Counted from the first letter of the stretch, positions 1 to 64,000 are shown. The stretch is DNA of 64,000 nucleotides from a virus (IMGVR_UViG_2654587772_000002); one strand, 5' to 3'. Numbers and translations: made by a program. The notes: generated by a model not told the origin, from the sequence alone.

Positions 1-66
1 GATTGTTCTTTGATTACGCGCTTGGAGTCGGCGCTATCACAAGTCATTCGTCGAGCGTTAGATAAA

Positions 67-83
67 ATTGCTCTAATGCATTG
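67..83 (+). promoter_or_regulatory. C1 repressor operator-like site (ATTGCTCTAATGCATTG) upstream of lpa
   Basis: Direct match to the asymmetric P1 C1 operator consensus ATTGCTCTAATAAATTT. Confidence 0.5.
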
Positions 84-153
84 CTATTTCTTTAATCGAT
101 GGTATTATATTCGACGTTGATTAGTTGACATGGGCTAATCAGTAGGTGACAGG

Positions 154-606
154 ATGTTACTTAACTGGCAGGGACGCCACTTCATGGAAATAAATCACTC
201 ACGAATAACATCGTACGAGATTGCGGATTACATGATCCGCACTAAATCTCTTCTATCAGCGAAAGAACTCGCAGCAATTCTTGAAAAGGAATACCCGCAT
301 CTGGATGTCGATAAGCGCGATGTTTATCTGCGCTTAAAGGCTATCGCTGTGTCTAAGTATTCGTCTGTTTTGATTGATGACAGTACACGCCCACGTAGAT
401 TTCAGATCCACTCTCTGAATCCTGAATTCTTTCGCCGCAGCCGCGCTCCGCGCCGGTTTGATGAAAAACTCCAGAACGAACTCTATATGACGCAGGACGA
501 AAAGGAACGCCGGGAGCACCAGCCTTGGGTAATGGCGCGTCAACTTTTCAATAAGGTGGCCCGTCAGCACCGTCATTACGGTAATGCCACATCCGCACGT
601 ATCTGA
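154..606 (+). CDS. lpa: Late promoter activator Lpa-like protein (150 aa)
   Basis: 150-aa ORF immediately upstream of pacA, as in P1; assigned by size and synteny, not by sequence recall. Confidence 0.55.
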   Translation: MLLNWQGRHFMEINHSRITSYEIADYMIRTKSLLSAKELAAILEKEYPHLDVDKRDVYLRLKAIAVSKYSSVLIDDSTRPRRFQIHSLNPEFFRRSRAPRRFDEKLQNELYMTQDEKERREHQPWVMARQLFNKVARQHRHYGNATSARI

Positions 607-691
607 TTGATTGCTTGCCCGTTCCGGGCCTTTTGACATGTGACTTTCGTTACCCTCGCGTCAAAAAGAGTTTTTACGAAAGGAAGCATAA

Positions 692-1885
692 GTGACCTGG
701 GACGATCACAAGAAGAATTTTGCTCGCCTGGCGCGAGATGGTGGTTACACCATCGCACAGTATGCCGCCGAGTTTAATCTTAACCCTAATACCGCACGTC
801 GTTATCTCCGTGCCTTCAAAGAAGACACCAGGACTGCGGACAGCCGCAAGCCAAATAAGCCAGTCAGGAAGCCACTAAAAGGCATGATCATTGATCACTC
901 TAATGATCAACATGCAGGTGATCATATTGCGGCTGAAATAGCGGAAAAACAGAGAGTTAATGCCGTTGTCAGTGCCGCAGTCGAGAATGCGAAGCGCCAA
1001 AATAAGCGCATAAATGATCGTTCAGATGATCATGACGTGATCACCCGCGCCCACCGGACCTTACGTGATCGCCTGGAACGCGACACCCTGGATGATGATG
1101 GTGAACGCTTTGAATTCGAAGCTGGCGATTACCTGATAGATAACGTTGAAGCGCGGAAGGCCGCGCGCGCTATGTTGCGTCGGTCCGGGGCCGATGTTCT
1201 GGAAACCACTCTTCTTGAAAAGTCTCTTTCTCATCTCCTTATGCTGGAGAACGCCAGGGATACGTGTATTCGTCTGGTGCAGGAAATGCGCGATCAGCAA
1301 AAAGACGATGATGAAGGGACTCCGCCTGAATATCGTATCGCGAGCATGCTAAACAGCTGTTCCGCGCAGATAAGCAGCCTGATCAACACCATTTACAGCA
1401 TCCGGAATAACTATCGAAAAGAAAGCCGGGAGGCGGAAAAGCACGCTTTATCTATGGGGCAAGCTGGCATTGTTAAGCTGGCATACGAACGAAAGCGTGA
1501 AAATAACTGGTCAGTGCTGGAAGCAGCTGAATTCATCGAGGCGCATGGCGGAAAAGTGCCGCCCCTGATGCTGGAGCAAATCAAAGCCGATCTGCGTGCT
1601 CCTAAGACCAATACCGATGATGAGGAAAGGCAAACAGCCGTCGGTGGCCCTTCTCTTGAAGATCTGGACAAAGTTGCGCGAGAACGGGCTGCCAACCGCC
1701 GCGCCGATGCCGCATTGTGGATTGAGCAGCGTAGGGAAGAAATCGCCGATATCGTTGATACAGGCGGTTATGGAGATGTTGATACTGAAGGTGTATCAAA
1801 CGACCCATGGCTGGAACAAGACCTGGACGAAGACGAGGAGGAAGACGAAGAAGTTACCCGCAAGCTATACGGGGATGATGATTAA
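692..1885 (+). CDS. pacA: Terminase pac-recognition subunit PacA (397 aa)
   Basis: 397 aa, GTG start with AAGGAAG SD; contains the GATC-hexamer pac site internally; stop overlaps pacB start. Confidence 0.8.
885..1044. other. pac packaging site: four TGATCA hexamers (885-924) and three TGATCR hexamers (1015-1044) flanking the cleavage region
   Basis: Hexamer repeats containing Dam GATC sites read directly in sequence inside pacA, matching the P1 pac architecture. Confidence 0.7.
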
Positions 1886-3369
1886 TGGCCAGAAGTTGCG
1901 TAACGGATCCACGTTGGCGCGAGCTGGTGGCGCTATATCGTTATGACTGGATTGCTGCCGCTGATGTTTTGTTCGGCAAAACACCTACCTGGCAGCAGGA
2001 TCTGATTATTGAGTCTGTGCAGGAACAGGGTAGCAAGACATCTGTTTCGTCTGGTCACGGTACCGGGAAATCAGACATGACTTCTATCATGATCATGTTG
2101 TTCATAATCATGTATCCCGGTGCCCGCGCCATTATCGTTGCGAACAAAATTCAGCAGGTAATGACCGGTATATTCAAGTACATCAAGATAAACTGGGCTA
2201 CTGCCACCAGCCGTTTTCCATGGCTTGCTGATTATTTTGTTCTGACAGAAACCGCTTTCTATGAGGTTACTGGTAAAGGTGTATGGACTGTAGTACCGAA
2301 GGGCTTTCGTCTGGGAAGTGAAGAAGCTCTCGCCGGTGAACACGCAGATCATCTTCTGTATATTATCGATGAAGCCTCCGGTGTCAGTGATAGAGCTTTC
2401 GGTATCATCACTGGTGCTCTTACCGGACAGGATAACCGCATCTTATTACTGTCACAGCCTACACGCCCAAGCGGCTATTTCTACGATACTCACCATAAAC
2501 TGGCCAAGCGTCCTGGTAACCCTGATGGCGTTTATACGGCGATCACGCTTAACAGTGAGGAATCACCGCTGGTAACGCCAGCATTTATCAAAATGAAGCT
2601 GGCGGAGTACGGCGGGCGTGATAACCCTATGTACATGATTAAGGTACGCGGACTATTCCCTAAATCACAGGATGGCTTCCTTCTTGGACGTGATGAGGTT
2701 GAACGTGCGACGCGGCGGAAAGTCAAGATTGCCAAAGGATGGGGCTGGCTTGCATGTGTGGACGTTGCTGGTGGTACAGGACGGGATAAGTCCGTTATCA
2801 ATATCATGATGGTGTCCGGCCAGCGAAATAAACGCCGTGTAATCAACTATCGAATGCTGGAATACACAGACGTTACAGAAACGCAGCTTGCCGCCAAAAT
2901 TTTCGCAGAATGTAATCCTGAGCGATTCCCAAATATCACCATAGCGATAGACGGCGATGGGCTGGGTAAAGCAACGGCGGATCTGATGTACGAGTATTAT
3001 GGTATTACCGTACAGCGCATACGCTGGGGTAAAAAGATGCATAGCCGTGAAGATAAGAGCCTGTACTTTGATAAACGTGCTTATGCCAACGTTCAAGCCG
3101 CAGAGGCCGTAAAATCTGGTCGTATGAGACTGGATAAGGGTAATGAAACTATTGAGGAAGCGTCGAAAATCCCTGTAGGGATTAACTCCGCAGGTCAATG
3201 GAAGGTGATGAGTAAGGAGGATATGAAGAAAAAACTCAACCTGCACTCACCAGACCATTGGGATACATATTGTTTCGCTATGCTGGCGGATTATGTTCCC
3301 CAGGACGAAGTGCTTAGCGTCGAAGACGAAGCGCAGGTTGATGAAGCTCTGGCATGGCTTAATGAATGA
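1885..3369 (+). CDS. pacB: Terminase large subunit PacB (494 aa)
   Basis: 494-aa ORF translationally coupled to pacA (ATGATTAATGG overlap). Confidence 0.8.
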
Positions 3370-3372
3370 ATA

Positions 3373-3389
3373 CTTGCTCTAATAAATTG
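3373..3389 (+). promoter_or_regulatory. C1 operator-like site (CTTGCTCTAATAAATTG) preceding the immI-like module
   Basis: 15/17 match to C1 operator consensus. Confidence 0.5.
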
Positions 3390-3569
3390 TGTTTTTTAAC
3401 TGCCGATGTTACATTGAGCCTGACCTCTTGCGCCTTGAGGCATTTTCGGTTTATGCTTATCAGGCACCTCAGTAAAACGGGTGCCGGGATTGAGACCCCG
3501 GATAATGCAAAAGGCGACACAGACGCCAAAAGCGTCTTTTTTTGTGTCATGCCATCGCACAGCCATACG

Positions 3570-3700
3570 TAGCGTTTAGCTCAGAGATCAATGGTAGTGC
3601 TGGCTGGGCTGCCGAAAGGCAGGCCGGTTCCCTTTTGCGCCGGTAGTCTCAACCCAGTCAGTGCTACCGCCATTGAGATTGAGACCTCACGCGGTAGCTC
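3570..3700 (+). ncRNA. Candidate c4-type antisense RNA (structured, tRNA-like leader) upstream of icd-ant
   Basis: Non-coding stretch with extended internal complementarity (ATCAATGGTAGTGCTGG vs CAGTGCTACCGCCATTGAG) and a segment (CAATGGTAGT) complementary to the icd leader/SD region (GCTGCCATTG); position matches the c4-icd-ant arrangement of P1 immI. Confidence 0.3.
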
Positions 3701-3728
3701 CTTAAATTAGCAAAAGGAGGCTGCCATT

Positions 3729-3950
3729 GTGGCTACTATCCCTACCCCAGCTCATCCTGAATTTATCTGGCGCTTTTACTCCTGCCAAAAACGTCACTAT
3801 CACTTCGTTATTGCACCGACAGAAGATGAGGCACGTTCTCAGCTTCCGGATGCTCCCTGTATTTTCTCTGCCCGCTTTTCTACCGATTCGCGCAATTCTC
3901 TCAGTTACTGGTGCCTCCCTGTTAACGCTTCTGCTCAGGAGGGACTATGA
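3729..3950 (+). CDS. Icd-like small protein (73 aa), translationally coupled to ant
   Basis: GTG start 10 nt after strong SD AAAGGAGG; stop overlaps ant ATG (ATGA); size matches P1 icd. Confidence 0.4.
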   Translation: MATIPTPAHPEFIWRFYSCQKRHYHFVIAPTEDEARSQLPDAPCIFSARFSTDSRNSLSYWCLPVNASAQEGL

Positions 3951-5049
3951 GAACGTCATTAGTCACCCGTGAAGAGATGATCGAGGCAATTGAACAGCAC
4001 ACTGCCTGTATCAGTACCAGGGATATACCGGGCGTTATTGCCAACTACTTCATGATCACCAAACAACTTTACCGGAGAAAGGACAAATACGCGGTTCACC
4101 GCATTCTGCTAACCGATATCCGTGAATACCTGCTCGAACAGGGTCATCTGAATTACGCAACCGTCGCAGCCGAAGCACGCAAGGAGGCACACAGAATGAA
4201 AGCAACTAACGTTAAATCAGAAAAAATTTATGCACCTTCAGTTCAGGAATCGGAACTGGTGGTTGTTCAGAATCAGCCGGATGAAATTCCCGTTCTGGAA
4301 TGGCAGGGAGTACGTGTCGTGACAACCGAAACTCTTGCTAGAGGGTATGGTGTCGATGAAGCCAATATTCGCAACAATTTGTCTCGCAACCTTGACCGCT
4401 TTGAAGAAGGTAAGCATTACTTTCTTCTAACTGGTTTAAAATTAAGAGAATTTAAGAACAGAGTAACCGGAAGTTACTCTGTTGGTAAGAACGCCAGAAG
4501 CCTTACACTCTGGACAGAGCGCGGCGCTGCACGCATGTCTAAGATCGTGGACACAAATGAAGCATGGGCATTCTTTGAAAAACTGGAAGACAGCTACTTC
4601 CGGCAAAAAGAACAGCAACCGGTTGCAATCCCCCAGACGCTTCCAGAAGCTCTGCGCCTGGCTGCCGAACTGGCTGAACAAAAGAACAGAAAGCCCACCA
4701 GCTAAATCAGCAGCTGGTGGCCGCCGCTCCTAAAGTCGATTTTGCCGACCGGGTATCAGTAGCTAAAGGGATCCTGATTGGGAATTTTGCAAAGGTTGTT
4801 GGACTTAAGCAAAACGCGCTGTTTGCCTGGTTACGGGAGAACGGCATCCTGATAGCGTCCGGTGGACGTAAAAATGTGCCGTTCCAGCAGTACATCAATG
4901 CGGGGTATTTCACGGTGAAAGAAGTGGTGCTGGATGATGAAGATGGCTACCAGATACGGTTGACGCCTCAATTAACGGGTAAAGGCCAGCAGTGGTTGAC
5001 GCGTAAACTGCTCGATGCTGGCTTGTTAAAACCGGTGGCGGCTGAATAA
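3947..5049 (+). pseudogene. Antirepressor Ant-like gene (ORF6N-type N-domain + KilAC-type C-domain) split into two ORFs (3947-4705 and 4717-5049) by a frameshift near 4678-4705
   Basis: Domain-like motifs recognised in translation (VRVVTTETLARGYGVDEANI...; PKVDFADRVSVAKGILIGNFAKVVG...); frame 1 is open from 4678 and continues the reading sense of the upstream ORF. Confidence 0.5.
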
Positions 5050-5056
5050 TGGAAGA

Positions 5057-5078
5057 ATGCCCGGTTGATGCCGGGCAT
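5057..5078. terminator. Bidirectional hairpin terminator between ant (+) and c1 (-)
   Basis: 8-bp perfect stem ATGCCCGG/CCGGGCAT with 6-nt loop between convergent genes. Confidence 0.5.
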
Positions 5079-5081
5079 AAT

Positions 5082-5933
5082 TTATTGCGCGCTTTCGGGG
5101 TTGTCGTTTACTGGCTGCCCCTTCTTGGTTTTACGGCTGCGCGTAACTGATGCGGCTGACTTAACCTTTTTCTCTTCGCGAGTGATGGCAATTTGTTTTT
5201 TTACATTTTCAATATCTGCCAGGCGATATATTTTTGCTTGCGGCCAGCGGTCGCAGATGATCGGTTCTATAGAGTCATAAAGGCTAAATTTTGCTTTCTC
5301 GAATTCACCGTTGATGATGATTCCATCACGGAGAGTTTCATCGCAGATAAACACGCCACACAGCGGTACATGGTAACTAACTGATTTACCATCATTGTAG
5401 TTAGGGCTACTGGAGATGTAGTGGACGCGCAGCATTGTTTCGCTAAAGCCGTGTACACGCATACGGAATTTTTCATCCTCCGGGTACTGCCTCATTAGCT
5501 CTTTTGTTGCTTCCAGGTTCTCTATGTATTTCGCACTGTGCTCATTGATCCCCGCGCTTTTTTGGATGCGAATGTCCTTATCAATCAGATGAATAATGCG
5601 GCCAGCGGTCATGTTGACGCTGTTCACAGCTTCTGTCTGATAAGTTGTAACCTTGCGCACACCGCGAAGGATGTTAGGCACTGGATATAAAATAGTCTTT
5701 GGGATATTGAGGTCTGGGTACTGTTCCAGTTCCCGCGCCATTAAAGTCCATTTATCAATTTCAGCCTGAATGCTGTCAGTTTCTTTGAACGGTAGAACGA
5801 CAACCGGGCGTACAGGACGACCGTCGCTGGCTGTATCAACGTGTTGGGCGCGTGCAACAGCTTTTTTTAGAAAGAGATCCCTGAAGCTGACGAACTCCTG
5901 GTACAGTTGTTCGCCGTAGACATAATTTATCAT
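5082..5933 (-). CDS. c1: C1 repressor of lysis (283 aa)
   Basis: 283-aa ORF beginning MINYVYGEQLYQEF, recognised as P1 C1; adjacent coi and operator sites. Confidence 0.9.
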   Translation of the reverse strand: MINYVYGEQLYQEFVSFRDLFLKKAVARAQHVDTASDGRPVRPVVVLPFKETDSIQAEIDKWTLMARELEQYPDLNIPKTILYPVPNILRGVRKVTTYQTEAVNSVNMTAGRIIHLIDKDIRIQKSAGINEHSAKYIENLEATKELMRQYPEDEKFRMRVHGFSETMLRVHYISSSPNYNDGKSVSYHVPLCGVFICDETLRDGIIINGEFEKAKFSLYDSIEPIICDRWPQAKIYRLADIENVKKQIAITREEKKVKSAASVTRSRKTKKGQPVNDNPESAQ

Positions 5934-6043
5934 TGATCCTCCTCCAGAATTGACATGGTCAATAACGCCCGGCTGAGAAAACCGGTCATTACTGACCTAT
6001 ATTATAGAGGGATCAAACAAAAATAATAGATTTATTAGTGCAT

Positions 6044-6253
6044 TTATTGTGAGTCCAACTGGTTAGTTGCCATGAGATATTCGATTGTGTCAGTGAGGTC
6101 ATCCAGGTCGTCTTGGGTGATGCGGTACTCCTGATTGGATATCTTTGAGTAGTGTTCAGCAATGGCGCGGGCAGCGTCGGTTTCGGCAGGGTCTACAGAT
6201 AAAGCGTTAGAGCAATGTCTAACGTCGTCGATGGTTGGTTGAATGAAAGCCAT
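6044..6253 (-). CDS. coi: C1 inactivator Coi (69 aa)
   Basis: 69-aa ORF upstream of c1 in same orientation, operator sites upstream. Confidence 0.8.
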   Translation of the reverse strand: MAFIQPTIDDVRHCSNALSVDPAETDAARAIAEHYSKISNQEYRITQDDLDDLTDTIEYLMATNQLDSQ

Positions 6254-6492
6254 AATTATGCCTCACTGTATTGACAACACAGAGCCTGAAGCTCTGACCT
6301 ACTGTTTCACCCATGATCCATGCTGGGGTAATCTAACAACATTGCGCTGTGTGTAAGATGAGCAATGCATAGCTGTAATGCCGTTGTATAAGGTTTCCCT
6401 GTTTGCTCATTTCCTTCTGAGCCGCTCTACAACGCTGAAGACACATTAAATAGTGAATCCAAAGTCGTATTACGAAACGGCGGCAAAACTAT

Positions 6493-6509
6493 AATTTATT
6501 AGAGCAATT
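6493..6509 (-). promoter_or_regulatory. C1 operator (reverse complement ATTGCTCTAATAAATTA) in coi-c1 promoter region
   Basis: 16/17 consensus match on minus strand. Confidence 0.6.
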
Positions 6510-6574
6510 GTCAAACAACTATGAAAAACAATCCAGTTTTTGGCTGGTGGAGTGGGATTTTTCTCTCAAAATTT

Positions 6575-6590
6575 ATTGCTCTAATAATTC
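6575..6590 (+). promoter_or_regulatory. C1 operator (ATTGCTCTAATAATTC) in coi-c1 promoter region
   Basis: Consensus match read in sequence. Confidence 0.6.
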
Positions 6591-6634
6591 TTGATTTTTA
6601 TGCGCAGCTGGACGTAAACTCCTCTTCAGACCTA

Positions 6635-6668
6635 ATAACTTCGTATAGCATACATTATACGAAGTTAT
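6635..6668. other. loxP: loxP site-specific recombination site (ATAACTTCGTATA-GCATACAT-TATACGAAGTTAT)
   Basis: Exact 34-bp loxP sequence present. Confidence 0.98.
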
Positions 6669-6857
6669 ATTAAGGGTTATTGAATATGATCAATTTACCT
6701 GTAAATCCATACAGTTCAATACCTTGGCAGGTCAAATAGTGATCACTTGATCATTTGATCAAGGTTGCGCTACGTAAAATCTGTGAAAAATTGGCGGTGT
6801 TAGTCCTACAGATTTCGCGTAGCGCACTTAGCACCACCAATCAATCAGAGGTGAAAA

Positions 6858-7079
6858 ATGGGATATTCAACTGCTAAAGTGTCCACTCATCTTGAGCTTG
6901 AGAAAAACCGTGGTTACTGGCGGGCAAAAGGGTTTGATCGTGATAGTTGCCAACTGTCATTATCGCGCGGTGAAGAAAAAATAGAACGCACGCGCGGTCG
7001 CTGGCGTTTCTATGACGAGAACCATAAACAGGTAAAGGCAGAGCCGATCCTGTACACTTTACTTAAAACCATTATCTGA
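6858..7079 (+). CDS. Hypothetical small protein (73 aa) between loxP and cre
   Basis: ORF with SD GAGGTG 7 nt upstream of ATG; no recognisable domain. Confidence 0.3.
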   Translation: MGYSTAKVSTHLELEKNRGYWRAKGFDRDSCQLSLSRGEEKIERTRGRWRFYDENHKQVKAEPILYTLLKTII

Positions 7080-7086
7080 GTGTTAA

Positions 7087-8118
7087 ATGTCCAATTTACT
7101 GACCGTACACCAAAATTTGCCTGCATTACCGGTCGATGCAACGAGTGATGAGGTTCGCAAGAATCTGATGGACATGTTCAGGGATCGCCAGGCGTTTTCT
7201 GAGCATACTTGGAAAATGCTTCTGTCCGTTTGCCGGTCGTGGGCGGCATGGTGCAAGTTGAATAACCGGAAGTGGTTTCCCGCAGAACCTGAAGATGTTC
7301 GCGATTATCTTCTATATCTTCAGGCGCGCGGTCTGGCAGTGAAAACTATCCAGCAACATTTGGGCCAGCTAAATATGCTTCATCGTCGGTCCGGGCTGCC
7401 ACGACCAAGTGACAGCAATGCTGTTTCACTGGTCATGCGACGGATCCGAAAAGAAAACGTTGATGCCGGTGAGCGTGCAAAACAGGCGCTGGCGTTCGAA
7501 CGCACTGATTTCGACCAGGTTCGTTCACTCATGGAAAATAGCGATCGCTGCCAGGATATACGTAATCTGGCATTTCTGGGGATTGCTTATAACACCCTGT
7601 TACGTATAGCCGAAATTTCCAGGATCAGAGTTAAAGATATCTCACGTACTGACGGTGGGAGAATGTTAATCCATATTGGCAGAACGAAAACGCTGGTTAG
7701 CACCGCTGGTGTAGAGAAGGCACTTAGTCTGGGGGTAACTAAACTGGTTGAGCGATGGATTTCTGTCTCTGGTGTGGCTGATGATCCGAATAACTACTTG
7801 TTTTGCCGTGTCAGAAAAAATGGTGTTGCCGCGCCATCTGCCACCAGCCAGCTATCAACTCGCGCCCTGGAAGGGATTTTTGAAGCAACTCACCGATTGA
7901 TTTACGGGGCTAAGGATGACTCTGGCCAGAGGTACCTGGCCTGGTCTGGACACAGTGCCCGTGTCGGAGCCGCGCGAGATATGGCCCGCGCCGGAGTTTC
8001 AATACCGGAGATCATGCAAGCTGGTGGCTGGACCAACGTAAATATTGTCATGAACTATATCCGTAACCTGGATAGTGAAACAGGGGCAATGGTGCGCCTG
8101 CTGGAAGATGGCGATTAG
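7087..8118 (+). CDS. cre: Cre tyrosine recombinase (343 aa)
   Basis: Translation begins MSNLLTVHQNLPALPVDATSDEVRKNLMDMFRDRQAFSEHTWKMLLSVCRSWAAWCKLNNRKWFPAEPEDVRDYLLYLQARGLAVKTIQQHLGQLNMLHRRSGLPRPSDSNAVSLVMRRIRKENVDAGERAKQALAFERTDFDQVRSLMENSDRCQDIRNLAFLGIAYNTLLRIAEISRIRVKDISRTDGGRMLIHIGRTKTLVSTAGVEKALSLGVTKLVERWISVSGVADDPNNYLFCRVRKNGVAAPSATSQLSTRALEGIFEATHRLIYGAKDDSGQRYLAWSGHSARVGAARDMARAGVSIPEIMQAGGWTNVNIVMNYIRNLDSETGAMVRLLEDGD, i.e. Cre; loxP ~420 bp upstream. Confidence 0.98.
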   Translation: MSNLLTVHQNLPALPVDATSDEVRKNLMDMFRDRQAFSEHTWKMLLSVCRSWAAWCKLNNRKWFPAEPEDVRDYLLYLQARGLAVKTIQQHLGQLNMLHRRSGLPRPSDSNAVSLVMRRIRKENVDAGERAKQALAFERTDFDQVRSLMENSDRCQDIRNLAFLGIAYNTLLRIAEISRIRVKDISRTDGGRMLIHIGRTKTLVSTAGVEKALSLGVTKLVERWISVSGVADDPNNYLFCRVRKNGVAAPSATSQLSTRALEGIFEATHRLIYGAKDDSGQRYLAWSGHSARVGAARDMARAGVSIPEIMQAGGWTNVNIVMNYIRNLDSETGAMVRLLEDGD

Positions 8119-8168
8119 CCATTAACGCGTAAATGATTGTTCTAATTCTTTGATATTTATGGTGACAT

Positions 8169-8480
8169 ATGAGAAAGGATTTCAACATCGACGGAAAATA
8201 TGTAGTGCTGTCTGTAAGCACTAATATTCAGTCGCCAGCCGTCATTGTCACTGTAAAGCTGAGCGATAGAATGCCTGATATTGACTCAATATCCGTTGCG
8301 TTCCCTGTCAAAAGTATGCGTGGTGCTGAACATTTCGTGATGAATGCCACCGAGGAAGAAGCACGGCGCGGTTTTGCTAAAGTAGTGTCTGACTTTGGCG
8401 AACTCTTGGATAAGGTTAACAATGTCCTTTCAATCAGTTCAGCAAGGTCCAAAGCGTTAACAGCTTCCATGATGAAATAA
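8169..8480 (+). CDS. Hypothetical protein (103 aa) downstream of cre (position of P1 cra)
   Basis: ORF only; no domain recognised. Confidence 0.35.
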   Translation: MRKDFNIDGKYVVLSVSTNIQSPAVIVTVKLSDRMPDIDSISVAFPVKSMRGAEHFVMNATEEEARRGFAKVVSDFGELLDKVNNVLSISSARSKALTASMMK

Positions 8481-8485
8481 AAAAA

Positions 8486-8504
8486 GCCTGGCAAGGAACC
8501 AGGC
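8486..8504 (-). terminator. Hairpin GCCTGG-loop-CCAGGC preceded by an A-run (U-run on minus strand)
   Basis: Stem-loop plus T-tract when read on minus strand. Confidence 0.35.
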
Positions 8505-8607
8505 TGCACAAAAGAGCGGGTTTGTGTTCCGCATCCAATCAATCAGAAAGGAGTATAGCACATAGATACTAAAGTGAAAAAATGTGACTGAAGATAAACA
8601 ATATAAC

Positions 8608-8624
8608 ATTGCTCTAATTGATTG
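8608..8624 (+). promoter_or_regulatory. C1 operator-like site (ATTGCTCTAATTGATTG), apparently orphaned from ref by the cargo insertion
   Basis: Consensus match; no operator found immediately upstream of the ref-like gene at 11982. Confidence 0.45.
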
Positions 8625-8828
8625 TTATAATTGAGCCGTGGCGTTAGTCAACTACGAAGACGTGGCCATTACCTACTTAACCAGTTCCGCCAGGGCAGCA
8701 GAGTAGGTTTCATCTCGGATGTACCATGCCTGCATGTTTTCCAGAGAAGCCCGCGAGGTTCCCGGACAGGACTCTGCCATTGCGATAGATTAAATGCAAT
8801 AACCTAAAAGCGATAACGTGGTGGAAAA

Positions 8829-9468
8829 ATGTTCATCAGAGCTTATTTAAGGGCATCAACGGAAGATCAGTTTGCCGATCGGGCAAAAGAGATGCTGGGG
8901 CAGTTTGTTCAGGAGCGGGGACATAAAATAGCCAGTTACTACCGGGAGAACATAAGCGGTACAAAACTCGACCGCCGGAACTGGGACGCTTACTGATGGA
9001 CAGCCACCGCAATGATATTTTACTGGTCGAGCAAATTGACCGCCTGACCCGTCTGAGTAACAGTGACTGGATTACGCTGAAAAAGCAGATAGAACAACAC
9101 GAACTGCGGATTGTCGCCTGGATGTATCCACCTCATGGCAGGCGCTGTCAGATAAAGACCCTTCGCAGGCTGACCCAATCACCCGCGCCGTGATAACCGC
9201 CATCAATAACATGCTTATCGACCTGATGGCCGCGATGTCGCATAAGGACTGGCTGAGCCGTCGCCAACGGCAACAACAGGGAATTGAACGGGCTCATACG
9301 CTGGGTAAATACCGGGGATAACAGGCCGATCAGGAACGGCATCAGAAAGTCCTGTACTACTGGCAGGTCAAGAAACTAAGTATCCATGAAACGGCAGATG
9401 CGACAGGGTACAGTCCTTCACAGATATGCCGCATTCAAGCCCTTTATAGAGAGCCTGAATCGGAATAA
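8829..9468 (+). pseudogene. Serine recombinase (resolvase/invertase family) remnant with at least two frame disruptions
   Basis: N-terminal MFIRAYLRASTEDQ motif (catalytic Ser region), then ...DILLVEQIDRLTRL... and a C-terminal HTH-like part in other frames; interrupted by stops. Confidence 0.6.
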
Positions 9469-9574
9469 AAAGTAGCCCAGGCGTTAATGGATTACCTTTC
9501 CAGGCTAAGCTCATTGCTCCTGTCAGATACGCAGCCCTGCCTGTAATAATACAGACTGGGCAATGTGTTGCCAC

Positions 9575-9904
9575 TCAGGCTGACAACTGTCGGAGGATAT
9601 CCGCTGTATTATAATGAGCCCGTTTTTCTATATATTTCCCGTCTTTCAGAGTGATCATAAACATCAGAGAAAAGCGCACTTTCCTGCCGCTGGCAGGATG
9701 CCCAAGGAATTCACGGGTCTGCACGCCTTCAAAGATAAGATAGCAGGCGACTTTATCGTCTCTGGCAAAGATTTCGTGGATACGCATTGTAAATCCCGGA
9801 AAAGCATCCATATGGCCTTTTTCCTGTACGATAAACTGCTCACTGTTCAGCGGTGTATCCACCTGAGAATAGAATTTAAAATCCGGATGGCAGAGGTTTT
9901 TCAC
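9575..9904 (-). CDS. NTF2-like/SnoaL-like small protein; upstream in-frame ATG (9976) is separated from the body by a TAA at 9965-9967
   Basis: Translation ...ENIKTVKKFYRLIEENKYDEVKNLCHPDF... resembles SnoaL-like fold proteins; in-frame stop read directly. Confidence 0.45.
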   Translation of the reverse strand: MKNLCHPDFKFYSQVDTPLNSEQFIVQEKGHMDAFPGFTMRIHEIFARDDKVACYLIFEGVQTREFLGHPASGRKVRFSLMFMITLKDGKYIEKRAHYNTADILRQLSA

Positions 9905-9984
9905 CTCATCATATTTATTTTCTTCAATCAGACGATAAAACTTTTTAACCGTTTTGATATTTTCTTAAACAGACATATTGCACC

Positions 9985-10974
9985 TCATTTTTCAGTTTCT
10001 TTACCTGCCGGAATATTGCCTTCCGGCGTTCCGTTAAATGTTTTTCGCCATTCACTGGGACTGACTCCCATCCGCTGCCGGAATATCTGCCGGAAAGTAA
10101 TGGTGGACTGAAAGCCTGCCAGTTCGGCAACCCGCTCCACTGCAATATCTGTACTTTCCAGCAGTTCCTGACTCCGCCGGAGACGCTCTGTGGTGATCCA
10201 CTCCCAGACCGTCATTCCTGTGGCCGAATGAAAATGGCGTGTAAGCGTTCTTCGGCTCATGGAGGCTAAATGGGCCAGAGTGTCAATATCATGTGGTAAT
10301 CCCAGATTTGCGGACAGGTATTCCAGCAGCTGGTTTATGCGGTTATCGGACGTACTTTTGGGAATAAGCAGTTGCCGGTACTGTGCCTGTCCGCCTTCCC
10401 GGTAAGGAGGAGCAACCATCCGGCGGGCTATTTGATTAGCCGTATATCTGCCCAGGCGTTGCCGGATCACATGGAGACAACAGTCCAGTGCTGCGGCTGT
10501 ACCGGCTGAGGTGATAATCCGCTCGTCCTCAACATAAAGCACGTTCACGTCCAGATGAACCGCCGGGAAAAGCATCTGGAAATCCCGTTCAGCCTCCCAG
10601 TGCGTGGCCGCCCGTTTACCATCCAGCAGACCGGTGTAAGCCAGAACAAAACTCCCCAGGCACAGGCCCACCACCTGAGCTCCATTTTTCCAGGCTGCAA
10701 CCAGGGCACTGAGCAGAGTTTCAGAAGGCCTTTCATGGATGTGTTTCCAGAAAGGAATAATAACGATATCGGCCTCTGCCAGTGCATCAAGCCCGTATTC
10801 TGCCCTCATCGCCGTACCTTCAGCAGACCAGATAAGCCCGGGCTCTTCCGCACATACCCGGCGGCTGAAGAGGGCCTTCCCTTCCAGTATCTCCCCGAAC
10901 AGGATTAATGGAACGGAGACATGAAATGTACTGAACCCTTCGGTGATCACTATAGCGACAGTGATGGTGGACAT
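9985..10974 (-). CDS. GlxA-family transcriptional regulator (DJ-1/PfpI N-domain + AraC-type HTH C-domain), 329 aa
   Basis: Domain architecture recognised in translation (C-terminal ...RRTLTRHFHSATGMTVWEWITTERLRRSQELLESTDIAVERVAELAGFQSTITFRQIFRQRMGVSPSEWRK). Confidence 0.75.
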   Translation of the reverse strand: MSTITVAIVITEGFSTFHVSVPLILFGEILEGKALFSRRVCAEEPGLIWSAEGTAMRAEYGLDALAEADIVIIPFWKHIHERPSETLLSALVAAWKNGAQVVGLCLGSFVLAYTGLLDGKRAATHWEAERDFQMLFPAVHLDVNVLYVEDERIITSAGTAAALDCCLHVIRQRLGRYTANQIARRMVAPPYREGGQAQYRQLLIPKSTSDNRINQLLEYLSANLGLPHDIDTLAHLASMSRRTLTRHFHSATGMTVWEWITTERLRRSQELLESTDIAVERVAELAGFQSTITFRQIFRQRMGVSPSEWRKTFNGTPEGNIPAGKETEK

Positions 10975-10989
10975 GCCATGGCCTCCGGG

Positions 10990-11766
10990 TTAAATCGTAA
11001 CTGATTCACCATCAGCAGGAGCGACAACTGACGCCTGGATCTGGTTATCGCGGGCATATTCCAGCAGTTCCTGACGGGTCAGCAGACAGTGGTTTACGGC
11101 CTCCATGTGCGTTGCCACAATCAGTGCCTCTGGTACGATACGATGGGCTTTCAGGACATCTTCCCTGCCGAAAATAATGGGGCCGAATCCGAGAACATGC
11201 GCCCAGCCCGTATTCATAATAACGACGCCAGGATTGAACCGACGTAAATTATCCTCTACAGCCTTGATCCAGATGGTATCCCCAACCAGATAGAGCGTTT
11301 TTTCGGACGGATGCTGGAAGACCACCCCACAGGCATCCCCAAGAATTGCTGCGAGTTGCGGGTTAGCATAGGCTTCGTCCGAACCATGCTGACAAACGGT
11401 TTTAATAAGTGAAATTTCGCCAAATGTGCTTTTGTCAGACAGAATAACAAGGTTGCTGAAGCCCTGGGAACGCAGGATCTTTTCATCATGTTCATTCTGA
11501 ACATAAATCAGTTTATCTTTCGGGATGTGCGCAACAGCCGCTTCATCCCAGTGGTCAGGGTGTGTGTGGGTGACAATAATGGCATCCACATCCAGCAGTA
11601 CATCAAGGTCAAAAGGCAGCTCAGTCATCGGGATGCGGATATCTGACCGGGCCGTTCCTTCGAATCCCGGATAGGCTTCTTTTTTCGCAAGCATCGGATC
11701 GACAAGAAATTTTTTACCAGCGTAAGAAATGAGTTGTGTGGCGTTACGTACCTGGATGATCTTCAT
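10990..11766 (-). CDS. MBL-fold metallo-hydrolase (258 aa) with HTHPDH metal-binding motif
   Basis: HxHxDH motif and overall MBL-like pattern in translation. Confidence 0.7.
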   Translation of the reverse strand: MKIIQVRNATQLISYAGKKFLVDPMLAKKEAYPGFEGTARSDIRIPMTELPFDLDVLLDVDAIIVTHTHPDHWDEAAVAHIPKDKLIYVQNEHDEKILRSQGFSNLVILSDKSTFGEISLIKTVCQHGSDEAYANPQLAAILGDACGVVFQHPSEKTLYLVGDTIWIKAVEDNLRRFNPGVVIMNTGWAHVLGFGPIIFGREDVLKAHRIVPEALIVATHMEAVNHCLLTRQELLEYARDNQIQASVVAPADGESVTI

Positions 11767-11981
11767 TTTAGCAAGTCCTGTATTGGTTAATAACCATCAG
11801 AGCCATATCATGATGGCCTAATGTGATAATTATGATTAAATCAGGCCTGCCTGCCACTGAAATAATGCCATATTTGGATGATATCAGGCCATTCTTCTGG
11901 CTCTCAGGTTTCAGGAATATGTCTGCTGAAAGCGGGTACAGATCTGACGCATTGAAGGGAAGTATCGTCCTTTAAGGCTTA

Positions 11982-12371
11982 TTGATGTCAGCCAGTACAA
12001 AAAATCATCTTAACGTACAATATCTTCCGTTTCCCAAACGGAGCCCACCAACGACGGAGGAACGGCGCATCGCCAATGCTCTTGGCGCTCTCCCCTGCAT
12101 TGCCTGCTATATGCCTGGAGTAATATCTAATGAGGTGTCTCTGAACCATATCGCCGGTCGTACCGCGCCGGGTTGTCACAAAAAGCAATTGCCACTTTGT
12201 AGATGGCACCACCAGCATGCAGCACCGGCTGAAGTAAGAGAAAAATACCCCTGGCTGGTCCCTGTTCATGCCGATGGTGTGGTTGGAGGCAAGAAAGAAT
12301 TCACCTTGCTGAACAAGTCAGAGATGGAGTTGCTGGCTGACGCCTATGAAATGGCAAACGTCATGCACTAA
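11982..12371 (+). CDS. HNH-type nuclease-like protein, possibly Ref (recombination enhancement) homolog lacking the N-terminal region
   Basis: Cys/His cluster (CIACYMPG...SLNHIAG...CHKK...CRWHHQH); position before mat as P1 ref; shorter than P1 Ref as I recall it. Confidence 0.4.
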   Translation: MMSASTKNHLNVQYLPFPKRSPPTTEERRIANALGALPCIACYMPGVISNEVSLNHIAGRTAPGCHKKQLPLCRWHHQHAAPAEVREKYPWLVPVHADGVVGGKKEFTLLNKSEMELLADAYEMANVMH

Positions 12372-12560
12372 TAAATATATTATTTTTAATCTTAAATGAT
12401 TGACAACTGACAAGTGACTTGAGTCAGAATCATCACACGCCCGGTACGGATGGATCCCTTTTCAAATATTCCATGGACGGCACAGTCTGAGTACCGGGCG
12501 CTACCTTCTGTTGTATTGCTAAGCCGCCGCTGGTGGCTTTTCTTTTTTATAGGGGGCGAT

Positions 12561-13205
12561 ATGGATAAGAAAATATGCGTTGTTTCGATGAGCGTCGGTA
12601 AACCGGCGTCAATGACTGCTGCATGGATCAACAACGAGCTGATAATGGCTGAGCGGACCAGCTACCCTGAACGCCGCCGCGATATGGAACTCCAGCTGCT
12701 GCGCGAATTGCGAGAAAAAGAGGAAAAGGGTTTTATCGTGCTGGTGGAAGAGGAAAACAGCTTTATTACCGGTCGAGTTGGCCAGCGTGTAAGGTTGCGC
12801 GATCCCTTCATGAACGGCAGGCCGGTACTAATTGAAGCAATGCAGATTTACAAGGAGCTGGAACGCCAGAAAGCGATCAAGTTACCGCGCAAGGAATCCG
12901 GCAAATACATCCTCCACCAAAGCATCTTCGATTCCGAACACGATAAAAAAGGCGATGAGTTTTTCAACATCAACTGGAGCGAAATAACGACAGAGCATGT
13001 TCTGACGTTGTTATGCTGCTTCGCAACAGAATACAACAACGTGGTAAGCGCAGACTACATCAGGACAATGACAGACACCGTTACTAAACAAGACAACGAA
13101 TATTCACCATATGAGCCATTTGTAAATATGATAAAAGCATTTTATCGGATGGAGCTCGCTAAAGTTCCTCAAGGTAAATTAACAGGTAAGGATAACATCT
13201 TTTAA
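12561..13205 (+). CDS. Mat-like particle maturation protein (position-based); ORF track extends to 12450 but ATG 12561 has strong SD AGGGGG
   Basis: Synteny with P1 mat; SD-ATG spacing. Confidence 0.45.
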   Translation: MDKKICVVSMSVGKPASMTAAWINNELIMAERTSYPERRRDMELQLLRELREKEEKGFIVLVEEENSFITGRVGQRVRLRDPFMNGRPVLIEAMQIYKELERQKAIKLPRKESGKYILHQSIFDSEHDKKGDEFFNINWSEITTEHVLTLLCCFATEYNNVVSADYIRTMTDTVTKQDNEYSPYEPFVNMIKAFYRMELAKVPQGKLTGKDNIF

Positions 13206-13258
13206 GCACAGTAATGAGGTGCTTAGATGTTAATATCAATATCCTAACTCTCTGCATC

Positions 13259-13948
13259 TCATAAATCTGATAGCCACTTACTATCTATGGACTCAATCTC
13301 CGTCAGCGGAATTGATGGGAAAAAATATCCCTGAGCGCCCCATAGCCCTATTCCTTTTGATAACTTATGACAATCAATGTTTTCGACGCCTTCAGCGATG
13401 ATATTCGGACATAACTTTTTTAAATTGCTAATAATGACATCAAAATGAGGCTTAATCATATGCTCTTGAAAAAATGACTTATCAAGTTTTATTGCATGGT
13501 ATTTATTTTTAATTAATGCTTTCATGGTGGCGTTACCACTTCCAAAATCATCAAGCCAAACATAGTCTGTCAAAGTCAGGAGAAAGGGTATAACGTAATC
13601 CTCATCGCTTAAATCAGGGTAGTTTTCTGATATCTCAAGAACTATAAATTTATTGTTTTTAATTAACTCTTGAGTTTGTTTATTACTGTATATATATATA
13701 CATGTATCATAATCTACATTAATAGAACATAGTATATTATGGCGTTCAAAAAAACACTTGTATTTCATTATTGTGTTAAGTTGTGATTTAAGTAAATTAA
13801 TCTTCATCTTATTGGTAAACATACCCAATACTCTTTGAGTAGGAAGAGCGACACCATCTTTGGAGCGAAATCTGCTTAACACTTCTACTGCAATCAACTT
13901 GTTCGTGCTCGTAGAAATGATTGGTTCTGCAATGTAGATAACTTCCAT
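13259..13948 (-). CDS. Stand-alone EAL-domain protein (229 aa), YdiV/PdeH-like, catalytic motifs apparently conserved
   Basis: Motifs EVL, EISEN, DDFGSG, KLDKSF, EGVEN, QGYFF in EAL order; strong SD GAGGGTGG upstream; very AT-rich. Confidence 0.7.
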   Translation of the reverse strand: MEVIYIAEPIISTSTNKLIAVEVLSRFRSKDGVALPTQRVLGMFTNKMKINLLKSQLNTIMKYKCFFERHNILCSINVDYDTCIYIYSNKQTQELIKNNKFIVLEISENYPDLSDEDYVIPFLLTLTDYVWLDDFGSGNATMKALIKNKYHAIKLDKSFFQEHMIKPHFDVIISNLKKLCPNIIAEGVENIDCHKLSKGIGLWGAQGYFFPSIPLTEIESIDSKWLSDL

Positions 13949-14184
13949 ATCCCCACCCTCAAGTTTTAAATTGCTTGATTTTGCTCAGATAACGAGCCCC
14001 CTATATTTACAAGAGTTACACTCTACTTTTGTAGATTAAATGTCAATTTATTTGTTTGTGATAATATTGAAAAATATCAATTAAAACAATCAAAAAATGT
14101 GACATAAATCAATAATTTTATTTTTACACAACTTCTTGATTTCTGAGCCTAGCTATCTCTATTCTTATTCAAAGCCTCTTTAGA

Positions 14185-14919
14185 ATGGTGGTGGCCATGT
14201 CAGCAGTTTGTTACTTCATACTCATAAAGAAACCTATAAGCTTTCAATTTCTTAAGGATTTCTTAATATTAAATTATGGTGATGTGTTGTTGCTTAAGCA
14301 TTCTGAGCATGAATGCTTAAAAATCTATTCAGACAAATATATAGAATTCGAACTCAATGATAATACCGTAAGAAACTATTTATCATGCAACAACAACCAT
14401 GGAAACCAATCGCTGGATAAGTGTCCGCATTTGCTAAAAAAGTCTTTTGCCTATCCTGATTTATTAATCAGGATGATCGATAATATAAGCGATCAAAATC
14501 ATATCCATTCTGATTTTAGGGAGGCAGTAACTTTTTCATTACTCTCAATTTTTAATGATGTTGATAACTTTAGAGCATTTCTTACGTCTGGTATGCCCAC
14601 TTTCTCAGGGAAAGTGCGCAGCATATTTCTTTCAGATGTATCTAAACACTGGAAACTAAGAGACCTAACCGATTATCTCTACATGAGTGAAAGCTTAATA
14701 AAGAAAAAACTATTATTGGAAAACACCTCCTTCAGTAAGTTATTACTTGATACACGGATGGCTTTTGCTATTAAATTACTAAAGCAAAATCATCCAGTCA
14801 AACAAGTATCAGAAAGCTGTGGCTTTAGTAGTACATCGTACTTTGTGTGCCTGTTCAGGCAATATTATAATTGCACGCCACGTGAATATGCAAAACATCA
14901 ATTATTATCTGGAAAATAA
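14185..14919 (+). CDS. AraC-family transcriptional regulator, AppY/EnvY/GadX-like (244 aa)
   Basis: C-terminal HTH region WKLRDLTDYLYMSESLIKKKLLLENTSFSKLLLDTRMAFAIKLLKQ...GFSSTSYFVCLFRQYYNCTPREY closely resembles E. coli AppY. Confidence 0.75.
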   Translation: MVVAMSAVCYFILIKKPISFQFLKDFLILNYGDVLLLKHSEHECLKIYSDKYIEFELNDNTVRNYLSCNNNHGNQSLDKCPHLLKKSFAYPDLLIRMIDNISDQNHIHSDFREAVTFSLLSIFNDVDNFRAFLTSGMPTFSGKVRSIFLSDVSKHWKLRDLTDYLYMSESLIKKKLLLENTSFSKLLLDTRMAFAIKLLKQNHPVKQVSESCGFSSTSYFVCLFRQYYNCTPREYAKHQLLSGK

Positions 14920-14957
14920 GATGCATTTATCTCCCAGATAATATTGTAATATTAAAC

Positions 14958-15206
14958 TCAGTCAGCATTTAGTAGCAGAGCATTATCTATGATGATCTGC
15001 TCCCATTCTTCGAATGCCCGGTCACGGACGCCCTGGGGAACACTGTTTGTTTTGAAATCAACGACTGTCCGCCATTTCCCGTCCGGACGGTACATGCGCA
15101 GAGCTTTACTTCCCCCTTCCCTACGCACCTCAACGTTATGCTTGTCAGCAAACTCTTGTAATGCTCGTAGCGTCCCATGCTTTACTGTGTAGTATCGCTT
15201 TTTCAA
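14958..15206 (-). CDS. lxc: Lxc/Bof-like C1 co-repressor (82 aa)
   Basis: 82-aa ORF immediately downstream of ulx-darB as in P1; assigned by size and synteny. Confidence 0.55.
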   Translation of the reverse strand: MKKRYYTVKHGTLRALQEFADKHNVEVRREGGSKALRMYRPDGKWRTVVDFKTNSVPQGVRDRAFEEWEQIIIDNALLLNAD

Positions 15207-15643
15207 GTTTTCTCTCCAGCCTGTGCCAAGGCTTCAACTTCCAAATCGTAAGACTCAAACTCATAGTCCTGGTCGTCAACTTCTTCAGGCACTGGCAGTA
15301 AATGCCAGGCTGAGTATATCTGACCATTATCAAAACGCTCCTGGCTGTAGAGCGTCGCAGCTATGAGCGTCAGCGCCGGGCGGTCATAACGGTAAATTTT
15401 GCGAACGTCACGGTCAACGAGACGACCGAAATTACCATAACCGCGCTCCAGTAATAATTTTTTAATTTCCGGCCAGTATGGGCCATAGCTGCGGTACAGG
15501 CGGGGATTTTTCAGTAATCGCCCGCGTAGCCCTGACAGGAAGAAATCAACGTATTCGTCTTCTGTCTTTCCTAACAACGCTGTACGGAGTACCGCCTCAA
15601 GATATGTTTTATTCGGTTTTATTGTATCAGATAGTGTGGCCAT
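15203..15643 (-). CDS. Ulx-like protein (146 aa), darB-associated
   Basis: Coupled (4-nt overlap) to lxc, downstream of darB. Confidence 0.5.
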   Translation of the reverse strand: MATLSDTIKPNKTYLEAVLRTALLGKTEDEYVDFFLSGLRGRLLKNPRLYRSYGPYWPEIKKLLLERGYGNFGRLVDRDVRKIYRYDRPALTLIAATLYSQERFDNGQIYSAWHLLPVPEEVDDQDYEFESYDLEVEALAQAGEKT

Positions 15644-15676
15644 ATTATGCGACGCCCGGCGAACCGGGCGCTCCTG

Positions 15677-18600
15677 TTATGCGTATTGTTGGATGACGGC
15701 CAGAACGTCCGCCACGTTGTGTTTTGTCTCGATAATCCACCAGTTACCCGGGAAATCGCTGTTCTTCGCCTTCGCTGGCAGCCAGCGAGCGCCGAATTTC
15801 GCCTTGATTGCGTCTTTCGCACGGAAAAGAACGCCTTTCATGCCTGAGGCTTCCTGAAGCCCAAATACCTCGCCAGCGGCGAATTTTGGTGCGTACATCA
15901 TCTTCAGGTCGGCGGTGGATACGCGATAATTCAGACCTAGAGACTGAGCTATGCTGGTGGCATCACCCTGTATTGATGATAACTCTTCTTGTTTCTCGTT
16001 TCTGGCGGCAATCTCTTCCTCCGTGATGTTGCCAAGGGCCAGGTTTATCCGATCAGCGTCGGCCTGTTTCTCTTCATCGGTGCGCCCGGCAAGAACCGTG
16101 TTAATTCTCTGCAATATCTCCACATGATTCTTGCGCATGCTGAGCAATTCCGGCGTAACCTCGTTAAGATCCACCAGCCCAAGGATGGCAAGGTCGGAAA
16201 ACATTGATACCAGGTTGTAGGTCATGCGATAGCTGAGTTGACCATAGGCTGATGGCAACTTCACCGCATCCATTTGATAGGCATCCATAAATTTAGAGCC
16301 GTCGTTTACGACATCCGCTATTGCAGGTGTGATTTTCCCTGTGGTGGCGGCCTCCCTGATTGCTGTTACCCACGATTGAGTCAGCGCGGCGACTGCATGA
16401 TTCAGATTGGCTTCCCGTTCTGCTGCGATGCGCGCGCTTGCTGCGTCCATTGCCTGCTTGATCTCGGCTTTATTGCTGTAAATGCCAATGGTGCCAAACT
16501 GTGCTGTGGTGATCTCATAATCTGACGCCCGGAACTCATTGGTACCGAAAATGGCATTGGTGACTTCAAGTTCAGAATCCCCGTTACGAGTAGCCCCCTG
16601 GCTTGTTTTTTCCGGCATTCTGGCGATCGCATCCGCTATTTTCTCCTGAATTGCTTCAGGGGATAGCGTATCTCCGTATGACGCGATTACATCGCCATAA
16701 TTGGAGCCAAACAATTCAACCAGGAATGTTTCTGCCGAACGGATCTGGCGGTTATTCCCTTCCGACATCATACCAAGCACCCATTTTGCAATTGACGACT
16801 TCAGCGCGACGTCACGGCGATCCGGGTAAACCGCATGCTTCAGTGGGTCCGTATAGGTACCAACAAAATCAATGCTATAGCCTGACTCTGTAGTCTGAAC
16901 GCCGTATGAGTCAGTGATTTTGATCATGCCGCGCTGCTGGAAACGGTAGAAATCGTCACAGGAAATGATGTCGTTAATCCCGGCGATGGAGACGCCGCCA
17001 CTGATTTTCTGCATAACAGCATCTTCATCGGGAGTTACATCAACCTGTTTATCCAGCGTCTTCACATCCCAGTTACCCGATTTGGTACCTTTGAAGGTAA
17101 AGATAATCTCCACGTCTGCGCGCAGGCTGTCGAAGTCCAGCGACTTAATGCGAACGATATCACCGGCACAATCGTAGTATTGGCCTACACGCCATGAGCG
17201 ATCGCCGATAATAAGGAACTCACTCGCATGGTTAACCAGGTCAGGATCAACATCCAGAATGCCTTTATTTATTGCATCCTCCACCAGCGGGCGCAGGCGT
17301 TTGATATCCGTCGCGGCCTTCTGAGTACGGTTCAATAATTTCTCATAGCGGGAGATGGCTTGAGAGATATTAGCCTTGCGCTGAATGGCGCTTTTCAACG
17401 ACGCGCGATACTGTGCTAACAACGTACGGTCTGTGTGATGGACGCTACCCCAGCGGGCTTTCCAGTCTGCGTTATCAGCTGCTTTGGCCATTACCGCCTG
17501 TTTGAATTTGGCGACGTCGGCGGTGGTCTTTTCAAGTTCCGCTTTGCTTCGCTCTAATTCAGCGGTAAGCACCTCCACATCCTCACCAGCTGCGTGCTGC
17601 GCCTTGATGTAGTTCTGAAGGTCGATAGTAGCCTGTTCTTTCTGGCGAGCGCGTTGCGCGGCTTTCGCCTTATCCATTTGAACCTGCATCATTGCCAGAC
17701 GTTCGCCATCATCCTTAGCGGTATACATCTGCATTTCGATCATATCGTTGGCGTCGGCGTTCTCCATTTCTGACTTATCTGAACGGAGGATATCGGAGAT
17801 CCAACCTGCTTTACGCTTCAGCGTCTTCAGTCGGTATTCATCGAAAGAACCCTTGCCGCAGTAGTAGTGAACGCGAACGCTTGCACGGTTGGAACCAACT
17901 CGGGCACCGCGACCGTTACGCTGTGCGATACTGGCTGGTGTCCATGGCAACGTCAGATGATGGATGTCAGTCGTTCCTCGATGCAGGTTGATACCCACCT
18001 CTGCCTTTTTGTTGCAGATGATGATCGGAGTCCGGCCCTCCTGGAAGTCGGCTGCAATCTTTTCCAGACCGCCCAACGACATTTCATTTTGCTGCGCGAT
18101 ATAGGCGTCATACAGAGCTATTTGCTCGTTGTATTTCGCTATCTGTGCATCTGTTGGTTCATCCGGTAACTCTTTCGGCGGTTTAACCGCTTTCAGTTTC
18201 TTACCGGTTTTACCTGCCTCGGCAACCGTCTGAGCATTCAGGATCCCCACCTTTGAAGGTTCAAGGTTAAGAGCATTGCAGATAATGCGCTTGAGCTTCT
18301 GGTGTTGCGTTTTTTCATCGGTGAAGATGATTTGCTTACCTTCTGGGAAAAACTCCTTCAGCGTGGCAATCAGCTTCGCGTATTTGGGCGTAACGGGGTG
18401 AGTTACGGTCTGTTCGTCAATGCCAAACTTGGCCAGGCGCTTATTCACTTCCTGCTCAAATGCTTCCGGTACCTGCAACTGAATAAACTCGCCCTTATCT
18501 ATCAGGGAGTATTGCGATTGCTGCGTGATTGAATCATCACTGTCGTCGTCTTCGCTGGTGGCTTGTTTGGGCAAACTGTCCGCCAGCTGCTGCACCGCAT

Positions 18601-21600
18601 CGGCGTACTCCGGCAGGAAACGATAGGTGATCCGGCGATAGTACAGGTCCATGTCAGTACATACGCGGTCCATATCCCTGATTATTGAGAAGATCGGACG
18701 GGCTTTCTCGTGCTCAATCACGCCGTCTTCATTGACCGAGGTCATTACGCCATTGTTGGCTTTGGCCGCCGCTTCCGCCTGCTGACGCAATTCTTCATAC
18801 GCCGCCAGTTGTTCTTCAGTAAGTGGTGCATCCTGCTGGTGTTCGTCCAGCTCCGGGATCTCCACGGTATCCTTAACGTCTTCCGCCGTTTTAAGCGTTA
18901 CCCAGCGATGGAATATACCGCGCAGCGCATCAAGGTTTTCAAAGCCCACCAGCGCCATTTTTTCTTCAACTTCACCGCTGATTTTCTGTACCGTTTCCAG
19001 CCTGGTCTTGCCGAAGAATTTAACGAAGTCATCAGGACCGTAGATCCCCATCTTCTGCCAGTATTCCTTCGGCAGAACATGAGAAAGCATGTTGTATGCA
19101 TCGATCGGGGTGTTAACGACTGGCGTTGCAGTCAGGAGAACCGGCCCGCGCCCGCCATTCTTTTTCATCAGGTACGCGTTTTTAATTGCCATATCTCGCG
19201 CCGATTGCGCCACCGCGCTGGTGGGCAGATAGGCCAGCTGTGACGCTTCGCGACCATTTTTATAGCTATTGCGGTAGTTGTGGCCTTCGTCAGCAATCAC
19301 GCTGTCGAAGCCCATATCCTCAAAGTACGGATACTTCTCTGCTTTTTCGGTACCGGTATCTGAATACTCCGACAATACCCGGCGACGCGCCGCCTCTTTG
19401 CGATGGGAATCGGAGTCCATTGCGCTGGCCACACGCCTGGCAGCAACGAAGTCATAAAGCATGTCTTGTGCATGCTCATCTACGGTGTCATCACGTAGCG
19501 GAATGCGGGCGTATTGTTCTTTGGTAAACACGACTGCACGGTAGTTTGAGTGCGGGATCGCGTTCATCCGCGCCGTGATAGTGGCTTCATCTGCCAGTTT
19601 AAGGGCATCGCGCATAACGGGAGTGCCATCTGCACCAACGACAGGTTTACCGTTCTCATCGAGCACCGGCACCTGGCGAATCTGATCGCCATCCATCAGC
19701 ACATCAAGACCGACGAACAGGTAGTTACTGAATGCCTCTTCACTCAGGAACTCTTTTGCTTCGTAATACCAGTTTTCCAGCACTGCTTTAGGCACTACAT
19801 AAGCAGTACGGGTGGAGCGACCGTTCTCATAGTTGAACGCCTCAAGCGCCAGCGCGGTCGTCGTTTTACCCAGCCCGGTGCCGAAGCCCAGGATGCCGCG
19901 CCCATCTTCGGACAGTCGGCGCACCTCGCTATTCTGGTAATCAAATGGCTGGCGCTTACCGCTTAATCCCTTCAACCCAAGCGGATCGCCAGAGTGTTCA
20001 TACGGGATATTGCTATTGAACACATCGTTGTATTTGGCAACCAACTCATCGTAGCGATCGTGCGTCTTGATCCACTTATTGAACTGGTCCTCAAGCAGTG
20101 CCATCTGCTCGCGGTAGCCGTTCGCCGTCGCGCTATCTTTGCCACCGATACGCGCACCATTGAGATACTTTTCCAGCTGTGCCGGGAACCCGGTCGCGTT
20201 TTCACCTGATTTACGGTCCCACTCGTAGCGGATCTCGCCTGTTTCTTTATCCTTGCGCTGGACGACACCGTATCGGTGCCCTACGAACAGGCCATCACCA
20301 CCGTGATAGGTGTCAGAAACCATTTCGTCGCCTTCCAGCTGCACTGACTGCACATAGCGCAGATCCGGATAGCCGTTTTCCTGCAAAAATTCCAGAATGA
20401 CGGAACGGTCGAACCAACGGCTATTGAGCTTAAACCGGATATTCTCTGCTGGCGTCTTGATGCGCTTCTCTTCGATCGCTGCCAGCTGATTAAGGACGTT
20501 GTTCTTTACTGGACCGTCGGGGAGCGTGGCGAGGAATTCCTGTTTTGGAGCCACTATCTCGTTAATGTCGCCGCTGGTGGCGCGGGCAAACGGAACAATC
20601 CCGCCATACGGTGAAACCGCAATACCAGGGGTGCTGGCCAATAAATTAAGCAACTCGTCATCACTGGCTGGCAGTTCGCCGGTAAACGCAAGGCGGAAAT
20701 CATCGAGCTGGATTGGATCGCGGGTAAGATCGCTATAGAGATAACGCAGGGTGTCCTGATAGCTGTTGGAGTCATAACTGGCGCTGGAGTCATGCGTAAC
20801 CAGCTTTCCTGTCAGCTCGTCTGAAATAGAGCCATCCAGCTTAATCGCACCACGGAAAGCAAACCAGGCGCGCGCACCGCTCCCCGACAATTTCGCTATA
20901 GGACCGCGACCAGGATTACCAAAGCGGTCAATCTCTGCCTGCAAACGGGATACCAGAGAAAGGCGCTGCTGTTCGATTTGTTCAGCACTATGCCCGGCGG
21001 CCTTCATATCCTGATATTCAATTAACATCCGGCCAATCATCGCCCCGCGATACAAGCGTTCACGGTATTTTTCAGGCTGGCTGTTAATCCAGTCCACCAG
21101 CTGCACCATATCGTCGCTGATTGATGTGGTGTACTTATCGCGGACATTTGCCATCTGGGTAAATGTCATGCCGAGACGGCCTTCTGTTGTAGTCAGGTTA
21201 CGCTGAAGAGCCTCCCAGCTATCCGCGCCATAACTGGCAGCATCGATCTTAAGTTCCTTCCCGGCATCAGCTTCAATCCAGCGACCACCAGCATATTTTT
21301 GCCATACGCCATTAATCAGGCGCATTTCCCCTTCACCAACAACGTCTGCGGTCGGTGACGGTTCAGCCATATCGAGCAAAGACCAGTCGATACGGCTTTC
21401 GAAACGATGAATCAGCTTCGCTTTAAGAGCCTGGTTATCAATCTGACCGTCGGCACGAACCTCAATACGCCCCTGGAAGCCCTTTTCCTGGGTGCCATGA
21501 ACAAACCGGCGGCCATCCTTTTCAAACCACTTGCCAGAAATAAACGTTGGCCAAAGCACATTTGCCGATTCAAGAGTGCTTTCATCCACCAGGGGGATTT

Positions 21601-22444
21601 TCTCAGCCATCTCTGCCGGATGTTTGCGCATCAGCACCACATCAACGACTGTACTGGTCCCGTTTGCGTCAAAAGTACCGGTAGGCAAGCGGTGAGCGCC
21701 AAGAAATTCAGCTTTACGGGATAAGCGCAGGCGTAACCGCTTCATGTTTGAACCTGAAACAATGGACGGCGGCACAATCACGCACATGAATCCGCCTGGC
21801 TTTATCTTGTCCAGCATGCGGAGCATGAAGTAAGAACCCATGTCCGTTTCTTCTGCGTAAGGCTTATCGATGTTGCGTGTGTTATCACGACCGCCGAACG
21901 GAACGTTACCCACAACATGGTCGAATGAATCGTTAGGCGTGCTTATAGCCAGCTGTTCGAACGGGGAAATCTGTACGCTGTCTTCCGGGTGTAACAACTG
22001 GTTTATACGACCGGAAACACTGCTGATCTCAGTCGCGGTCATCACCGTACCAACCGGTTTTGTCTCATTAAAAACGCCGGTTCCCGCCGATGGTTCCAGA
22101 GTGTTACCTACGTCCGCGCCGTAGAGCTTCATGATCTCCCAGACACCTTCAGCGATCGGCTTTGGTGTGTAATATTCGGAGACGGACCCGCCAATGCCGC
22201 CTTCACCGGTGTACCCAGCCAGGATCTGGCGCTGTTCATCTGTCAGTGTCGCGCCGTCCACCAGCGAATTAAGCAAATCTATCGCCTTCTGATTCGCCTC
22301 CCGGCGCAGTCGGTCATAGCTTTTGCCTTCCACCTTTTCCACGCCGTATTTAATCGGCGCTCGGTGAGATGTTATTGCCCTAATGTATTTCAATATTTCG
22401 CTGACACTTGAACAGCAAAACACCCCCATAAATAGCTTGTTCAT
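15677..22444 (-). CDS. darB: DarB antirestriction protein (2255 aa; N6-adenine methyltransferase-like + DExH helicase domains)
   Basis: Exactly 2255 aa; NVPFGG methyltransferase-like motif, DEGHNYRN helicase motif II. Confidence 0.85.
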   Translation of the reverse strand: MNKLFMGVFCCSSVSEILKYIRAITSHRAPIKYGVEKVEGKSYDRLRREANQKAIDLLNSLVDGATLTDEQRQILAGYTGEGGIGGSVSEYYTPKPIAEGVWEIMKLYGADVGNTLEPSAGTGVFNETKPVGTVMTATEISSVSGRINQLLHPEDSVQISPFEQLAISTPNDSFDHVVGNVPFGGRDNTRNIDKPYAEETDMGSYFMLRMLDKIKPGGFMCVIVPPSIVSGSNMKRLRLRLSRKAEFLGAHRLPTGTFDANGTSTVVDVVLMRKHPAEMAEKIPLVDESTLESANVLWPTFISGKWFEKDGRRFVHGTQEKGFQGRIEVRADGQIDNQALKAKLIHRFESRIDWSLLDMAEPSPTADVVGEGEMRLINGVWQKYAGGRWIEADAGKELKIDAASYGADSWEALQRNLTTTEGRLGMTFTQMANVRDKYTTSISDDMVQLVDWINSQPEKYRERLYRGAMIGRMLIEYQDMKAAGHSAEQIEQQRLSLVSRLQAEIDRFGNPGRGPIAKLSGSGARAWFAFRGAIKLDGSISDELTGKLVTHDSSASYDSNSYQDTLRYLYSDLTRDPIQLDDFRLAFTGELPASDDELLNLLASTPGIAVSPYGGIVPFARATSGDINEIVAPKQEFLATLPDGPVKNNVLNQLAAIEEKRIKTPAENIRFKLNSRWFDRSVILEFLQENGYPDLRYVQSVQLEGDEMVSDTYHGGDGLFVGHRYGVVQRKDKETGEIRYEWDRKSGENATGFPAQLEKYLNGARIGGKDSATANGYREQMALLEDQFNKWIKTHDRYDELVAKYNDVFNSNIPYEHSGDPLGLKGLSGKRQPFDYQNSEVRRLSEDGRGILGFGTGLGKTTTALALEAFNYENGRSTRTAYVVPKAVLENWYYEAKEFLSEEAFSNYLFVGLDVLMDGDQIRQVPVLDENGKPVVGADGTPVMRDALKLADEATITARMNAIPHSNYRAVVFTKEQYARIPLRDDTVDEHAQDMLYDFVAARRVASAMDSDSHRKEAARRRVLSEYSDTGTEKAEKYPYFEDMGFDSVIADEGHNYRNSYKNGREASQLAYLPTSAVAQSARDMAIKNAYLMKKNGGRGPVLLTATPVVNTPIDAYNMLSHVLPKEYWQKMGIYGPDDFVKFFGKTRLETVQKISGEVEEKMALVGFENLDALRGIFHRWVTLKTAEDVKDTVEIPELDEHQQDAPLTEEQLAAYEELRQQAEAAAKANNGVMTSVNEDGVIEHEKARPIFSIIRDMDRVCTDMDLYYRRITYRFLPEYADAVQQLADSLPKQATSEDDDSDDSITQQSQYSLIDKGEFIQLQVPEAFEQEVNKRLAKFGIDEQTVTHPVTPKYAKLIATLKEFFPEGKQIIFTDEKTQHQKLKRIICNALNLEPSKVGILNAQTVAEAGKTGKKLKAVKPPKELPDEPTDAQIAKYNEQIALYDAYIAQQNEMSLGGLEKIAADFQEGRTPIIICNKKAEVGINLHRGTTDIHHLTLPWTPASIAQRNGRGARVGSNRASVRVHYYCGKGSFDEYRLKTLKRKAGWISDILRSDKSEMENADANDMIEMQMYTAKDDGERLAMMQVQMDKAKAAQRARQKEQATIDLQNYIKAQHAAGEDVEVLTAELERSKAELEKTTADVAKFKQAVMAKAADNADWKARWGSVHHTDRTLLAQYRASLKSAIQRKANISQAISRYEKLLNRTQKAATDIKRLRPLVEDAINKGILDVDPDLVNHASEFLIIGDRSWRVGQYYDCAGDIVRIKSLDFDSLRADVEIIFTFKGTKSGNWDVKTLDKQVDVTPDEDAVMQKISGGVSIAGINDIISCDDFYRFQQRGMIKITDSYGVQTTESGYSIDFVGTYTDPLKHAVYPDRRDVALKSSIAKWVLGMMSEGNNRQIRSAETFLVELFGSNYGDVIASYGDTLSPEAIQEKIADAIARMPEKTSQGATRNGDSELEVTNAIFGTNEFRASDYEITTAQFGTIGIYSNKAEIKQAMDAASARIAAEREANLNHAVAALTQSWVTAIREAATTGKITPAIADVVNDGSKFMDAYQMDAVKLPSAYGQLSYRMTYNLVSMFSDLAILGLVDLNEVTPELLSMRKNHVEILQRINTVLAGRTDEEKQADADRINLALGNITEEEIAARNEKQEELSSIQGDATSIAQSLGLNYRVSTADLKMMYAPKFAAGEVFGLQEASGMKGVLFRAKDAIKAKFGARWLPAKAKNSDFPGNWWIIETKHNVADVLAVIQQYA

Positions 22445-22510
22445 TGGTAATCCTTAACAAGTGACTAGTGTTAAATTCCGTTCAAACACGATGCGAATTA
22501 TTCTAATTAA

Positions 22511-24241
<1,731 letters not shown>

Positions 24242-25516
24242 ACGGCAAACATTCCCAATTCACAGAGTCCGACCTAAACCACATGAAGCGGCTTAGGAAT
24301 TACAGACTCTCCAAGGGCTAACACTGCCAGCCCGGCAGCTTTTATATTACGGGCCGCGTTAATATCACGATCATGCTCTGCGCCACATTCCGGGCAGTGC
24401 CATTTACGAATATTAAGAGGCATTTTTTGCATGGTGAAGCCGCAACTGCTGCAACGTTTGGAAGAAGGGAAATACTGGTCGATAGCGACAATGCTACGTC
24501 CACCCCATTCTCCTTTGTACTGGAGTTGGCGTACAAGTTCGCTCCAGCCTGCGTCAGCTATTGCTTTAGACAGCTTCGGGTTACGGATCATGTTTTTCAC
24601 TTTAAGGGATTCGACGCAAACAACTTGGTTTTCGTTAATCAGTTTGCGGGACAACTTATGCAGGTTATCCATCCGACAATCGACTATTCTCGCGTGGAGG
24701 CGGGCAACCTTTAAACGTGCTTTGGCGCGGTTCTTTGAGCCTTTTTGTTTCTTGCTCAATCTGCGCTGTAACACTGCTAATCGCTTCGCGTATTTAGCGT
24801 TGTGTCGAGGATTGCCAGTTTTAAAACCGGTATCGGTGACGAACAAATCTTTTAAACCAATATCAATGCCGACCGTGGAAACGGTGATCGGCAGTGATAC
24901 AGGCTCAAACTCGCAGAGACAGGATACAAAATATCGTCCGGCAGCATCCCTGGTGATAGTGACAGTGGATGGAGCAGACGGCAACGGACGGCTCCAGCGA
25001 ACATCTAACGGCTCTTTGCTCTTTGCCATGTACAGCTTGCCGTCACGGTATTTAAATGCGCTGGCAGTTAGTTCTGCGGCCTGTTTATGCCGCTTGCTCT
25101 TAAAAACTGGGTATGCAGCACGCCCGGCGAAAAAGTTAGCAAAAGCCGTTTGTTGGTGGCGCAGAGACTGCTGGAGGGGGACGCAGGAAACGTCATTCAG
25201 CCAAGCGAATTCTGGTTCTTTTTTCAGTGCCGTTAATTTGGCGCTGGCTTGTGCATAGCCGACCCTCTCATGGCGTGCGTAGTACGCATCGGTGCGCCAG
25301 CGAAGGAGGCTGTTATAGACAAAACGCACACACCCAAAAGTCCGGGCTAATAGCTCGGTTTGTTCGGGAGTTGGATAGAATCGATATTTATAGGCACGCT
25401 TCATGTTCTATATAATACATTGAAACTAATGAGTATATAAATGAATACACGGACGAAAATGTTATCAAAGCCAATATACCAACAGACATTAGGTAAGGTA
25501 GCTGGAGGGCAATATA
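24242..25516 (-). mobile_element. IS200/IS605-family tnpB-only element (IS1341-type) inserted between portal and protease genes
   Basis: Intact TnpB ORF fills the intergenic space; no tnpA; boundaries approximate. Confidence 0.55.
24274..25404 (-). CDS. tnpB: TnpB (OrfB) RNA-guided endonuclease-like transposase accessory protein (376 aa)
   Basis: N-terminal MKRAYKYRFYPTPEQ, RuvC-like core and C-terminal zinc finger CSSCG...CPECG. Confidence 0.85.
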   Translation of the reverse strand: MKRAYKYRFYPTPEQTELLARTFGCVRFVYNSLLRWRTDAYYARHERVGYAQASAKLTALKKEPEFAWLNDVSCVPLQQSLRHQQTAFANFFAGRAAYPVFKSKRHKQAAELTASAFKYRDGKLYMAKSKEPLDVRWSRPLPSAPSTVTITRDAAGRYFVSCLCEFEPVSLPITVSTVGIDIGLKDLFVTDTGFKTGNPRHNAKYAKRLAVLQRRLSKKQKGSKNRAKARLKVARLHARIVDCRMDNLHKLSRKLINENQVVCVESLKVKNMIRNPKLSKAIADAGWSELVRQLQYKGEWGGRSIVAIDQYFPSSKRCSSCGFTMQKMPLNIRKWHCPECGAEHDRDINAARNIKAAGLAVLALGESVIPKPLHVV

Positions 25517-26536
25517 ATGACTGATGTTTTGAAAACGGTCACTGACCGCTTTTGTCTCTATAGCAATGCTCGAAAAGGTCGCCAGAACGGGCGACAGTAT
25601 GTATTAAGCGCGGTTAAGACCATGCTTGAAAGCAAGGAAACTCAGGAAGGTTTACGCCTTGGAGAGCTTTTCGGCTATTACGGTCACGGTCGCCGACAGC
25701 TGACCGGCAAACTGGAAGTACCAGAAACCAGCGTAATCATGGTGGAAGGTCGCCCGGTCGTAATCGACAATGTTCCAGCGTGCCGCACAGTGGCTATATC
25801 CGTTGACGACAACGGCATCGTTACCCATACACAGGAAATTCTTAACACAGAGCCGGGTAAAATTGTCGCCGCGATGATCGAAAGCCGAGCTGGTGGCTGG
25901 AGCTGGGCCACTGGCGGGCGTGAGTCCGGGAAAATCGCTGTAACCACCAGCTTCCATGGTGTGGATTATGTGACAACGCCGAACTATATCAGTCTGGATC
26001 ATCCTGCCAGCGCCGGAATGTTTGAAAGCGCGGATTCTAAATCTTTACTGGCAGAGTCCCTGGCGGCGCATGGGTACTCCGACGAGTCAGTGCAGGCCGT
26101 TATATCCCATTACGGCAAAATGGCTGAACTGGAAATGATGGTGGAGGCGACAGAGCGTACGGCAGAACTGGAAACTGCACTACTCGAAAGCCAGGGCCGC
26201 CACCTCGAAGCAATGGCCAAGATCGCAGATGCTGAAGCGCGAATCGCTTTGCTGGAGGAAACAGCGGGTATCCGCGACGATGTGCTGGCAGCAATGCAAG
26301 ACGAACTGGATAACCTCCCGATCTTCGTCTCCGCCGCCCAAAAAGACGCATTCCGCCTCAAAGAACCTGGTGATGCAAAAATCGTTGCCACACTTTTCGA
26401 ATCTCTGATCAAAGTTGGCGCACGCAACTTGCCTGTCACCAAGAAAATTAAGGAGGTTCCGCAAGCGGCTAACGTCCAGGCACCGCGTGAGACAAGCATC
26501 ATCACGTTTAATAATTCAATCAATCCGTTTAAATAA
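25517..26536 (+). CDS. Head processing protease Pro-like (339 aa)
   Basis: Synteny with P1 pro. Confidence 0.5.
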   Translation: MTDVLKTVTDRFCLYSNARKGRQNGRQYVLSAVKTMLESKETQEGLRLGELFGYYGHGRRQLTGKLEVPETSVIMVEGRPVVIDNVPACRTVAISVDDNGIVTHTQEILNTEPGKIVAAMIESRAGGWSWATGGRESGKIAVTTSFHGVDYVTTPNYISLDHPASAGMFESADSKSLLAESLAAHGYSDESVQAVISHYGKMAELEMMVEATERTAELETALLESQGRHLEAMAKIADAEARIALLEETAGIRDDVLAAMQDELDNLPIFVSAAQKDAFRLKEPGDAKIVATLFESLIKVGARNLPVTKKIKEVPQAANVQAPRETSIITFNNSINPFK

Positions 26537-26549
26537 CCACCAAAAATAA

Positions 26550-26567
26550 CCCCGGCAGCTGCCGGGG
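26550..26567. terminator. Palindromic hairpin CCCCGGCAG/CTGCCGGGG between convergent pro and a minus-strand small ORF
   Basis: Perfect 9-bp palindrome. Confidence 0.5.
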
Positions 26568-26580
26568 TTCTCGTTAACTA

Positions 26581-26835
26581 TTATCGCCTTCGTGCCATAT
26601 ATTTGCGCACCGCGCGGCGTGGACAATCTGAAGCGGTTTCTTTCTGCTGCATCAATCTCGCAGCCATGCTCAAAAATGTCAGGCACAGCCGAAGCCCGGC
26701 ATACAATAGCGGTTCCAGTGGCCACGTCTCATTGAGCACATATACCGCCATGAAAATCGAGTCAAAAACTATCGCCGCCAGCGATAACTTCATTGTCGAA
26801 AGTCGGCGGAGCTGCCGGAGTTTATTCATTGACAA
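26581..26835 (-). CDS. Small two-TM membrane protein immediately downstream of lyz (possible lysis accessory protein)
   Basis: Two hydrophobic segments and basic C-terminus; overlaps lyz 3' end; could also start at internal Met (26793). Confidence 0.3.
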   Translation of the reverse strand: MSMNKLRQLRRLSTMKLSLAAIVFDSIFMAVYVLNETWPLEPLLYAGLRLCLTFLSMAARLMQQKETASDCPRRAVRKYMARRR

Positions 26836-27379
26836 GCCCCGTCAGGCAAAGCTGGCGTTCTTTTTCACGGCGAATCTTTAAACCTCGCAGGGGCACGCCG
26901 TTACTGTTCACGAAATCAGGGAGATGGTTACACATATTCACCCATTCCCCTTTCTGCGCCCACTTGTGGATGGACGTTTCTACTCGCATGCCTCGCGCTT
27001 TGCTGTAGTAGGTCCGTAAGCTATTGCATCCCATATTGAATGCCGCGCTTGTCATTGCACTGAAGGCATTATCGGGCATGTCTTTGCCCCGGAAGTGCTG
27101 ATTAATACAGCGTTCAGCGATCAGGATATTCTTTTCCCAATCAGCGGCGATTTGCTGGTCGGTTTTTCGCACACCCGGCGTTACCCCGTGTGTATTACCG
27201 ATCCCGTCAGTCCATACCCCCGCCGGGCACATGTATGGATCACGTCGGCAACCTTCAGCGTTACCAATCTGCTCAAGCCCCGCCTGGTTGGTTCGCACAT
27301 TGCCATTACCCATCACGATGGTAATCATCACCGCGATAGCGCAAATTGCACCGCCTCCTGCGGCTGTTTTTCCCTTCAT
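26822..27379 (-). CDS. lyz: SAR-type endolysin Lyz (T4 lysozyme fold), ~185 aa from ATG 27379
   Basis: N-terminal hydrophobic SAR segment MKGKTAAGGGAICAIAVMITIVMGNG; SD GAGG 7 nt upstream; ORF track N-extension rejected. Confidence 0.8.
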   Translation of the reverse strand: MKGKTAAGGGAICAIAVMITIVMGNGNVRTNQAGLEQIGNAEGCRRDPYMCPAGVWTDGIGNTHGVTPGVRKTDQQIAADWEKNILIAERCINQHFRGKDMPDNAFSAMTSAAFNMGCNSLRTYYSKARGMRVETSIHKWAQKGEWVNMCNHLPDFVNSNGVPLRGLKIRREKERQLCLTGLVNE

Positions 27380-27512
27380 AAAGACCTCATAAGCGAATTT
27401 TTTACGCTCCAGGACAAACACCCATTCACAGCCAATACCGACTGACTCGATCCCTTTAGAAGGCACAGGATAATGCAAATCACTTGTTAGCTACGTTTCA
27501 AAGATATACATT

Positions 27513-27529
27513 ATTGCTCTAATTAATTT
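27513..27529 (+). promoter_or_regulatory. C1 operator (ATTGCTCTAATTAATTT) upstream of ssb
   Basis: Consensus match 20 nt upstream of ssb start. Confidence 0.55.
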
Positions 27530-27548
27530 ATTTTATTAGGTAAGATAA

Positions 27549-28037
27549 GTGGCACAACGCGGTGTAAACAAAGTCATCCTGATTGGTACCCTGGGGCAAG
27601 ACCCGGAGATCAGGTATATACCAAATGGCGGAGCGGTCGGAAGACTCAGCATCGCAACGAATGAATCATGGCGCGACAAGCAAACTGGCCAACAGAAAGA
27701 GCAAACAGAATGGCATAAAGTCGTTTTGTTCGGAAAACTTGCTGAAATTGCGAGTGAATATTTACGAAAAGGTTCTCAGGTCTACATCGAAGGGAAACTT
27801 AAAACCCGTAAGTGGACAGATGACGCCGGTGTAGAACGTTACACGACGGAAATTATCGTCAGCCAGGGCGGCACCATGCAAATGATCGGCGCTCGCCGTG
27901 ACGATTCACAGTCCTCAAATGGCTGGAGGCAATCAAACCAACCTCAAAACCACCAGCAATACAGCGGTGGCGGTAAACCTCAGAGCAACGCCAATAACGA
28001 ACCTCCAATGGACTTTGACGACGATATTCCGTTTTGA
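27549..28037 (+). CDS. ssb: Single-stranded DNA-binding protein (162 aa)
   Basis: Near-identity in pattern to E. coli SSB N-terminus ([23 protein letters not shown]...) and acidic DDDIPF tail. Confidence 0.95.
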
Positions 28038-28234
28038 ATGTGTAAAAAACGACTGAAAGAAAAGCGGTGGTCCAAACGCCAACAAAAGCACGAACTCGCT
28101 AAAAAACGCCAAAGTTGGCAATGGCACGCGCTTTTCACGAAAAGAACACCCCGAGATATTGCTTTCGCTGGTGGGAAAACATTCCTGACCCACCTGAAGG
28201 CGCAATACATCAGGTTTTAAGCAGAGGAAAGACT

Positions 28235-28912
28235 ATGAATAACATGACAACGAAAGAGCTTTTGACGGCACTTCCAAAATACAAAAGCCATAAAACAGTT
28301 CGTGCCTCAAAAATCAAAGATATCGAAATTATCGCCCTAATGGATGTGGTCCTTCTTTGCAACATCGAAGTCGTTGAGCCAGAAGGGGTAAAAGTCCATG
28401 TTGATAAAATGTTTTTGCAAAAACACCGACCAGAAATTGGCGGATATCTGGTCGCTTACGAGGACGGATCTCTGTCCTATTCACCAGAAAAAACATTTGA
28501 AGAAGGCTTTAGTCGGACTAACGACTTCTTCGAAAATGGGGTATCGCTCAGCATTGAAGGTCACAACGGGGTGACATTCATTACAGCCAAGGACGTAACT
28601 ATTTCTGCTGGCGGTATCGCTACTCTACAAGAAGAAATCGACCTTGAAGCAGCCGACTTTTCTGACGCGCTGATGTGGCTGAAGGATGGCAAGAAAGTTG
28701 CTCGACGCGGGTGGAACGGCGAAAACCAATTCTGCTGGCTGGTTCCTGAAGGACAGTACCCGGCACGAATGGAAGCCATTAAGGGATATTTCCCCGGCGA
28801 CCTCGTTCCGTATGGTGCTTATTTCGCCTTAAAAAATGCACAAGGTGTAGTTGTTCCGTGGGTTCCTTCTGTAGGCGACTTACTGGCATGTGACTGGTTT
28901 GTAGTGGAGTGA
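28235..28912 (+). CDS. Two-domain protein: unknown N-domain + C-terminal DUF2829-like (Tad2-like) domain
   Basis: C-terminal ~85 aa ALMWLKDGKKVARRGWNG...PWVPSVGDLLACDWFVVE matches my recollection of the DUF2829 signature; start chosen at ATG 28235 with SD. Confidence 0.5.
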   Translation: MNNMTTKELLTALPKYKSHKTVRASKIKDIEIIALMDVVLLCNIEVVEPEGVKVHVDKMFLQKHRPEIGGYLVAYEDGSLSYSPEKTFEEGFSRTNDFFENGVSLSIEGHNGVTFITAKDVTISAGGIATLQEEIDLEAADFSDALMWLKDGKKVARRGWNGENQFCWLVPEGQYPARMEAIKGYFPGDLVPYGAYFALKNAQGVVVPWVPSVGDLLACDWFVVE

Positions 28913-28918
28913 TTTAAC

Positions 28919-29707
28919 GTGGAAAATACTAAAGCAATTCAATACCGCCTGCGTAATGGCCAGAGTGTCGAAGTGACCATCAATAATGATGGTGTACCTG
29001 GCGAAAAGGTTTCTATCTCTGATCTGGCTATCGAAAAAACCATCATGTGCCACCTTGGCTTTACTGAAGAAGTGAGCAAAAAGCATGGTGTAGCTATCTG
29101 GCGAACAATGGATACTGGCATGCGCAGATTCATTACCGCTCGTACCCCAGGTATGACCATGATGGACCTCATGCAGATTGCGCCGCTGTTTGAGTGTGAA
29201 CCTTTGGATGTATTCAGCAATCCAGCTATCTGCCAGCAGTTATATGGTGAGATGAAACTCGCGGTTACCCCCATTGTGCTGCATGAAGGATCGCTTGCTG
29301 GCGTATGGAAAGTAGAGCGAATTTCAAGCTATATGCCCTTCCACATCCATGTCAACGGCGTAATCGCAGGTGAAAATCAACCTGTTTCAGTTACAAAGTC
29401 AGACCTCAAGCGCGCAATTCTTGAAGCAAGTTGTCGAGTTATCGGCCTGGGCAAACAGTCTTATGTTTTCTTCCCGGCTGGCCCTGAAGGCCCGGCAGAA
29501 ATTCTGATTATGGATGCCGATCTGCTCTGGCAAATACAGTTTCTGATTGGCAAAAGCATCATCCGCGCTGAAGAACTCGATCAGTACATTACCTGCACGA
29601 TGACGGATGAAGTCAAAAGTGTGGCTATAGCCAATGCCCGGAACCTATGTCGTGCTGCATTAACAGAACTGCAAGAAAACACCACGGAAGAAGTGGAAAG
29701 CGATTAA
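28919..29707 (+). CDS. Hypothetical protein (262 aa)
   Basis: ORF, GTG start 6 nt after previous stop, followed by hairpin terminator. Confidence 0.45.
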   Translation: MENTKAIQYRLRNGQSVEVTINNDGVPGEKVSISDLAIEKTIMCHLGFTEEVSKKHGVAIWRTMDTGMRRFITARTPGMTMMDLMQIAPLFECEPLDVFSNPAICQQLYGEMKLAVTPIVLHEGSLAGVWKVERISSYMPFHIHVNGVIAGENQPVSVTKSDLKRAILEASCRVIGLGKQSYVFFPAGPEGPAEILIMDADLLWQIQFLIGKSIIRAEELDQYITCTMTDEVKSVAIANARNLCRAALTELQENTTEEVESD

Positions 29708-29710
29708 AAA

Positions 29711-29734
29711 AAATCCCGCCGATTGGCGGGATTT
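29711..29734. terminator. Bidirectional hairpin terminator AAATCCCGCC-GATT-GGCGGGATTT
   Basis: 10-bp perfect stem flanked by A-run and T-run. Confidence 0.7.
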
Positions 29735-29736
29735 CT

Positions 29737-30045
29737 TCAATATACGATCTGGTCTACATGATCACCAAAATCATCGTCGTCGTCCTCATCGCCACCATCT
29801 ACTGCTGGCCAATCAACAAACCAGCCAGCGTAAAGATGCAGCGTTCGGAGAACATCACTTGCGGGAGCATCAAGGGTGTTAACGAATCCCATATAGCTAT
29901 TGGGATTTGCTCCAGCTATGGCTTCAGCGATCATGTCCTCGGTAATGTCACCGGAGATAATGCTTAAACGCCCGGAAACTTCTTCATTATCATCAAATTC
30001 GATAATGGCATCTCCGCCTAATGGCGCTGCGATTTTAATCTGCAT
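29737..30045 (-). CDS. Hypothetical acidic protein (102 aa), last gene of dar operon
   Basis: Start overlaps ddrB stop; poly-Asp C-terminal region. Confidence 0.45.
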   Translation of the reverse strand: MQIKIAAPLGGDAIIEFDDNEEVSGRLSIISGDITEDMIAEAIAGANPNSYMGFVNTLDAPASDVLRTLHLYAGWFVDWPAVDGGDEDDDDDFGDHVDQIVY

Positions 30046-33022
30046 TATTTAGCTCCTTTGCCACACCTAATAACAGTTCCAGCAATCCGTCACCATTCAT
30101 CAGTGATGCGGCAGCGGCCTCTTTGTCATGATACAACTGAAGAGCCATAGAGAACACTTCCGTTGCTGACGTTTTGGAAATTGTCGGAGATTTGTGTCGA
30201 AATTTACCAGAATTACTCACTGAGACAGGCGGGTATACCTTCGCCATATAAATATCACTCAATCGAGATCTGAAGCACCATTCAGGCTTGCCACGCCCAC
30301 CGATATTAACGAAAGATGGCTTATCCCCTTCAACATTGGCCTTCAGGAATGACCTGGCTTTCTCTAACAAACCCGGGTTACTGTACTCAAGATGATGACC
30401 CAGCTCGTGCCACAGTGCATTTGCATTTTCATCGTGCAAATCGACAGCAACAACACCATTAAGATTTGCATACGCCCTACCCTTGTGGTGAATTACCCTT
30501 GATAAGGTTGATATTTTCCCGCCGGTCAGGCGATAAATATCAGCAAGTTCCTTGCGCAGGTCTATTCCACCATTCTGTCCAGCGCGGGCTTCTTCCACTT
30601 CTTCCGTGATAAAAGAGTCGGCCCACTCAAGAGCTTTTTCTTCTGATACGGATGAGTTGGTGATCGCACTGTTCATGGCAGATAACACTTTCTCGTAGAC
30701 CGAATCCATACTTCGCTGATTCATTTGCCAGCGTTTCTGCGGGATATATGAAAATCGATTGAGTAGCTGGTCAAGCTGCTCAAGTTCTTCTTCACTGACA
30801 TGCTTTTTAGCCTCACCAATAATGCTGGGGAGAATAATGCCGTTAGGATTAAACGCTCGCGAAAGGAAGAGTTTCAGCGCCCCCATGCCCTCCGATGCTT
30901 CAATATCACCAATAACACGGTTAACAATGGCCGCATTCTTCGGATTAACGTCCTCCAACGCCCTAGCTACGATTTGCAGGGACGATACGACCTCACGCTG
31001 CATATCCGTCCTGATCTCATCAATTAACTCTGGCGTTATGCCGTGCTCTTTAAGGATATCCCGGCCTTCCGCCGTTACCCCATCGATATCACCGACATGT
31101 TTATTAACACGACTTTGCAATGCCTTAAATGCCTTCAGAATTCCACGGGCATCATCCGCTTTACTAACGGCCTTCCTGAATGCTGGCAAGAAGTCTGAGT
31201 TAACCTCATTTTGTTGATCGGCCCACTGAATGGAGGCTTCCTTCATCTCGTCCAGAGTCAGATCACCCAACGCGGTATGGTCTGTGAATATGAGCGATAA
31301 CCTCTGAACCATTTCTGCCAATGGTGATACTGATTGCGCCGCGCTAAGGAATGCTTTCACCCTGGTTGGGCGAATGGAAAACCAGTCAATAGCTGGTGGC
31401 ATATCTCCGTTTTGTATCGCCTGCGCTATCTCATCAAAGCCGTCGCGCCCAAGGGAGGATGCGTGATTTAACAATCCGCGAAGTAACGAATTGCTGATAC
31501 CGAATAATCGGCACCATTTATTCACGTCGGCAACAGGCATTCGAACAAAATGCGCAAGCACTTGTACAAGCTGTTCATCCTGGGGATCTCTACGGGAAAG
31601 CAGCCTTATCAGATGAATAATGTCTTTGATGCCGGATGACCGATGTAATAGCAAGCTGGTATATGGAGCAACACCGTTGTAACTACCGCCGGAAACGGAC
31701 TCGAAAAGACCGCCTGATATCCCTTGCATGCCTTCGTTTTCCAGTTCCTGAGACACCTGGCGAAGGATATCCTGTAACGACACATCACCACCGCCAAACA
31801 TATCCCCCAGCGCCTGGCCCTGGTGCTGTAACTCATCATTGATACGTTGAGCCATCAATTTAAAGGCGGTGGCCATACGCTTCGCGCTACGGTTATTCGC
31901 GACGATGAACAACGCGAGAGCTTTCACTTCCGGGGCTGTTTCGCTGAACATATCCCCCTGAGCAATGACATCGGTAATATGCTGGCCTGACTCCTTCGAT
32001 TGCCTTACCAGGTCTACCGCATCTTTCAATGCCGCCAGCGCCTTTTTATCGAGGCTATCCGCTGTCTCAATGCCATCAACAATAGTTGTCACAGCCTGCT
32101 TGTGCGCTTCTCCTGATAAAGCCTGCATCTGGACAAAATCATTGGCTGCCGCATTAAGCGCCGTCAGAACATTACGCATATCCGGATCAGGTTCTTCTGC
32201 AACCATCCTTACCAGGCGCGCATCCTTATATGCCTTGGCAAAGATCGCGTTTTGTATACGGTCTACAAGTTGCCGCGTTGGTCGCCCATCTTCCGTTACA
32301 AGGCCAGCAGCCTGTGTGGCACCAACTTGCGTCATGAATCCGCGAATAAACGCGTCATTACTGCGGCTAAGCAGATCTCCACTTTCTGACGGGTTAAACA
32401 ACGCCATCATCGCCGGTGTTATGCTGTCGGCATCAACAAAAGCCTTTTCACTGGCTGCCATTTCCTGGAGATCAGAAATATTTGAGTCCTTGGCAAACTG
32501 AACACGGTCAGCCTTCGTTAACCGGCGGCGCACCAGTACCGGAGCCGTCATTGATTCAACCTTTTCAGGCCGTATGCCGAATTCGGTCGCATGTTCAATC
32601 AGGTACTCCCGATACCGATCCGCATTACCGTCCTGATAGGCTTTAATGATCCCCATGGTCCGCCCATTACCTGACTCAACGGCATTGTCCTCACCAATTA
32701 TTGGCGCGCCATGGCTGGATAAACCGGAATCGGTAAGCTGGGCAGGACGCAAATCCTTGGATATCTGGTTGACCTGAAGAAGGCTGGATGCGCGGGTCCG
32801 GTCGCGCGGCTGAAGTTCCTGGGGATAGTCTGGATTAATTTTCCCATCCAGAGTATTGGATACCAAAAGAACTGAGGCATCGACGATATCAAACGCTGTT
32901 TTTACCTCGTCTCCCTTCGCTGTCACCACATACGAAACCCGCCCGTAATCGGGCAGGTTTTTTAGCAGCTCGATCAGCGTTTCTATGCTGGTGGCCATCA
33001 CCACCTGATCGCTTAAGCTCAT
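30035..33022 (-). CDS. ddrB: DdrB-like antirestriction-associated virion protein (995 aa)
   Basis: Size and position downstream of darA-ddrA. Confidence 0.55.
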   Translation of the reverse strand: MSLSDQVVMATSIETLIELLKNLPDYGRVSYVVTAKGDEVKTAFDIVDASVLLVSNTLDGKINPDYPQELQPRDRTRASSLLQVNQISKDLRPAQLTDSGLSSHGAPIIGEDNAVESGNGRTMGIIKAYQDGNADRYREYLIEHATEFGIRPEKVESMTAPVLVRRRLTKADRVQFAKDSNISDLQEMAASEKAFVDADSITPAMMALFNPSESGDLLSRSNDAFIRGFMTQVGATQAAGLVTEDGRPTRQLVDRIQNAIFAKAYKDARLVRMVAEEPDPDMRNVLTALNAAANDFVQMQALSGEAHKQAVTTIVDGIETADSLDKKALAALKDAVDLVRQSKESGQHITDVIAQGDMFSETAPEVKALALFIVANNRSAKRMATAFKLMAQRINDELQHQGQALGDMFGGGDVSLQDILRQVSQELENEGMQGISGGLFESVSGGSYNGVAPYTSLLLHRSSGIKDIIHLIRLLSRRDPQDEQLVQVLAHFVRMPVADVNKWCRLFGISNSLLRGLLNHASSLGRDGFDEIAQAIQNGDMPPAIDWFSIRPTRVKAFLSAAQSVSPLAEMVQRLSLIFTDHTALGDLTLDEMKEASIQWADQQNEVNSDFLPAFRKAVSKADDARGILKAFKALQSRVNKHVGDIDGVTAEGRDILKEHGITPELIDEIRTDMQREVVSSLQIVARALEDVNPKNAAIVNRVIGDIEASEGMGALKLFLSRAFNPNGIILPSIIGEAKKHVSEEELEQLDQLLNRFSYIPQKRWQMNQRSMDSVYEKVLSAMNSAITNSSVSEEKALEWADSFITEEVEEARAGQNGGIDLRKELADIYRLTGGKISTLSRVIHHKGRAYANLNGVVAVDLHDENANALWHELGHHLEYSNPGLLEKARSFLKANVEGDKPSFVNIGGRGKPEWCFRSRLSDIYMAKVYPPVSVSNSGKFRHKSPTISKTSATEVFSMALQLYHDKEAAAASLMNGDGLLELLLGVAKELNNAD

Positions 33023-33034
33023 CCCTGTTACGCC

Positions 33035-33400
33035 TTATGCTGCCTCTTTAATGTTGGCGGCTATCCATGCCGCCGTGTGCTGTTTAACCTGGTCCAGATC
33101 GATGTATGTGCCAACATATTGACTCAAGTCCTGCAACGTACCGATAAATGCATCGGTGCTCTGATCGACGAATTTATCAGCCAGGAAATCAGCAACCAGT
33201 TTTGGCACACCATCATGTACCGAAGGTTGTTTTTCCTCGCCACTACCGCCGCCGGACGCGCCGTACCCCATCTGTTGCATGATCTGGTCAATTTCATCGC
33301 TGATATCCAGCAACTCCATGCCACTCGCGGTAGCCGCTTTGGACATCAGAGCATCCAACTTATCGCTGAGATCCATTAACTCAATAGCTGATAGTGTCAT
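33035..33400 (-). CDS. ddrA: DdrA-like protein (121 aa)
   Basis: Size/position; overlaps darA stop. Confidence 0.55.
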   Translation of the reverse strand: MTLSAIELMDLSDKLDALMSKAATASGMELLDISDEIDQIMQQMGYGASGGGSGEEKQPSVHDGVPKLVADFLADKFVDQSTDAFIGTLQDLSQYVGTYIDLDQVKQHTAAWIAANIKEAA

Positions 33401-35316
33401 GCCGCTACCCCCGCTTTCTGGATTGCTACCAGCAGATCAGCCAGGTGGCGAGCTGCGCCGTTAACCAGCTCTTCGTTTTCCTCAAAACGTCCGGCAGCCT
33501 GAAGGGCTGCAATCGCTTCCCGGACATTGCCCCGGGCGTTACGGATCTCCGCCATGTCAGTGCTTTGTATATCCATCACGTTATTGAGATATTCAATGGC
33601 TTTATTAGCCTCTGCATCTGCTTCGCTAACCGTTTCATCAGGCTGTGCCGGGGCCGGTTCTGGCTGAGTAATCTCACCGACTTCGGCCTGCAATGCATTG
33701 ATCATGCTCTGCACCATTTTCTCGGTGCCAGCGCCCCCAGGAAACGCAATATTGGGGAAAGTTTTTTGAAACTGAGTTTTCAGCATTACGCGGAACTCGT
33801 CTGGTGAGCTGGTGGCCAGCTCCAGAGCTTTTTGTGCATATTTGCCAAACGGACCATTAGTAAGTGTCTTCGCCAGGAAGTCGAAAGAATCCTCGCGAGG
33901 CAATAACTTCAGGTCGTACTCACTCATTTGCTGATCAGAAAGCGGGGTATCGTAAGTAGCAATGCCGTAGCGTGCATATTCATAATACGGGTCACCTTCA
34001 TCAGGGCGCGGCAGAATTGCTTTGTTACCTTCAGGTATTGCGCCAGGGGCCGCCGGACGCATTTGCAGGGCATATCGATATGCACCTACAGAGACTTCTG
34101 GTTCAGGCGAAGAGCTACCGGTATCCTCCGCTGGTTCAGGCTCGACGTTTTCCGGTTTATGTTCTTCTGGTTGGACCAGGTATTCCGATACATTACCCGC
34201 TTTATAGGCTTTAAACAGCTTGCCGATCGCATCTGCCATGTCCACACCCTGTATGGATTTAGCCTTGATCATGTATACGCTGCCATCCGGATCGGTTAAC
34301 TGGATATACCCTTCGCCGCCCCCAATGAATTGCTTCATTGATGCACCATTACTGAGCGTCACTTCCCCGTCCATATGCATACGATTTTTGATACTGGCAA
34401 GGCGATCCGTCAGCGCGCGAGAGTGCCCACCAGTCATCCCCGCTGGAGCAATGGTATCGCGCCCACCAGTGCGATTGAGCTGATCAATCTCCGTCTGCAA
34501 ACGCTCATTCTCTTCATAAAGAGAATCCGCTTCCGATGCAACAGCGTTAATTTTCTGCTCCAGATCTGCCTTCTGCCCTTCTACCGCTGCCACCTGATCC
34601 GCGAGGTCGCTCATGGCATCCTCTTTCTGGTCACTGTCAGCCTGTAGTTGGGTTATTTCATCAACAAGGGCTTTTTTCTTCTTCTGCGCACGCTGGAATT
34701 TTGCCGAGTTTTTCTCTGCAAGGTTGGCAAGTTTCATGGTGACCTGCGCCAGCGTCATATCACGTCCACTCATCGGAGCAACGGTGTGAGTAACGTCTTT
34801 TTTATTCAGTAAGAACTGGAAAGCAACCAGCGTATCGCTATTGGTGATCCGGTTTTCCGCTGTCGGGCTATGAAACAGAATGCTGATAGTCTGACCATCA
34901 CTGAGCGGAATAATGGCTGGCAGGACTGGCAGCCCGTTAACGTTACGTGCCCGGCCAATTTCAGCGCCGCCGATCGCGCGCGCGCCGCTCTGGGCCACAT
35001 CCCCCGTTTTATCACTCCCCGCAGAGATTCCGGTACCATTCAGCTTCTGGTTCAATGCCCGGACAAATGCCTGCATGGTCCGGTGTAACTGCAAACGAGT
35101 AGAACTAATCGCCTCCAATAAATCCGTAGCACACCAGTGGATCGGCGTGTCATAGAAGAACGTTGCCTCGATTTCCTCCAGGGTGTTGGATTCCGTCATC
35201 AGATAGCGGTCCTGACCAGCCATTAATGCGCGATATTCATCATCAGTCACCGGCGGGGGAAGCACGTCAAGCCCCGGCTTAATCGTCACCCCTTTATTGA
35301 TATTGAACTGTTCCAT
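33397..35316 (-). CDS. darA: DarA-like antirestriction/head protein (639 aa)
   Basis: Size/position in lydA-lydB-hdf-darA-ddrA-ddrB arrangement. Confidence 0.6.
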   Translation of the reverse strand: MEQFNINKGVTIKPGLDVLPPPVTDDEYRALMAGQDRYLMTESNTLEEIEATFFYDTPIHWCATDLLEAISSTRLQLHRTMQAFVRALNQKLNGTGISAGSDKTGDVAQSGARAIGGAEIGRARNVNGLPVLPAIIPLSDGQTISILFHSPTAENRITNSDTLVAFQFLLNKKDVTHTVAPMSGRDMTLAQVTMKLANLAEKNSAKFQRAQKKKKALVDEITQLQADSDQKEDAMSDLADQVAAVEGQKADLEQKINAVASEADSLYEENERLQTEIDQLNRTGGRDTIAPAGMTGGHSRALTDRLASIKNRMHMDGEVTLSNGASMKQFIGGGEGYIQLTDPDGSVYMIKAKSIQGVDMADAIGKLFKAYKAGNVSEYLVQPEEHKPENVEPEPAEDTGSSSPEPEVSVGAYRYALQMRPAAPGAIPEGNKAILPRPDEGDPYYEYARYGIATYDTPLSDQQMSEYDLKLLPREDSFDFLAKTLTNGPFGKYAQKALELATSSPDEFRVMLKTQFQKTFPNIAFPGGAGTEKMVQSMINALQAEVGEITQPEPAPAQPDETVSEADAEANKAIEYLNNVMDIQSTDMAEIRNARGNVREAIAALQAAGRFEENEELVNGAARHLADLLVAIQKAGVAA

Positions 35317-35317
35317 G

Positions 35318-35929
35318 TTAATTTCCTGCTTTCAGTTGCTTAAGACGGCGTTTGAGTTCGCCATTCCGTGCCTTTTCGTTATTGAGTCGGCCCGTCTCCT
35401 TATCCAACTTCGCCCGCAAATCTGTGATCTGCTGTTGATTGAAAGACACCGAATTCTGCGCGGACTTATAAGCGGCAACCACCTGAGCATTCCGCTGTTT
35501 TGCTTCTTGCAGGCGCTGAAAGTTGGATTTAACTGCCGGTTTCTTGTCTACCGGATTGGCAACACGCTTCGCTTTGGCGATCAGTGATTTCTGGAATTTC
35601 GCAGAGTTTTTGCGGGCCGCTTGCCCCATGACGGTACCAAGCGTCTTGATATCTGGCGACTGTGCGTTAGGAATAGATTTTCCATTCAGTTTCACAGCCG
35701 ATATATCACCAGTATCGTTTACCTGTATGGCAAGAATTTGTCCGTCGTTAAGAACCAGTTTTGCGGTTTTAACTTTAACGCCATCTTTCGTTGTTGCGCG
35801 GTTGCTGGAGTCAACCTCAATTACCGTAACACCGGTTTTATTGATCGCCGCGATAAGGGATTTCAGCCCCTTTTCATTAACCTGGTCAAAATCGACCGTT
35901 GCATACTTATTTTTCGTCATCTGACACAT
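35318..35929 (-). CDS. Hdf-like protein (203 aa), basic coiled-coil C-terminus
   Basis: Position between lydB and darA. Confidence 0.45.
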   Translation of the reverse strand: MCQMTKNKYATVDFDQVNEKGLKSLIAAINKTGVTVIEVDSSNRATTKDGVKVKTAKLVLNDGQILAIQVNDTGDISAVKLNGKSIPNAQSPDIKTLGTVMGQAARKNSAKFQKSLIAKAKRVANPVDKKPAVKSNFQRLQEAKQRNAQVVAAYKSAQNSVSFNQQQITDLRAKLDKETGRLNNEKARNGELKRRLKQLKAGN

Positions 35930-36350
35930 CCTGTGCGAGATTTATTACGTAACTTCTGCGGATTTGCTGAGTAACAGGGAAAATCCGATACAACGGGTTA
36001 ATGAACGAGTCGCCATGCGTAACCATGACGTTGAAATGCCACAGTCGCTCTCCTTTACCCATATATTCAGTGGGTATGTACAACCATTCACTGTTTTCGC
36101 CCTGTTCAGCCGACGTCAGACAACGTTGTTCGCCTTCAATCACTGTCGTCGGCTTCTGAACATCGCGGATCCAATATCTGACCGTTGCGCCGCGCAAAAA
36201 CGGGAATTTAGACCGGTATTTGAACGGCACCCGAATGAAACCCGGTTTAATTTCCACATCACCAAGTTCTAAATGCGTGATGTCCTTGCGTTTTAGCAAA
36301 TAGCGATCGGCTAAGGCTAACGCAAGAACGCATACACCCCAGCCAATCAT
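35907..36350 (-). CDS. lydB: LydB-like antiholin (147 aa)
   Basis: Coupled downstream of holin gene. Confidence 0.55.
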   Translation of the reverse strand: MIGWGVCVLALALADRYLLKRKDITHLELGDVEIKPGFIRVPFKYRSKFPFLRGATVRYWIRDVQKPTTVIEGEQRCLTSAEQGENSEWLYIPTEYMGKGERLWHFNVMVTHGDSFINPLYRIFPVTQQIRRSYVINLAQDVSDDEK

Positions 36351-36676
36351 TTCCCACCTCCCTTTTTCACCAAACTTGTAAGAACATTCAGAATGCTATC
36401 GATATTCACTCGTTTCATCCCTGAAATCACCTCATGACCGTTATTGCTGGCTATCGTTACCATTAAGTACGTAATTGATAACTCCCAGCCTTCGTGTTGC
36501 CCCAATAGGTACGCCACCGCGCCAGCTGTCACTGCAACAAAGATCTCCGTAACCAATCCCAACAAGTTGCCAGACTGGCGACCATCTCGGACATCCATCA
36601 GGAACGTGCCTATCCCACCAATTACTGAAAGCAGGAGCGCAATAGCAACTGGAGCTAATTCCTGTGTGTCAAGCAC
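36347..36676 (-). CDS. lydA: LydA-like holin (109 aa)
   Basis: Multiple TM segments in 109-aa protein, SD GAGGGA upstream. Confidence 0.65.
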   Translation of the reverse strand: MLDTQELAPVAIALLLSVIGGIGTFLMDVRDGRQSGNLLGLVTEIFVAVTAGAVAYLLGQHEGWELSITYLMVTIASNNGHEVISGMKRVNIDSILNVLTSLVKKGGGK

Positions 36677-36778
36677 AAGTTCCCTCCTACGTTGTCAGGA
36701 GGTAATGGTATGCAAAGTAACTTCTCAACCGGTCATGTTACTTGACATCCTCCACGTCCTTTAGAGCGTGGAGGATGT

Positions 36779-37600
36779 GTGCGCCCAGCATGGGCGCGAT
36801 CTTGGAGGTGAAAGCCCTCCCGCGAGCTGACCACAGCGAGCGAAAGGAAGTGCAACTGCGTGAGGGCGGCTAGGCGTGGGGAGGAAGCACGGAATGAACC
36901 CGTGAGCCGATGAACAAGAATCGGATATGAGGCGCGATGGAGCAAGGCGAGCAGGCACATCACTGCGAAGCTTTCGTGACAAAGTCGCGTAGATCCGACG
37001 GTTGTGCGGGGAAGGATCGCGTTCTTACCTGGGGAGTTCTCGCCTCATGCCTGAAAGGGCAACGTCGTAAGACGGAGCGAGAAGTCAGCAGAGGCCGTAG
37101 TAGTCAGGACTCCGACGAAGGGCCGAACGAGAAGGAAAGCCAAAAGATATGACTCTTGACAGGACATTGCGTCAGAAGCCGGGGAAGCCCGGTACGGACC
37201 CGCATGCCGGGTGGTGTGGCAGGGGCGCAGCCTTGTGCTCCCCCCTATGCCGATCAAGCAGAACATTGTGCTGGGCCTCTGACGCATCTCCTTGATGGTC
37301 TTGGCATCGTGCTTAAGTGGATTGGTGTCGTCTCTGATAGGCTCATGGAGGCAGAATGAAACTCAAAAATCCGGGACAGCACGCAAAACAGGCTGCACAA
37401 AAAGCGCAGGTTGCGTAGGAGTGGAATCCCGCTCCCAAAAAATGGTGCAGAAGTTGCGGCAGTGGTCATCCGACGCACTGGAAAATAACAAACCCGCCGT
37501 GACCAGAATCGGAGGCCTGAGGGAGTGACCGTAAAACCGGATAACCCAGGCAGCAAATACCCGCTGGATGAGGCATGGTTCCGGCAGATAATACCGAAAA
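36779..37600 (+). ncRNA. GC-rich non-coding block with group II intron-like 5' end (GTGCGCCCAG), preceded by a perfect hairpin (36746-36777); possibly ORF-less or degenerate intron or other large structured RNA
   Basis: No credible ORF on either strand across ~0.9 kb; 5' end resembles the Ll.LtrB intron start as I recall it; many GNRA-type tetraloop motifs; 3' boundary and domain V not identified. Confidence 0.3.
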
Positions 37601-37674
37601 CCGCCAGACACACTGGATAATCAGTAGAAATAACCCATTAAAATCATTATAATAATTGGGCACATTATTATATT

Positions 37675-38238
37675 ATGCTGAATAATAGAGACATGAATAT
37701 TAATGAACTTAAAGACTGTATTCACTATGAAGTAATCGGTAGCGAGCGTCCTTTCTCCTGGCGAAAGGCAATTGTTCGCGCAATAAAACATAGAAGAGTT
37801 CGTTATTTATTTTGGTGGCGCATAGCCAAATACCTTTTTGATAAAGGCGGATACTGTCGGAAGATTGCGGGGAAAATGGAACGTTTCATTCTTGATAAAT
37901 ATAGTGTAACAGTCCCTTTAACTGTAAATATAGGGAAAGGCTTTGATATTTCTTATCTCAACGGTGTTGTTATCGGTCACAAAGTAACCATTGGTGAAAA
38001 TTGTTCAATAAAACCAGGGGTAACTATTGGGCTACGTGGTGATTTTAATGATATGGATATTGTTATAGGACATAATGTGACCATTGGTTGTAATGCCACC
38101 ATTCTTGGTGGCAAAGTGCGTATAGGAAACAATGTCACAATAGGTGCTCATGCATTGGTATTGCATGATATTCCTGATGATTCAACATTCATCACTAAAT
38201 TTCAGTCTGAAGTTATCTGCTCGTCCTCTTGCACATAA
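37675..38238 (+). CDS. Hexapeptide-repeat (left-handed beta-helix) O-acetyltransferase, CysE/WbbJ-like (187 aa)
   Basis: Tandem hexapeptide repeats ([21 protein letters not shown]...[32 protein letters not shown]); AT-rich. Confidence 0.7.
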
Positions 38239-38819
38239 CCCTGATTCATCAGCTCTGGCCATACGATATCCGGAGCTGTACTGGTGTCAATTCGACTCAC
38301 TAATACTCTGTATTTTCTCCAGGAATCCAGTTGTGAATTTTCCTCGGTTGTTGCTATTTCAAGATTAACTGCATCCTGCAGAATTGCGATGTTATCTGTT
38401 GCCTCCTGAATCAACCTTGCCTTTTTCTCTTCCGCTTCCCGTATCCGAAACAGTTTTTCTGCTTCCTCATCCTTCACCCAGGATACGCCGTCCCACTTCT
38501 GATACTCCCCTGCTGGCGACAACCAGGTGACATTCTCTGGTAACGGTCCGAGTTCAGAAATAAACAACGCGTCCCCCGATGCCACGTCATAGACCGTTTT
38601 ACCACGATGGTCTTCAACAATAATCCATGATTCATTTTCACTGTTAAAAACTGCCACAAAGCCAGCAGGAATTTCCGGTGGGGCGATATCTGTAGAATTA
38701 GCTGGTAGCCCTGTATGAGGTGGAATATATGCGTCACCTTCACCAATAAACTCATTAGTTCCGGCGAGCAGGTTATAAATTTTTACAGTACGTGATTGTT
38801 CACTCATTCTGAATGCCAT
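38202..38819 (-). CDS. Tail fibre assembly chaperone (Tfa/U-like), 205 aa
   Basis: N-terminus MAFRMSEQ...[42 protein letters not shown] matches the lambda/E. coli Tfa family. Confidence 0.85.
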
Positions 38820-39709
38820 TATGCAAGCCTCACAATATAATTAAATGCGATGTTTTTAACGGTGTTTTCCGAGTTACCAGCAGCGTTAACGGTGATGGTG
38901 TGTCCATGTGAACCAATCGCAACAGAGTGCGTATGAGCGCCAATATCAACTGTATGTGCATGCGCCCCTGCACTTGCAGCGGTGCCTGATACTGAGTGGG
39001 TGTGTGCACCAGAAGAAGGCACAGTTCCATTCCCCACCACAGTGCCGCTTGATGAGCCATCAAGCCAGTCGAAATTCATACCGCCACCATCTGGTCTCCT
39101 TAATGGAACGGTATGAGTATGTGCGCCAGCACTATTTGCAGTACCAGATACATTGTGGGTATGTGCACCTGTGTTATTCGTTGATTTAGTACCGTAATCA
39201 AACGAAGATGTGGTTTTCGTACCCAAATCCGTATTGGATGCGCTGGCGCTGTGGGTGTGCGATTTAATGCCATCCTGTTCCAGAGACAATACGTCCCGAC
39301 CACTGGCGGGTTTGCCCTTGATTGTCCAGCCACGCATATCCGGGATCACGCCTGACGGATAAGCGGCTGCAAGTTTCGGGTATGCAGATTTGTCAAAAGT
39401 CTGTCCCTGCATCAGGGCGTAACCAGACGGCACAGTATCTGATGGCCACGGATGCGGAACACCAACAGGAAGGACCTCAATATCCCCGGAACCATCAAAC
39501 GAAACGTTATTAATTTTACGGGCTGTTTTCAGCTTTGTAGCCGTTGAGGCATTGCCGGACAGCTCACCAGAAATGCCACCAACAACTGTTAGATCACCAG
39601 TTATTGTGCCGCCTGAACTTTCCAGTTTTTTAGCAACATCACTCTTAATAGAGTCGATTTCTTTTTTCAGATTAGTTATATCTGCTGGTATCGTTGTCAC
39701 TGTTGCCAT
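38819..39709 (-). CDS. Distal tail fibre / receptor-binding protein with HxH repeats (296 aa)
   Basis: Repeated GAHTHxV and SGAHTH motifs typical of fibre tips; coupled to tfa. Confidence 0.7.
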
Positions 39710-39718
39710 ATTAATTCC

Positions 39719-39997
39719 TTACGCCCATTCCCGCAGCGGTTGTTCTAATTGAACTTCAAAACCATCAAACATTTGTTGTTTCAAACTGTTGTTTAAAATA
39801 CGAACATTAACGAAGAAGCCATCATTTTTAATCACTGTTGGTTCTTCGTTCTCGCCGTTTGGTATTTCGGTATATGTAACACCTACAACATCAAGAAGAA
39901 TGTTGTTTTGCAGCTCTTCATTATCGTGCCAGGATATACTCTCTAAAAAAGAGTCGTATTCTGCCCTGTCTCTGAATTTCAACGTGATATCTTTCAT
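39719..39997 (-). CDS. Small protein (92 aa) coupled to S, possible fibre chaperone
   Basis: ATG overlaps S stop (TAATG). Confidence 0.35.
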   Translation of the reverse strand: MKDITLKFRDRAEYDSFLESISWHDNEELQNNILLDVVGVTYTEIPNGENEEPTVIKNDGFFVNVRILNNSLKQQMFDGFEVQLEQPLREWA

Positions 39998-42897
39998 TAA
40001 ATAACCTCAGCCATTTGTTGGTCTGTTAATGCTTTATGCCATATTCTGAAATTTCTGATATGACCAAATAAATGACGTAACCCTGCTGTAGTCTGGCCTC
40101 CAATACGGATGGTTGCAGAGTTCTGAATATAGGACCATGTCGTCTTTGTTTCGCTGGATATGCGCCCGTTACTTACTGAGCACGTAGACTGATCTGATTT
40201 TACACGCATCCCCATAACCATTTTTTCAAGCAATGCGTTTTCGTTTACCCGTCTGTTAGCTCCTCCAATATCGCAATAAGGAAATCCGTCGTAATCTGCT
40301 GAAGAACCGAAGCCAAGAATAATAGCCGCTCCGGTTTGATGACCGCCGGTATCAAAAACACGTGGCGCTGCATTTGGCGTTTTATACCAGTTCTTATGTA
40401 CCTCACAAAGAACCGTAAAAGGAAGATTATAAAGATTATTATTAATTGGAACTGTAACTATATCGCTTGCGCGGGTAGCCGCCGTCGTTCCCGAGATAAT
40501 AAAAGATGATGCACACGAACCATCCTCAACCTGAGGGGTGGACAGATAAATATAGTCTCCAGATATGGTTGCTCCGCCCTGCTTAGGAGAATACTGTATC
40601 TGAGATCCTATTTTTAACTCATCATCAATTGCCTGGATTGTTGCCTCTGCAAAAATCCATCCGGTAGCTTCGTCCTTTCTGACTCTCGCTGTAATCCTTG
40701 AGGCCGCGCCACCTGTCATATTAATTTCAAGCGTTTGTGTATCAATATATGCATCACCAAGAAAAGTTGTTGCACTACCGTCATATTTATCAAAGCGGAT
40801 ACGTAACCTTACCTGTCGTTCTGTTTTAAAACGACATGAGGTTGTCACGTACTTGTTATCGCCTGAAACATCAACTGACTTTGTAGCAGCAATTGATGCC
40901 ATATTAATGGCTGACGTTTGCCCAATCAGAGAATCGTTACAGACAAACTTTCCATAGGTAAAACCAAAACTATCCGTCCCGGTTTCGGGAACATCCATAT
41001 TTGACGAGCGCCCCCAACTGGCAGGGTTTTCCGAATTGAGCATGTAGTTTGTTCGTTGTCCCTCAATAAGCAGACCATCACGTTCAAATCGTGGCTCGTC
41101 AATGGCAGCCTCTGTCAGCACACCAGATTTATTTATATAGGTTGCTTTCGATGCGCGTTTAAACTTAACAACCTTGTCGCCAGGCATTGTTATTTCGTCG
41201 TCGCCAATAACAATCTTTTTATATGATGGAGAAAAGCCCGCAATCATATCCAGCGAATCGTTAAACGGTATCCACACATCTGGCAGCGGTTGAATAATCT
41301 TCCTGGCATCCTCCAGTGACAATGCTTCGACATCCGAAGCTGTTAAAGAAATATCTGCCGAACCGTCAAATGAAACGTTGTTAATCATCCGTGCTGTTTT
41401 TAATTTCGTTGCGGTGTCGGCGTTCCCCATCAGTGCGCCGGTGATCCCGCCGTTGAAAGTCTGGCGTGCACTCCATGTGTTAGCCGTGCTCAACAGGGGG
41501 ATCTTTTCACCGCTTGTGCCGAGTTCTCTTAAACCAAGGTATTGGATAACAGCAAGGACGCTTGTTTTGGACAGAATATCGCGACCGACTGACGTTAAGT
41601 CAGTCTGAGAAACAGTGTCTGTACCGGTAAAGTACGGCAGTTTATTTGCGCCTGTAGCAAGACCAGCAAGCGCGGTTAAAGTTGCATCCAGAGGCTGTTT
41701 GCCTGCCAGCGCATTTGTCATTGTTGTCGCAAAGTTCGGGTCATTACCAAGTGCTGCGGCAAGCTCATTCAGGGTATCAAGAGCTTCTGGTGATGAACCA
41801 ACCAATGCGGATATGGCAGCTCTTACATAAGCAGTCGTAGCAATCTGCGTATTATTTGTGCCCTGCGCAGCCGTAGGCGCAGTAGGGACTCCCGTTAATG
41901 CAGGGCTTGCCAAAGGCGCTTTGAGGGCTAGGGCATTGTTGATAGTTGTGCTGAAATTCGGGTCGTTATTGATCGCAGCAGCTATTTCTTTAAGCGTATC
42001 CAGTGTGCCAGGTGCACCGTTGATAAGTGCCGTTATAGCTGACTTAACAAAGGCTGTATTTGCGATCTGCGTGCTATTTGTACCTTGCGCTGCCGTCGGC
42101 GCGGTTGGCGTTCCTGTCAGACTCGGGCTTTCTATTGGCGCTTTGGTATCAGCAAGACCTTTTACAGACTTAACGGCTTTAGGGGTAGCCGCCATTGTTT
42201 CGCTGTCGCTGTTAGTTTCGCTACTGAGCTGAACTAATCCCTTTTGCGTTGTGCTTGCATCCTGTGCCGTATACTTGCTTTTCGCCAGATCGTAGGCTTT
42301 TTTAGCTGCCAGCGAACTTGCAGCAACATCACTTCTGCTACTGGTTACAGAGTCTGAAATATCAATGCCGATCGTGCGGTTAATACGCTCGGATGTATCA
42401 ATCATCTCCTGGGTAATGGCTGATACGCCAGCAGGGATATTCACCGTACAAACAAGCAGCTCTCCATCTCCTAACTGATATGAATCGGTATAGGTTCTGG
42501 CAACAAATTCAGCCGCATGAATATGTGACGCGGTATTAACCTGATAGGTATCCTCTCCAAGGAGGTATCTTCCCTTCAGCACAATTGCATATTTCTTGCC
42601 TTCACTAAGTGCAAGAGAAATATCCTTACGGTGCCGAATAGTTACCTGGTAGAATTCACCAATATCCACTGACGCAGCGCCAGCAGTTTTATCACCATCC
42701 ACTGAGGTGATTAACAGGTTCATACCACCGCCAGGCTTCGGCAGGAAACCGGCATAAAACCCAGGATCAACAATTCCCCTGAATTTTCGGTTTAGCGCGG
42801 CTGACAGATATGGTTCGTGGTATTGCACATCAGCCACCAGAGCCAGTGACTCGGGCGATGGGTAAGTAACTGATGTAACAACTGTAACGTCATTCAT
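39997..42897 (-). CDS. Tail fibre protein S-like (start taken at MNDVTVVTSVTYP; ORF track extends to 42984)
   Basis: Tandem ~50-aa repeats (…APTAAQGTN.TQIA.TA.V…LDTL.E.AAA..NDPNF.TT…) typical of P1/Mu/lambda side tail fibres. Confidence 0.75.
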   Translation of the reverse strand: MNDVTVVTSVTYPSPESLALVADVQYHEPYLSAALNRKFRGIVDPGFYAGFLPKPGGGMNLLITSVDGDKTAGAASVDIGEFYQVTIRHRKDISLALSEGKKYAIVLKGRYLLGEDTYQVNTASHIHAAEFVARTYTDSYQLGDGELLVCTVNIPAGVSAITQEMIDTSERINRTIGIDISDSVTSSRSDVAASSLAAKKAYDLAKSKYTAQDASTTQKGLVQLSSETNSDSETMAATPKAVKSVKGLADTKAPIESPSLTGTPTAPTAAQGTNSTQIANTAFVKSAITALINGAPGTLDTLKEIAAAINNDPNFSTTINNALALKAPLASPALTGVPTAPTAAQGTNNTQIATTAYVRAAISALVGSSPEALDTLNELAAALGNDPNFATTMTNALAGKQPLDATLTALAGLATGANKLPYFTGTDTVSQTDLTSVGRDILSKTSVLAVIQYLGLRELGTSGEKIPLLSTANTWSARQTFNGGITGALMGNADTATKLKTARMINNVSFDGSADISLTASDVEALSLEDARKIIQPLPDVWIPFNDSLDMIAGFSPSYKKIVIGDDEITMPGDKVVKFKRASKATYINKSGVLTEAAIDEPRFERDGLLIEGQRTNYMLNSENPASWGRSSNMDVPETGTDSFGFTYGKFVCNDSLIGQTSAINMASIAATKSVDVSGDNKYVTTSCRFKTERQVRLRIRFDKYDGSATTFLGDAYIDTQTLEINMTGGAASRITARVRKDEATGWIFAEATIQAIDDELKIGSQIQYSPKQGGATISGDYIYLSTPQVEDGSCASSFIISGTTAATRASDIVTVPINNNLYNLPFTVLCEVHKNWYKTPNAAPRVFDTGGHQTGAAIILGFGSSADYDGFPYCDIGGANRRVNENALLEKMVMGMRVKSDQSTCSVSNGRISSETKTTWSYIQNSATIRIGGQTTAGLRHLFGHIRNFRIWHKALTDQQMAEVI

Positions 42898-42908
42898 CAA
42901 GCATATCC

Positions 42909-43343
42909 TTATGCTATAGTCGTGTTGATGGCCATAACTGCGGTATATGTTTTTCCCACATACAGCGAGTCTTCCTGAACACAAATAATTGCGATGGGCT
43001 TATTCTCGTTATCCAGAACAACCAGAGTGTTGAATGGATAGTTTTTCCCTTCCTGCAACTGGCTTTGATCAAGGTCCATTCGGACAGTAATTATCCCGCC
43101 AGAGTAGGTTGGGACGAGGTTGATGGTGCAAAATTGACTGGTCAGTTCTGCCAACTCGAAAGTCTTTGGCAGTTCTCCAATGTCATAAGTACCATCTTCA
43201 TTTTTGGTAACCAGCGAACTGGTGCCGAAAACGGCCTTGCTGATTAAAAATCGAGAGCCTTTGTTAATGGACGATTCAGCGCGTCGCTGATAGTAATAAT
43301 CCAACAACTGACTCTTATAGAGATTTGTTGAGACGTCAGACAT
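42909..43343 (-). CDS. Tail fibre-associated structural protein R-like (144 aa)
   Basis: Position upstream of S. Confidence 0.45.
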   Translation of the reverse strand: MSDVSTNLYKSQLLDYYYQRRAESSINKGSRFLISKAVFGTSSLVTKNEDGTYDIGELPKTFELAELTSQFCTINLVPTYSGGIITVRMDLDQSQLQEGKNYPFNTLVVLDNENKPIAIICVQEDSLYVGKTYTAVMAINTTIA

Positions 43344-43421
43344 GATTTTCCCTAATCAATGTTGTGAAGCCTCATTGTAAGAGAAGTAACTTGTCACCCC
43401 GCCCTGCGGACGGGGTAATTG

Positions 43422-44261
43422 TCAGGCATCGCTATCCAGCAGCAAATCATCTGCGCGGGAGCGATCAAACGTAGGCGTTGCTTTCACAATAGTGCCGCCC
43501 GGCGTTGCAGTGATCGGGGCACTAATCGACGTAACTCCGGCAAGCGAAGTTGTATCCGAAGTTTCAAACCAGCAGTACGCTTTTTCGGTATCAGAAATCT
43601 CGTTCAAAGTGATCATGTCGGCCTGTTCATTTACAACAACCGACAAATAGAGCGTAAGCCCATCAAACACTATATGCAGTGGCAGTAGAGGCTTTACGAA
43701 CTGATTAAACTTTCTGAGAATTTCTTCTGTAATTGCGGACTGATCTATCGTGCCAGTAATACCCATTGTCCTGGCCAGGTCGTTTATGGGAATACTGATC
43801 ATCCCTCTGGAAGTCAGAAACATCTCGCCGAATGTGCCGCCAGTAGTCTCCAGTGTGCTTTCTGGTATTAGAACTGTGCCATAGGGATGACGCTCAAGGT
43901 CCACCGGTGCATATATCGGATCCCATAAAACAGAAATACCGTTAAATTCGCGGTAAATTGTCTGGTTTATAGGACGTTCAGTTCCCTTAAAGTGGATCTC
44001 ATCAAGCCGCTGTTGTAACAACATCGGAACGGAAGATGAGTTCGAGGTTCTGATAGTAAAGAACTGGCCAAGTTCATTTGTCCTGGTCTCCAGATCCTCC
44101 TTGCTCATGGAGAAAATAGACTTCCGGTTGGTAATTCGCTCCAACCATGGGTCAACAAAGGTGTCCATCATTGACTGAACCAAATCAGCCAATGATTTAT
44201 AGAGCAATGACTTTTGCTTAGCTGATGTAAGCCGGTTATTAAACCAGGAACGCTGCATCAC
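43422..44261 (-). CDS. Baseplate protein (P1 gp16-like), 279 aa
   Basis: Synteny; coupled to following baseplate gene. Confidence 0.45.
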   Translation of the reverse strand: MMQRSWFNNRLTSAKQKSLLYKSLADLVQSMMDTFVDPWLERITNRKSIFSMSKEDLETRTNELGQFFTIRTSNSSSVPMLLQQRLDEIHFKGTERPINQTIYREFNGISVLWDPIYAPVDLERHPYGTVLIPESTLETTGGTFGEMFLTSRGMISIPINDLARTMGITGTIDQSAITEEILRKFNQFVKPLLPLHIVFDGLTLYLSVVVNEQADMITLNEISDTEKAYCWFETSDTTSLAGVTSISAPITATPGGTIVKATPTFDRSRADDLLLDSDA

Positions 44262-45691
44262 TCCTCCTCATACGAAATATTAAAGGTGGAGCTTTCTGTA
44301 TCCAGATAAACGAAATCGTAAAAGCCGTTGGACTCATTCCACTCGACAAATTCCAGATAAAAGTCGCGGAAATAACCCAGCGTTTCGATAAACGCCCAAA
44401 CGTCTTTTTTCTTAATCAGGATGTACTTTCCGACGCGGTTCGGATCAAAGAAAGTTGAGTCGCGCCCAAATTTTGTTTCCAGTGCCGACTTCAGCTCATC
44501 GGTCACATTCTCAATGGTCAGGCTTGCCGATATCCGTCCGGTGATGGTTATCTTAAATGGTAGTTTTCTGACCTCTTTATAAGAGAATTTCTTGTTCAGT
44601 TCATTCGGTACCTTCTTAAAGGCAGTCAGGATCATTTCTTCAAGCTCTGACTGGCTTTTATTTGGATGCCATCCTGAAATAAATATCTTATTGATATTCT
44701 GAACATTATAAGCACCATCTAATTTCTCTTGCTGGCCTTCGCCCCATGCCTTTACCCAGGACAGCCCCGGGATGTTACGAACCAGAAAATACGTATAGTC
44801 CCCGCCCCATACGACCTGATCATCATAGGCAAGGTAATATTGTGCACGGTTACGTGTGATCTCCGTTGTTTCAGCATCGGTACCTGCGGTTATAGGTGTC
44901 GTTGTCTTAACTGAAATCAAATTAGCTAAATCAGCCGCAGAATCGACAGGCGTCAGGTTTTGGCCAGCAACCAGGGTTATATCGCCGTTGGTGCACCATA
45001 CCTTAAGCGTAATTGTCGAACCTTCTGGCGGTATTTGCCCAATTAGCCCATCGCCGAATCGAACCCCCAACTGCTCGGATGGTTTATAAAACTCAACGTA
45101 GACCTGGCTTTTACTACCGGCTAACCGGAACATAGTGCTGGAAGACCACTGCGTGGTCTTCCCATCGGTTGTCACGAATACTTCCAGCTTATAGCAGACA
45201 GCAGTAAGAGCCTTTGATAACACGACTTCCAGAAATTCTTTGGCTGCCGTAACGGTATATGTCACCTCCTGGATTTCCAACTGTGCCACTTCTACCGTAC
45301 CGGTGCCGTCAACCAACCTGCATACATCCATAGTCATGTAAGGGTACTGGTCGTCAGATATTAAAGGCATGTTTTTGGGGATTACCGCTGGGGCATCTTC
45401 ACTTGTGGCGGTGATCTCAATCATCCCCGATGACGGTGTTGGCTTGGTACCAACATAACTGTTCGTTTCTGCCGCAGCCAGGATAGAGGAACGCCGCGTC
45501 GCGGTCGATATAAAGCCTTCAGCCAGCGCCGCATCGGCATACTGAAAGCACCTGTAGACAATCTGGGTAATAAACAATGTCAGCATCGAGACAAATTGAG
45601 AGCCGACAAACTTCGACCAGAATGAATCTTTCTCGACAAGCTCTTCAAACTCTGCACGAATACTGTCTTTAGTCGGTGTTGTTTTACTCAT
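44258..45691 (-). CDS. Baseplate J-like protein BplA-like (477 aa)
   Basis: Size/synteny. Confidence 0.5.
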   Translation of the reverse strand: MSKTTPTKDSIRAEFEELVEKDSFWSKFVGSQFVSMLTLFITQIVYRCFQYADAALAEGFISTATRRSSILAAAETNSYVGTKPTPSSGMIEITATSEDAPAVIPKNMPLISDDQYPYMTMDVCRLVDGTGTVEVAQLEIQEVTYTVTAAKEFLEVVLSKALTAVCYKLEVFVTTDGKTTQWSSSTMFRLAGSKSQVYVEFYKPSEQLGVRFGDGLIGQIPPEGSTITLKVWCTNGDITLVAGQNLTPVDSAADLANLISVKTTTPITAGTDAETTEITRNRAQYYLAYDDQVVWGGDYTYFLVRNIPGLSWVKAWGEGQQEKLDGAYNVQNINKIFISGWHPNKSQSELEEMILTAFKKVPNELNKKFSYKEVRKLPFKITITGRISASLTIENVTDELKSALETKFGRDSTFFDPNRVGKYILIKKKDVWAFIETLGYFRDFYLEFVEWNESNGFYDFVYLDTESSTFNISYEEE

Positions 45692-46047
45692 AGCACCACG
45701 TCCTGTGTGATAGTTATATCCCTGATACGAATGGATATTTTCAACTTATCAAAAGCATCTCCCTCGGCTACTGACAAGCCAGAAATCGGTATGTCAGGTA
45801 AATCTACCGTCAGTTTTTGCAACAGCATTGCCTCAACCGCAATTTGAACATGCGACAAGTTGGTCGGTTCGTGTTTAAACTGCGGTAAAACATTGCCCCA
45901 TGACGGATCTCCGTATACCTCACCCTGATAAGTGTTTAGCCACTCATATAAACGAGCGCCCCAGGCCTCCTCCTGGGACTCATACGTTTTTACGCCGGAT
46001 AACTCCAGCGTCAGCAAAGGATCAATTTCGTTATTGTTGGCCATCAA
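45688..46047 (-). CDS. Baseplate/morphogenesis protein (PmgA-like), 119 aa
   Basis: Synteny. Confidence 0.4.
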   Translation of the reverse strand: MMANNNEIDPLLTLELSGVKTYESQEEAWGARLYEWLNTYQGEVYGDPSWGNVLPQFKHEPTNLSHVQIAVEAMLLQKLTVDLPDIPISGLSVAEGDAFDKLKISIRIRDITITQDVVL

Positions 46048-49000
46048 TCAACTCTCGCGTAGTCATTCATCAACGGATCATCAATTGACAGTGGCACCGT
46101 GCGCATAACGCCCGGTTGAGGCGTGCTGACCTTTACGACAGTTCCCTGGCCTTTCGCCGAGTCTTTAGTGTGCTCTTCAATCCTGGCAAGCAATGAGGTC
46201 ATCTGCGCAAACAGCCGCTTCGTTTCACCATCAAGTGAAACGGTATTATCAGCCAACTGCATTGTCGGCTTGGCACCAGAGCCGCCAAGGTCACTAATAA
46301 CCTGTCCGTCTATCTGCATACGACCGGTTGGTTGCTGCAAATCGTTGGCGGCAGTCGTCACCTGGGACGTGGAGGCTGGTTGAGGAGAGTTATTTGAGCG
46401 CATTCCCCGGGCATTAATGAGTTTGTCATACAGCCCATCAATCCCCATTTGTGCACCGAGTTGGTCAAAGTAACTTGAGTTGTTTGCTACCGGACGTGCC
46501 TCTTCAACTGGCATAGGTGTATCAACATACACATTGCCAGCAGCCGTTGCGGTTCCCCTTCCTCGTGCACGTTCTTCGAGGGTTCCCTGAACGACTTCCC
46601 GACGCATCCCCCGACCATTCATGAATTTGTTGACCAGATCGTTAACGCCAACAGCATTACCGATTTTGTCTACCAAACCGCCTTTCTCAAACGGGCTATC
46701 ACCAGGGGTAAACGCCAGACCAGTAGACTGATCGATAACGGCGTTATCAGGCAGTGGTCCCCTCACTCCATATTGCGCCCCACCCTGTGCTCCTGCTCCA
46801 GGTGTATAGATTTCACCACCTAAATAGCGAGCACGATGAGTATTGACCTTGATCGCGTACTCACGGTTTTCTTTCGATAAGTCACCTGTGCCTTTTTTCC
46901 ACTTATTGATAGTGCCAAACCCAGCATTATATGCAGTGATGGCCTCGTTTAAGTCTCCATTGGCTTGCTTCAGATACTTGCTCATGAGAAGAGCCGCAGC
47001 TTCTGCCGATTTCACAGGATCAAATGCATCCTGTTCCGATATCCCTGTCTCTTTACGAGCAATACTCGTGAACTGGAACATCCCGAGTGCGCCACCACTT
47101 AACTTTCCATCTGGTGATCTTGTAAGCGGAGACTTTGCGTTAGGATCCCCTCCTGATTCAGTTGCCGCAATCGAGTAAAGAGTGCCTTCAGGAAGGCCAT
47201 ATTTATTCTCTAGTTCAGCAAAATACGGAGCCAGCTTATCCAGATTTGCCTTACCTTCAGCGCCAAGGCTTCCGACTTTTACATCTAAGTTGCCATTGTT
47301 GTAGGTATCCGCAGCTTTCTGAATGTCATTCCTAGTGCCAGTAGTATTAAGCGACGATGATGATGAGCTATTTTGACCAATAGCATTATCAATTTTCTGC
47401 AACGCTCGATTGCCCGTTTCTACGGCATTTGCATTGATAATCTGATTGGCAGTTTCTTTAACTGTTTTATTGCTATCTTTCGCCGTCTCTAGGGATGCAT
47501 TTACAACACGAGTGACAATATTAGCCTTTTTAGGGGTATATTCAGTCTTAGGAGCATTGTCCTCCTGACTTTCTTTAGCTGGTGTTTTTAATTCAGGTGT
47601 AACCTCTTTCGCATCCGCTTTGTTGACTAGCTTTGATGCAACCCAGGCCACAGGGGTGCTCTGAACAGCGGCATCGGCAACCTTACCAGGAAGCTCTTTT
47701 GCGGCATTCCATAGATTACTACCAGCCTCTTTAATGTATTTTCCCGGGTTCTTAATGAAATCAATTGCACTATCAATTGCATCACTGAAAACCTTTTTCA
47801 GGTTATCGACAGTAAAGAAGTCTTTGATGGCGTCTAATTTTTCGTTCAGACTCTTGGTTGTGTCACTGAACCAGGCTGAAATAGCATCGCCAATCTTGGC
47901 TGTGTAATCGTTGAATGTTGTGGATATGGTGTCACCAAGGTTAGAAATATATGTTTCTAAATTGGTAATCCCACTATCAATGGCCTGGGCAATACTTTCC
48001 GTCGAAAATGATTGCAACATATTGCCGATATCCTCAAATCCAAGTGATTTGAGAACGCCACCAATGGCATTGCTAATACCAGATACCAGTCCTCCCATAT
48101 CGAGAACGTTAGCCAGTGTATAAGCCGCTTTTTGCTGAAAAGATGGATCTTCCCCATCCTTAAGCCCAAAGGTCCGACGTTGTGCTTCTGTATCATTCCA
48201 ACCGGTTACCGCATCATAGATACCTCCAGCCACCGTGCCGACTAGCGGAATTGCGCGTAAAGCCCCCTTTGCAAAAGCCTTAACACCTAGTTTCTCCAAT
48301 CCCTTAGTTGCAAGTTTTCCGGCACCGCGAGTAGCCAATTCGCCAGCTTCTTTGGCAGCAGCTTTTTTCCCACCAAAGCCCAATAAGCTTGCAACTTTTT
48401 TTATACCTAAAGCGCCTAGTGCCATCGAGCCAACTTTCTTTAGTGCCCCACGGCAAAAAATAAGGGAAGCAATACCACCGGCCCCCTTCCCTAACAGGCT
48501 AAATAATTTGGACAGCAAGCCGCCCTTCTTTTTCCCGGTGTTTTTGGCTATCTGATCAAGGGCGCTGAGAATCTTGTCATTGCCCTCTTTAATTTCGCTG
48601 GTCTGATCCTGAAGTTCCTGAACCGTCCGTTTTTGGGTGTTAACCTGAACGACATCGGCACTACTTTGCGATTTACGCCTAAAAAAACCTTTTCTACGGC
48701 TGTTATCGTCATTGCCACGAATCACATCGGCAATTGACTTTCTGGCACCATTAAGCGAACCGCCAACTTCTTTTGATATTCCGCCAAGCTCCTTTCCTGC
48801 TGCCCACAATGGACCAGCAACGGCATAACCTAAAGCATCGACGGCACGAGTCTCTGAAGGGTTACCTATGCCTTCAGCTACTTTTGACAGTTTTTTTAAT
48901 AAACCCGATTCAGCATTTAGACGCTCATCATCCTCTTTGCGCCTAGCTTTTTCAGCACGTTCAGCACGGGCATCTTCCGCTGCGGCCTTACTCCCTGACT

Positions 49001-49472
49001 TCCCAATAAAACGACCACGCGCATCGCGTTGGTTTTGGCTTTTTTGCGCACCGCCTTTTTGACCGAACATTTCGCGAGCGTGTTCGGCTGCTTCGGTCCG
49101 TTGTGCCTTTACATCCTCTGGTATAGCCTTCCTGCGTCGTTTTTTACCCTTTGGTGTGGTTGATTTGGCCCGCTGTTCCTGTTGAGCAACATCTTCCTGA
49201 ACTACACGAGAAACGTCCCCTAAGTTAAGCCGTTTCATTGCCTCAACAATAGGGTCCACTGATGGCGCATTGGCCACAAAGTCTGGCCGTGAATTTTCGA
49301 TTGTGCGATTTAATGCCGACACACTGCGAGAGACAGGATCAACAGTTGCAACGCGCCCCCCTTTCAAATCTTCAACAGCTTCCCGGATACCTGCAAGCTC
49401 TTCCAGCTCTTTTGCGCTGGCGGTTTCAACTGTCCTTATAACATCGTCAATGTTGGCGTTTTTTCGTTCCAT
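46044..49472 (-). CDS. sit: Sit: tape-measure-like structural protein with lytic transglycosylase domain (1142 aa)
   Basis: SLT-like motif region (…GGALGMFQF…AYNAG…) within very large ORF, size as P1 Sit. Confidence 0.75.
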   Translation of the reverse strand: MERKNANIDDVIRTVETASAKELEELAGIREAVEDLKGGRVATVDPVSRSVSALNRTIENSRPDFVANAPSVDPIVEAMKRLNLGDVSRVVQEDVAQQEQRAKSTTPKGKKRRRKAIPEDVKAQRTEAAEHAREMFGQKGGAQKSQNQRDARGRFIGKSGSKAAAEDARAERAEKARRKEDDERLNAESGLLKKLSKVAEGIGNPSETRAVDALGYAVAGPLWAAGKELGGISKEVGGSLNGARKSIADVIRGNDDNSRRKGFFRRKSQSSADVVQVNTQKRTVQELQDQTSEIKEGNDKILSALDQIAKNTGKKKGGLLSKLFSLLGKGAGGIASLIFCRGALKKVGSMALGALGIKKVASLLGFGGKKAAAKEAGELATRGAGKLATKGLEKLGVKAFAKGALRAIPLVGTVAGGIYDAVTGWNDTEAQRRTFGLKDGEDPSFQQKAAYTLANVLDMGGLVSGISNAIGGVLKSLGFEDIGNMLQSFSTESIAQAIDSGITNLETYISNLGDTISTTFNDYTAKIGDAISAWFSDTTKSLNEKLDAIKDFFTVDNLKKVFSDAIDSAIDFIKNPGKYIKEAGSNLWNAAKELPGKVADAAVQSTPVAWVASKLVNKADAKEVTPELKTPAKESQEDNAPKTEYTPKKANIVTRVVNASLETAKDSNKTVKETANQIINANAVETGNRALQKIDNAIGQNSSSSSSLNTTGTRNDIQKAADTYNNGNLDVKVGSLGAEGKANLDKLAPYFAELENKYGLPEGTLYSIAATESGGDPNAKSPLTRSPDGKLSGGALGMFQFTSIARKETGISEQDAFDPVKSAEAAALLMSKYLKQANGDLNEAITAYNAGFGTINKWKKGTGDLSKENREYAIKVNTHRARYLGGEIYTPGAGAQGGAQYGVRGPLPDNAVIDQSTGLAFTPGDSPFEKGGLVDKIGNAVGVNDLVNKFMNGRGMRREVVQGTLEERARGRGTATAAGNVYVDTPMPVEEARPVANNSSYFDQLGAQMGIDGLYDKLINARGMRSNNSPQPASTSQVTTAANDLQQPTGRMQIDGQVISDLGGSGAKPTMQLADNTVSLDGETKRLFAQMTSLLARIEEHTKDSAKGQGTVVKVSTPQPGVMRTVPLSIDDPLMNDYARVD

Positions 49473-49553
49473 GATCTTATCGCCTACCGTTTCGGTTTAA
49501 GTTTTTCTTCCAGTTTCTCCAACAGGAAAAACGCATAGGATTCAGTAAGCCTT

Positions 49554-50435
49554 TCAGCGTCCTGAATCGGTATACCCCCATACAAAACCAGGTTGGACAC
49601 TAAGGTCTGATAGCTTTTCAATCCCCACCTGTGGAATGAAGTCGGTAGCCCGAAAGGGCACCCACAGACGGGTATATGCACCCTCTGTGGACTCCTTTTT
49701 ATCCTGATTTGGGCATTTATGCGGCGGGAGACGAAGACGCATTTCACCTTTATCGATGTAGCACGGCAAACCATGTTCGAGCTTTTCATGAGCCAGTCGG
49801 ATGTGTGCCGCCAGCTTCATAAATTCAGTATCAATGGCCATCCGTTTAATCGTTTCATAACGACGCTCAGCCTGATCTTCACGAGTACCGCTAACATCGT
49901 TATAAAGCTCACACTGATAAGCGAATTCCCAAAAACGCAAATCAACGATCGCTTCTTTGAATTCCGCGTCGTCTTCAGGTGGCAATGCTGCACGGCGCAT
50001 CTCCAGCATTTCCATTGCCCAACCATCAAGCGGCACGATACGCCATTGATAAGGCACTCCCTCTACAGACACCTCAATATCGTCAATGAACGGTTCCGCT
50101 TCCAGGACCTGGATATCTTCAGCCAGGGCATTCATATCGCAATCGTAATAATGCTCTTTACCGCAATGTTTACAGGTGTAGGTGAATGTCTCGACCGGTG
50201 TTTCACGGGAGCCGGTAAATATCCACCATAACGCGGTAATCCGGTCCTGCGCCGTCCATGTCAGGGGATCATGTTTCGCGGGTTCAGCCAGCAAGGCTTT
50301 TAAATACGCCGTTGTCTGTTGTTCTTGTTCCTCCGGTGTTATCGAGTTGAAACGCATCGCATCAGCAATATTTGGCTGACGGAACTGGATCAATTCAGTT
50401 GGCCGCGATGGTAGCGGGAAAAGAGGTAAAAGCAT
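49554..50435 (-). CDS. Tail morphogenesis protein (PmgB-like), 293 aa
   Basis: Synteny. Confidence 0.4.
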   Translation of the reverse strand: MLLPLFPLPSRPTELIQFRQPNIADAMRFNSITPEEQEQQTTAYLKALLAEPAKHDPLTWTAQDRITALWWIFTGSRETPVETFTYTCKHCGKEHYYDCDMNALAEDIQVLEAEPFIDDIEVSVEGVPYQWRIVPLDGWAMEMLEMRRAALPPEDDAEFKEAIVDLRFWEFAYQCELYNDVSGTREDQAERRYETIKRMAIDTEFMKLAAHIRLAHEKLEHGLPCYIDKGEMRLRLPPHKCPNQDKKESTEGAYTRLWVPFRATDFIPQVGIEKLSDLSVQPGFVWGYTDSGR

Positions 50436-50449
50436 CCTTGCTCCTTAAT

Positions 50450-51061
50450 TCAAAGAGAAAAGCTAAAGCCCAGAAGGGAAGCCAAAGAACTTGAGGATTG
50501 GTTAAACGTGCTGTGCAATGCGAAGGTCATTGGGAATGACTTAAATTCCGTAACCTGATCCCGCGCATAGGTGACATCTCCGGTAGTGACCGGGAATACC
50601 GTCATCTCATTTTCCAGTTTGGTTAAACCGGAGGACAGCAACCGATAAATACGCACATTGAGCAAATATTTAGATGGTATGTTCCCGGTGCCGTCAGGAT
50701 TGATCACCCGACTTTTTGCCGTCTTAAACCAGTCCAAAACGAGGCCATCAACGGTATCCCTGACCATCATTGTTATCTGCCCTGGCGAACGCTCCGTTGG
50801 CTGAAGGATATTCCCTCCGCCGATTTTAATCGTTTCATATTCGATGCTGTAATCGTGGTAGGTAATGTCTTTAGCAAAGAAGTCTGCCCCCTCCAGACCA
50901 TCAACTTCGACAGAGAACTGCCATCCTTGCGCGAACAGCATTTTGTTCATGATGATTGACGTCAGCTTACCAACTTCCCGTTCACCAACGCCGGAGCCAA
51001 ATAATGTCGTCGTTAATGCCGAAGATACATAAGACTTTACTGAAGCAACATTAAGCCCCAT
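50450..51061 (-). CDS. Tail tube-like protein (Tub-like), 203 aa
   Basis: Synteny/size. Confidence 0.4.
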   Translation of the reverse strand: MGLNVASVKSYVSSALTTTLFGSGVGEREVGKLTSIIMNKMLFAQGWQFSVEVDGLEGADFFAKDITYHDYSIEYETIKIGGGNILQPTERSPGQITMMVRDTVDGLVLDWFKTAKSRVINPDGTGNIPSKYLLNVRIYRLLSSGLTKLENEMTVFPVTTGDVTYARDQVTEFKSFPMTFALHSTFNQSSSSLASLLGFSFSL

Positions 51062-51071
51062 ATCAGCCCCC

Positions 51072-51662
<591 letters not shown>

Positions 51663-51996
51663 TTAACCGATTCTACGAGTAGTCATTTGTTCATCGTGTA
51701 ACAATATTGCCATTGGATAAAATAACTACAGCGCCCACAAACGGGCGCATTCTGTACATGACTTGAGATATATTATGTTGCATTAAAGCTTTTCAAATGA
51801 TAATCAGCCAAGCCTTTCGCAATTATCGGCATAGTATTTTGTTGCATTTACTATTATTGACTCATAATACGATTTGCATTCTTTCTTCCATGGAGTGCAC
51901 GAATTTATTTTTTCCATATCGTTTTTATTTTTAGAAATACCAACAAGCATAATGTACCCGATAAATCTTGTTGTCAACGCGCCAATCGGTAGCGTT

Positions 51997-52284
51997 CTAT
52001 TCTCGGCTACTGTCTTTTATTAAATTATCTTTATATTGAGGAATGAAATAGTTACCAACATATTCCAGATTTGCTTCAATAGGATTAAGATAGAATGAGC
52101 AATACTGAAAAGTGGGAATTTGTCTAAATTTAACACCAGAACATAATGAATAAATTTCTTGTTCTTTTGTTAGTTCTTTTACTATGTGACTGTTGTCAGT
52201 CGTATCTTCTAATCTTATATAGTTCAAAGACGATTTTGCTTGTCCTGGGCTTACAAGCTCAATAACAGGATGCCCATTAGACAA
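51997..52284 (-). CDS. Hypothetical protein (95 aa) in AT-rich island
   Basis: ORF only. Confidence 0.3.
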   Translation of the reverse strand: MSNGHPVIELVSPGQAKSSLNYIRLEDTTDNSHIVKELTKEQEIYSLCSGVKFRQIPTFQYCSFYLNPIEANLEYVGNYFIPQYKDNLIKDSSRE

Positions 52285-52334
52285 TGTTATTCTTTCGATC
52301 TTACCCCGAATTCTAGAAGTTTGACTCCATTCAT

Positions 52335-52568
52335 CTAGGCTGCTATTTCATTTTTCTTGAATGAATCAACAATATCTGATGGCAAGCTAAAAACAGTAGC
52401 TTTCGTATTCATAGTATATGCAAGCGAAGCAGATACCATATAGTTTCTGACTAAATTATAGTCCTTCTCGGAAACAGAATACTCATTAGGAATAGCTATT
52501 GAATTTGCAAATGAATAGCTGCTAACAAAAGCAAACGGCAACAATAGTTTAAACATTAATTTTTTCAC
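52335..52568 (-). CDS. Hypothetical small secreted protein (77 aa) with N-terminal signal peptide
   Basis: MKKLMFKLLLPFAFVSSYSFA signal-like N-terminus. Confidence 0.4.
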   Translation of the reverse strand: MKKLMFKLLLPFAFVSSYSFANSIAIPNEYSVSEKDYNLVRNYMVSASLAYTMNTKATVFSLPSDIVDSFKKNEIAA

Positions 52569-52597
52569 TTATCACTATCCTTCGAATATCTTTACAT

Positions 52598-52783
52598 TTA
52601 AAGCCCGTCTTTGCAGAGACTAGTTGCTGTAGCGGTAAGTTGTGAAACAGGAATGTTAGGGCTGTCCCGTTTCTGAAGATACCCGGCGCTTAGTGTGGAC
52701 TGATGCTCTGCTGCGCTCGCTGGCGTACCAGCGGCAACCAGCCAGACTACTGCGGACAGAATAACAGCACATAATTTACGCAT
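52598..52783 (-). pseudogene. lom: lom fragment: first ~37 codons of a Lom/Ail-family outer membrane protein fused to unrelated AT-rich sequence
   Basis: MRKLCAVILSAV...AAEHQSTLSAGYL matches lambda Lom N-terminus, then diverges and terminates at 61 aa. Confidence 0.7.
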
Positions 52784-52850
52784 AATTACCTCTCGCTTTT
52801 CTGCAATAAAAAAGGCGTCATTTCTGACGCCCGTATTGGGGTTATAAAAT

Positions 52851-55800
52851 TCAGCTGATACTGATGCCTGCGGTGGCTTTCTTCATCACCACAACCAGCA
52901 AATCGCTGATACTTGCTGTGGGATACCAGCCATTTACCCACCATGCTGATACCGAAAACTCCAGTGTCATTACGCCACTGCCTGCAGGCATATCAATAAC
53001 ACCCGTGTAAATCAGAGTATTATCCAGAGCCGTTCGGTTATAAATTTCAGCCCCGTTTTTCTTCACTATCAGGCGGCATGACGAATAAGTATCGCTATTC
53101 TCCCGTTCATGTCTGGCACCGCTGAAAGCCACCGCCGGGATAACAATTTGCCGGTCAAACGGCTGATCGTCATAAACCCTGACGGTAATGGTCCCTGATG
53201 GCCACCGTTCCGGTGCACGGGAGTCACGGGGGAAAGCTTTGCCCACTGTTTTAACGAGATCGCCTTCAATCTGGTTCGCGGACAGTTTTCCCAGAACCCG
53301 GCAGTTCTCGTTAATCGTGACGTTGTTGAGCGTCCCGGAGTTCGCATTCACGTTACCGCTGATATCGGCATTTTTTGCCGTCAGCCGCCCGTCCGGTGTC
53401 AGGGAAAATGCCGGAGGATTACCGCCGCTGGTAATGGTGGGAGCCGTCAGATATTTCAGGAACACTTCATTCATAAATATCTGATCGCCCTGACCAACAA
53501 ACATCGGCTTTGTGTTGCCATTCGCAGGATTAATCATCGCAATCCTGTCCGCCGCCAGCAGCACCTGACTCTGCATACCGTCAGGGGTATTCTCAATACC
53601 GGCACCAATACCCGCGATATAAAGGCGTCCGTCCTGCATCTGCTGCAGCTTCACAGCCCACATGCTGTTCAGGTTATTATTTGTATCAACCTGAACCTTC
53701 TGTATCTGCTGAATTGCCGCACTCTGGTCTTCCAGTTTCTTATTGACGGTCTGCGTGATTTCATTGCTGACATCCGTAATGGACGTCCTGATTTCAGCCA
53801 GGTCAGGCGCAAGCTGACCGTTATCAATCTGCGTCCACAGCTCCTGAGCCAGATGGCTTTTCCCTATCTCTCCTTTGAAAAAATCCAGATAGCCGGATGC
53901 ATCATCACTCGGCTGGCCAACAGCCTCCACAAATGCCGATTTGCCAACGGTGTTCACACTGCGGATGTAAAAATAATAATCATGGCCCGGTTTGATATTG
54001 ATACTGGCGGCTATCCAGTACAGCGCCGTGCCAAGATAGCGGGCTGTGGTTTCAACCTGCCTGATATCGGTAATCCGCTTTTCCGAGAACCAGAACTCAA
54101 ACTGTACCGTCGGGTCATAAATGGCAAGATGCGGCGTGGCGGTTATCTGAAAATAGCCCGGCGTCAGCTCAATCCTCGACGGTGCTGCCGGTGCGGCAAT
54201 CCGGAACGATACCGACGCCGCATCGCCCTGCTGCCCCACGCATTTACCGCCCGGACTGTCAGCCTGTAGTTCCCCAGCGCCAGTTGCGTGAAGCGGTATG
54301 TGGTTTCCGTCGTCCGGGCCGTGCTGACCAGCCGCTCACTGCCGTCGTCCGCTGTTACGGTCAGACGGAGCAGGAAGCTCACGCCCTTCACCACCTTCGG
54401 TGTGTCCCATCGCGCCAGCACCTGATATTCCCCGCTGTCTGCAGTGACTTCTGCGGTCAGGTGCTGCACCGCTGGCGGCGTGACACCATTCACCGTGCCA
54501 CTCTGTTCGCCGTCAAAGTGCGCCCCGTTATCCACGATGGCCTCTTTTTCCGGCACATGCTGCACGGCGGTGATGGCATACGTGCCGTCGTCGTTCTCAC
54601 GGATACTCACGCAGCGGAACAGGCGCTGGCGCAGCGTCGGCAGCTTCAGCCCCCATACGCTGTATTCAGCAACACCCTCAGGAACACGGCTCACTTTTAC
54701 CTTCACGCCGTCGTTGACGGACTGAACCTCCACGCTGACCGGATTGCCACTTCCGTCAACCAGGCTTATCAGCGTGGTACCGGAGGATGGCAGCGTGATT
54801 TCACGGTCGAGCGTCAGCGTCCGGGTCTGGCTGTTCACCGCCAGCACACGACCACCGGTGCTGATACCGGCATAGTCATCATCGCAGATTTCAATAACAT
54901 CGCCCGGTACATGGCGAAGCCCTTCTGCGCCGACGCTGAAATCCACGGTCTGCGTCTCCAGCAGCTCCGTTTTAATCAGCCACAGCCCGGCGCGGTGTGC
55001 CTGCCCCCGGCTGGTACAGCCAAAGGCATCCATCTTCGTAACATTACGACCGTAACGGGCAATGGCCTGCGTATCTTCAACAAGCTCTGTCGCCGTCTCC
55101 CAGCCGTTGTCCGGGTCAATCCAGTTCACCTCAACGGCATTATGGCGGTCTTTCAGGGCGCTGAAGCTGTAGCGGAACGGCGCGCCATCATCCGGCATCA
55201 CCACATTACTGCGGTTATAGGTCCACGCCTTATCCGACGGTCGGTCCTGCACGAACGTCAGCGTCTGCCCGTTCCATACCGGCATACAGCGCATCGCCGA
55301 GCAGAAATCACTGAGAACGTCCCACGCCTTGCGCTGTGTGGTCAGGTACGCATTACAGGTGATGCGCGGCTCCGTGCCGCCAAAGCCGTCCGGCACTGAC
55401 TGGTCGCAGTACTGGCCGATGACATACAGCGCCCATTTGTCCACATCCGCCGCACCAAGACGTTTCCCCATGCCGTAGCGCGGATGGGTCAGCATATCCC
55501 ACAGACACCAGGCCATGTTGTTGCTGTATGCTGGCTTAAACGTTCCGTCCCAGATACCGCTGTATTGTCGCGTCTGCGGGTTATAGTTCGACGGCACCTG
55601 CAGAATGCGCCCGCGAAGATGATAATTACGACTCACCTGCTGGCTGCCGAACTGCTCCGAGTCCACCTGTACGCCGACCAGTGCCGTGTTCGGGTAGCAC
55701 TGTTTCACATCGATGATTTCGGTGTATGACGACCAGAGCGTTTTGTTCTGCAGCTGGTCTGTGGTGCTGTCCGGCGTCATCCTGCGCATCCGGATATTAA

Positions 55801-56329
55801 ACGGGCGCGGCGGCAGGTTATCCACCACCACCGAGGCCAGATACTGCGAGGTGGTTTTGCCTTTAATGGTGATGTCTTTTTCCGTCACCCAGCCACCGTT
55901 ACGCTGTATCTGAACCAGCAGGCGGACTTCCGACGGATTCCGGTCCCCCTTTGAGGTGGTTTCCACCAGTGCCTGCACACCGAAGGTAAAGCGCAGACGG
56001 TCGATGTTTGCAGACGTGATGGTCCGGGTAATCGGCGTGTCGTACTTCACTTCCGTACCCAGCACCGTCTCGGAGCCGGAGGATTCAAACCCCTCCGGCG
56101 GTGTCTGCTCCTGCTCACCGGCACGGAACACCACCGTGACACCGGAGATGTTGGTATTCCCCTCAGTGTCCAGCACCGGCGTACTGTTCAGCAGCACGCT
56201 TTTTAATCCATCCACCGGACCTTCAACCGGCCCTTCGCTGATGGCATCGATCACACTCAGCAACTGCGTGGACTTCAGGTTGTCCTTCGCTTCGCGCGGG
56301 GTATGCCCCTTACTGCTTCCTTTACTCAT
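52851..56329 (-). pseudogene. J: Lambda-type central tail fibre / host specificity protein J, split by a frameshift near 54164-54239
   Basis: Two consecutive ORFs (721 + 462 aa) both near-identical in pattern to lambda gpJ; break at ...AVNAWG / QQGD... Confidence 0.9.
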
Positions 56330-56389
56330 TCCTCACGCTCCATAAATGACAAAACCGCCCGCAGGCGGTTTCACATAAAACATTTTGCA

Positions 56390-57061
56390 TCAGCGACCAA
56401 TCACCACAACCTGACCACCGTCCCCTTCGTCTGCCGTGCTGATCTCCTGAGAAACCACGCGTGACCCCACGCGCATTTCCCCGTACAGAACAGGCAGAAC
56501 ATTGCCCTGGGCAACCATGTTATCCAGTGAGGAGAAATAGGTGTTCTGCTTACCGTTATCCGTTGTCTGTGTACGGGGAGTTCTGGCTTTCGGTGCCAGC
56601 ATCTGCGCCACACCACCGAGGACCATACTGGCACCGAGAGAAAACAGGATGCCGGTCATACCACCGGCCCCAATGGCTGCCCCCCATGCTGCAAGGGTGG
56701 CTCCGGCGGTAAAGAATGATCCGGCAATGGCGGCAGCCCCCAGGACAATCTGGAATACGCCACCTGACTTGGCCCCGGCGACTCTGGGAACAATATGAAT
56801 CACAGCGCCATCAGGCAGAGTCTCATGTAACTGCGCCGTTAACCCGGACGTGCTGACGTCCCGCCCGGCAATCCGTACCTGATACCAGCCGTCGCTCAGT
56901 TTCTGACGAAACGCCGGGAGCTGTGTGGCCAGTGCCCGGATGGCTTCAGCCCCCGTTTTCACACGAAGGTCGATGCGGCGACCAAATCGTTGTAAATCCC
57001 CGTAAAGGCAGATGCGCGCCATGCCCGGTGACGCCAGAGGGAGTGTGTGCGTCGCTGCCAT
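56390..57061 (-). CDS. I: Lambda-type tail assembly protein I (223 aa)
   Basis: Recognised lambda gpI-like sequence and size. Confidence 0.9.
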   Translation of the reverse strand: MAATHTLPLASPGMARICLYGDLQRFGRRIDLRVKTGAEAIRALATQLPAFRQKLSDGWYQVRIAGRDVSTSGLTAQLHETLPDGAVIHIVPRVAGAKSGGVFQIVLGAAAIAGSFFTAGATLAAWGAAIGAGGMTGILFSLGASMVLGGVAQMLAPKARTPRTQTTDNGKQNTYFSSLDNMVAQGNVLPVLYGEMRVGSRVVSQEISTADEGDGGQVVVIGR

Positions 57062-57702
57062 TTGTCGGTGTACCTCTCTCGTTTGCTCAGTTGTTCAGGA
57101 ATATGGTGCAGCAGCTCACCGTCACCACAGTAAATGGCGGCATGATTCGGCACCGATGAACCAAAACAGCACAGCAGCACATCGCCCGGCTGCGCCGCTG
57201 ACAACGGCACCTGATACAGCCCTGTGGCCTCCAGATTATCCAGATAGAGATTCTGACCGTGACGCCACCAGTCATCCCCGCGATGAAAATCCGGCATCTC
57301 AATCCCCGCCAGATGATAAGCATCCCGGAACAGCGTGTAACAGTCCGTCACCCCGTGCTCAAAGCGCCGCCCGGTGAGATGCGGCACACAGCGGAACTTA
57401 TGAATCGCCCCCCGGCAGACCAGCCACCACGGCAAATCACTCTGCACCTGCAGCCGCCGGTCAGCCTCACTCAGCCAGGGCAGACCACCGGGGTGGCTGT
57501 GGACCAGCGCCACAATCTCACCCTGCATTTCTGCCTGCAGCCAGTCCTCCGGAGCCATCCGGAAATAATCCTCCGGCTCACCGGAAATATTCACGCCGGG
57601 AAAATATCTTTCCCCCTCCGGCGTGCTTACCACGAAGCCGCACGACTCCGCTGGCGCACATCGCCGGGCGTGCGCCAGAATCGCTGATTCTGTCTGTGTC
57701 AT
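56959..57702 (-). CDS. K: Lambda-type tail assembly protein K (NlpC/P60-JAB-like)
   Basis: MTQTESAILAHARRCAPAESCGFVVSTPEGERYF... as in lambda gpK. Confidence 0.9.
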   Translation of the reverse strand: MTQTESAILAHARRCAPAESCGFVVSTPEGERYFPGVNISGEPEDYFRMAPEDWLQAEMQGEIVALVHSHPGGLPWLSEADRRLQVQSDLPWWLVCRGAIHKFRCVPHLTGRRFEHGVTDCYTLFRDAYHLAGIEMPDFHRGDDWWRHGQNLYLDNLEATGLYQVPLSAAQPGDVLLCCFGSSVPNHAAIYCGDGELLHHIPEQLSKRERYTDKWQRRTHSLWRHRAWRASAFTGIYNDLVAASTFV

Positions 57703-57707
57703 GGGAT

Positions 57708-58406
57708 TTACTGCGAAAGTTTGTTAATGGAAAGGAAGCCGCCAAAGTTGCCGACGTTATTGCGAAACTTACAGCCACTCAGGCATTTGCTGCATTTATC
57801 CTTCGTGATATCGGACGTCGGCTGGTCATATTCATCCGCGACCGCCGGACCGCTATAACCGCACTCATCGCCGCGATAGGTCCAGGTGCAGGTGTTGGCC
57901 AGCATGATACGTCCCGGAAAAACAGCGCCATCCGTTTCAGTCGGCGTGGACAGTACAAAAGAGGCACTGACCGCGCTCAGTTCGCTGCACTGCTCGATGC
58001 GCCAGCGGCTGATCACCTCCTGCTCCGGATCGGCTTCGCTGTTTCCGTTGACGAAGTTCACCGCATCCAGAAAGCGGGCGTAAACCTTACGCCGGACCAC
58101 CGTTCCGCCGACCAGACTCTGCAGATCTTCCGCCATCCCGGTGATCATGCCGTGCAGGTTAGAGACCGTCAGTGTCGGACGGGCAGCACTGCCCTTGCCG
58201 TTCATCTCAAATCCACTCCCCTGAATGGGATAGGCCTGATACTGCCGACTCTGCCAGGTGACAGACTCACCTTTTTCGTTCTGCTCATTACAGAAAAAGT
58301 AGCGATCCCCGTCTACCTCTGTCAGGTCGATTTCCCAGAGCACCACGCTGGCAGACTGCTCCGCACGAATGCATTCATTCAGCGTTTCCTGTTGTATGTC
58401 CTGCAT
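57708..58406 (-). CDS. L: Lambda-type minor tail protein L (232 aa)
   Basis: Recognised gpL sequence incl. C-terminal Cys cluster. Confidence 0.9.
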   Translation of the reverse strand: MQDIQQETLNECIRAEQSASVVLWEIDLTEVDGDRYFFCNEQNEKGESVTWQSRQYQAYPIQGSGFEMNGKGSAARPTLTVSNLHGMITGMAEDLQSLVGGTVVRRKVYARFLDAVNFVNGNSEADPEQEVISRWRIEQCSELSAVSASFVLSTPTETDGAVFPGRIMLANTCTWTYRGDECGYSGPAVADEYDQPTSDITKDKCSKCLSGCKFRNNVGNFGGFLSINKLSQ

Positions 58407-58744
58407 CAGATCACCACTTCGTCAAACTGACACGAAAAATCGGTATAGGTGATATGTTCTGTCGCTGACCACGTTCGACACACCACTCTGATTTTTCTGT
58501 TAATACCCGGCGGGCGCCAAAAAAAAGATTTATAGCCTTCATGCCGGGCTAAAAATTTTTCAAATGAATCACGTTCATTCGCCTCAACTTTGAAATCACA
58601 GGTGAAAACGCGCAGAGAATGATTAAGTCCATTTGGACTTCGTTGCTCATAACCATCGCCAAATCTTACAGTTTTTATCGATGGTTTATTTTCTGTTTTC
58701 ATTCCATCCTCTGGTAACCAGTGAAATTCTTCCGTATTAGCCAC
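58406..58744 (-). CDS. M: Lambda-type minor tail protein M (112 aa)
   Basis: [10 protein letters not shown]... motif as gpM. Confidence 0.85.
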
Positions 58745-61700
58745 TTAACATTCCCCCATCACGTCGCATATTTAACAGATTGCCCTGCACCCGCTGATCA
58801 ACCATCCCCATAAGTGCTTTTATTGCCTGAGGGCCAATCTCTCCATTCTGGCCGTCATTTTGAATAGTGATTTGGTATACAGGGGCATAGGTAATATCTC
58901 CGCCTCCATTACCACTTTTACTATTAATAGCTCTGACACCAAGAGAACCATCGGAAGTTCGTGTTAATGGCATAATGGCTTCCGGACCAGCCTCACCAAA
59001 AACACCAGCCCCTCTTGCAAAAGCAAAAAATTGCGGGGAATCATAAATACCGTTCGAATACGTGTTCAATGACGGAGACTCATAAACACCGCCCTTTGCA
59101 TTCGGAATAAATTTACTAATAGCACTCCCGATAGTTCCTAAAATCCCCCCAGAAGAACTGTTACTAATGCTGTCGAAAATCCCAGTAATTGAAGCCTTTA
59201 ATGCTATTCGACTAAGATCCGAAATCACGGAAGTAGCGAAAGAACGAAAATTTGCCTTGCCTGTCGTGACAAAATCACCCAGCGCATCGGTCATTCCATC
59301 AAACATCTGAGTCGTGGTTGATTTTATCTGCTCACTGATATCCTTAGTGTCATCCAGCCAGTTATTGAATCCCTGGGAGGCACCACTAACCCAGTCTCCT
59401 GCCTGAATATCGAGCTGCTCGTTTTTCTGTCTGACAATTTCTTTTTCTCGTTCCAGAGCATCATTCAGAGCCTGCATTTTCTCCTGAAAAACATGATTTG
59501 ACATCCCACGGGATTTATCTGCATAGTCACGTTCAAGTTGCAGACGCTGATTGTTATATTCACGTTCAATCCGCAGTAATTCCTGCTGGCGTTGCTGATT
59601 TTTATCGCCAACCCCATAACCAGCAATCTGAATATCATACCCCTGTTGACGATTATCAATCGAAGCCTGCAATGAATCACGCCATGCAGCTATTTCGGCG
59701 GATTCCTTGATTAGCCTGTTATTTTTTTCAATCGCAACATTTTTCTCCATCAACGCGGTTATTTCTTCCAGGTGTAAGAGAAGCGATTTCTGATCCTGGG
59801 TTAATTTCGATGACGGTCGTGACTCCAGGTCGGCAATCTGCTGACGCCACTTAACCAGTTCCTGTTCAGAGGAACTTAATTTAACGGTTAATTCAGTTTG
59901 TGAACTTAGTAACGCATTCTGTTGATTCAGATGATCAATCATTCGTTGGGCAGCATCATCCGAATAACCTTTCGCCTTTGGTTGCTTTGGATCTTTATAA
60001 CGCTCATTTATTTGAGCGATAAAATTATTATATTCTTCCTTTGAATACTGACTCTTTAGCTTTTCCAGTTTTGCAAGTTCACTAGCTCTCTGCTGCTCCC
60101 GGGTCTGATATTGTTTTGAAAAGGCATCTGCTCTCTGTCTGAGTTCAATTCCTTCCTGTTGTCGCTTGTTGTAATCGTTTATTGATGAATTTAGGACGTC
60201 CTGAGCAATTTTTTCTGCTTGAAGTACGCCCAATTGCTGCTTTAATCGTGCCAGCCTTTTATTTTGAGCTCCGCCATCTCCAATGCCACCTAACCCGAAA
60301 ACTCCGGGTCGGGTATTTTTTTCTATTTCATCAATTTGACGGAGAACATCTGAGATTTTTTGATCAAGGGAGGCCTCACGGCCAATGTCCAGCATGGAAT
60401 CCCATGCCCATTTTGCGGAGTCTGCGACAGCTTTCCATGCAGTCTCAAGATAACCAAGATTTTCTTTAATCTGGTTGGTGCGCTGGATCATTGAGGATGA
60501 GTATTCTTCTGTCGCAATGCGGGCGGCCTCCTGCTGGTTCCCTTCATCCTGTAGCGCCTTAATCTGGTTATAAGTCGCAAGTGTCAGAAAATGGTACTGA
60601 TCATTAAGTTTTGATATGGCACTGACAGGATCCTTTGCAATTTCATTGAAGTCATTAACCAGTTGTTCGGTTGATATTCCTGTTACTTCGCTCGTTTTTA
60701 CTATCGCTGTCGTCACTTGCTCCAGCGAACTGCTCGCTACCTTTCCCGAACGCACAAGCTGATTTAATACTGCCGCCGCAGCACCAGTTGTCGAATCAGC
60801 CGCATTCCCGGCACGTTGAGCTATATCGCCCAATTGCCCGCTGGTTGTCCCCAACTGATTTCCGGTAAGAATAAGAGATTTATTAAATTCGTCCTGCTCC
60901 TGAGAGCCTTTATAGTAAGCCAGTCCTAAGACCCCAACGGCTGCTGCGGCCAGGGTAAAAGGATTAATTAATCCCAGCACATAAGAACCTACACCTTTGA
61001 TCGCCGGGCCAATCCCACCGAACATATCTTTTAGCTGGCCGCCCTGCTGCATTAACACCATAAATGGCGACTGACCAGTGGACAACCCAACAACAATATC
61101 CGTCATTTGTGCAGGCAACATGCGCATAGCAAAAGCCGTTTGTTTTGCCGACATTCCGGTTTTGCTTAATTGTGATTGAGTAACCTCAAGCTCACTCCGC
61201 ATAGCACGAAGTTTTCCAGAAAGCTCCTCATACATTTCAGGAGAAAGCATCCCCTTAGCTTTTGCTTCATTGAGCTGTTTCTGTTGTTCTACCAGACGAT
61301 TAAAAGCAGTTCCGACAGGATCAAGTTGAGCAATCAGACGTTGCAAAGCAACAACCTGTTCATCATGCGCTTTTGCTGCTTCTCGCTCTGCCTGAGCCTC
61401 TCCGGTAAGCTCTCGCCGTGTTTCCTGTATTTTTCGGCTATAATTCTCAAACTGAGAACCATTTATTTTCCCGGATGCAAACGCAGCATTAAGTTCATCA
61501 TGCTGTTGTTCAAGATTTCTTAGCGCCGCAGCCAGAGGGTCGATCTTGTCCAGCATTCTTTGAAAGGCCTGAGCCTGCGCTTCCTGCTGGGCGGCAGCAA
61601 GTTTTCCGGCCTTCTCGGCTTCTCTCTGCGCTTGCGCAACCCCGCTCAATTCCTCTGTGGTTTCATTAAGTTTACGGACAAGAAATTCATATTCTTCTTT

Positions 61701-61970
61701 ATCAATAAGCCCTTTATCGAAAAATTTCTTTAATTCAGAATAGCGTCGACCGACAGTATCAATTGCGGCACCAACTGGATCAATAGCTGCTTTTAATTTT
61801 GCGAGCGCGTTCTTCTCATCTTCTGTTGCCTTAGTCACTTTCCCTGCGCTATTTGCAGCAGTTTCCCCAGCCTGCGTCATTTTGACTAATGAGGAGGTCA
61901 GATTGTCAGCATTATTTTTCGCTCCAGTGCTATCAATAATTATTGCGAGACGCGAGGTTTGCTCTGCCAT
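58737..61970 (-). CDS. H: Tail tape measure protein (gpH-like), 1077 aa
   Basis: Long coiled-coil-rich ORF between G/T and M. Confidence 0.85.
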
Positions 61971-62135
61971 TTATTAAAACTCCTGACAACAAAAAACCCA
62001 CCGCGAAGTGGGTTTCAGGCGACATAATAGTAGATATAGCGATTACGAGGCCACGCAATGCTTTTCTCCAGGAGCATCATCGATTTAATTAAAGACACCA
62101 TCACATCTCTGTAACAGAGTGTACGTAATTAACAA

Positions 62136-62369
62136 CTACACACACTGCTCCTGAAAATACTGGTCATCCAGTGCAAAGATCACTGCTTCAAATTCATCGC
62201 GCTCAATCAATACCGGATGAGTGGCTAAATATTCATTTATCTCTGTCAGAGATAAAGGCAAAGGCACCCCAGCCATTCCAGCATAACGTCGGGCACGGGA
62301 TATTACCGAATAGGCGTACAACAACTCCTTAAGCACCGGGTCTATTTCTGGTTCCGGTATCGGTGGCAA
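62136..62369 (-). CDS. T: T segment of tail assembly chaperone, expressed as G-T fusion via -1 frameshift
   Basis: ORF in -1 frame relative to G, contiguous with slippery site A AAA AAG at the end of G. Confidence 0.7.
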   Translation of the reverse strand: MPPIPEPEIDPVLKELLYAYSVISRARRYAGMAGVPLPLSLTEINEYLATHPVLIERDEFEAVIFALDDQYFQEQCV

Positions 62370-62443
62370 CCTGAGTTTTTCTCGCTTCCATCTTGCCTTT
62401 TCCCCCCTTTCTCCCCCGAACTCCGATAACCACCGCTGGGCAG

Positions 62444-62905
62444 CTATGGCTTTTTTATCGTATCCTGCTTCTGCTGCTCTTTACCCTGGGCGATGCTGGC
62501 TGCTTCTGCAAGGATCTGCCAGTACAACTCTGGATTCTGCTTAAGCAGCGCGATCCCTCGTTCTGCCGTATATTCCAGTGCAACCTCAACACCATTAACC
62601 AGTTCACCAACCCCTTTCCAGTCTTTCAGCAGATAACGAGCGGCATTATCAATGAGTAAATCATCAACAGAATCCACCTCGGAAACCTTTGAAATATCAA
62701 ACTCCTTCGTTCCGACGTGCAAACTGGCATCCATTTTCTCAATGTGGCGACGGATTAATGCATTACGGGAGCGATACTGATCGTTATCGCTGCTTGCCAC
62801 CAACAGTTTTAACCCGTCTACAGGTTTTAAGTCCTTCATTGGCGTAAACCAGCGTTCTCCACCAATGATAATTTTCTGATTAAGAATAAACATCCATAAC
62901 CTCAT
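62444..62905 (-). CDS. G: Tail assembly chaperone G-like (153 aa)
   Basis: Position between major tail and tape measure genes; slippery heptamer at 3' end. Confidence 0.75.
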   Translation of the reverse strand: MRLWMFILNQKIIIGGERWFTPMKDLKPVDGLKLLVASSDNDQYRSRNALIRRHIEKMDASLHVGTKEFDISKVSEVDSVDDLLIDNAARYLLKDWKGVGELVNGVEVALEYTAERGIALLKQNPELYWQILAEAASIAQGKEQQKQDTIKKP

Positions 62906-62953
62906 TCAATGCGTCCCCCTGTAGGGCAGTACCACAGGAGGAATAACGGAAAA

Positions 62954-63916
62954 TCAACTAATCGCCTCAGCACTGGCTTTTGCGATCACGGCAGCCGGGG
63001 AATTTTTTTTTCTGGTTATCGTAGGTGCTTCATCTGCTGCGGTAATGCTCAATTGAACCTGGATAATGTCGCTATTACCCCCATCAGGCCATTCACCTGA
63101 CACCTGAACCTTCGGGAAACTGAAAGTGTATGCCCCCTCTCCATTCGAAAGCGTGAAGCTGAACGGAACTGTTTCTCCAGTCAGTGTTTTACTCCAGATT
63201 TCCCACGCGGCTTTAGACCATGAAAGCGTCACCGTACCGGACGGTGTAAAAGTAGTCGGAATATTTGCTCCTGCATAAGGCGAGCCAGTCCCGATACAAC
63301 GCTGTGTCTGGAGTTTGTTATCGAACTGAATATCAAAACTGTCGATACAAAAACCGTTACCTCCGGCAACACCATTCAGGCTTACTGCTGAAACCTCCTT
63401 AAACGAATAACGTAGCTTTCCTGCACTATCCACAGGTTCGCCTTTGATAAAATTCGTATCATCGGCCTTTGATTCCCAGTCCAGTCCGGCAAAGGTTACG
63501 GTCGCTGTAATATCGCCGTCGTTAGGGATCTGCATTTTCCATGAGCCAACCTGCGCTCCTCTGACGACAGAGGCAATTCCGACATCGGACGCATAGGTCG
63601 CCAGAGAAAATGTTATTCGCTCATTCCCCATTGTCAGAGAATCGCCTGACCATTCCGCGCCGAAACAGGATGCAAGAAAATCATCATGTTGACCCCAGCG
63701 AAATTTGGTACCAACATCACCGCCGACATCCACAGTGCCAGGCGTCGCCCCCTGAGCCATCCGGGAGCCACCAATCTCATTATTTTCGCCTTTATTATGG
63801 GTGGGTTTTACTCCCCAGCTTGTGCGTTTTAATAAACTCCAGTCACCACTTGCTGGCGTAGTGCCTGCAACCGTCTCCCGGATAAATGCCGAGATAACCT
63901 TTGCACCTGAACTCAC
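62954..63916 (-). CDS. Major tail (tube) protein, 320 aa, with Ig-like C-terminal region
   Basis: Position upstream of G-T-H; not the lambda gpV sequence. Confidence 0.6.
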   Translation of the reverse strand: MSSGAKVISAFIRETVAGTTPASGDWSLLKRTSWGVKPTHNKGENNEIGGSRMAQGATPGTVDVGGDVGTKFRWGQHDDFLASCFGAEWSGDSLTMGNERITFSLATYASDVGIASVVRGAQVGSWKMQIPNDGDITATVTFAGLDWESKADDTNFIKGEPVDSAGKLRYSFKEVSAVSLNGVAGGNGFCIDSFDIQFDNKLQTQRCIGTGSPYAGANIPTTFTPSGTVTLSWSKAAWEIWSKTLTGETVPFSFTLSNGEGAYTFSFPKVQVSGEWPDGGNSDIIQVQLSITAADEAPTITRKKNSPAAVIAKASAEAIS

Positions 63917-64000
63917 AGGAGCCTCCTATGTCATTAATTGCGCTAGAGCGCGCGATATGGAATTTGAAGATTAAGCTGGAACCAGCCATTCTTTTCGCCA

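Follow-up and report, generated by a model that had tools for sequence, protein, structure and literature searches.

The tail genes of phage lambda (NC_001416) lie on a single strand in the order tube, G/G-T, tape measure, M, L, K, I, J, and lom, with G and G-T related by a -1 frameshift, and those of phage P1 (NC_005856) include the run S-R-16-bplA-pmgA-sit-pmgB-tub-pmgC. A lambda-type cluster is also present in chromosomal Rac-type prophages; the context in relatives of the DNA studied here is recET-racR-...-trkG-head-tail-...-pinR-ydfK-ompN, and the prophage of FDAARGOS_1279 (NZ_CP069957, 844.5–864.7 kb) continues as J-lom-stf-...-pinR, without P1 DNA. Here, we analyzed a window of 64,000 nucleotides from a viral record (IMGVR_UViG_2654587772_000002), in which P1-type genes directly adjoin a lambdoid tail module at 52672|52673. 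The juxtaposition is very likely a scaffold-join artefact, combined with a consensus error in J, and not a hybrid phage.

Lambdoid tail module

The module occupies positions 52673–64000 on the minus strand and consists of the tube gene, G/G-T, H, M, L, K, I, J, and a 37-codon start of lom, in an order that agrees with lambda as judged by an ORF map and Pfam. The tail tube (major tail) protein of this Rac-type lambdoid prophage (62954–63916, minus; 320 aa) matches Pfam PF18906, Phage_tube_2, at E = 7e-31, and by its sequence falls outside the lambda V family. Both CP007393 and FDAARGOS_1279 annotate this gene as a phage tail tube protein. A G-like tail assembly chaperone, homologous to YdaY and labelled ydaY in relatives, is encoded at 62444–62905 (minus). 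Reading the sequence revealed a slippery A_AAA_AAG at 62456–62450, shortly ahead of the G stop, with the -1 frame open to 62136, and the translated fusion is a G-T product of 256 aa (62136–62905, minus). Lying ahead of the tape measure gene, the two are predicted to be a chaperone pair produced by programmed -1 frameshifting; neither has a Pfam match.

The tape measure protein H (58737–61970, minus; 1077 aa) matches TMP_2 at 1.4e-81 and Tape_meas_lam_C at 3.9e-26. Also on the minus strand are the genes for the minor tail proteins M (58406–58744; Phage_min_tail, 1.2e-31) and L (57708–58406; Phage_tail_L, 9.4e-98), the tail tip assembly protein K (56959–57702; JAB and NlpC/P60), and the tail assembly protein I (56390–57061; Lambda_tail_I, 1.1e-28). 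The window has an unbroken K, and in CP007393 this gene is disrupted by a frameshift (C4 versus C5 at 57350). J is present as an N-terminal part (54164–56329, minus; FNIII-A_GpJ, Phage-tail_3, and Ig_J) and a C-terminal part (52851–54239, minus; Ig_J_second, Phage_Tail_Tip, and Ig_GpJ_C). Beyond J lies the lom remnant (52673–52783, minus), which matches positions 1–39 of the 199 in the Ail_Lom profile and continues across the junction to form, with P1 DNA, a chimeric ORF of 61 aa (52598–52783).

Amino acid identity to lambda is 93.5% for L, 98.0% for K, 99.6% for I, and 83.3% for J, and is much lower for M (42%) and H (28%). No blastp match at E ≤ 1e-3 was obtained between the tube protein or G/G-T and lambda V, G, or T, and these proteins are lambda-like in gene order only. 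The mosaic boundary is at ~58.4 kb, where GC content is 58–59% at 54–58 kb versus 46% at 58–62 kb. The original prediction had described the block as starting at 52851 and as closely matching lambda in order and sequence. The module itself stands, but its true start is 52673, with the lom remnant included; likewise, the close match to lambda holds for gene order and for the sequences of L, K, I, and J, but not for those of M, H, the tube protein, or G/G-T.

The Rac-type prophage of FDAARGOS_1279 is 99.91% identical at the nucleotide level to window positions 52673–64000, with nine mismatches and one gap, and its gene order (tube, ydaY/G, H, M, L, K, I, J, lom) is the same. The nine SNPs are common to the window and the copies in E. 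coli ST2747 records, and the H, M, L, I, and lom protein accessions are shared between the sister ST2747 records and FDAARGOS_1279. The window differs from FDAARGOS_1279 in that P1 DNA replaces lom-stf-tfa-pinR and in that the G5 run of J is one base short.

P1-like element

Positions 1–52672 are P1-like. On the minus strand, PHROGs hits (among them tail fibre, baseplate protein, and Sit) together with the nucleotide identity to P1 place the S fibre (39997–42984), R (42909–43343), gene 16 (43422–44261), bplA (44258–45691), pmgA (45688–46047), and sit (46044–49472). The adjoining pmgB (49554–50435), tub (50450–51061), and pmgC (51072–51638), also on the minus strand, were assigned by the PHROGs 1854/1842/1851 set (E ≤ 1e-102) and the P1 annotation. 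Pfam and PHROGs together thus confirm the earlier observation of a minus-strand lambda-type tail module beside P1-type baseplate, sit, and fibre genes. Nucleotide identity to P1 is 95.5% over 42000–51710 (9.7 kb), with synteny kept from S through pmgC, and identity to the P1-like phage-plasmid p24AR0070B (NZ_CP195366) is 97.6% up to window position 52672 (L004 position 7272).

Alignment with p24AR0070B shows that the last stretch (51691–52672, minus) is a P1-like plasmid segment located at the place of sim in P1. It contains a 260-aa hypothetical gene split into ORFs of 95 and 77 aa and then the final 76 nt of the gene that comes after it. Six indel events fall at 51750–52336 and none at 48400–51749. 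Unlike P1, the window element is cut inside a hypothetical gene at the sim position and there adjoins lom. The element also bears accessory inserts typical of P1-like plasmids.

Several genes elsewhere in the element are those of a phage-plasmid. They include a Cre-like integrase of 343 aa (7087–8118; Pfam integrase family), which is also the length of P1 Cre, Lpa (154–606; Pfam), and C1 (5082–5933), which has no Pfam match and was named from the CP007393 entry “phage repressor protein C1.” The pacAB genes were likewise named from the CP007393 annotation. A RepB-family Rep, ParA/ParB, and Phd/Doc are encoded in the contiguous P1 block of CP007393, and taken together with the integrase, C1, and Lpa of the window, they correspond to autonomous phage-plasmid functions.

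Sister ST2747 assemblies

Two E. coli ST2747 “chromosomes,” CP007393 and CP007394, match the window at 99.9–100% identity; for NZ_CP007393, the figures are 100% over 8,794 bp of P1 DNA and 99.87% over 11.3 kb of prophage. The window probably derives from a third ST2747 record, for which CP007392 is the likely candidate. An ST2747 parent and two nitrofurantoin-selected derivatives were subjected to PacBio C2 sequencing at ~28x (PMC3983296, Xavier et al. 2014). About 14 scaffolds per strain were arranged along the map of another strain, ATCC 8739, and presented as a “gapless chromosome,” which gave assemblies of 5,054,424, 4,998,910, and 5,090,326 bp (PMC3983296). This procedure is relevant if the window belongs to that project, as the 99.9–100% identity suggests.

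CP007393 and CP007394 are like the window in lineage, in holding the same two elements together, and in their homopolymer frameshifts. They are unlike it in having their own junction positions and their own missing P1 segments. CP007393 lacks the equivalents of window positions 6543–8148, 18934–20870, 39929–41515, and 50310–52672, and the 100 kb of CP007394 that we examined contained no more than fragments of the P1-like region. P1 DNA lies within the same Rac-type prophage in these isogenic assemblies, but at differing junctions. The window passes from P1 at 52672 to codon 37 of lom. In CP007393, pmgB' (window-equivalent 50309) is joined to stf' past a full lom, with icd joined to 'J on the other side. 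In CP007394, the P1 dar region (window-equivalent 33266) is joined to K' (57141), and sequence after parB is joined to 'V (63240). Random placement would not be expected to put P1 material into the same prophage tail region in all three assemblies. The shared placement could possibly stem from scaffolds having been ordered by hand in the same way each time, or from the 1.27-kb repeat, 93.5% identical, that S and stf have in common.

Prophage sequence is duplicated on either side of the P1 block, by ~4.4 kb ('J-lom-stf') in CP007393 and ~6 kb (V'-K') in CP007394. Such duplicated ends are expected when a plasmid contig is put between two overlapping chromosomal contig ends. We also counted indel events against the independent genome FDAARGOS_1279, taking as near those within ~2.5 kb of a junction. 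Near-junction events made up 10 of 12 in the left copy of CP007393, all 21 and all 10 in the left and right copies of CP007394, and the only one in the window, which is in J. Of the five prophage copies next to a junction, four had an indel cluster; at the right-hand junction of CP007393, no cluster relative to FDAARGOS_1279 was seen. K, V, lom, H, M, and L are disrupted by homopolymer frameshifts private to the sister assemblies, and the ST2747 records contain genes labelled “partial in the middle of a contig.”

Junction at 52672|52673

The P1 and prophage homologies abut at 52672|52673 with a 1-nt microhomology and no spare sequence. Homology to the Rac-type prophage ends at 52673, 111 nt into lom. 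Beyond the single shared nucleotide, we found no recombination signature at this position, whether an att site, loxP, an IS, a target duplication, or a homologous segment. The S/stf homology is 11 kb away and is unrecombined. No record spanning 52672|52673 was present among 5,426 complete E. coli genomes, 72,556 plasmids, and 50,697 phage records, and the junction 44-mer was not found in GTDB representative genomes or IMG/VR. Nor was the same junction found in isogenic or related genomes, as the joins of CP007393 and CP007394 differ. We infer from the sequence relationships that two contigs or scaffolds most likely meet at 52672|52673, and that this is not a biological recombination junction.

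Origin of the J frameshift and of the join

J (52851–56329, minus) reads as two ORFs of 721 and 462 aa, as originally predicted, owing to one missing base in a homopolymer at 54234–54237, which is C4 in the window (G4 on the coding strand). The run is C5 in four other copies, namely both in CP007393, one in CP007394, and one in FDAARGOS_1279, and adding one C back restores a stop-free J of 1159 aa, identical to that of CP007394. The J indel is the sole one relative to FDAARGOS_1279 across 11,329 bp and, at 1.56 kb from the junction, falls within the distance over which the sister assemblies accumulate errors. The split is most likely a consensus error, a one-base under-call of the G5/C5 homopolymer beside a contig end. 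Homopolymer slippage is known in vivo, and the coding strand as given does show G4, so that the join could be artefactual while the J frameshift is a true slippage mutation of this isolate that inactivates the tip attachment protein. We regard this as very unlikely. Both isogenic sister strains are among the copies with five bases, and if the window is the parent, reversion would be needed in both derivatives. Private homopolymer indels also occur in otherwise conserved tail genes of each ST2747 assembly. The earlier suggestion that J is either non-functional or misread is thus borne out in its second part and not in its first.

Alternatively, illegitimate or homology-assisted recombination might truly have brought a P1-like phage-plasmid into the Rac-type prophage, within its tail/lom region, to give a chromosomal composite with two tail systems. 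All three ST2747 records have P1 DNA inside this one prophage region, and recombination is conceivable between P1 S and prophage stf, which point the same way and are 93.5% identical over 1,265 bp. Cases in which P1 integrated into the chromosome by way of IS1 or Cre/loxB are rare but have been described. However, no junction falls in the S/stf homology, with S of the window intact and flanked by P1 DNA, and none falls at loxP or an IS. The overlapping prophage duplications and the junction-concentrated indel errors indicate contig ends, and the adjacency occurs in no other genome searched. The P1 blocks of the sisters are without essential segments, such as pmgB-tub-pmgC, and far more is absent from CP007394, which fits incomplete assembly. 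Three junction sets would also be required within three platings of one strain. Real integration is very unlikely on these grounds. The differing junctions could be read as further rearrangement under nitrofurantoin selection, which is SOS-inducing, but a P1-like phage-plasmid integrated in the ST2747 prophage tail/lom region and rearranging so rapidly under this stress that every junction set is real seems highly improbable. If it were true, the ST2747 strain would bear a chromosomal myovirus-siphovirus composite. Exceedingly improbable is a natural hybrid phage-plasmid, in which a P1 backbone kept extrachromosomally has captured a lambdoid tail module. Lambda-type J, K, L, I, and lom genes do occur on many plasmid-deposited records, but the best plasmid coverage of 49000–64000 is ≤38%, and cutting lom at codon 37 has no functional logic. 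Furthermore, the module runs into head genes, trkG, racR, recET, ompN, and uspF in the sisters and FDAARGOS_1279, and this continuation into prophage head and chromosomal genes marks it as part of a chromosomal Rac-type prophage.

Several features of an assembly artefact, in comparison, were seen: a scaffold-concatenating method on record for the project from which the window probably comes, duplicated flanks in the sister records, and errors concentrated near most of the joins. The original prediction had allowed for a composite element, a defective element, or an assembly join. The join is supported, while the differing sister junctions, the duplicated ends, and the concatenation of ~14 scaffolds speak against the other two. 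Under the join artefact, two separate replicons or regions of one strain of the E. coli ST2747 lineage would be joined in the window, with 1–52672 belonging to a P1-like phage-plasmid and 52673–64000 being the tail module of a full-length chromosomal Rac-type lambdoid prophage. The join would have been made when low-coverage PacBio scaffolds were ordered and strung into the chromosome, and one base of J would have been under-called in the poorly covered 1–2 kb adjoining the contig end. In the cell, J would most likely be whole and followed by lom-stf-tfa-pinR, and the P1-like element would most likely persist as a free plasmid that has a complete set of myovirus tail genes to itself.

Implications

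At least one published survey accepted the chromosomal location of this P1-like DNA at face value (PMC6906374). In CP007392–CP007394, a P1-like plasmid appears to have been spliced into a Rac-type prophage during assembly, and homopolymer frameshifts are numerous; these records should be flagged for data quality. They should be left out, or assembled again, in any survey of phage-plasmid integration, prophage mosaicism, or pseudogene content. This locus shows nothing biologically unusual; both tail modules are ordinary and well known, and they come from two separate elements.

Tail genes in the window

The original prediction placed a lambda-type siphovirus tail module beside P1-type tail genes, which proved correct by ORF map with Pfam scan, PHROGs and alignment with phage P1 (NC_005856). 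The module lies entirely on the minus strand. It begins with the tail tube gene (62954-63916, PF18906) and a G-like ORF (62444-62905) with a slippery A_AAA_AAG at 62456-62450, near its end. The -1 frame beyond this site is open as far as 62136, and the predicted G-T product has 256 aa. The ORF map and Pfam then give the tape measure gene H (58737-61970), M (58406-58744), L (57708-58406), K (56959-57702), I (56390-57061), J as two ORFs (54164-56329, 721 aa, and 52851-54239, 462 aa) and only the first 37 codons of lom (52673-52783). Below 52673 stand the P1-type genes pmgC, tub, pmgB, sit, pmgA, bplA, 16, R and S (PHROGs, E<=1e-56), and window 42000-51710 is 95.5% identical to P1 at the nucleotide level.

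The predicted close sequence match to lambda (NC_001416) holds for only four proteins, L (93.5% identical), K (98.0%), I (99.6%) and J (83.3%). It fails for M (42%) and H (28%), as well as for the tube protein and G/G-T, for which blastp against the lambda proteins returned no match. The GC content agrees with this division, at 58-59% over 54-58 kb and stepping to 46% over 58-62 kb. A sharp mosaic boundary is visible at ~58.4 kb, at the M/L border, with lambda-like L-K-I-J downstream and distant or unrelated M, H, G/G-T and tube genes upstream; most plasmid and phage megablast matches end at 58,359-58,429.

Relatives of the window

Among 5,426 complete E. coli genomes searched with megablast, one record, NZ_CP007393 (the strain ST2747 "chromosome"), covers 84% of 40000-64000 at 99.9% identity. 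By direct alignment, window 1-6542, 8149-18933, 20871-39928 and 41516-50309 match a P1-like block of CP007393 at 99.94-100%, and identity between 52673-64000 and the prophage tail of that record is 99.87%. Window 50310-52672 is missing from CP007393, where the rest of lom and 429 bp of stf stand. In CP007393, its isogenic sister assembly CP007394 and the independent E. coli strain FDAARGOS_1279 (NZ_CP069957), the tail module is part of a full-length Rac-type prophage with the order recET, racR, kilR, sieB, ydaS/T, trkG, head, tail, lom, stf, pinR, ydfK, then ompN and uspF. The window is 99.91% identical to the FDAARGOS_1279 prophage, with 9 mismatches and 1 gap across 11,329 bp. FDAARGOS_1279 reads J-lom-stf-...-pinR with no P1 DNA, whereas the window has P1 DNA after lom codon 37.

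Three genomes were sequenced in the ST2747 project, the parent and two in-vitro nitrofurantoin-resistant derivatives, with assembly sizes of 5,054,424, 4,998,910 and 5,090,326 bp (PMC3983296). Sequencing was by PacBio C2 at ~28x, and the ~14 scaffolds obtained per strain were placed in order on the ATCC 8739 map to give a "gapless chromosome." By elimination, the window most likely comes from the third record, CP007392 (5,054,424 bp). At 2.10-2.20 Mb of CP007394, the P1 material is pieced together from four fragments of the window's P1 part (621-5059, 9317-12454, 24172-29276 and 29715-33266), and many genes there carry the label "partial in the middle of a contig." Problems with CP007394 seem to extend far outside the stretch analysed here.

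The J frameshift

The window has CCCC at 54234-54237, where both CP007393 copies of J, the CP007394 copy and FDAARGOS_1279 have CCCCC. This run is the sole place in 11.3 kb where aligning the window with FDAARGOS_1279 requires a gap, and it lies 1.56 kb from the P1/prophage junction. Inserting one C restores an uninterrupted 1159-aa J, identical to that of CP007394 and differing from that of FDAARGOS_1279 at 2 residues. Each sister assembly also has private homopolymer frameshifts, in K (C5 vs window C4 at 57350), the tube gene (T10 vs T9 at 63002) and lom for CP007393, and in H, M, L and K for CP007394. The original prediction had allowed for a sequencing error, and both the four C5 copies and the private frameshifts of the sisters support one. 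The simplest reading is that the J split is a PacBio consensus error rather than a pseudogene; a genuine frameshift in this isolate is very unlikely.

The junction between P1-type and prophage DNA

P1/prophage junctions differ among the isogenic assemblies. The window passes from 52672 into lom codon 37. CP007393 joins pmgB' (equivalent to window 50309) to stf' and icd to 'J, and CP007394 joins the dar region (33266 equivalent) to K' (57141 equivalent) and a point after parB to 'V (63240 equivalent). Prophage sequence overlaps across both sides of the P1 block, by ~4.4 kb in CP007393 and ~6 kb in CP007394, as expected if a plasmid contig was put between two overlapping chromosomal contig ends.

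Using FDAARGOS_1279 as the reference, we counted indel events in these copies. Ten of the 12 events in the CP007393 left copy fall within ~2 kb of the junction; in CP007394, all 21 of the left copy fall within 2.6 kb and all 10 of the right copy within 2.5 kb. The CP007393 right copy has none. In the P1-type DNA next to the window junction, comparison with the P1-like plasmid p24AR0070B (NZ_CP195366) gives six events at 51750-52336 and zero at 48400-51749, a weaker result, as this comparator is only 97.6% identical. At the window junction itself, the P1 and prophage homologies meet with one shared base, free of any IS, att site, lox site or filler sequence. It is bridged by none of the 5,426 complete E. 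coli genomes, 72,556 plasmids and 50,697 phage records searched. The 44-nt sequence across it has no exact match in the GTDB representative genomes or in IMG/VR, and an exact-protein look-up found no record of the 721- and 462-aa J products or the 61-aa lom'-P1 chimera.

A 260-aa hypothetical gene, at the position of P1 sim in p24AR0070B, is broken in the window (51997-52568, minus strand) into ORFs of 95 and 77 aa. Two one-base indels are responsible, at 52015 (T4 vs T3) and at 52336 (A vs AA), and could be either further consensus errors near a contig end or real decay.

The differing junctions, duplicated prophage ends, indel clusters, bare junction and lack of a bridging record favor the assembly join that the original prediction offered as one alternative, and the P1/prophage contiguity is best explained as an assembly artefact. 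The prediction's other alternative, a composite or defective element, is not supported, given the differing junctions, the duplicated prophage ends and the lack of a recombination signature. A real integration of P1 into the Rac-type prophage would account for all three records having P1 DNA in one and the same part of the prophage, and S and stf do offer 1,265 bp at 93.5% identity in direct orientation. However, this homology holds none of the junctions, the window has an unbroken S, three platings would have had to yield three distinct junction sets, and the duplications and error clusters indicate contig ends. We therefore regard such an integration as very unlikely. As for its possible routes, S x stf recombination would leave S/stf hybrids at the junctions, whereas S is unbroken and the actual junction lies between the sim-position gene and lom; Cre/lox- or IS-mediated integration was rejected because cre (7087-8118) is far from the junction and the two homologies abut directly. 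A natural P1-lambda hybrid plasmid is extremely improbable, as the two parts occur together in no plasmid or phage record searched and each of the relatives has the tail module running on into the chromosomal Rac prophage setting.

The shared S/stf stretch (window 40028-41292, inside the fibre gene S at 39997-42984; 31305-32569 in the CP007393 stretch L002 and 3001-4268 in the FDAARGOS_1279 stretch L006) looks like a fibre module common to a myovirus and a siphovirus. It likely caused assembly breaks, because CP007393 lacks window 39929-41515, which spans the repeat. That all three records have the P1 contig at one and the same break in the chromosome could plausibly reflect identical manual ordering, or confusion of the assembler or ordering software by this repeat.

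The P1-type part

Although the genome announcement reports no plasmids (PMC3983296), the P1 block carries plasmid functions. A RepB-family initiator, ParA/ParB and Phd/Doc are encoded in the CP007393 block. The window encodes Lpa, C1 (named from the CP007393 annotation) and a Cre-like integrase of 343 aa, the length of P1 Cre. Such a set of genes is what a self-maintaining P1-like phage-plasmid carries.

The 343-aa tyrosine recombinase gene (7087-8118, PF00589) lies within a 1,606-bp segment (6543-8148) that is absent from the otherwise identical CP007393 block, probably another assembly gap. CP007393 also lacks 18934-20870, ~1.9 kb internal to a giant DarB-like methylase/helicase gene (2255-aa ORF, 15677-22444) that is annotated there as frameshifted; ~15 bp are common to the flanks of the missing stretch. 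Between pacB and c1 (surroundings ~3.4-5.0 kb) stands an antirepressor-type gene (3947-4705, PF10543 ORF6N), whose CP007393 counterpart is annotated as a KilAC antirepressor and adjoins an icd-like gene. The element has two related antirepressor loci, since window 4494-5040 shares 84.5% identity with the canonical ImmI icd/ant region, located at another place in the P1 block (L002 24398-24933). A TnpB/InsQ gene (OrfB_IS605, Cas12f-like TNB domain; 24274-25404, minus strand) adjoins the head-processing protease gene in the P1-like backbone.

Implications

Each tail system is part of an ordinary, known element, one a P1-like phage-plasmid and the other a Rac-type lambdoid prophage. Artefacts of assembly and of consensus calling best explain why the two are contiguous and why J is frameshifted, and the main value of the finding is as a warning on the ST2747 records.
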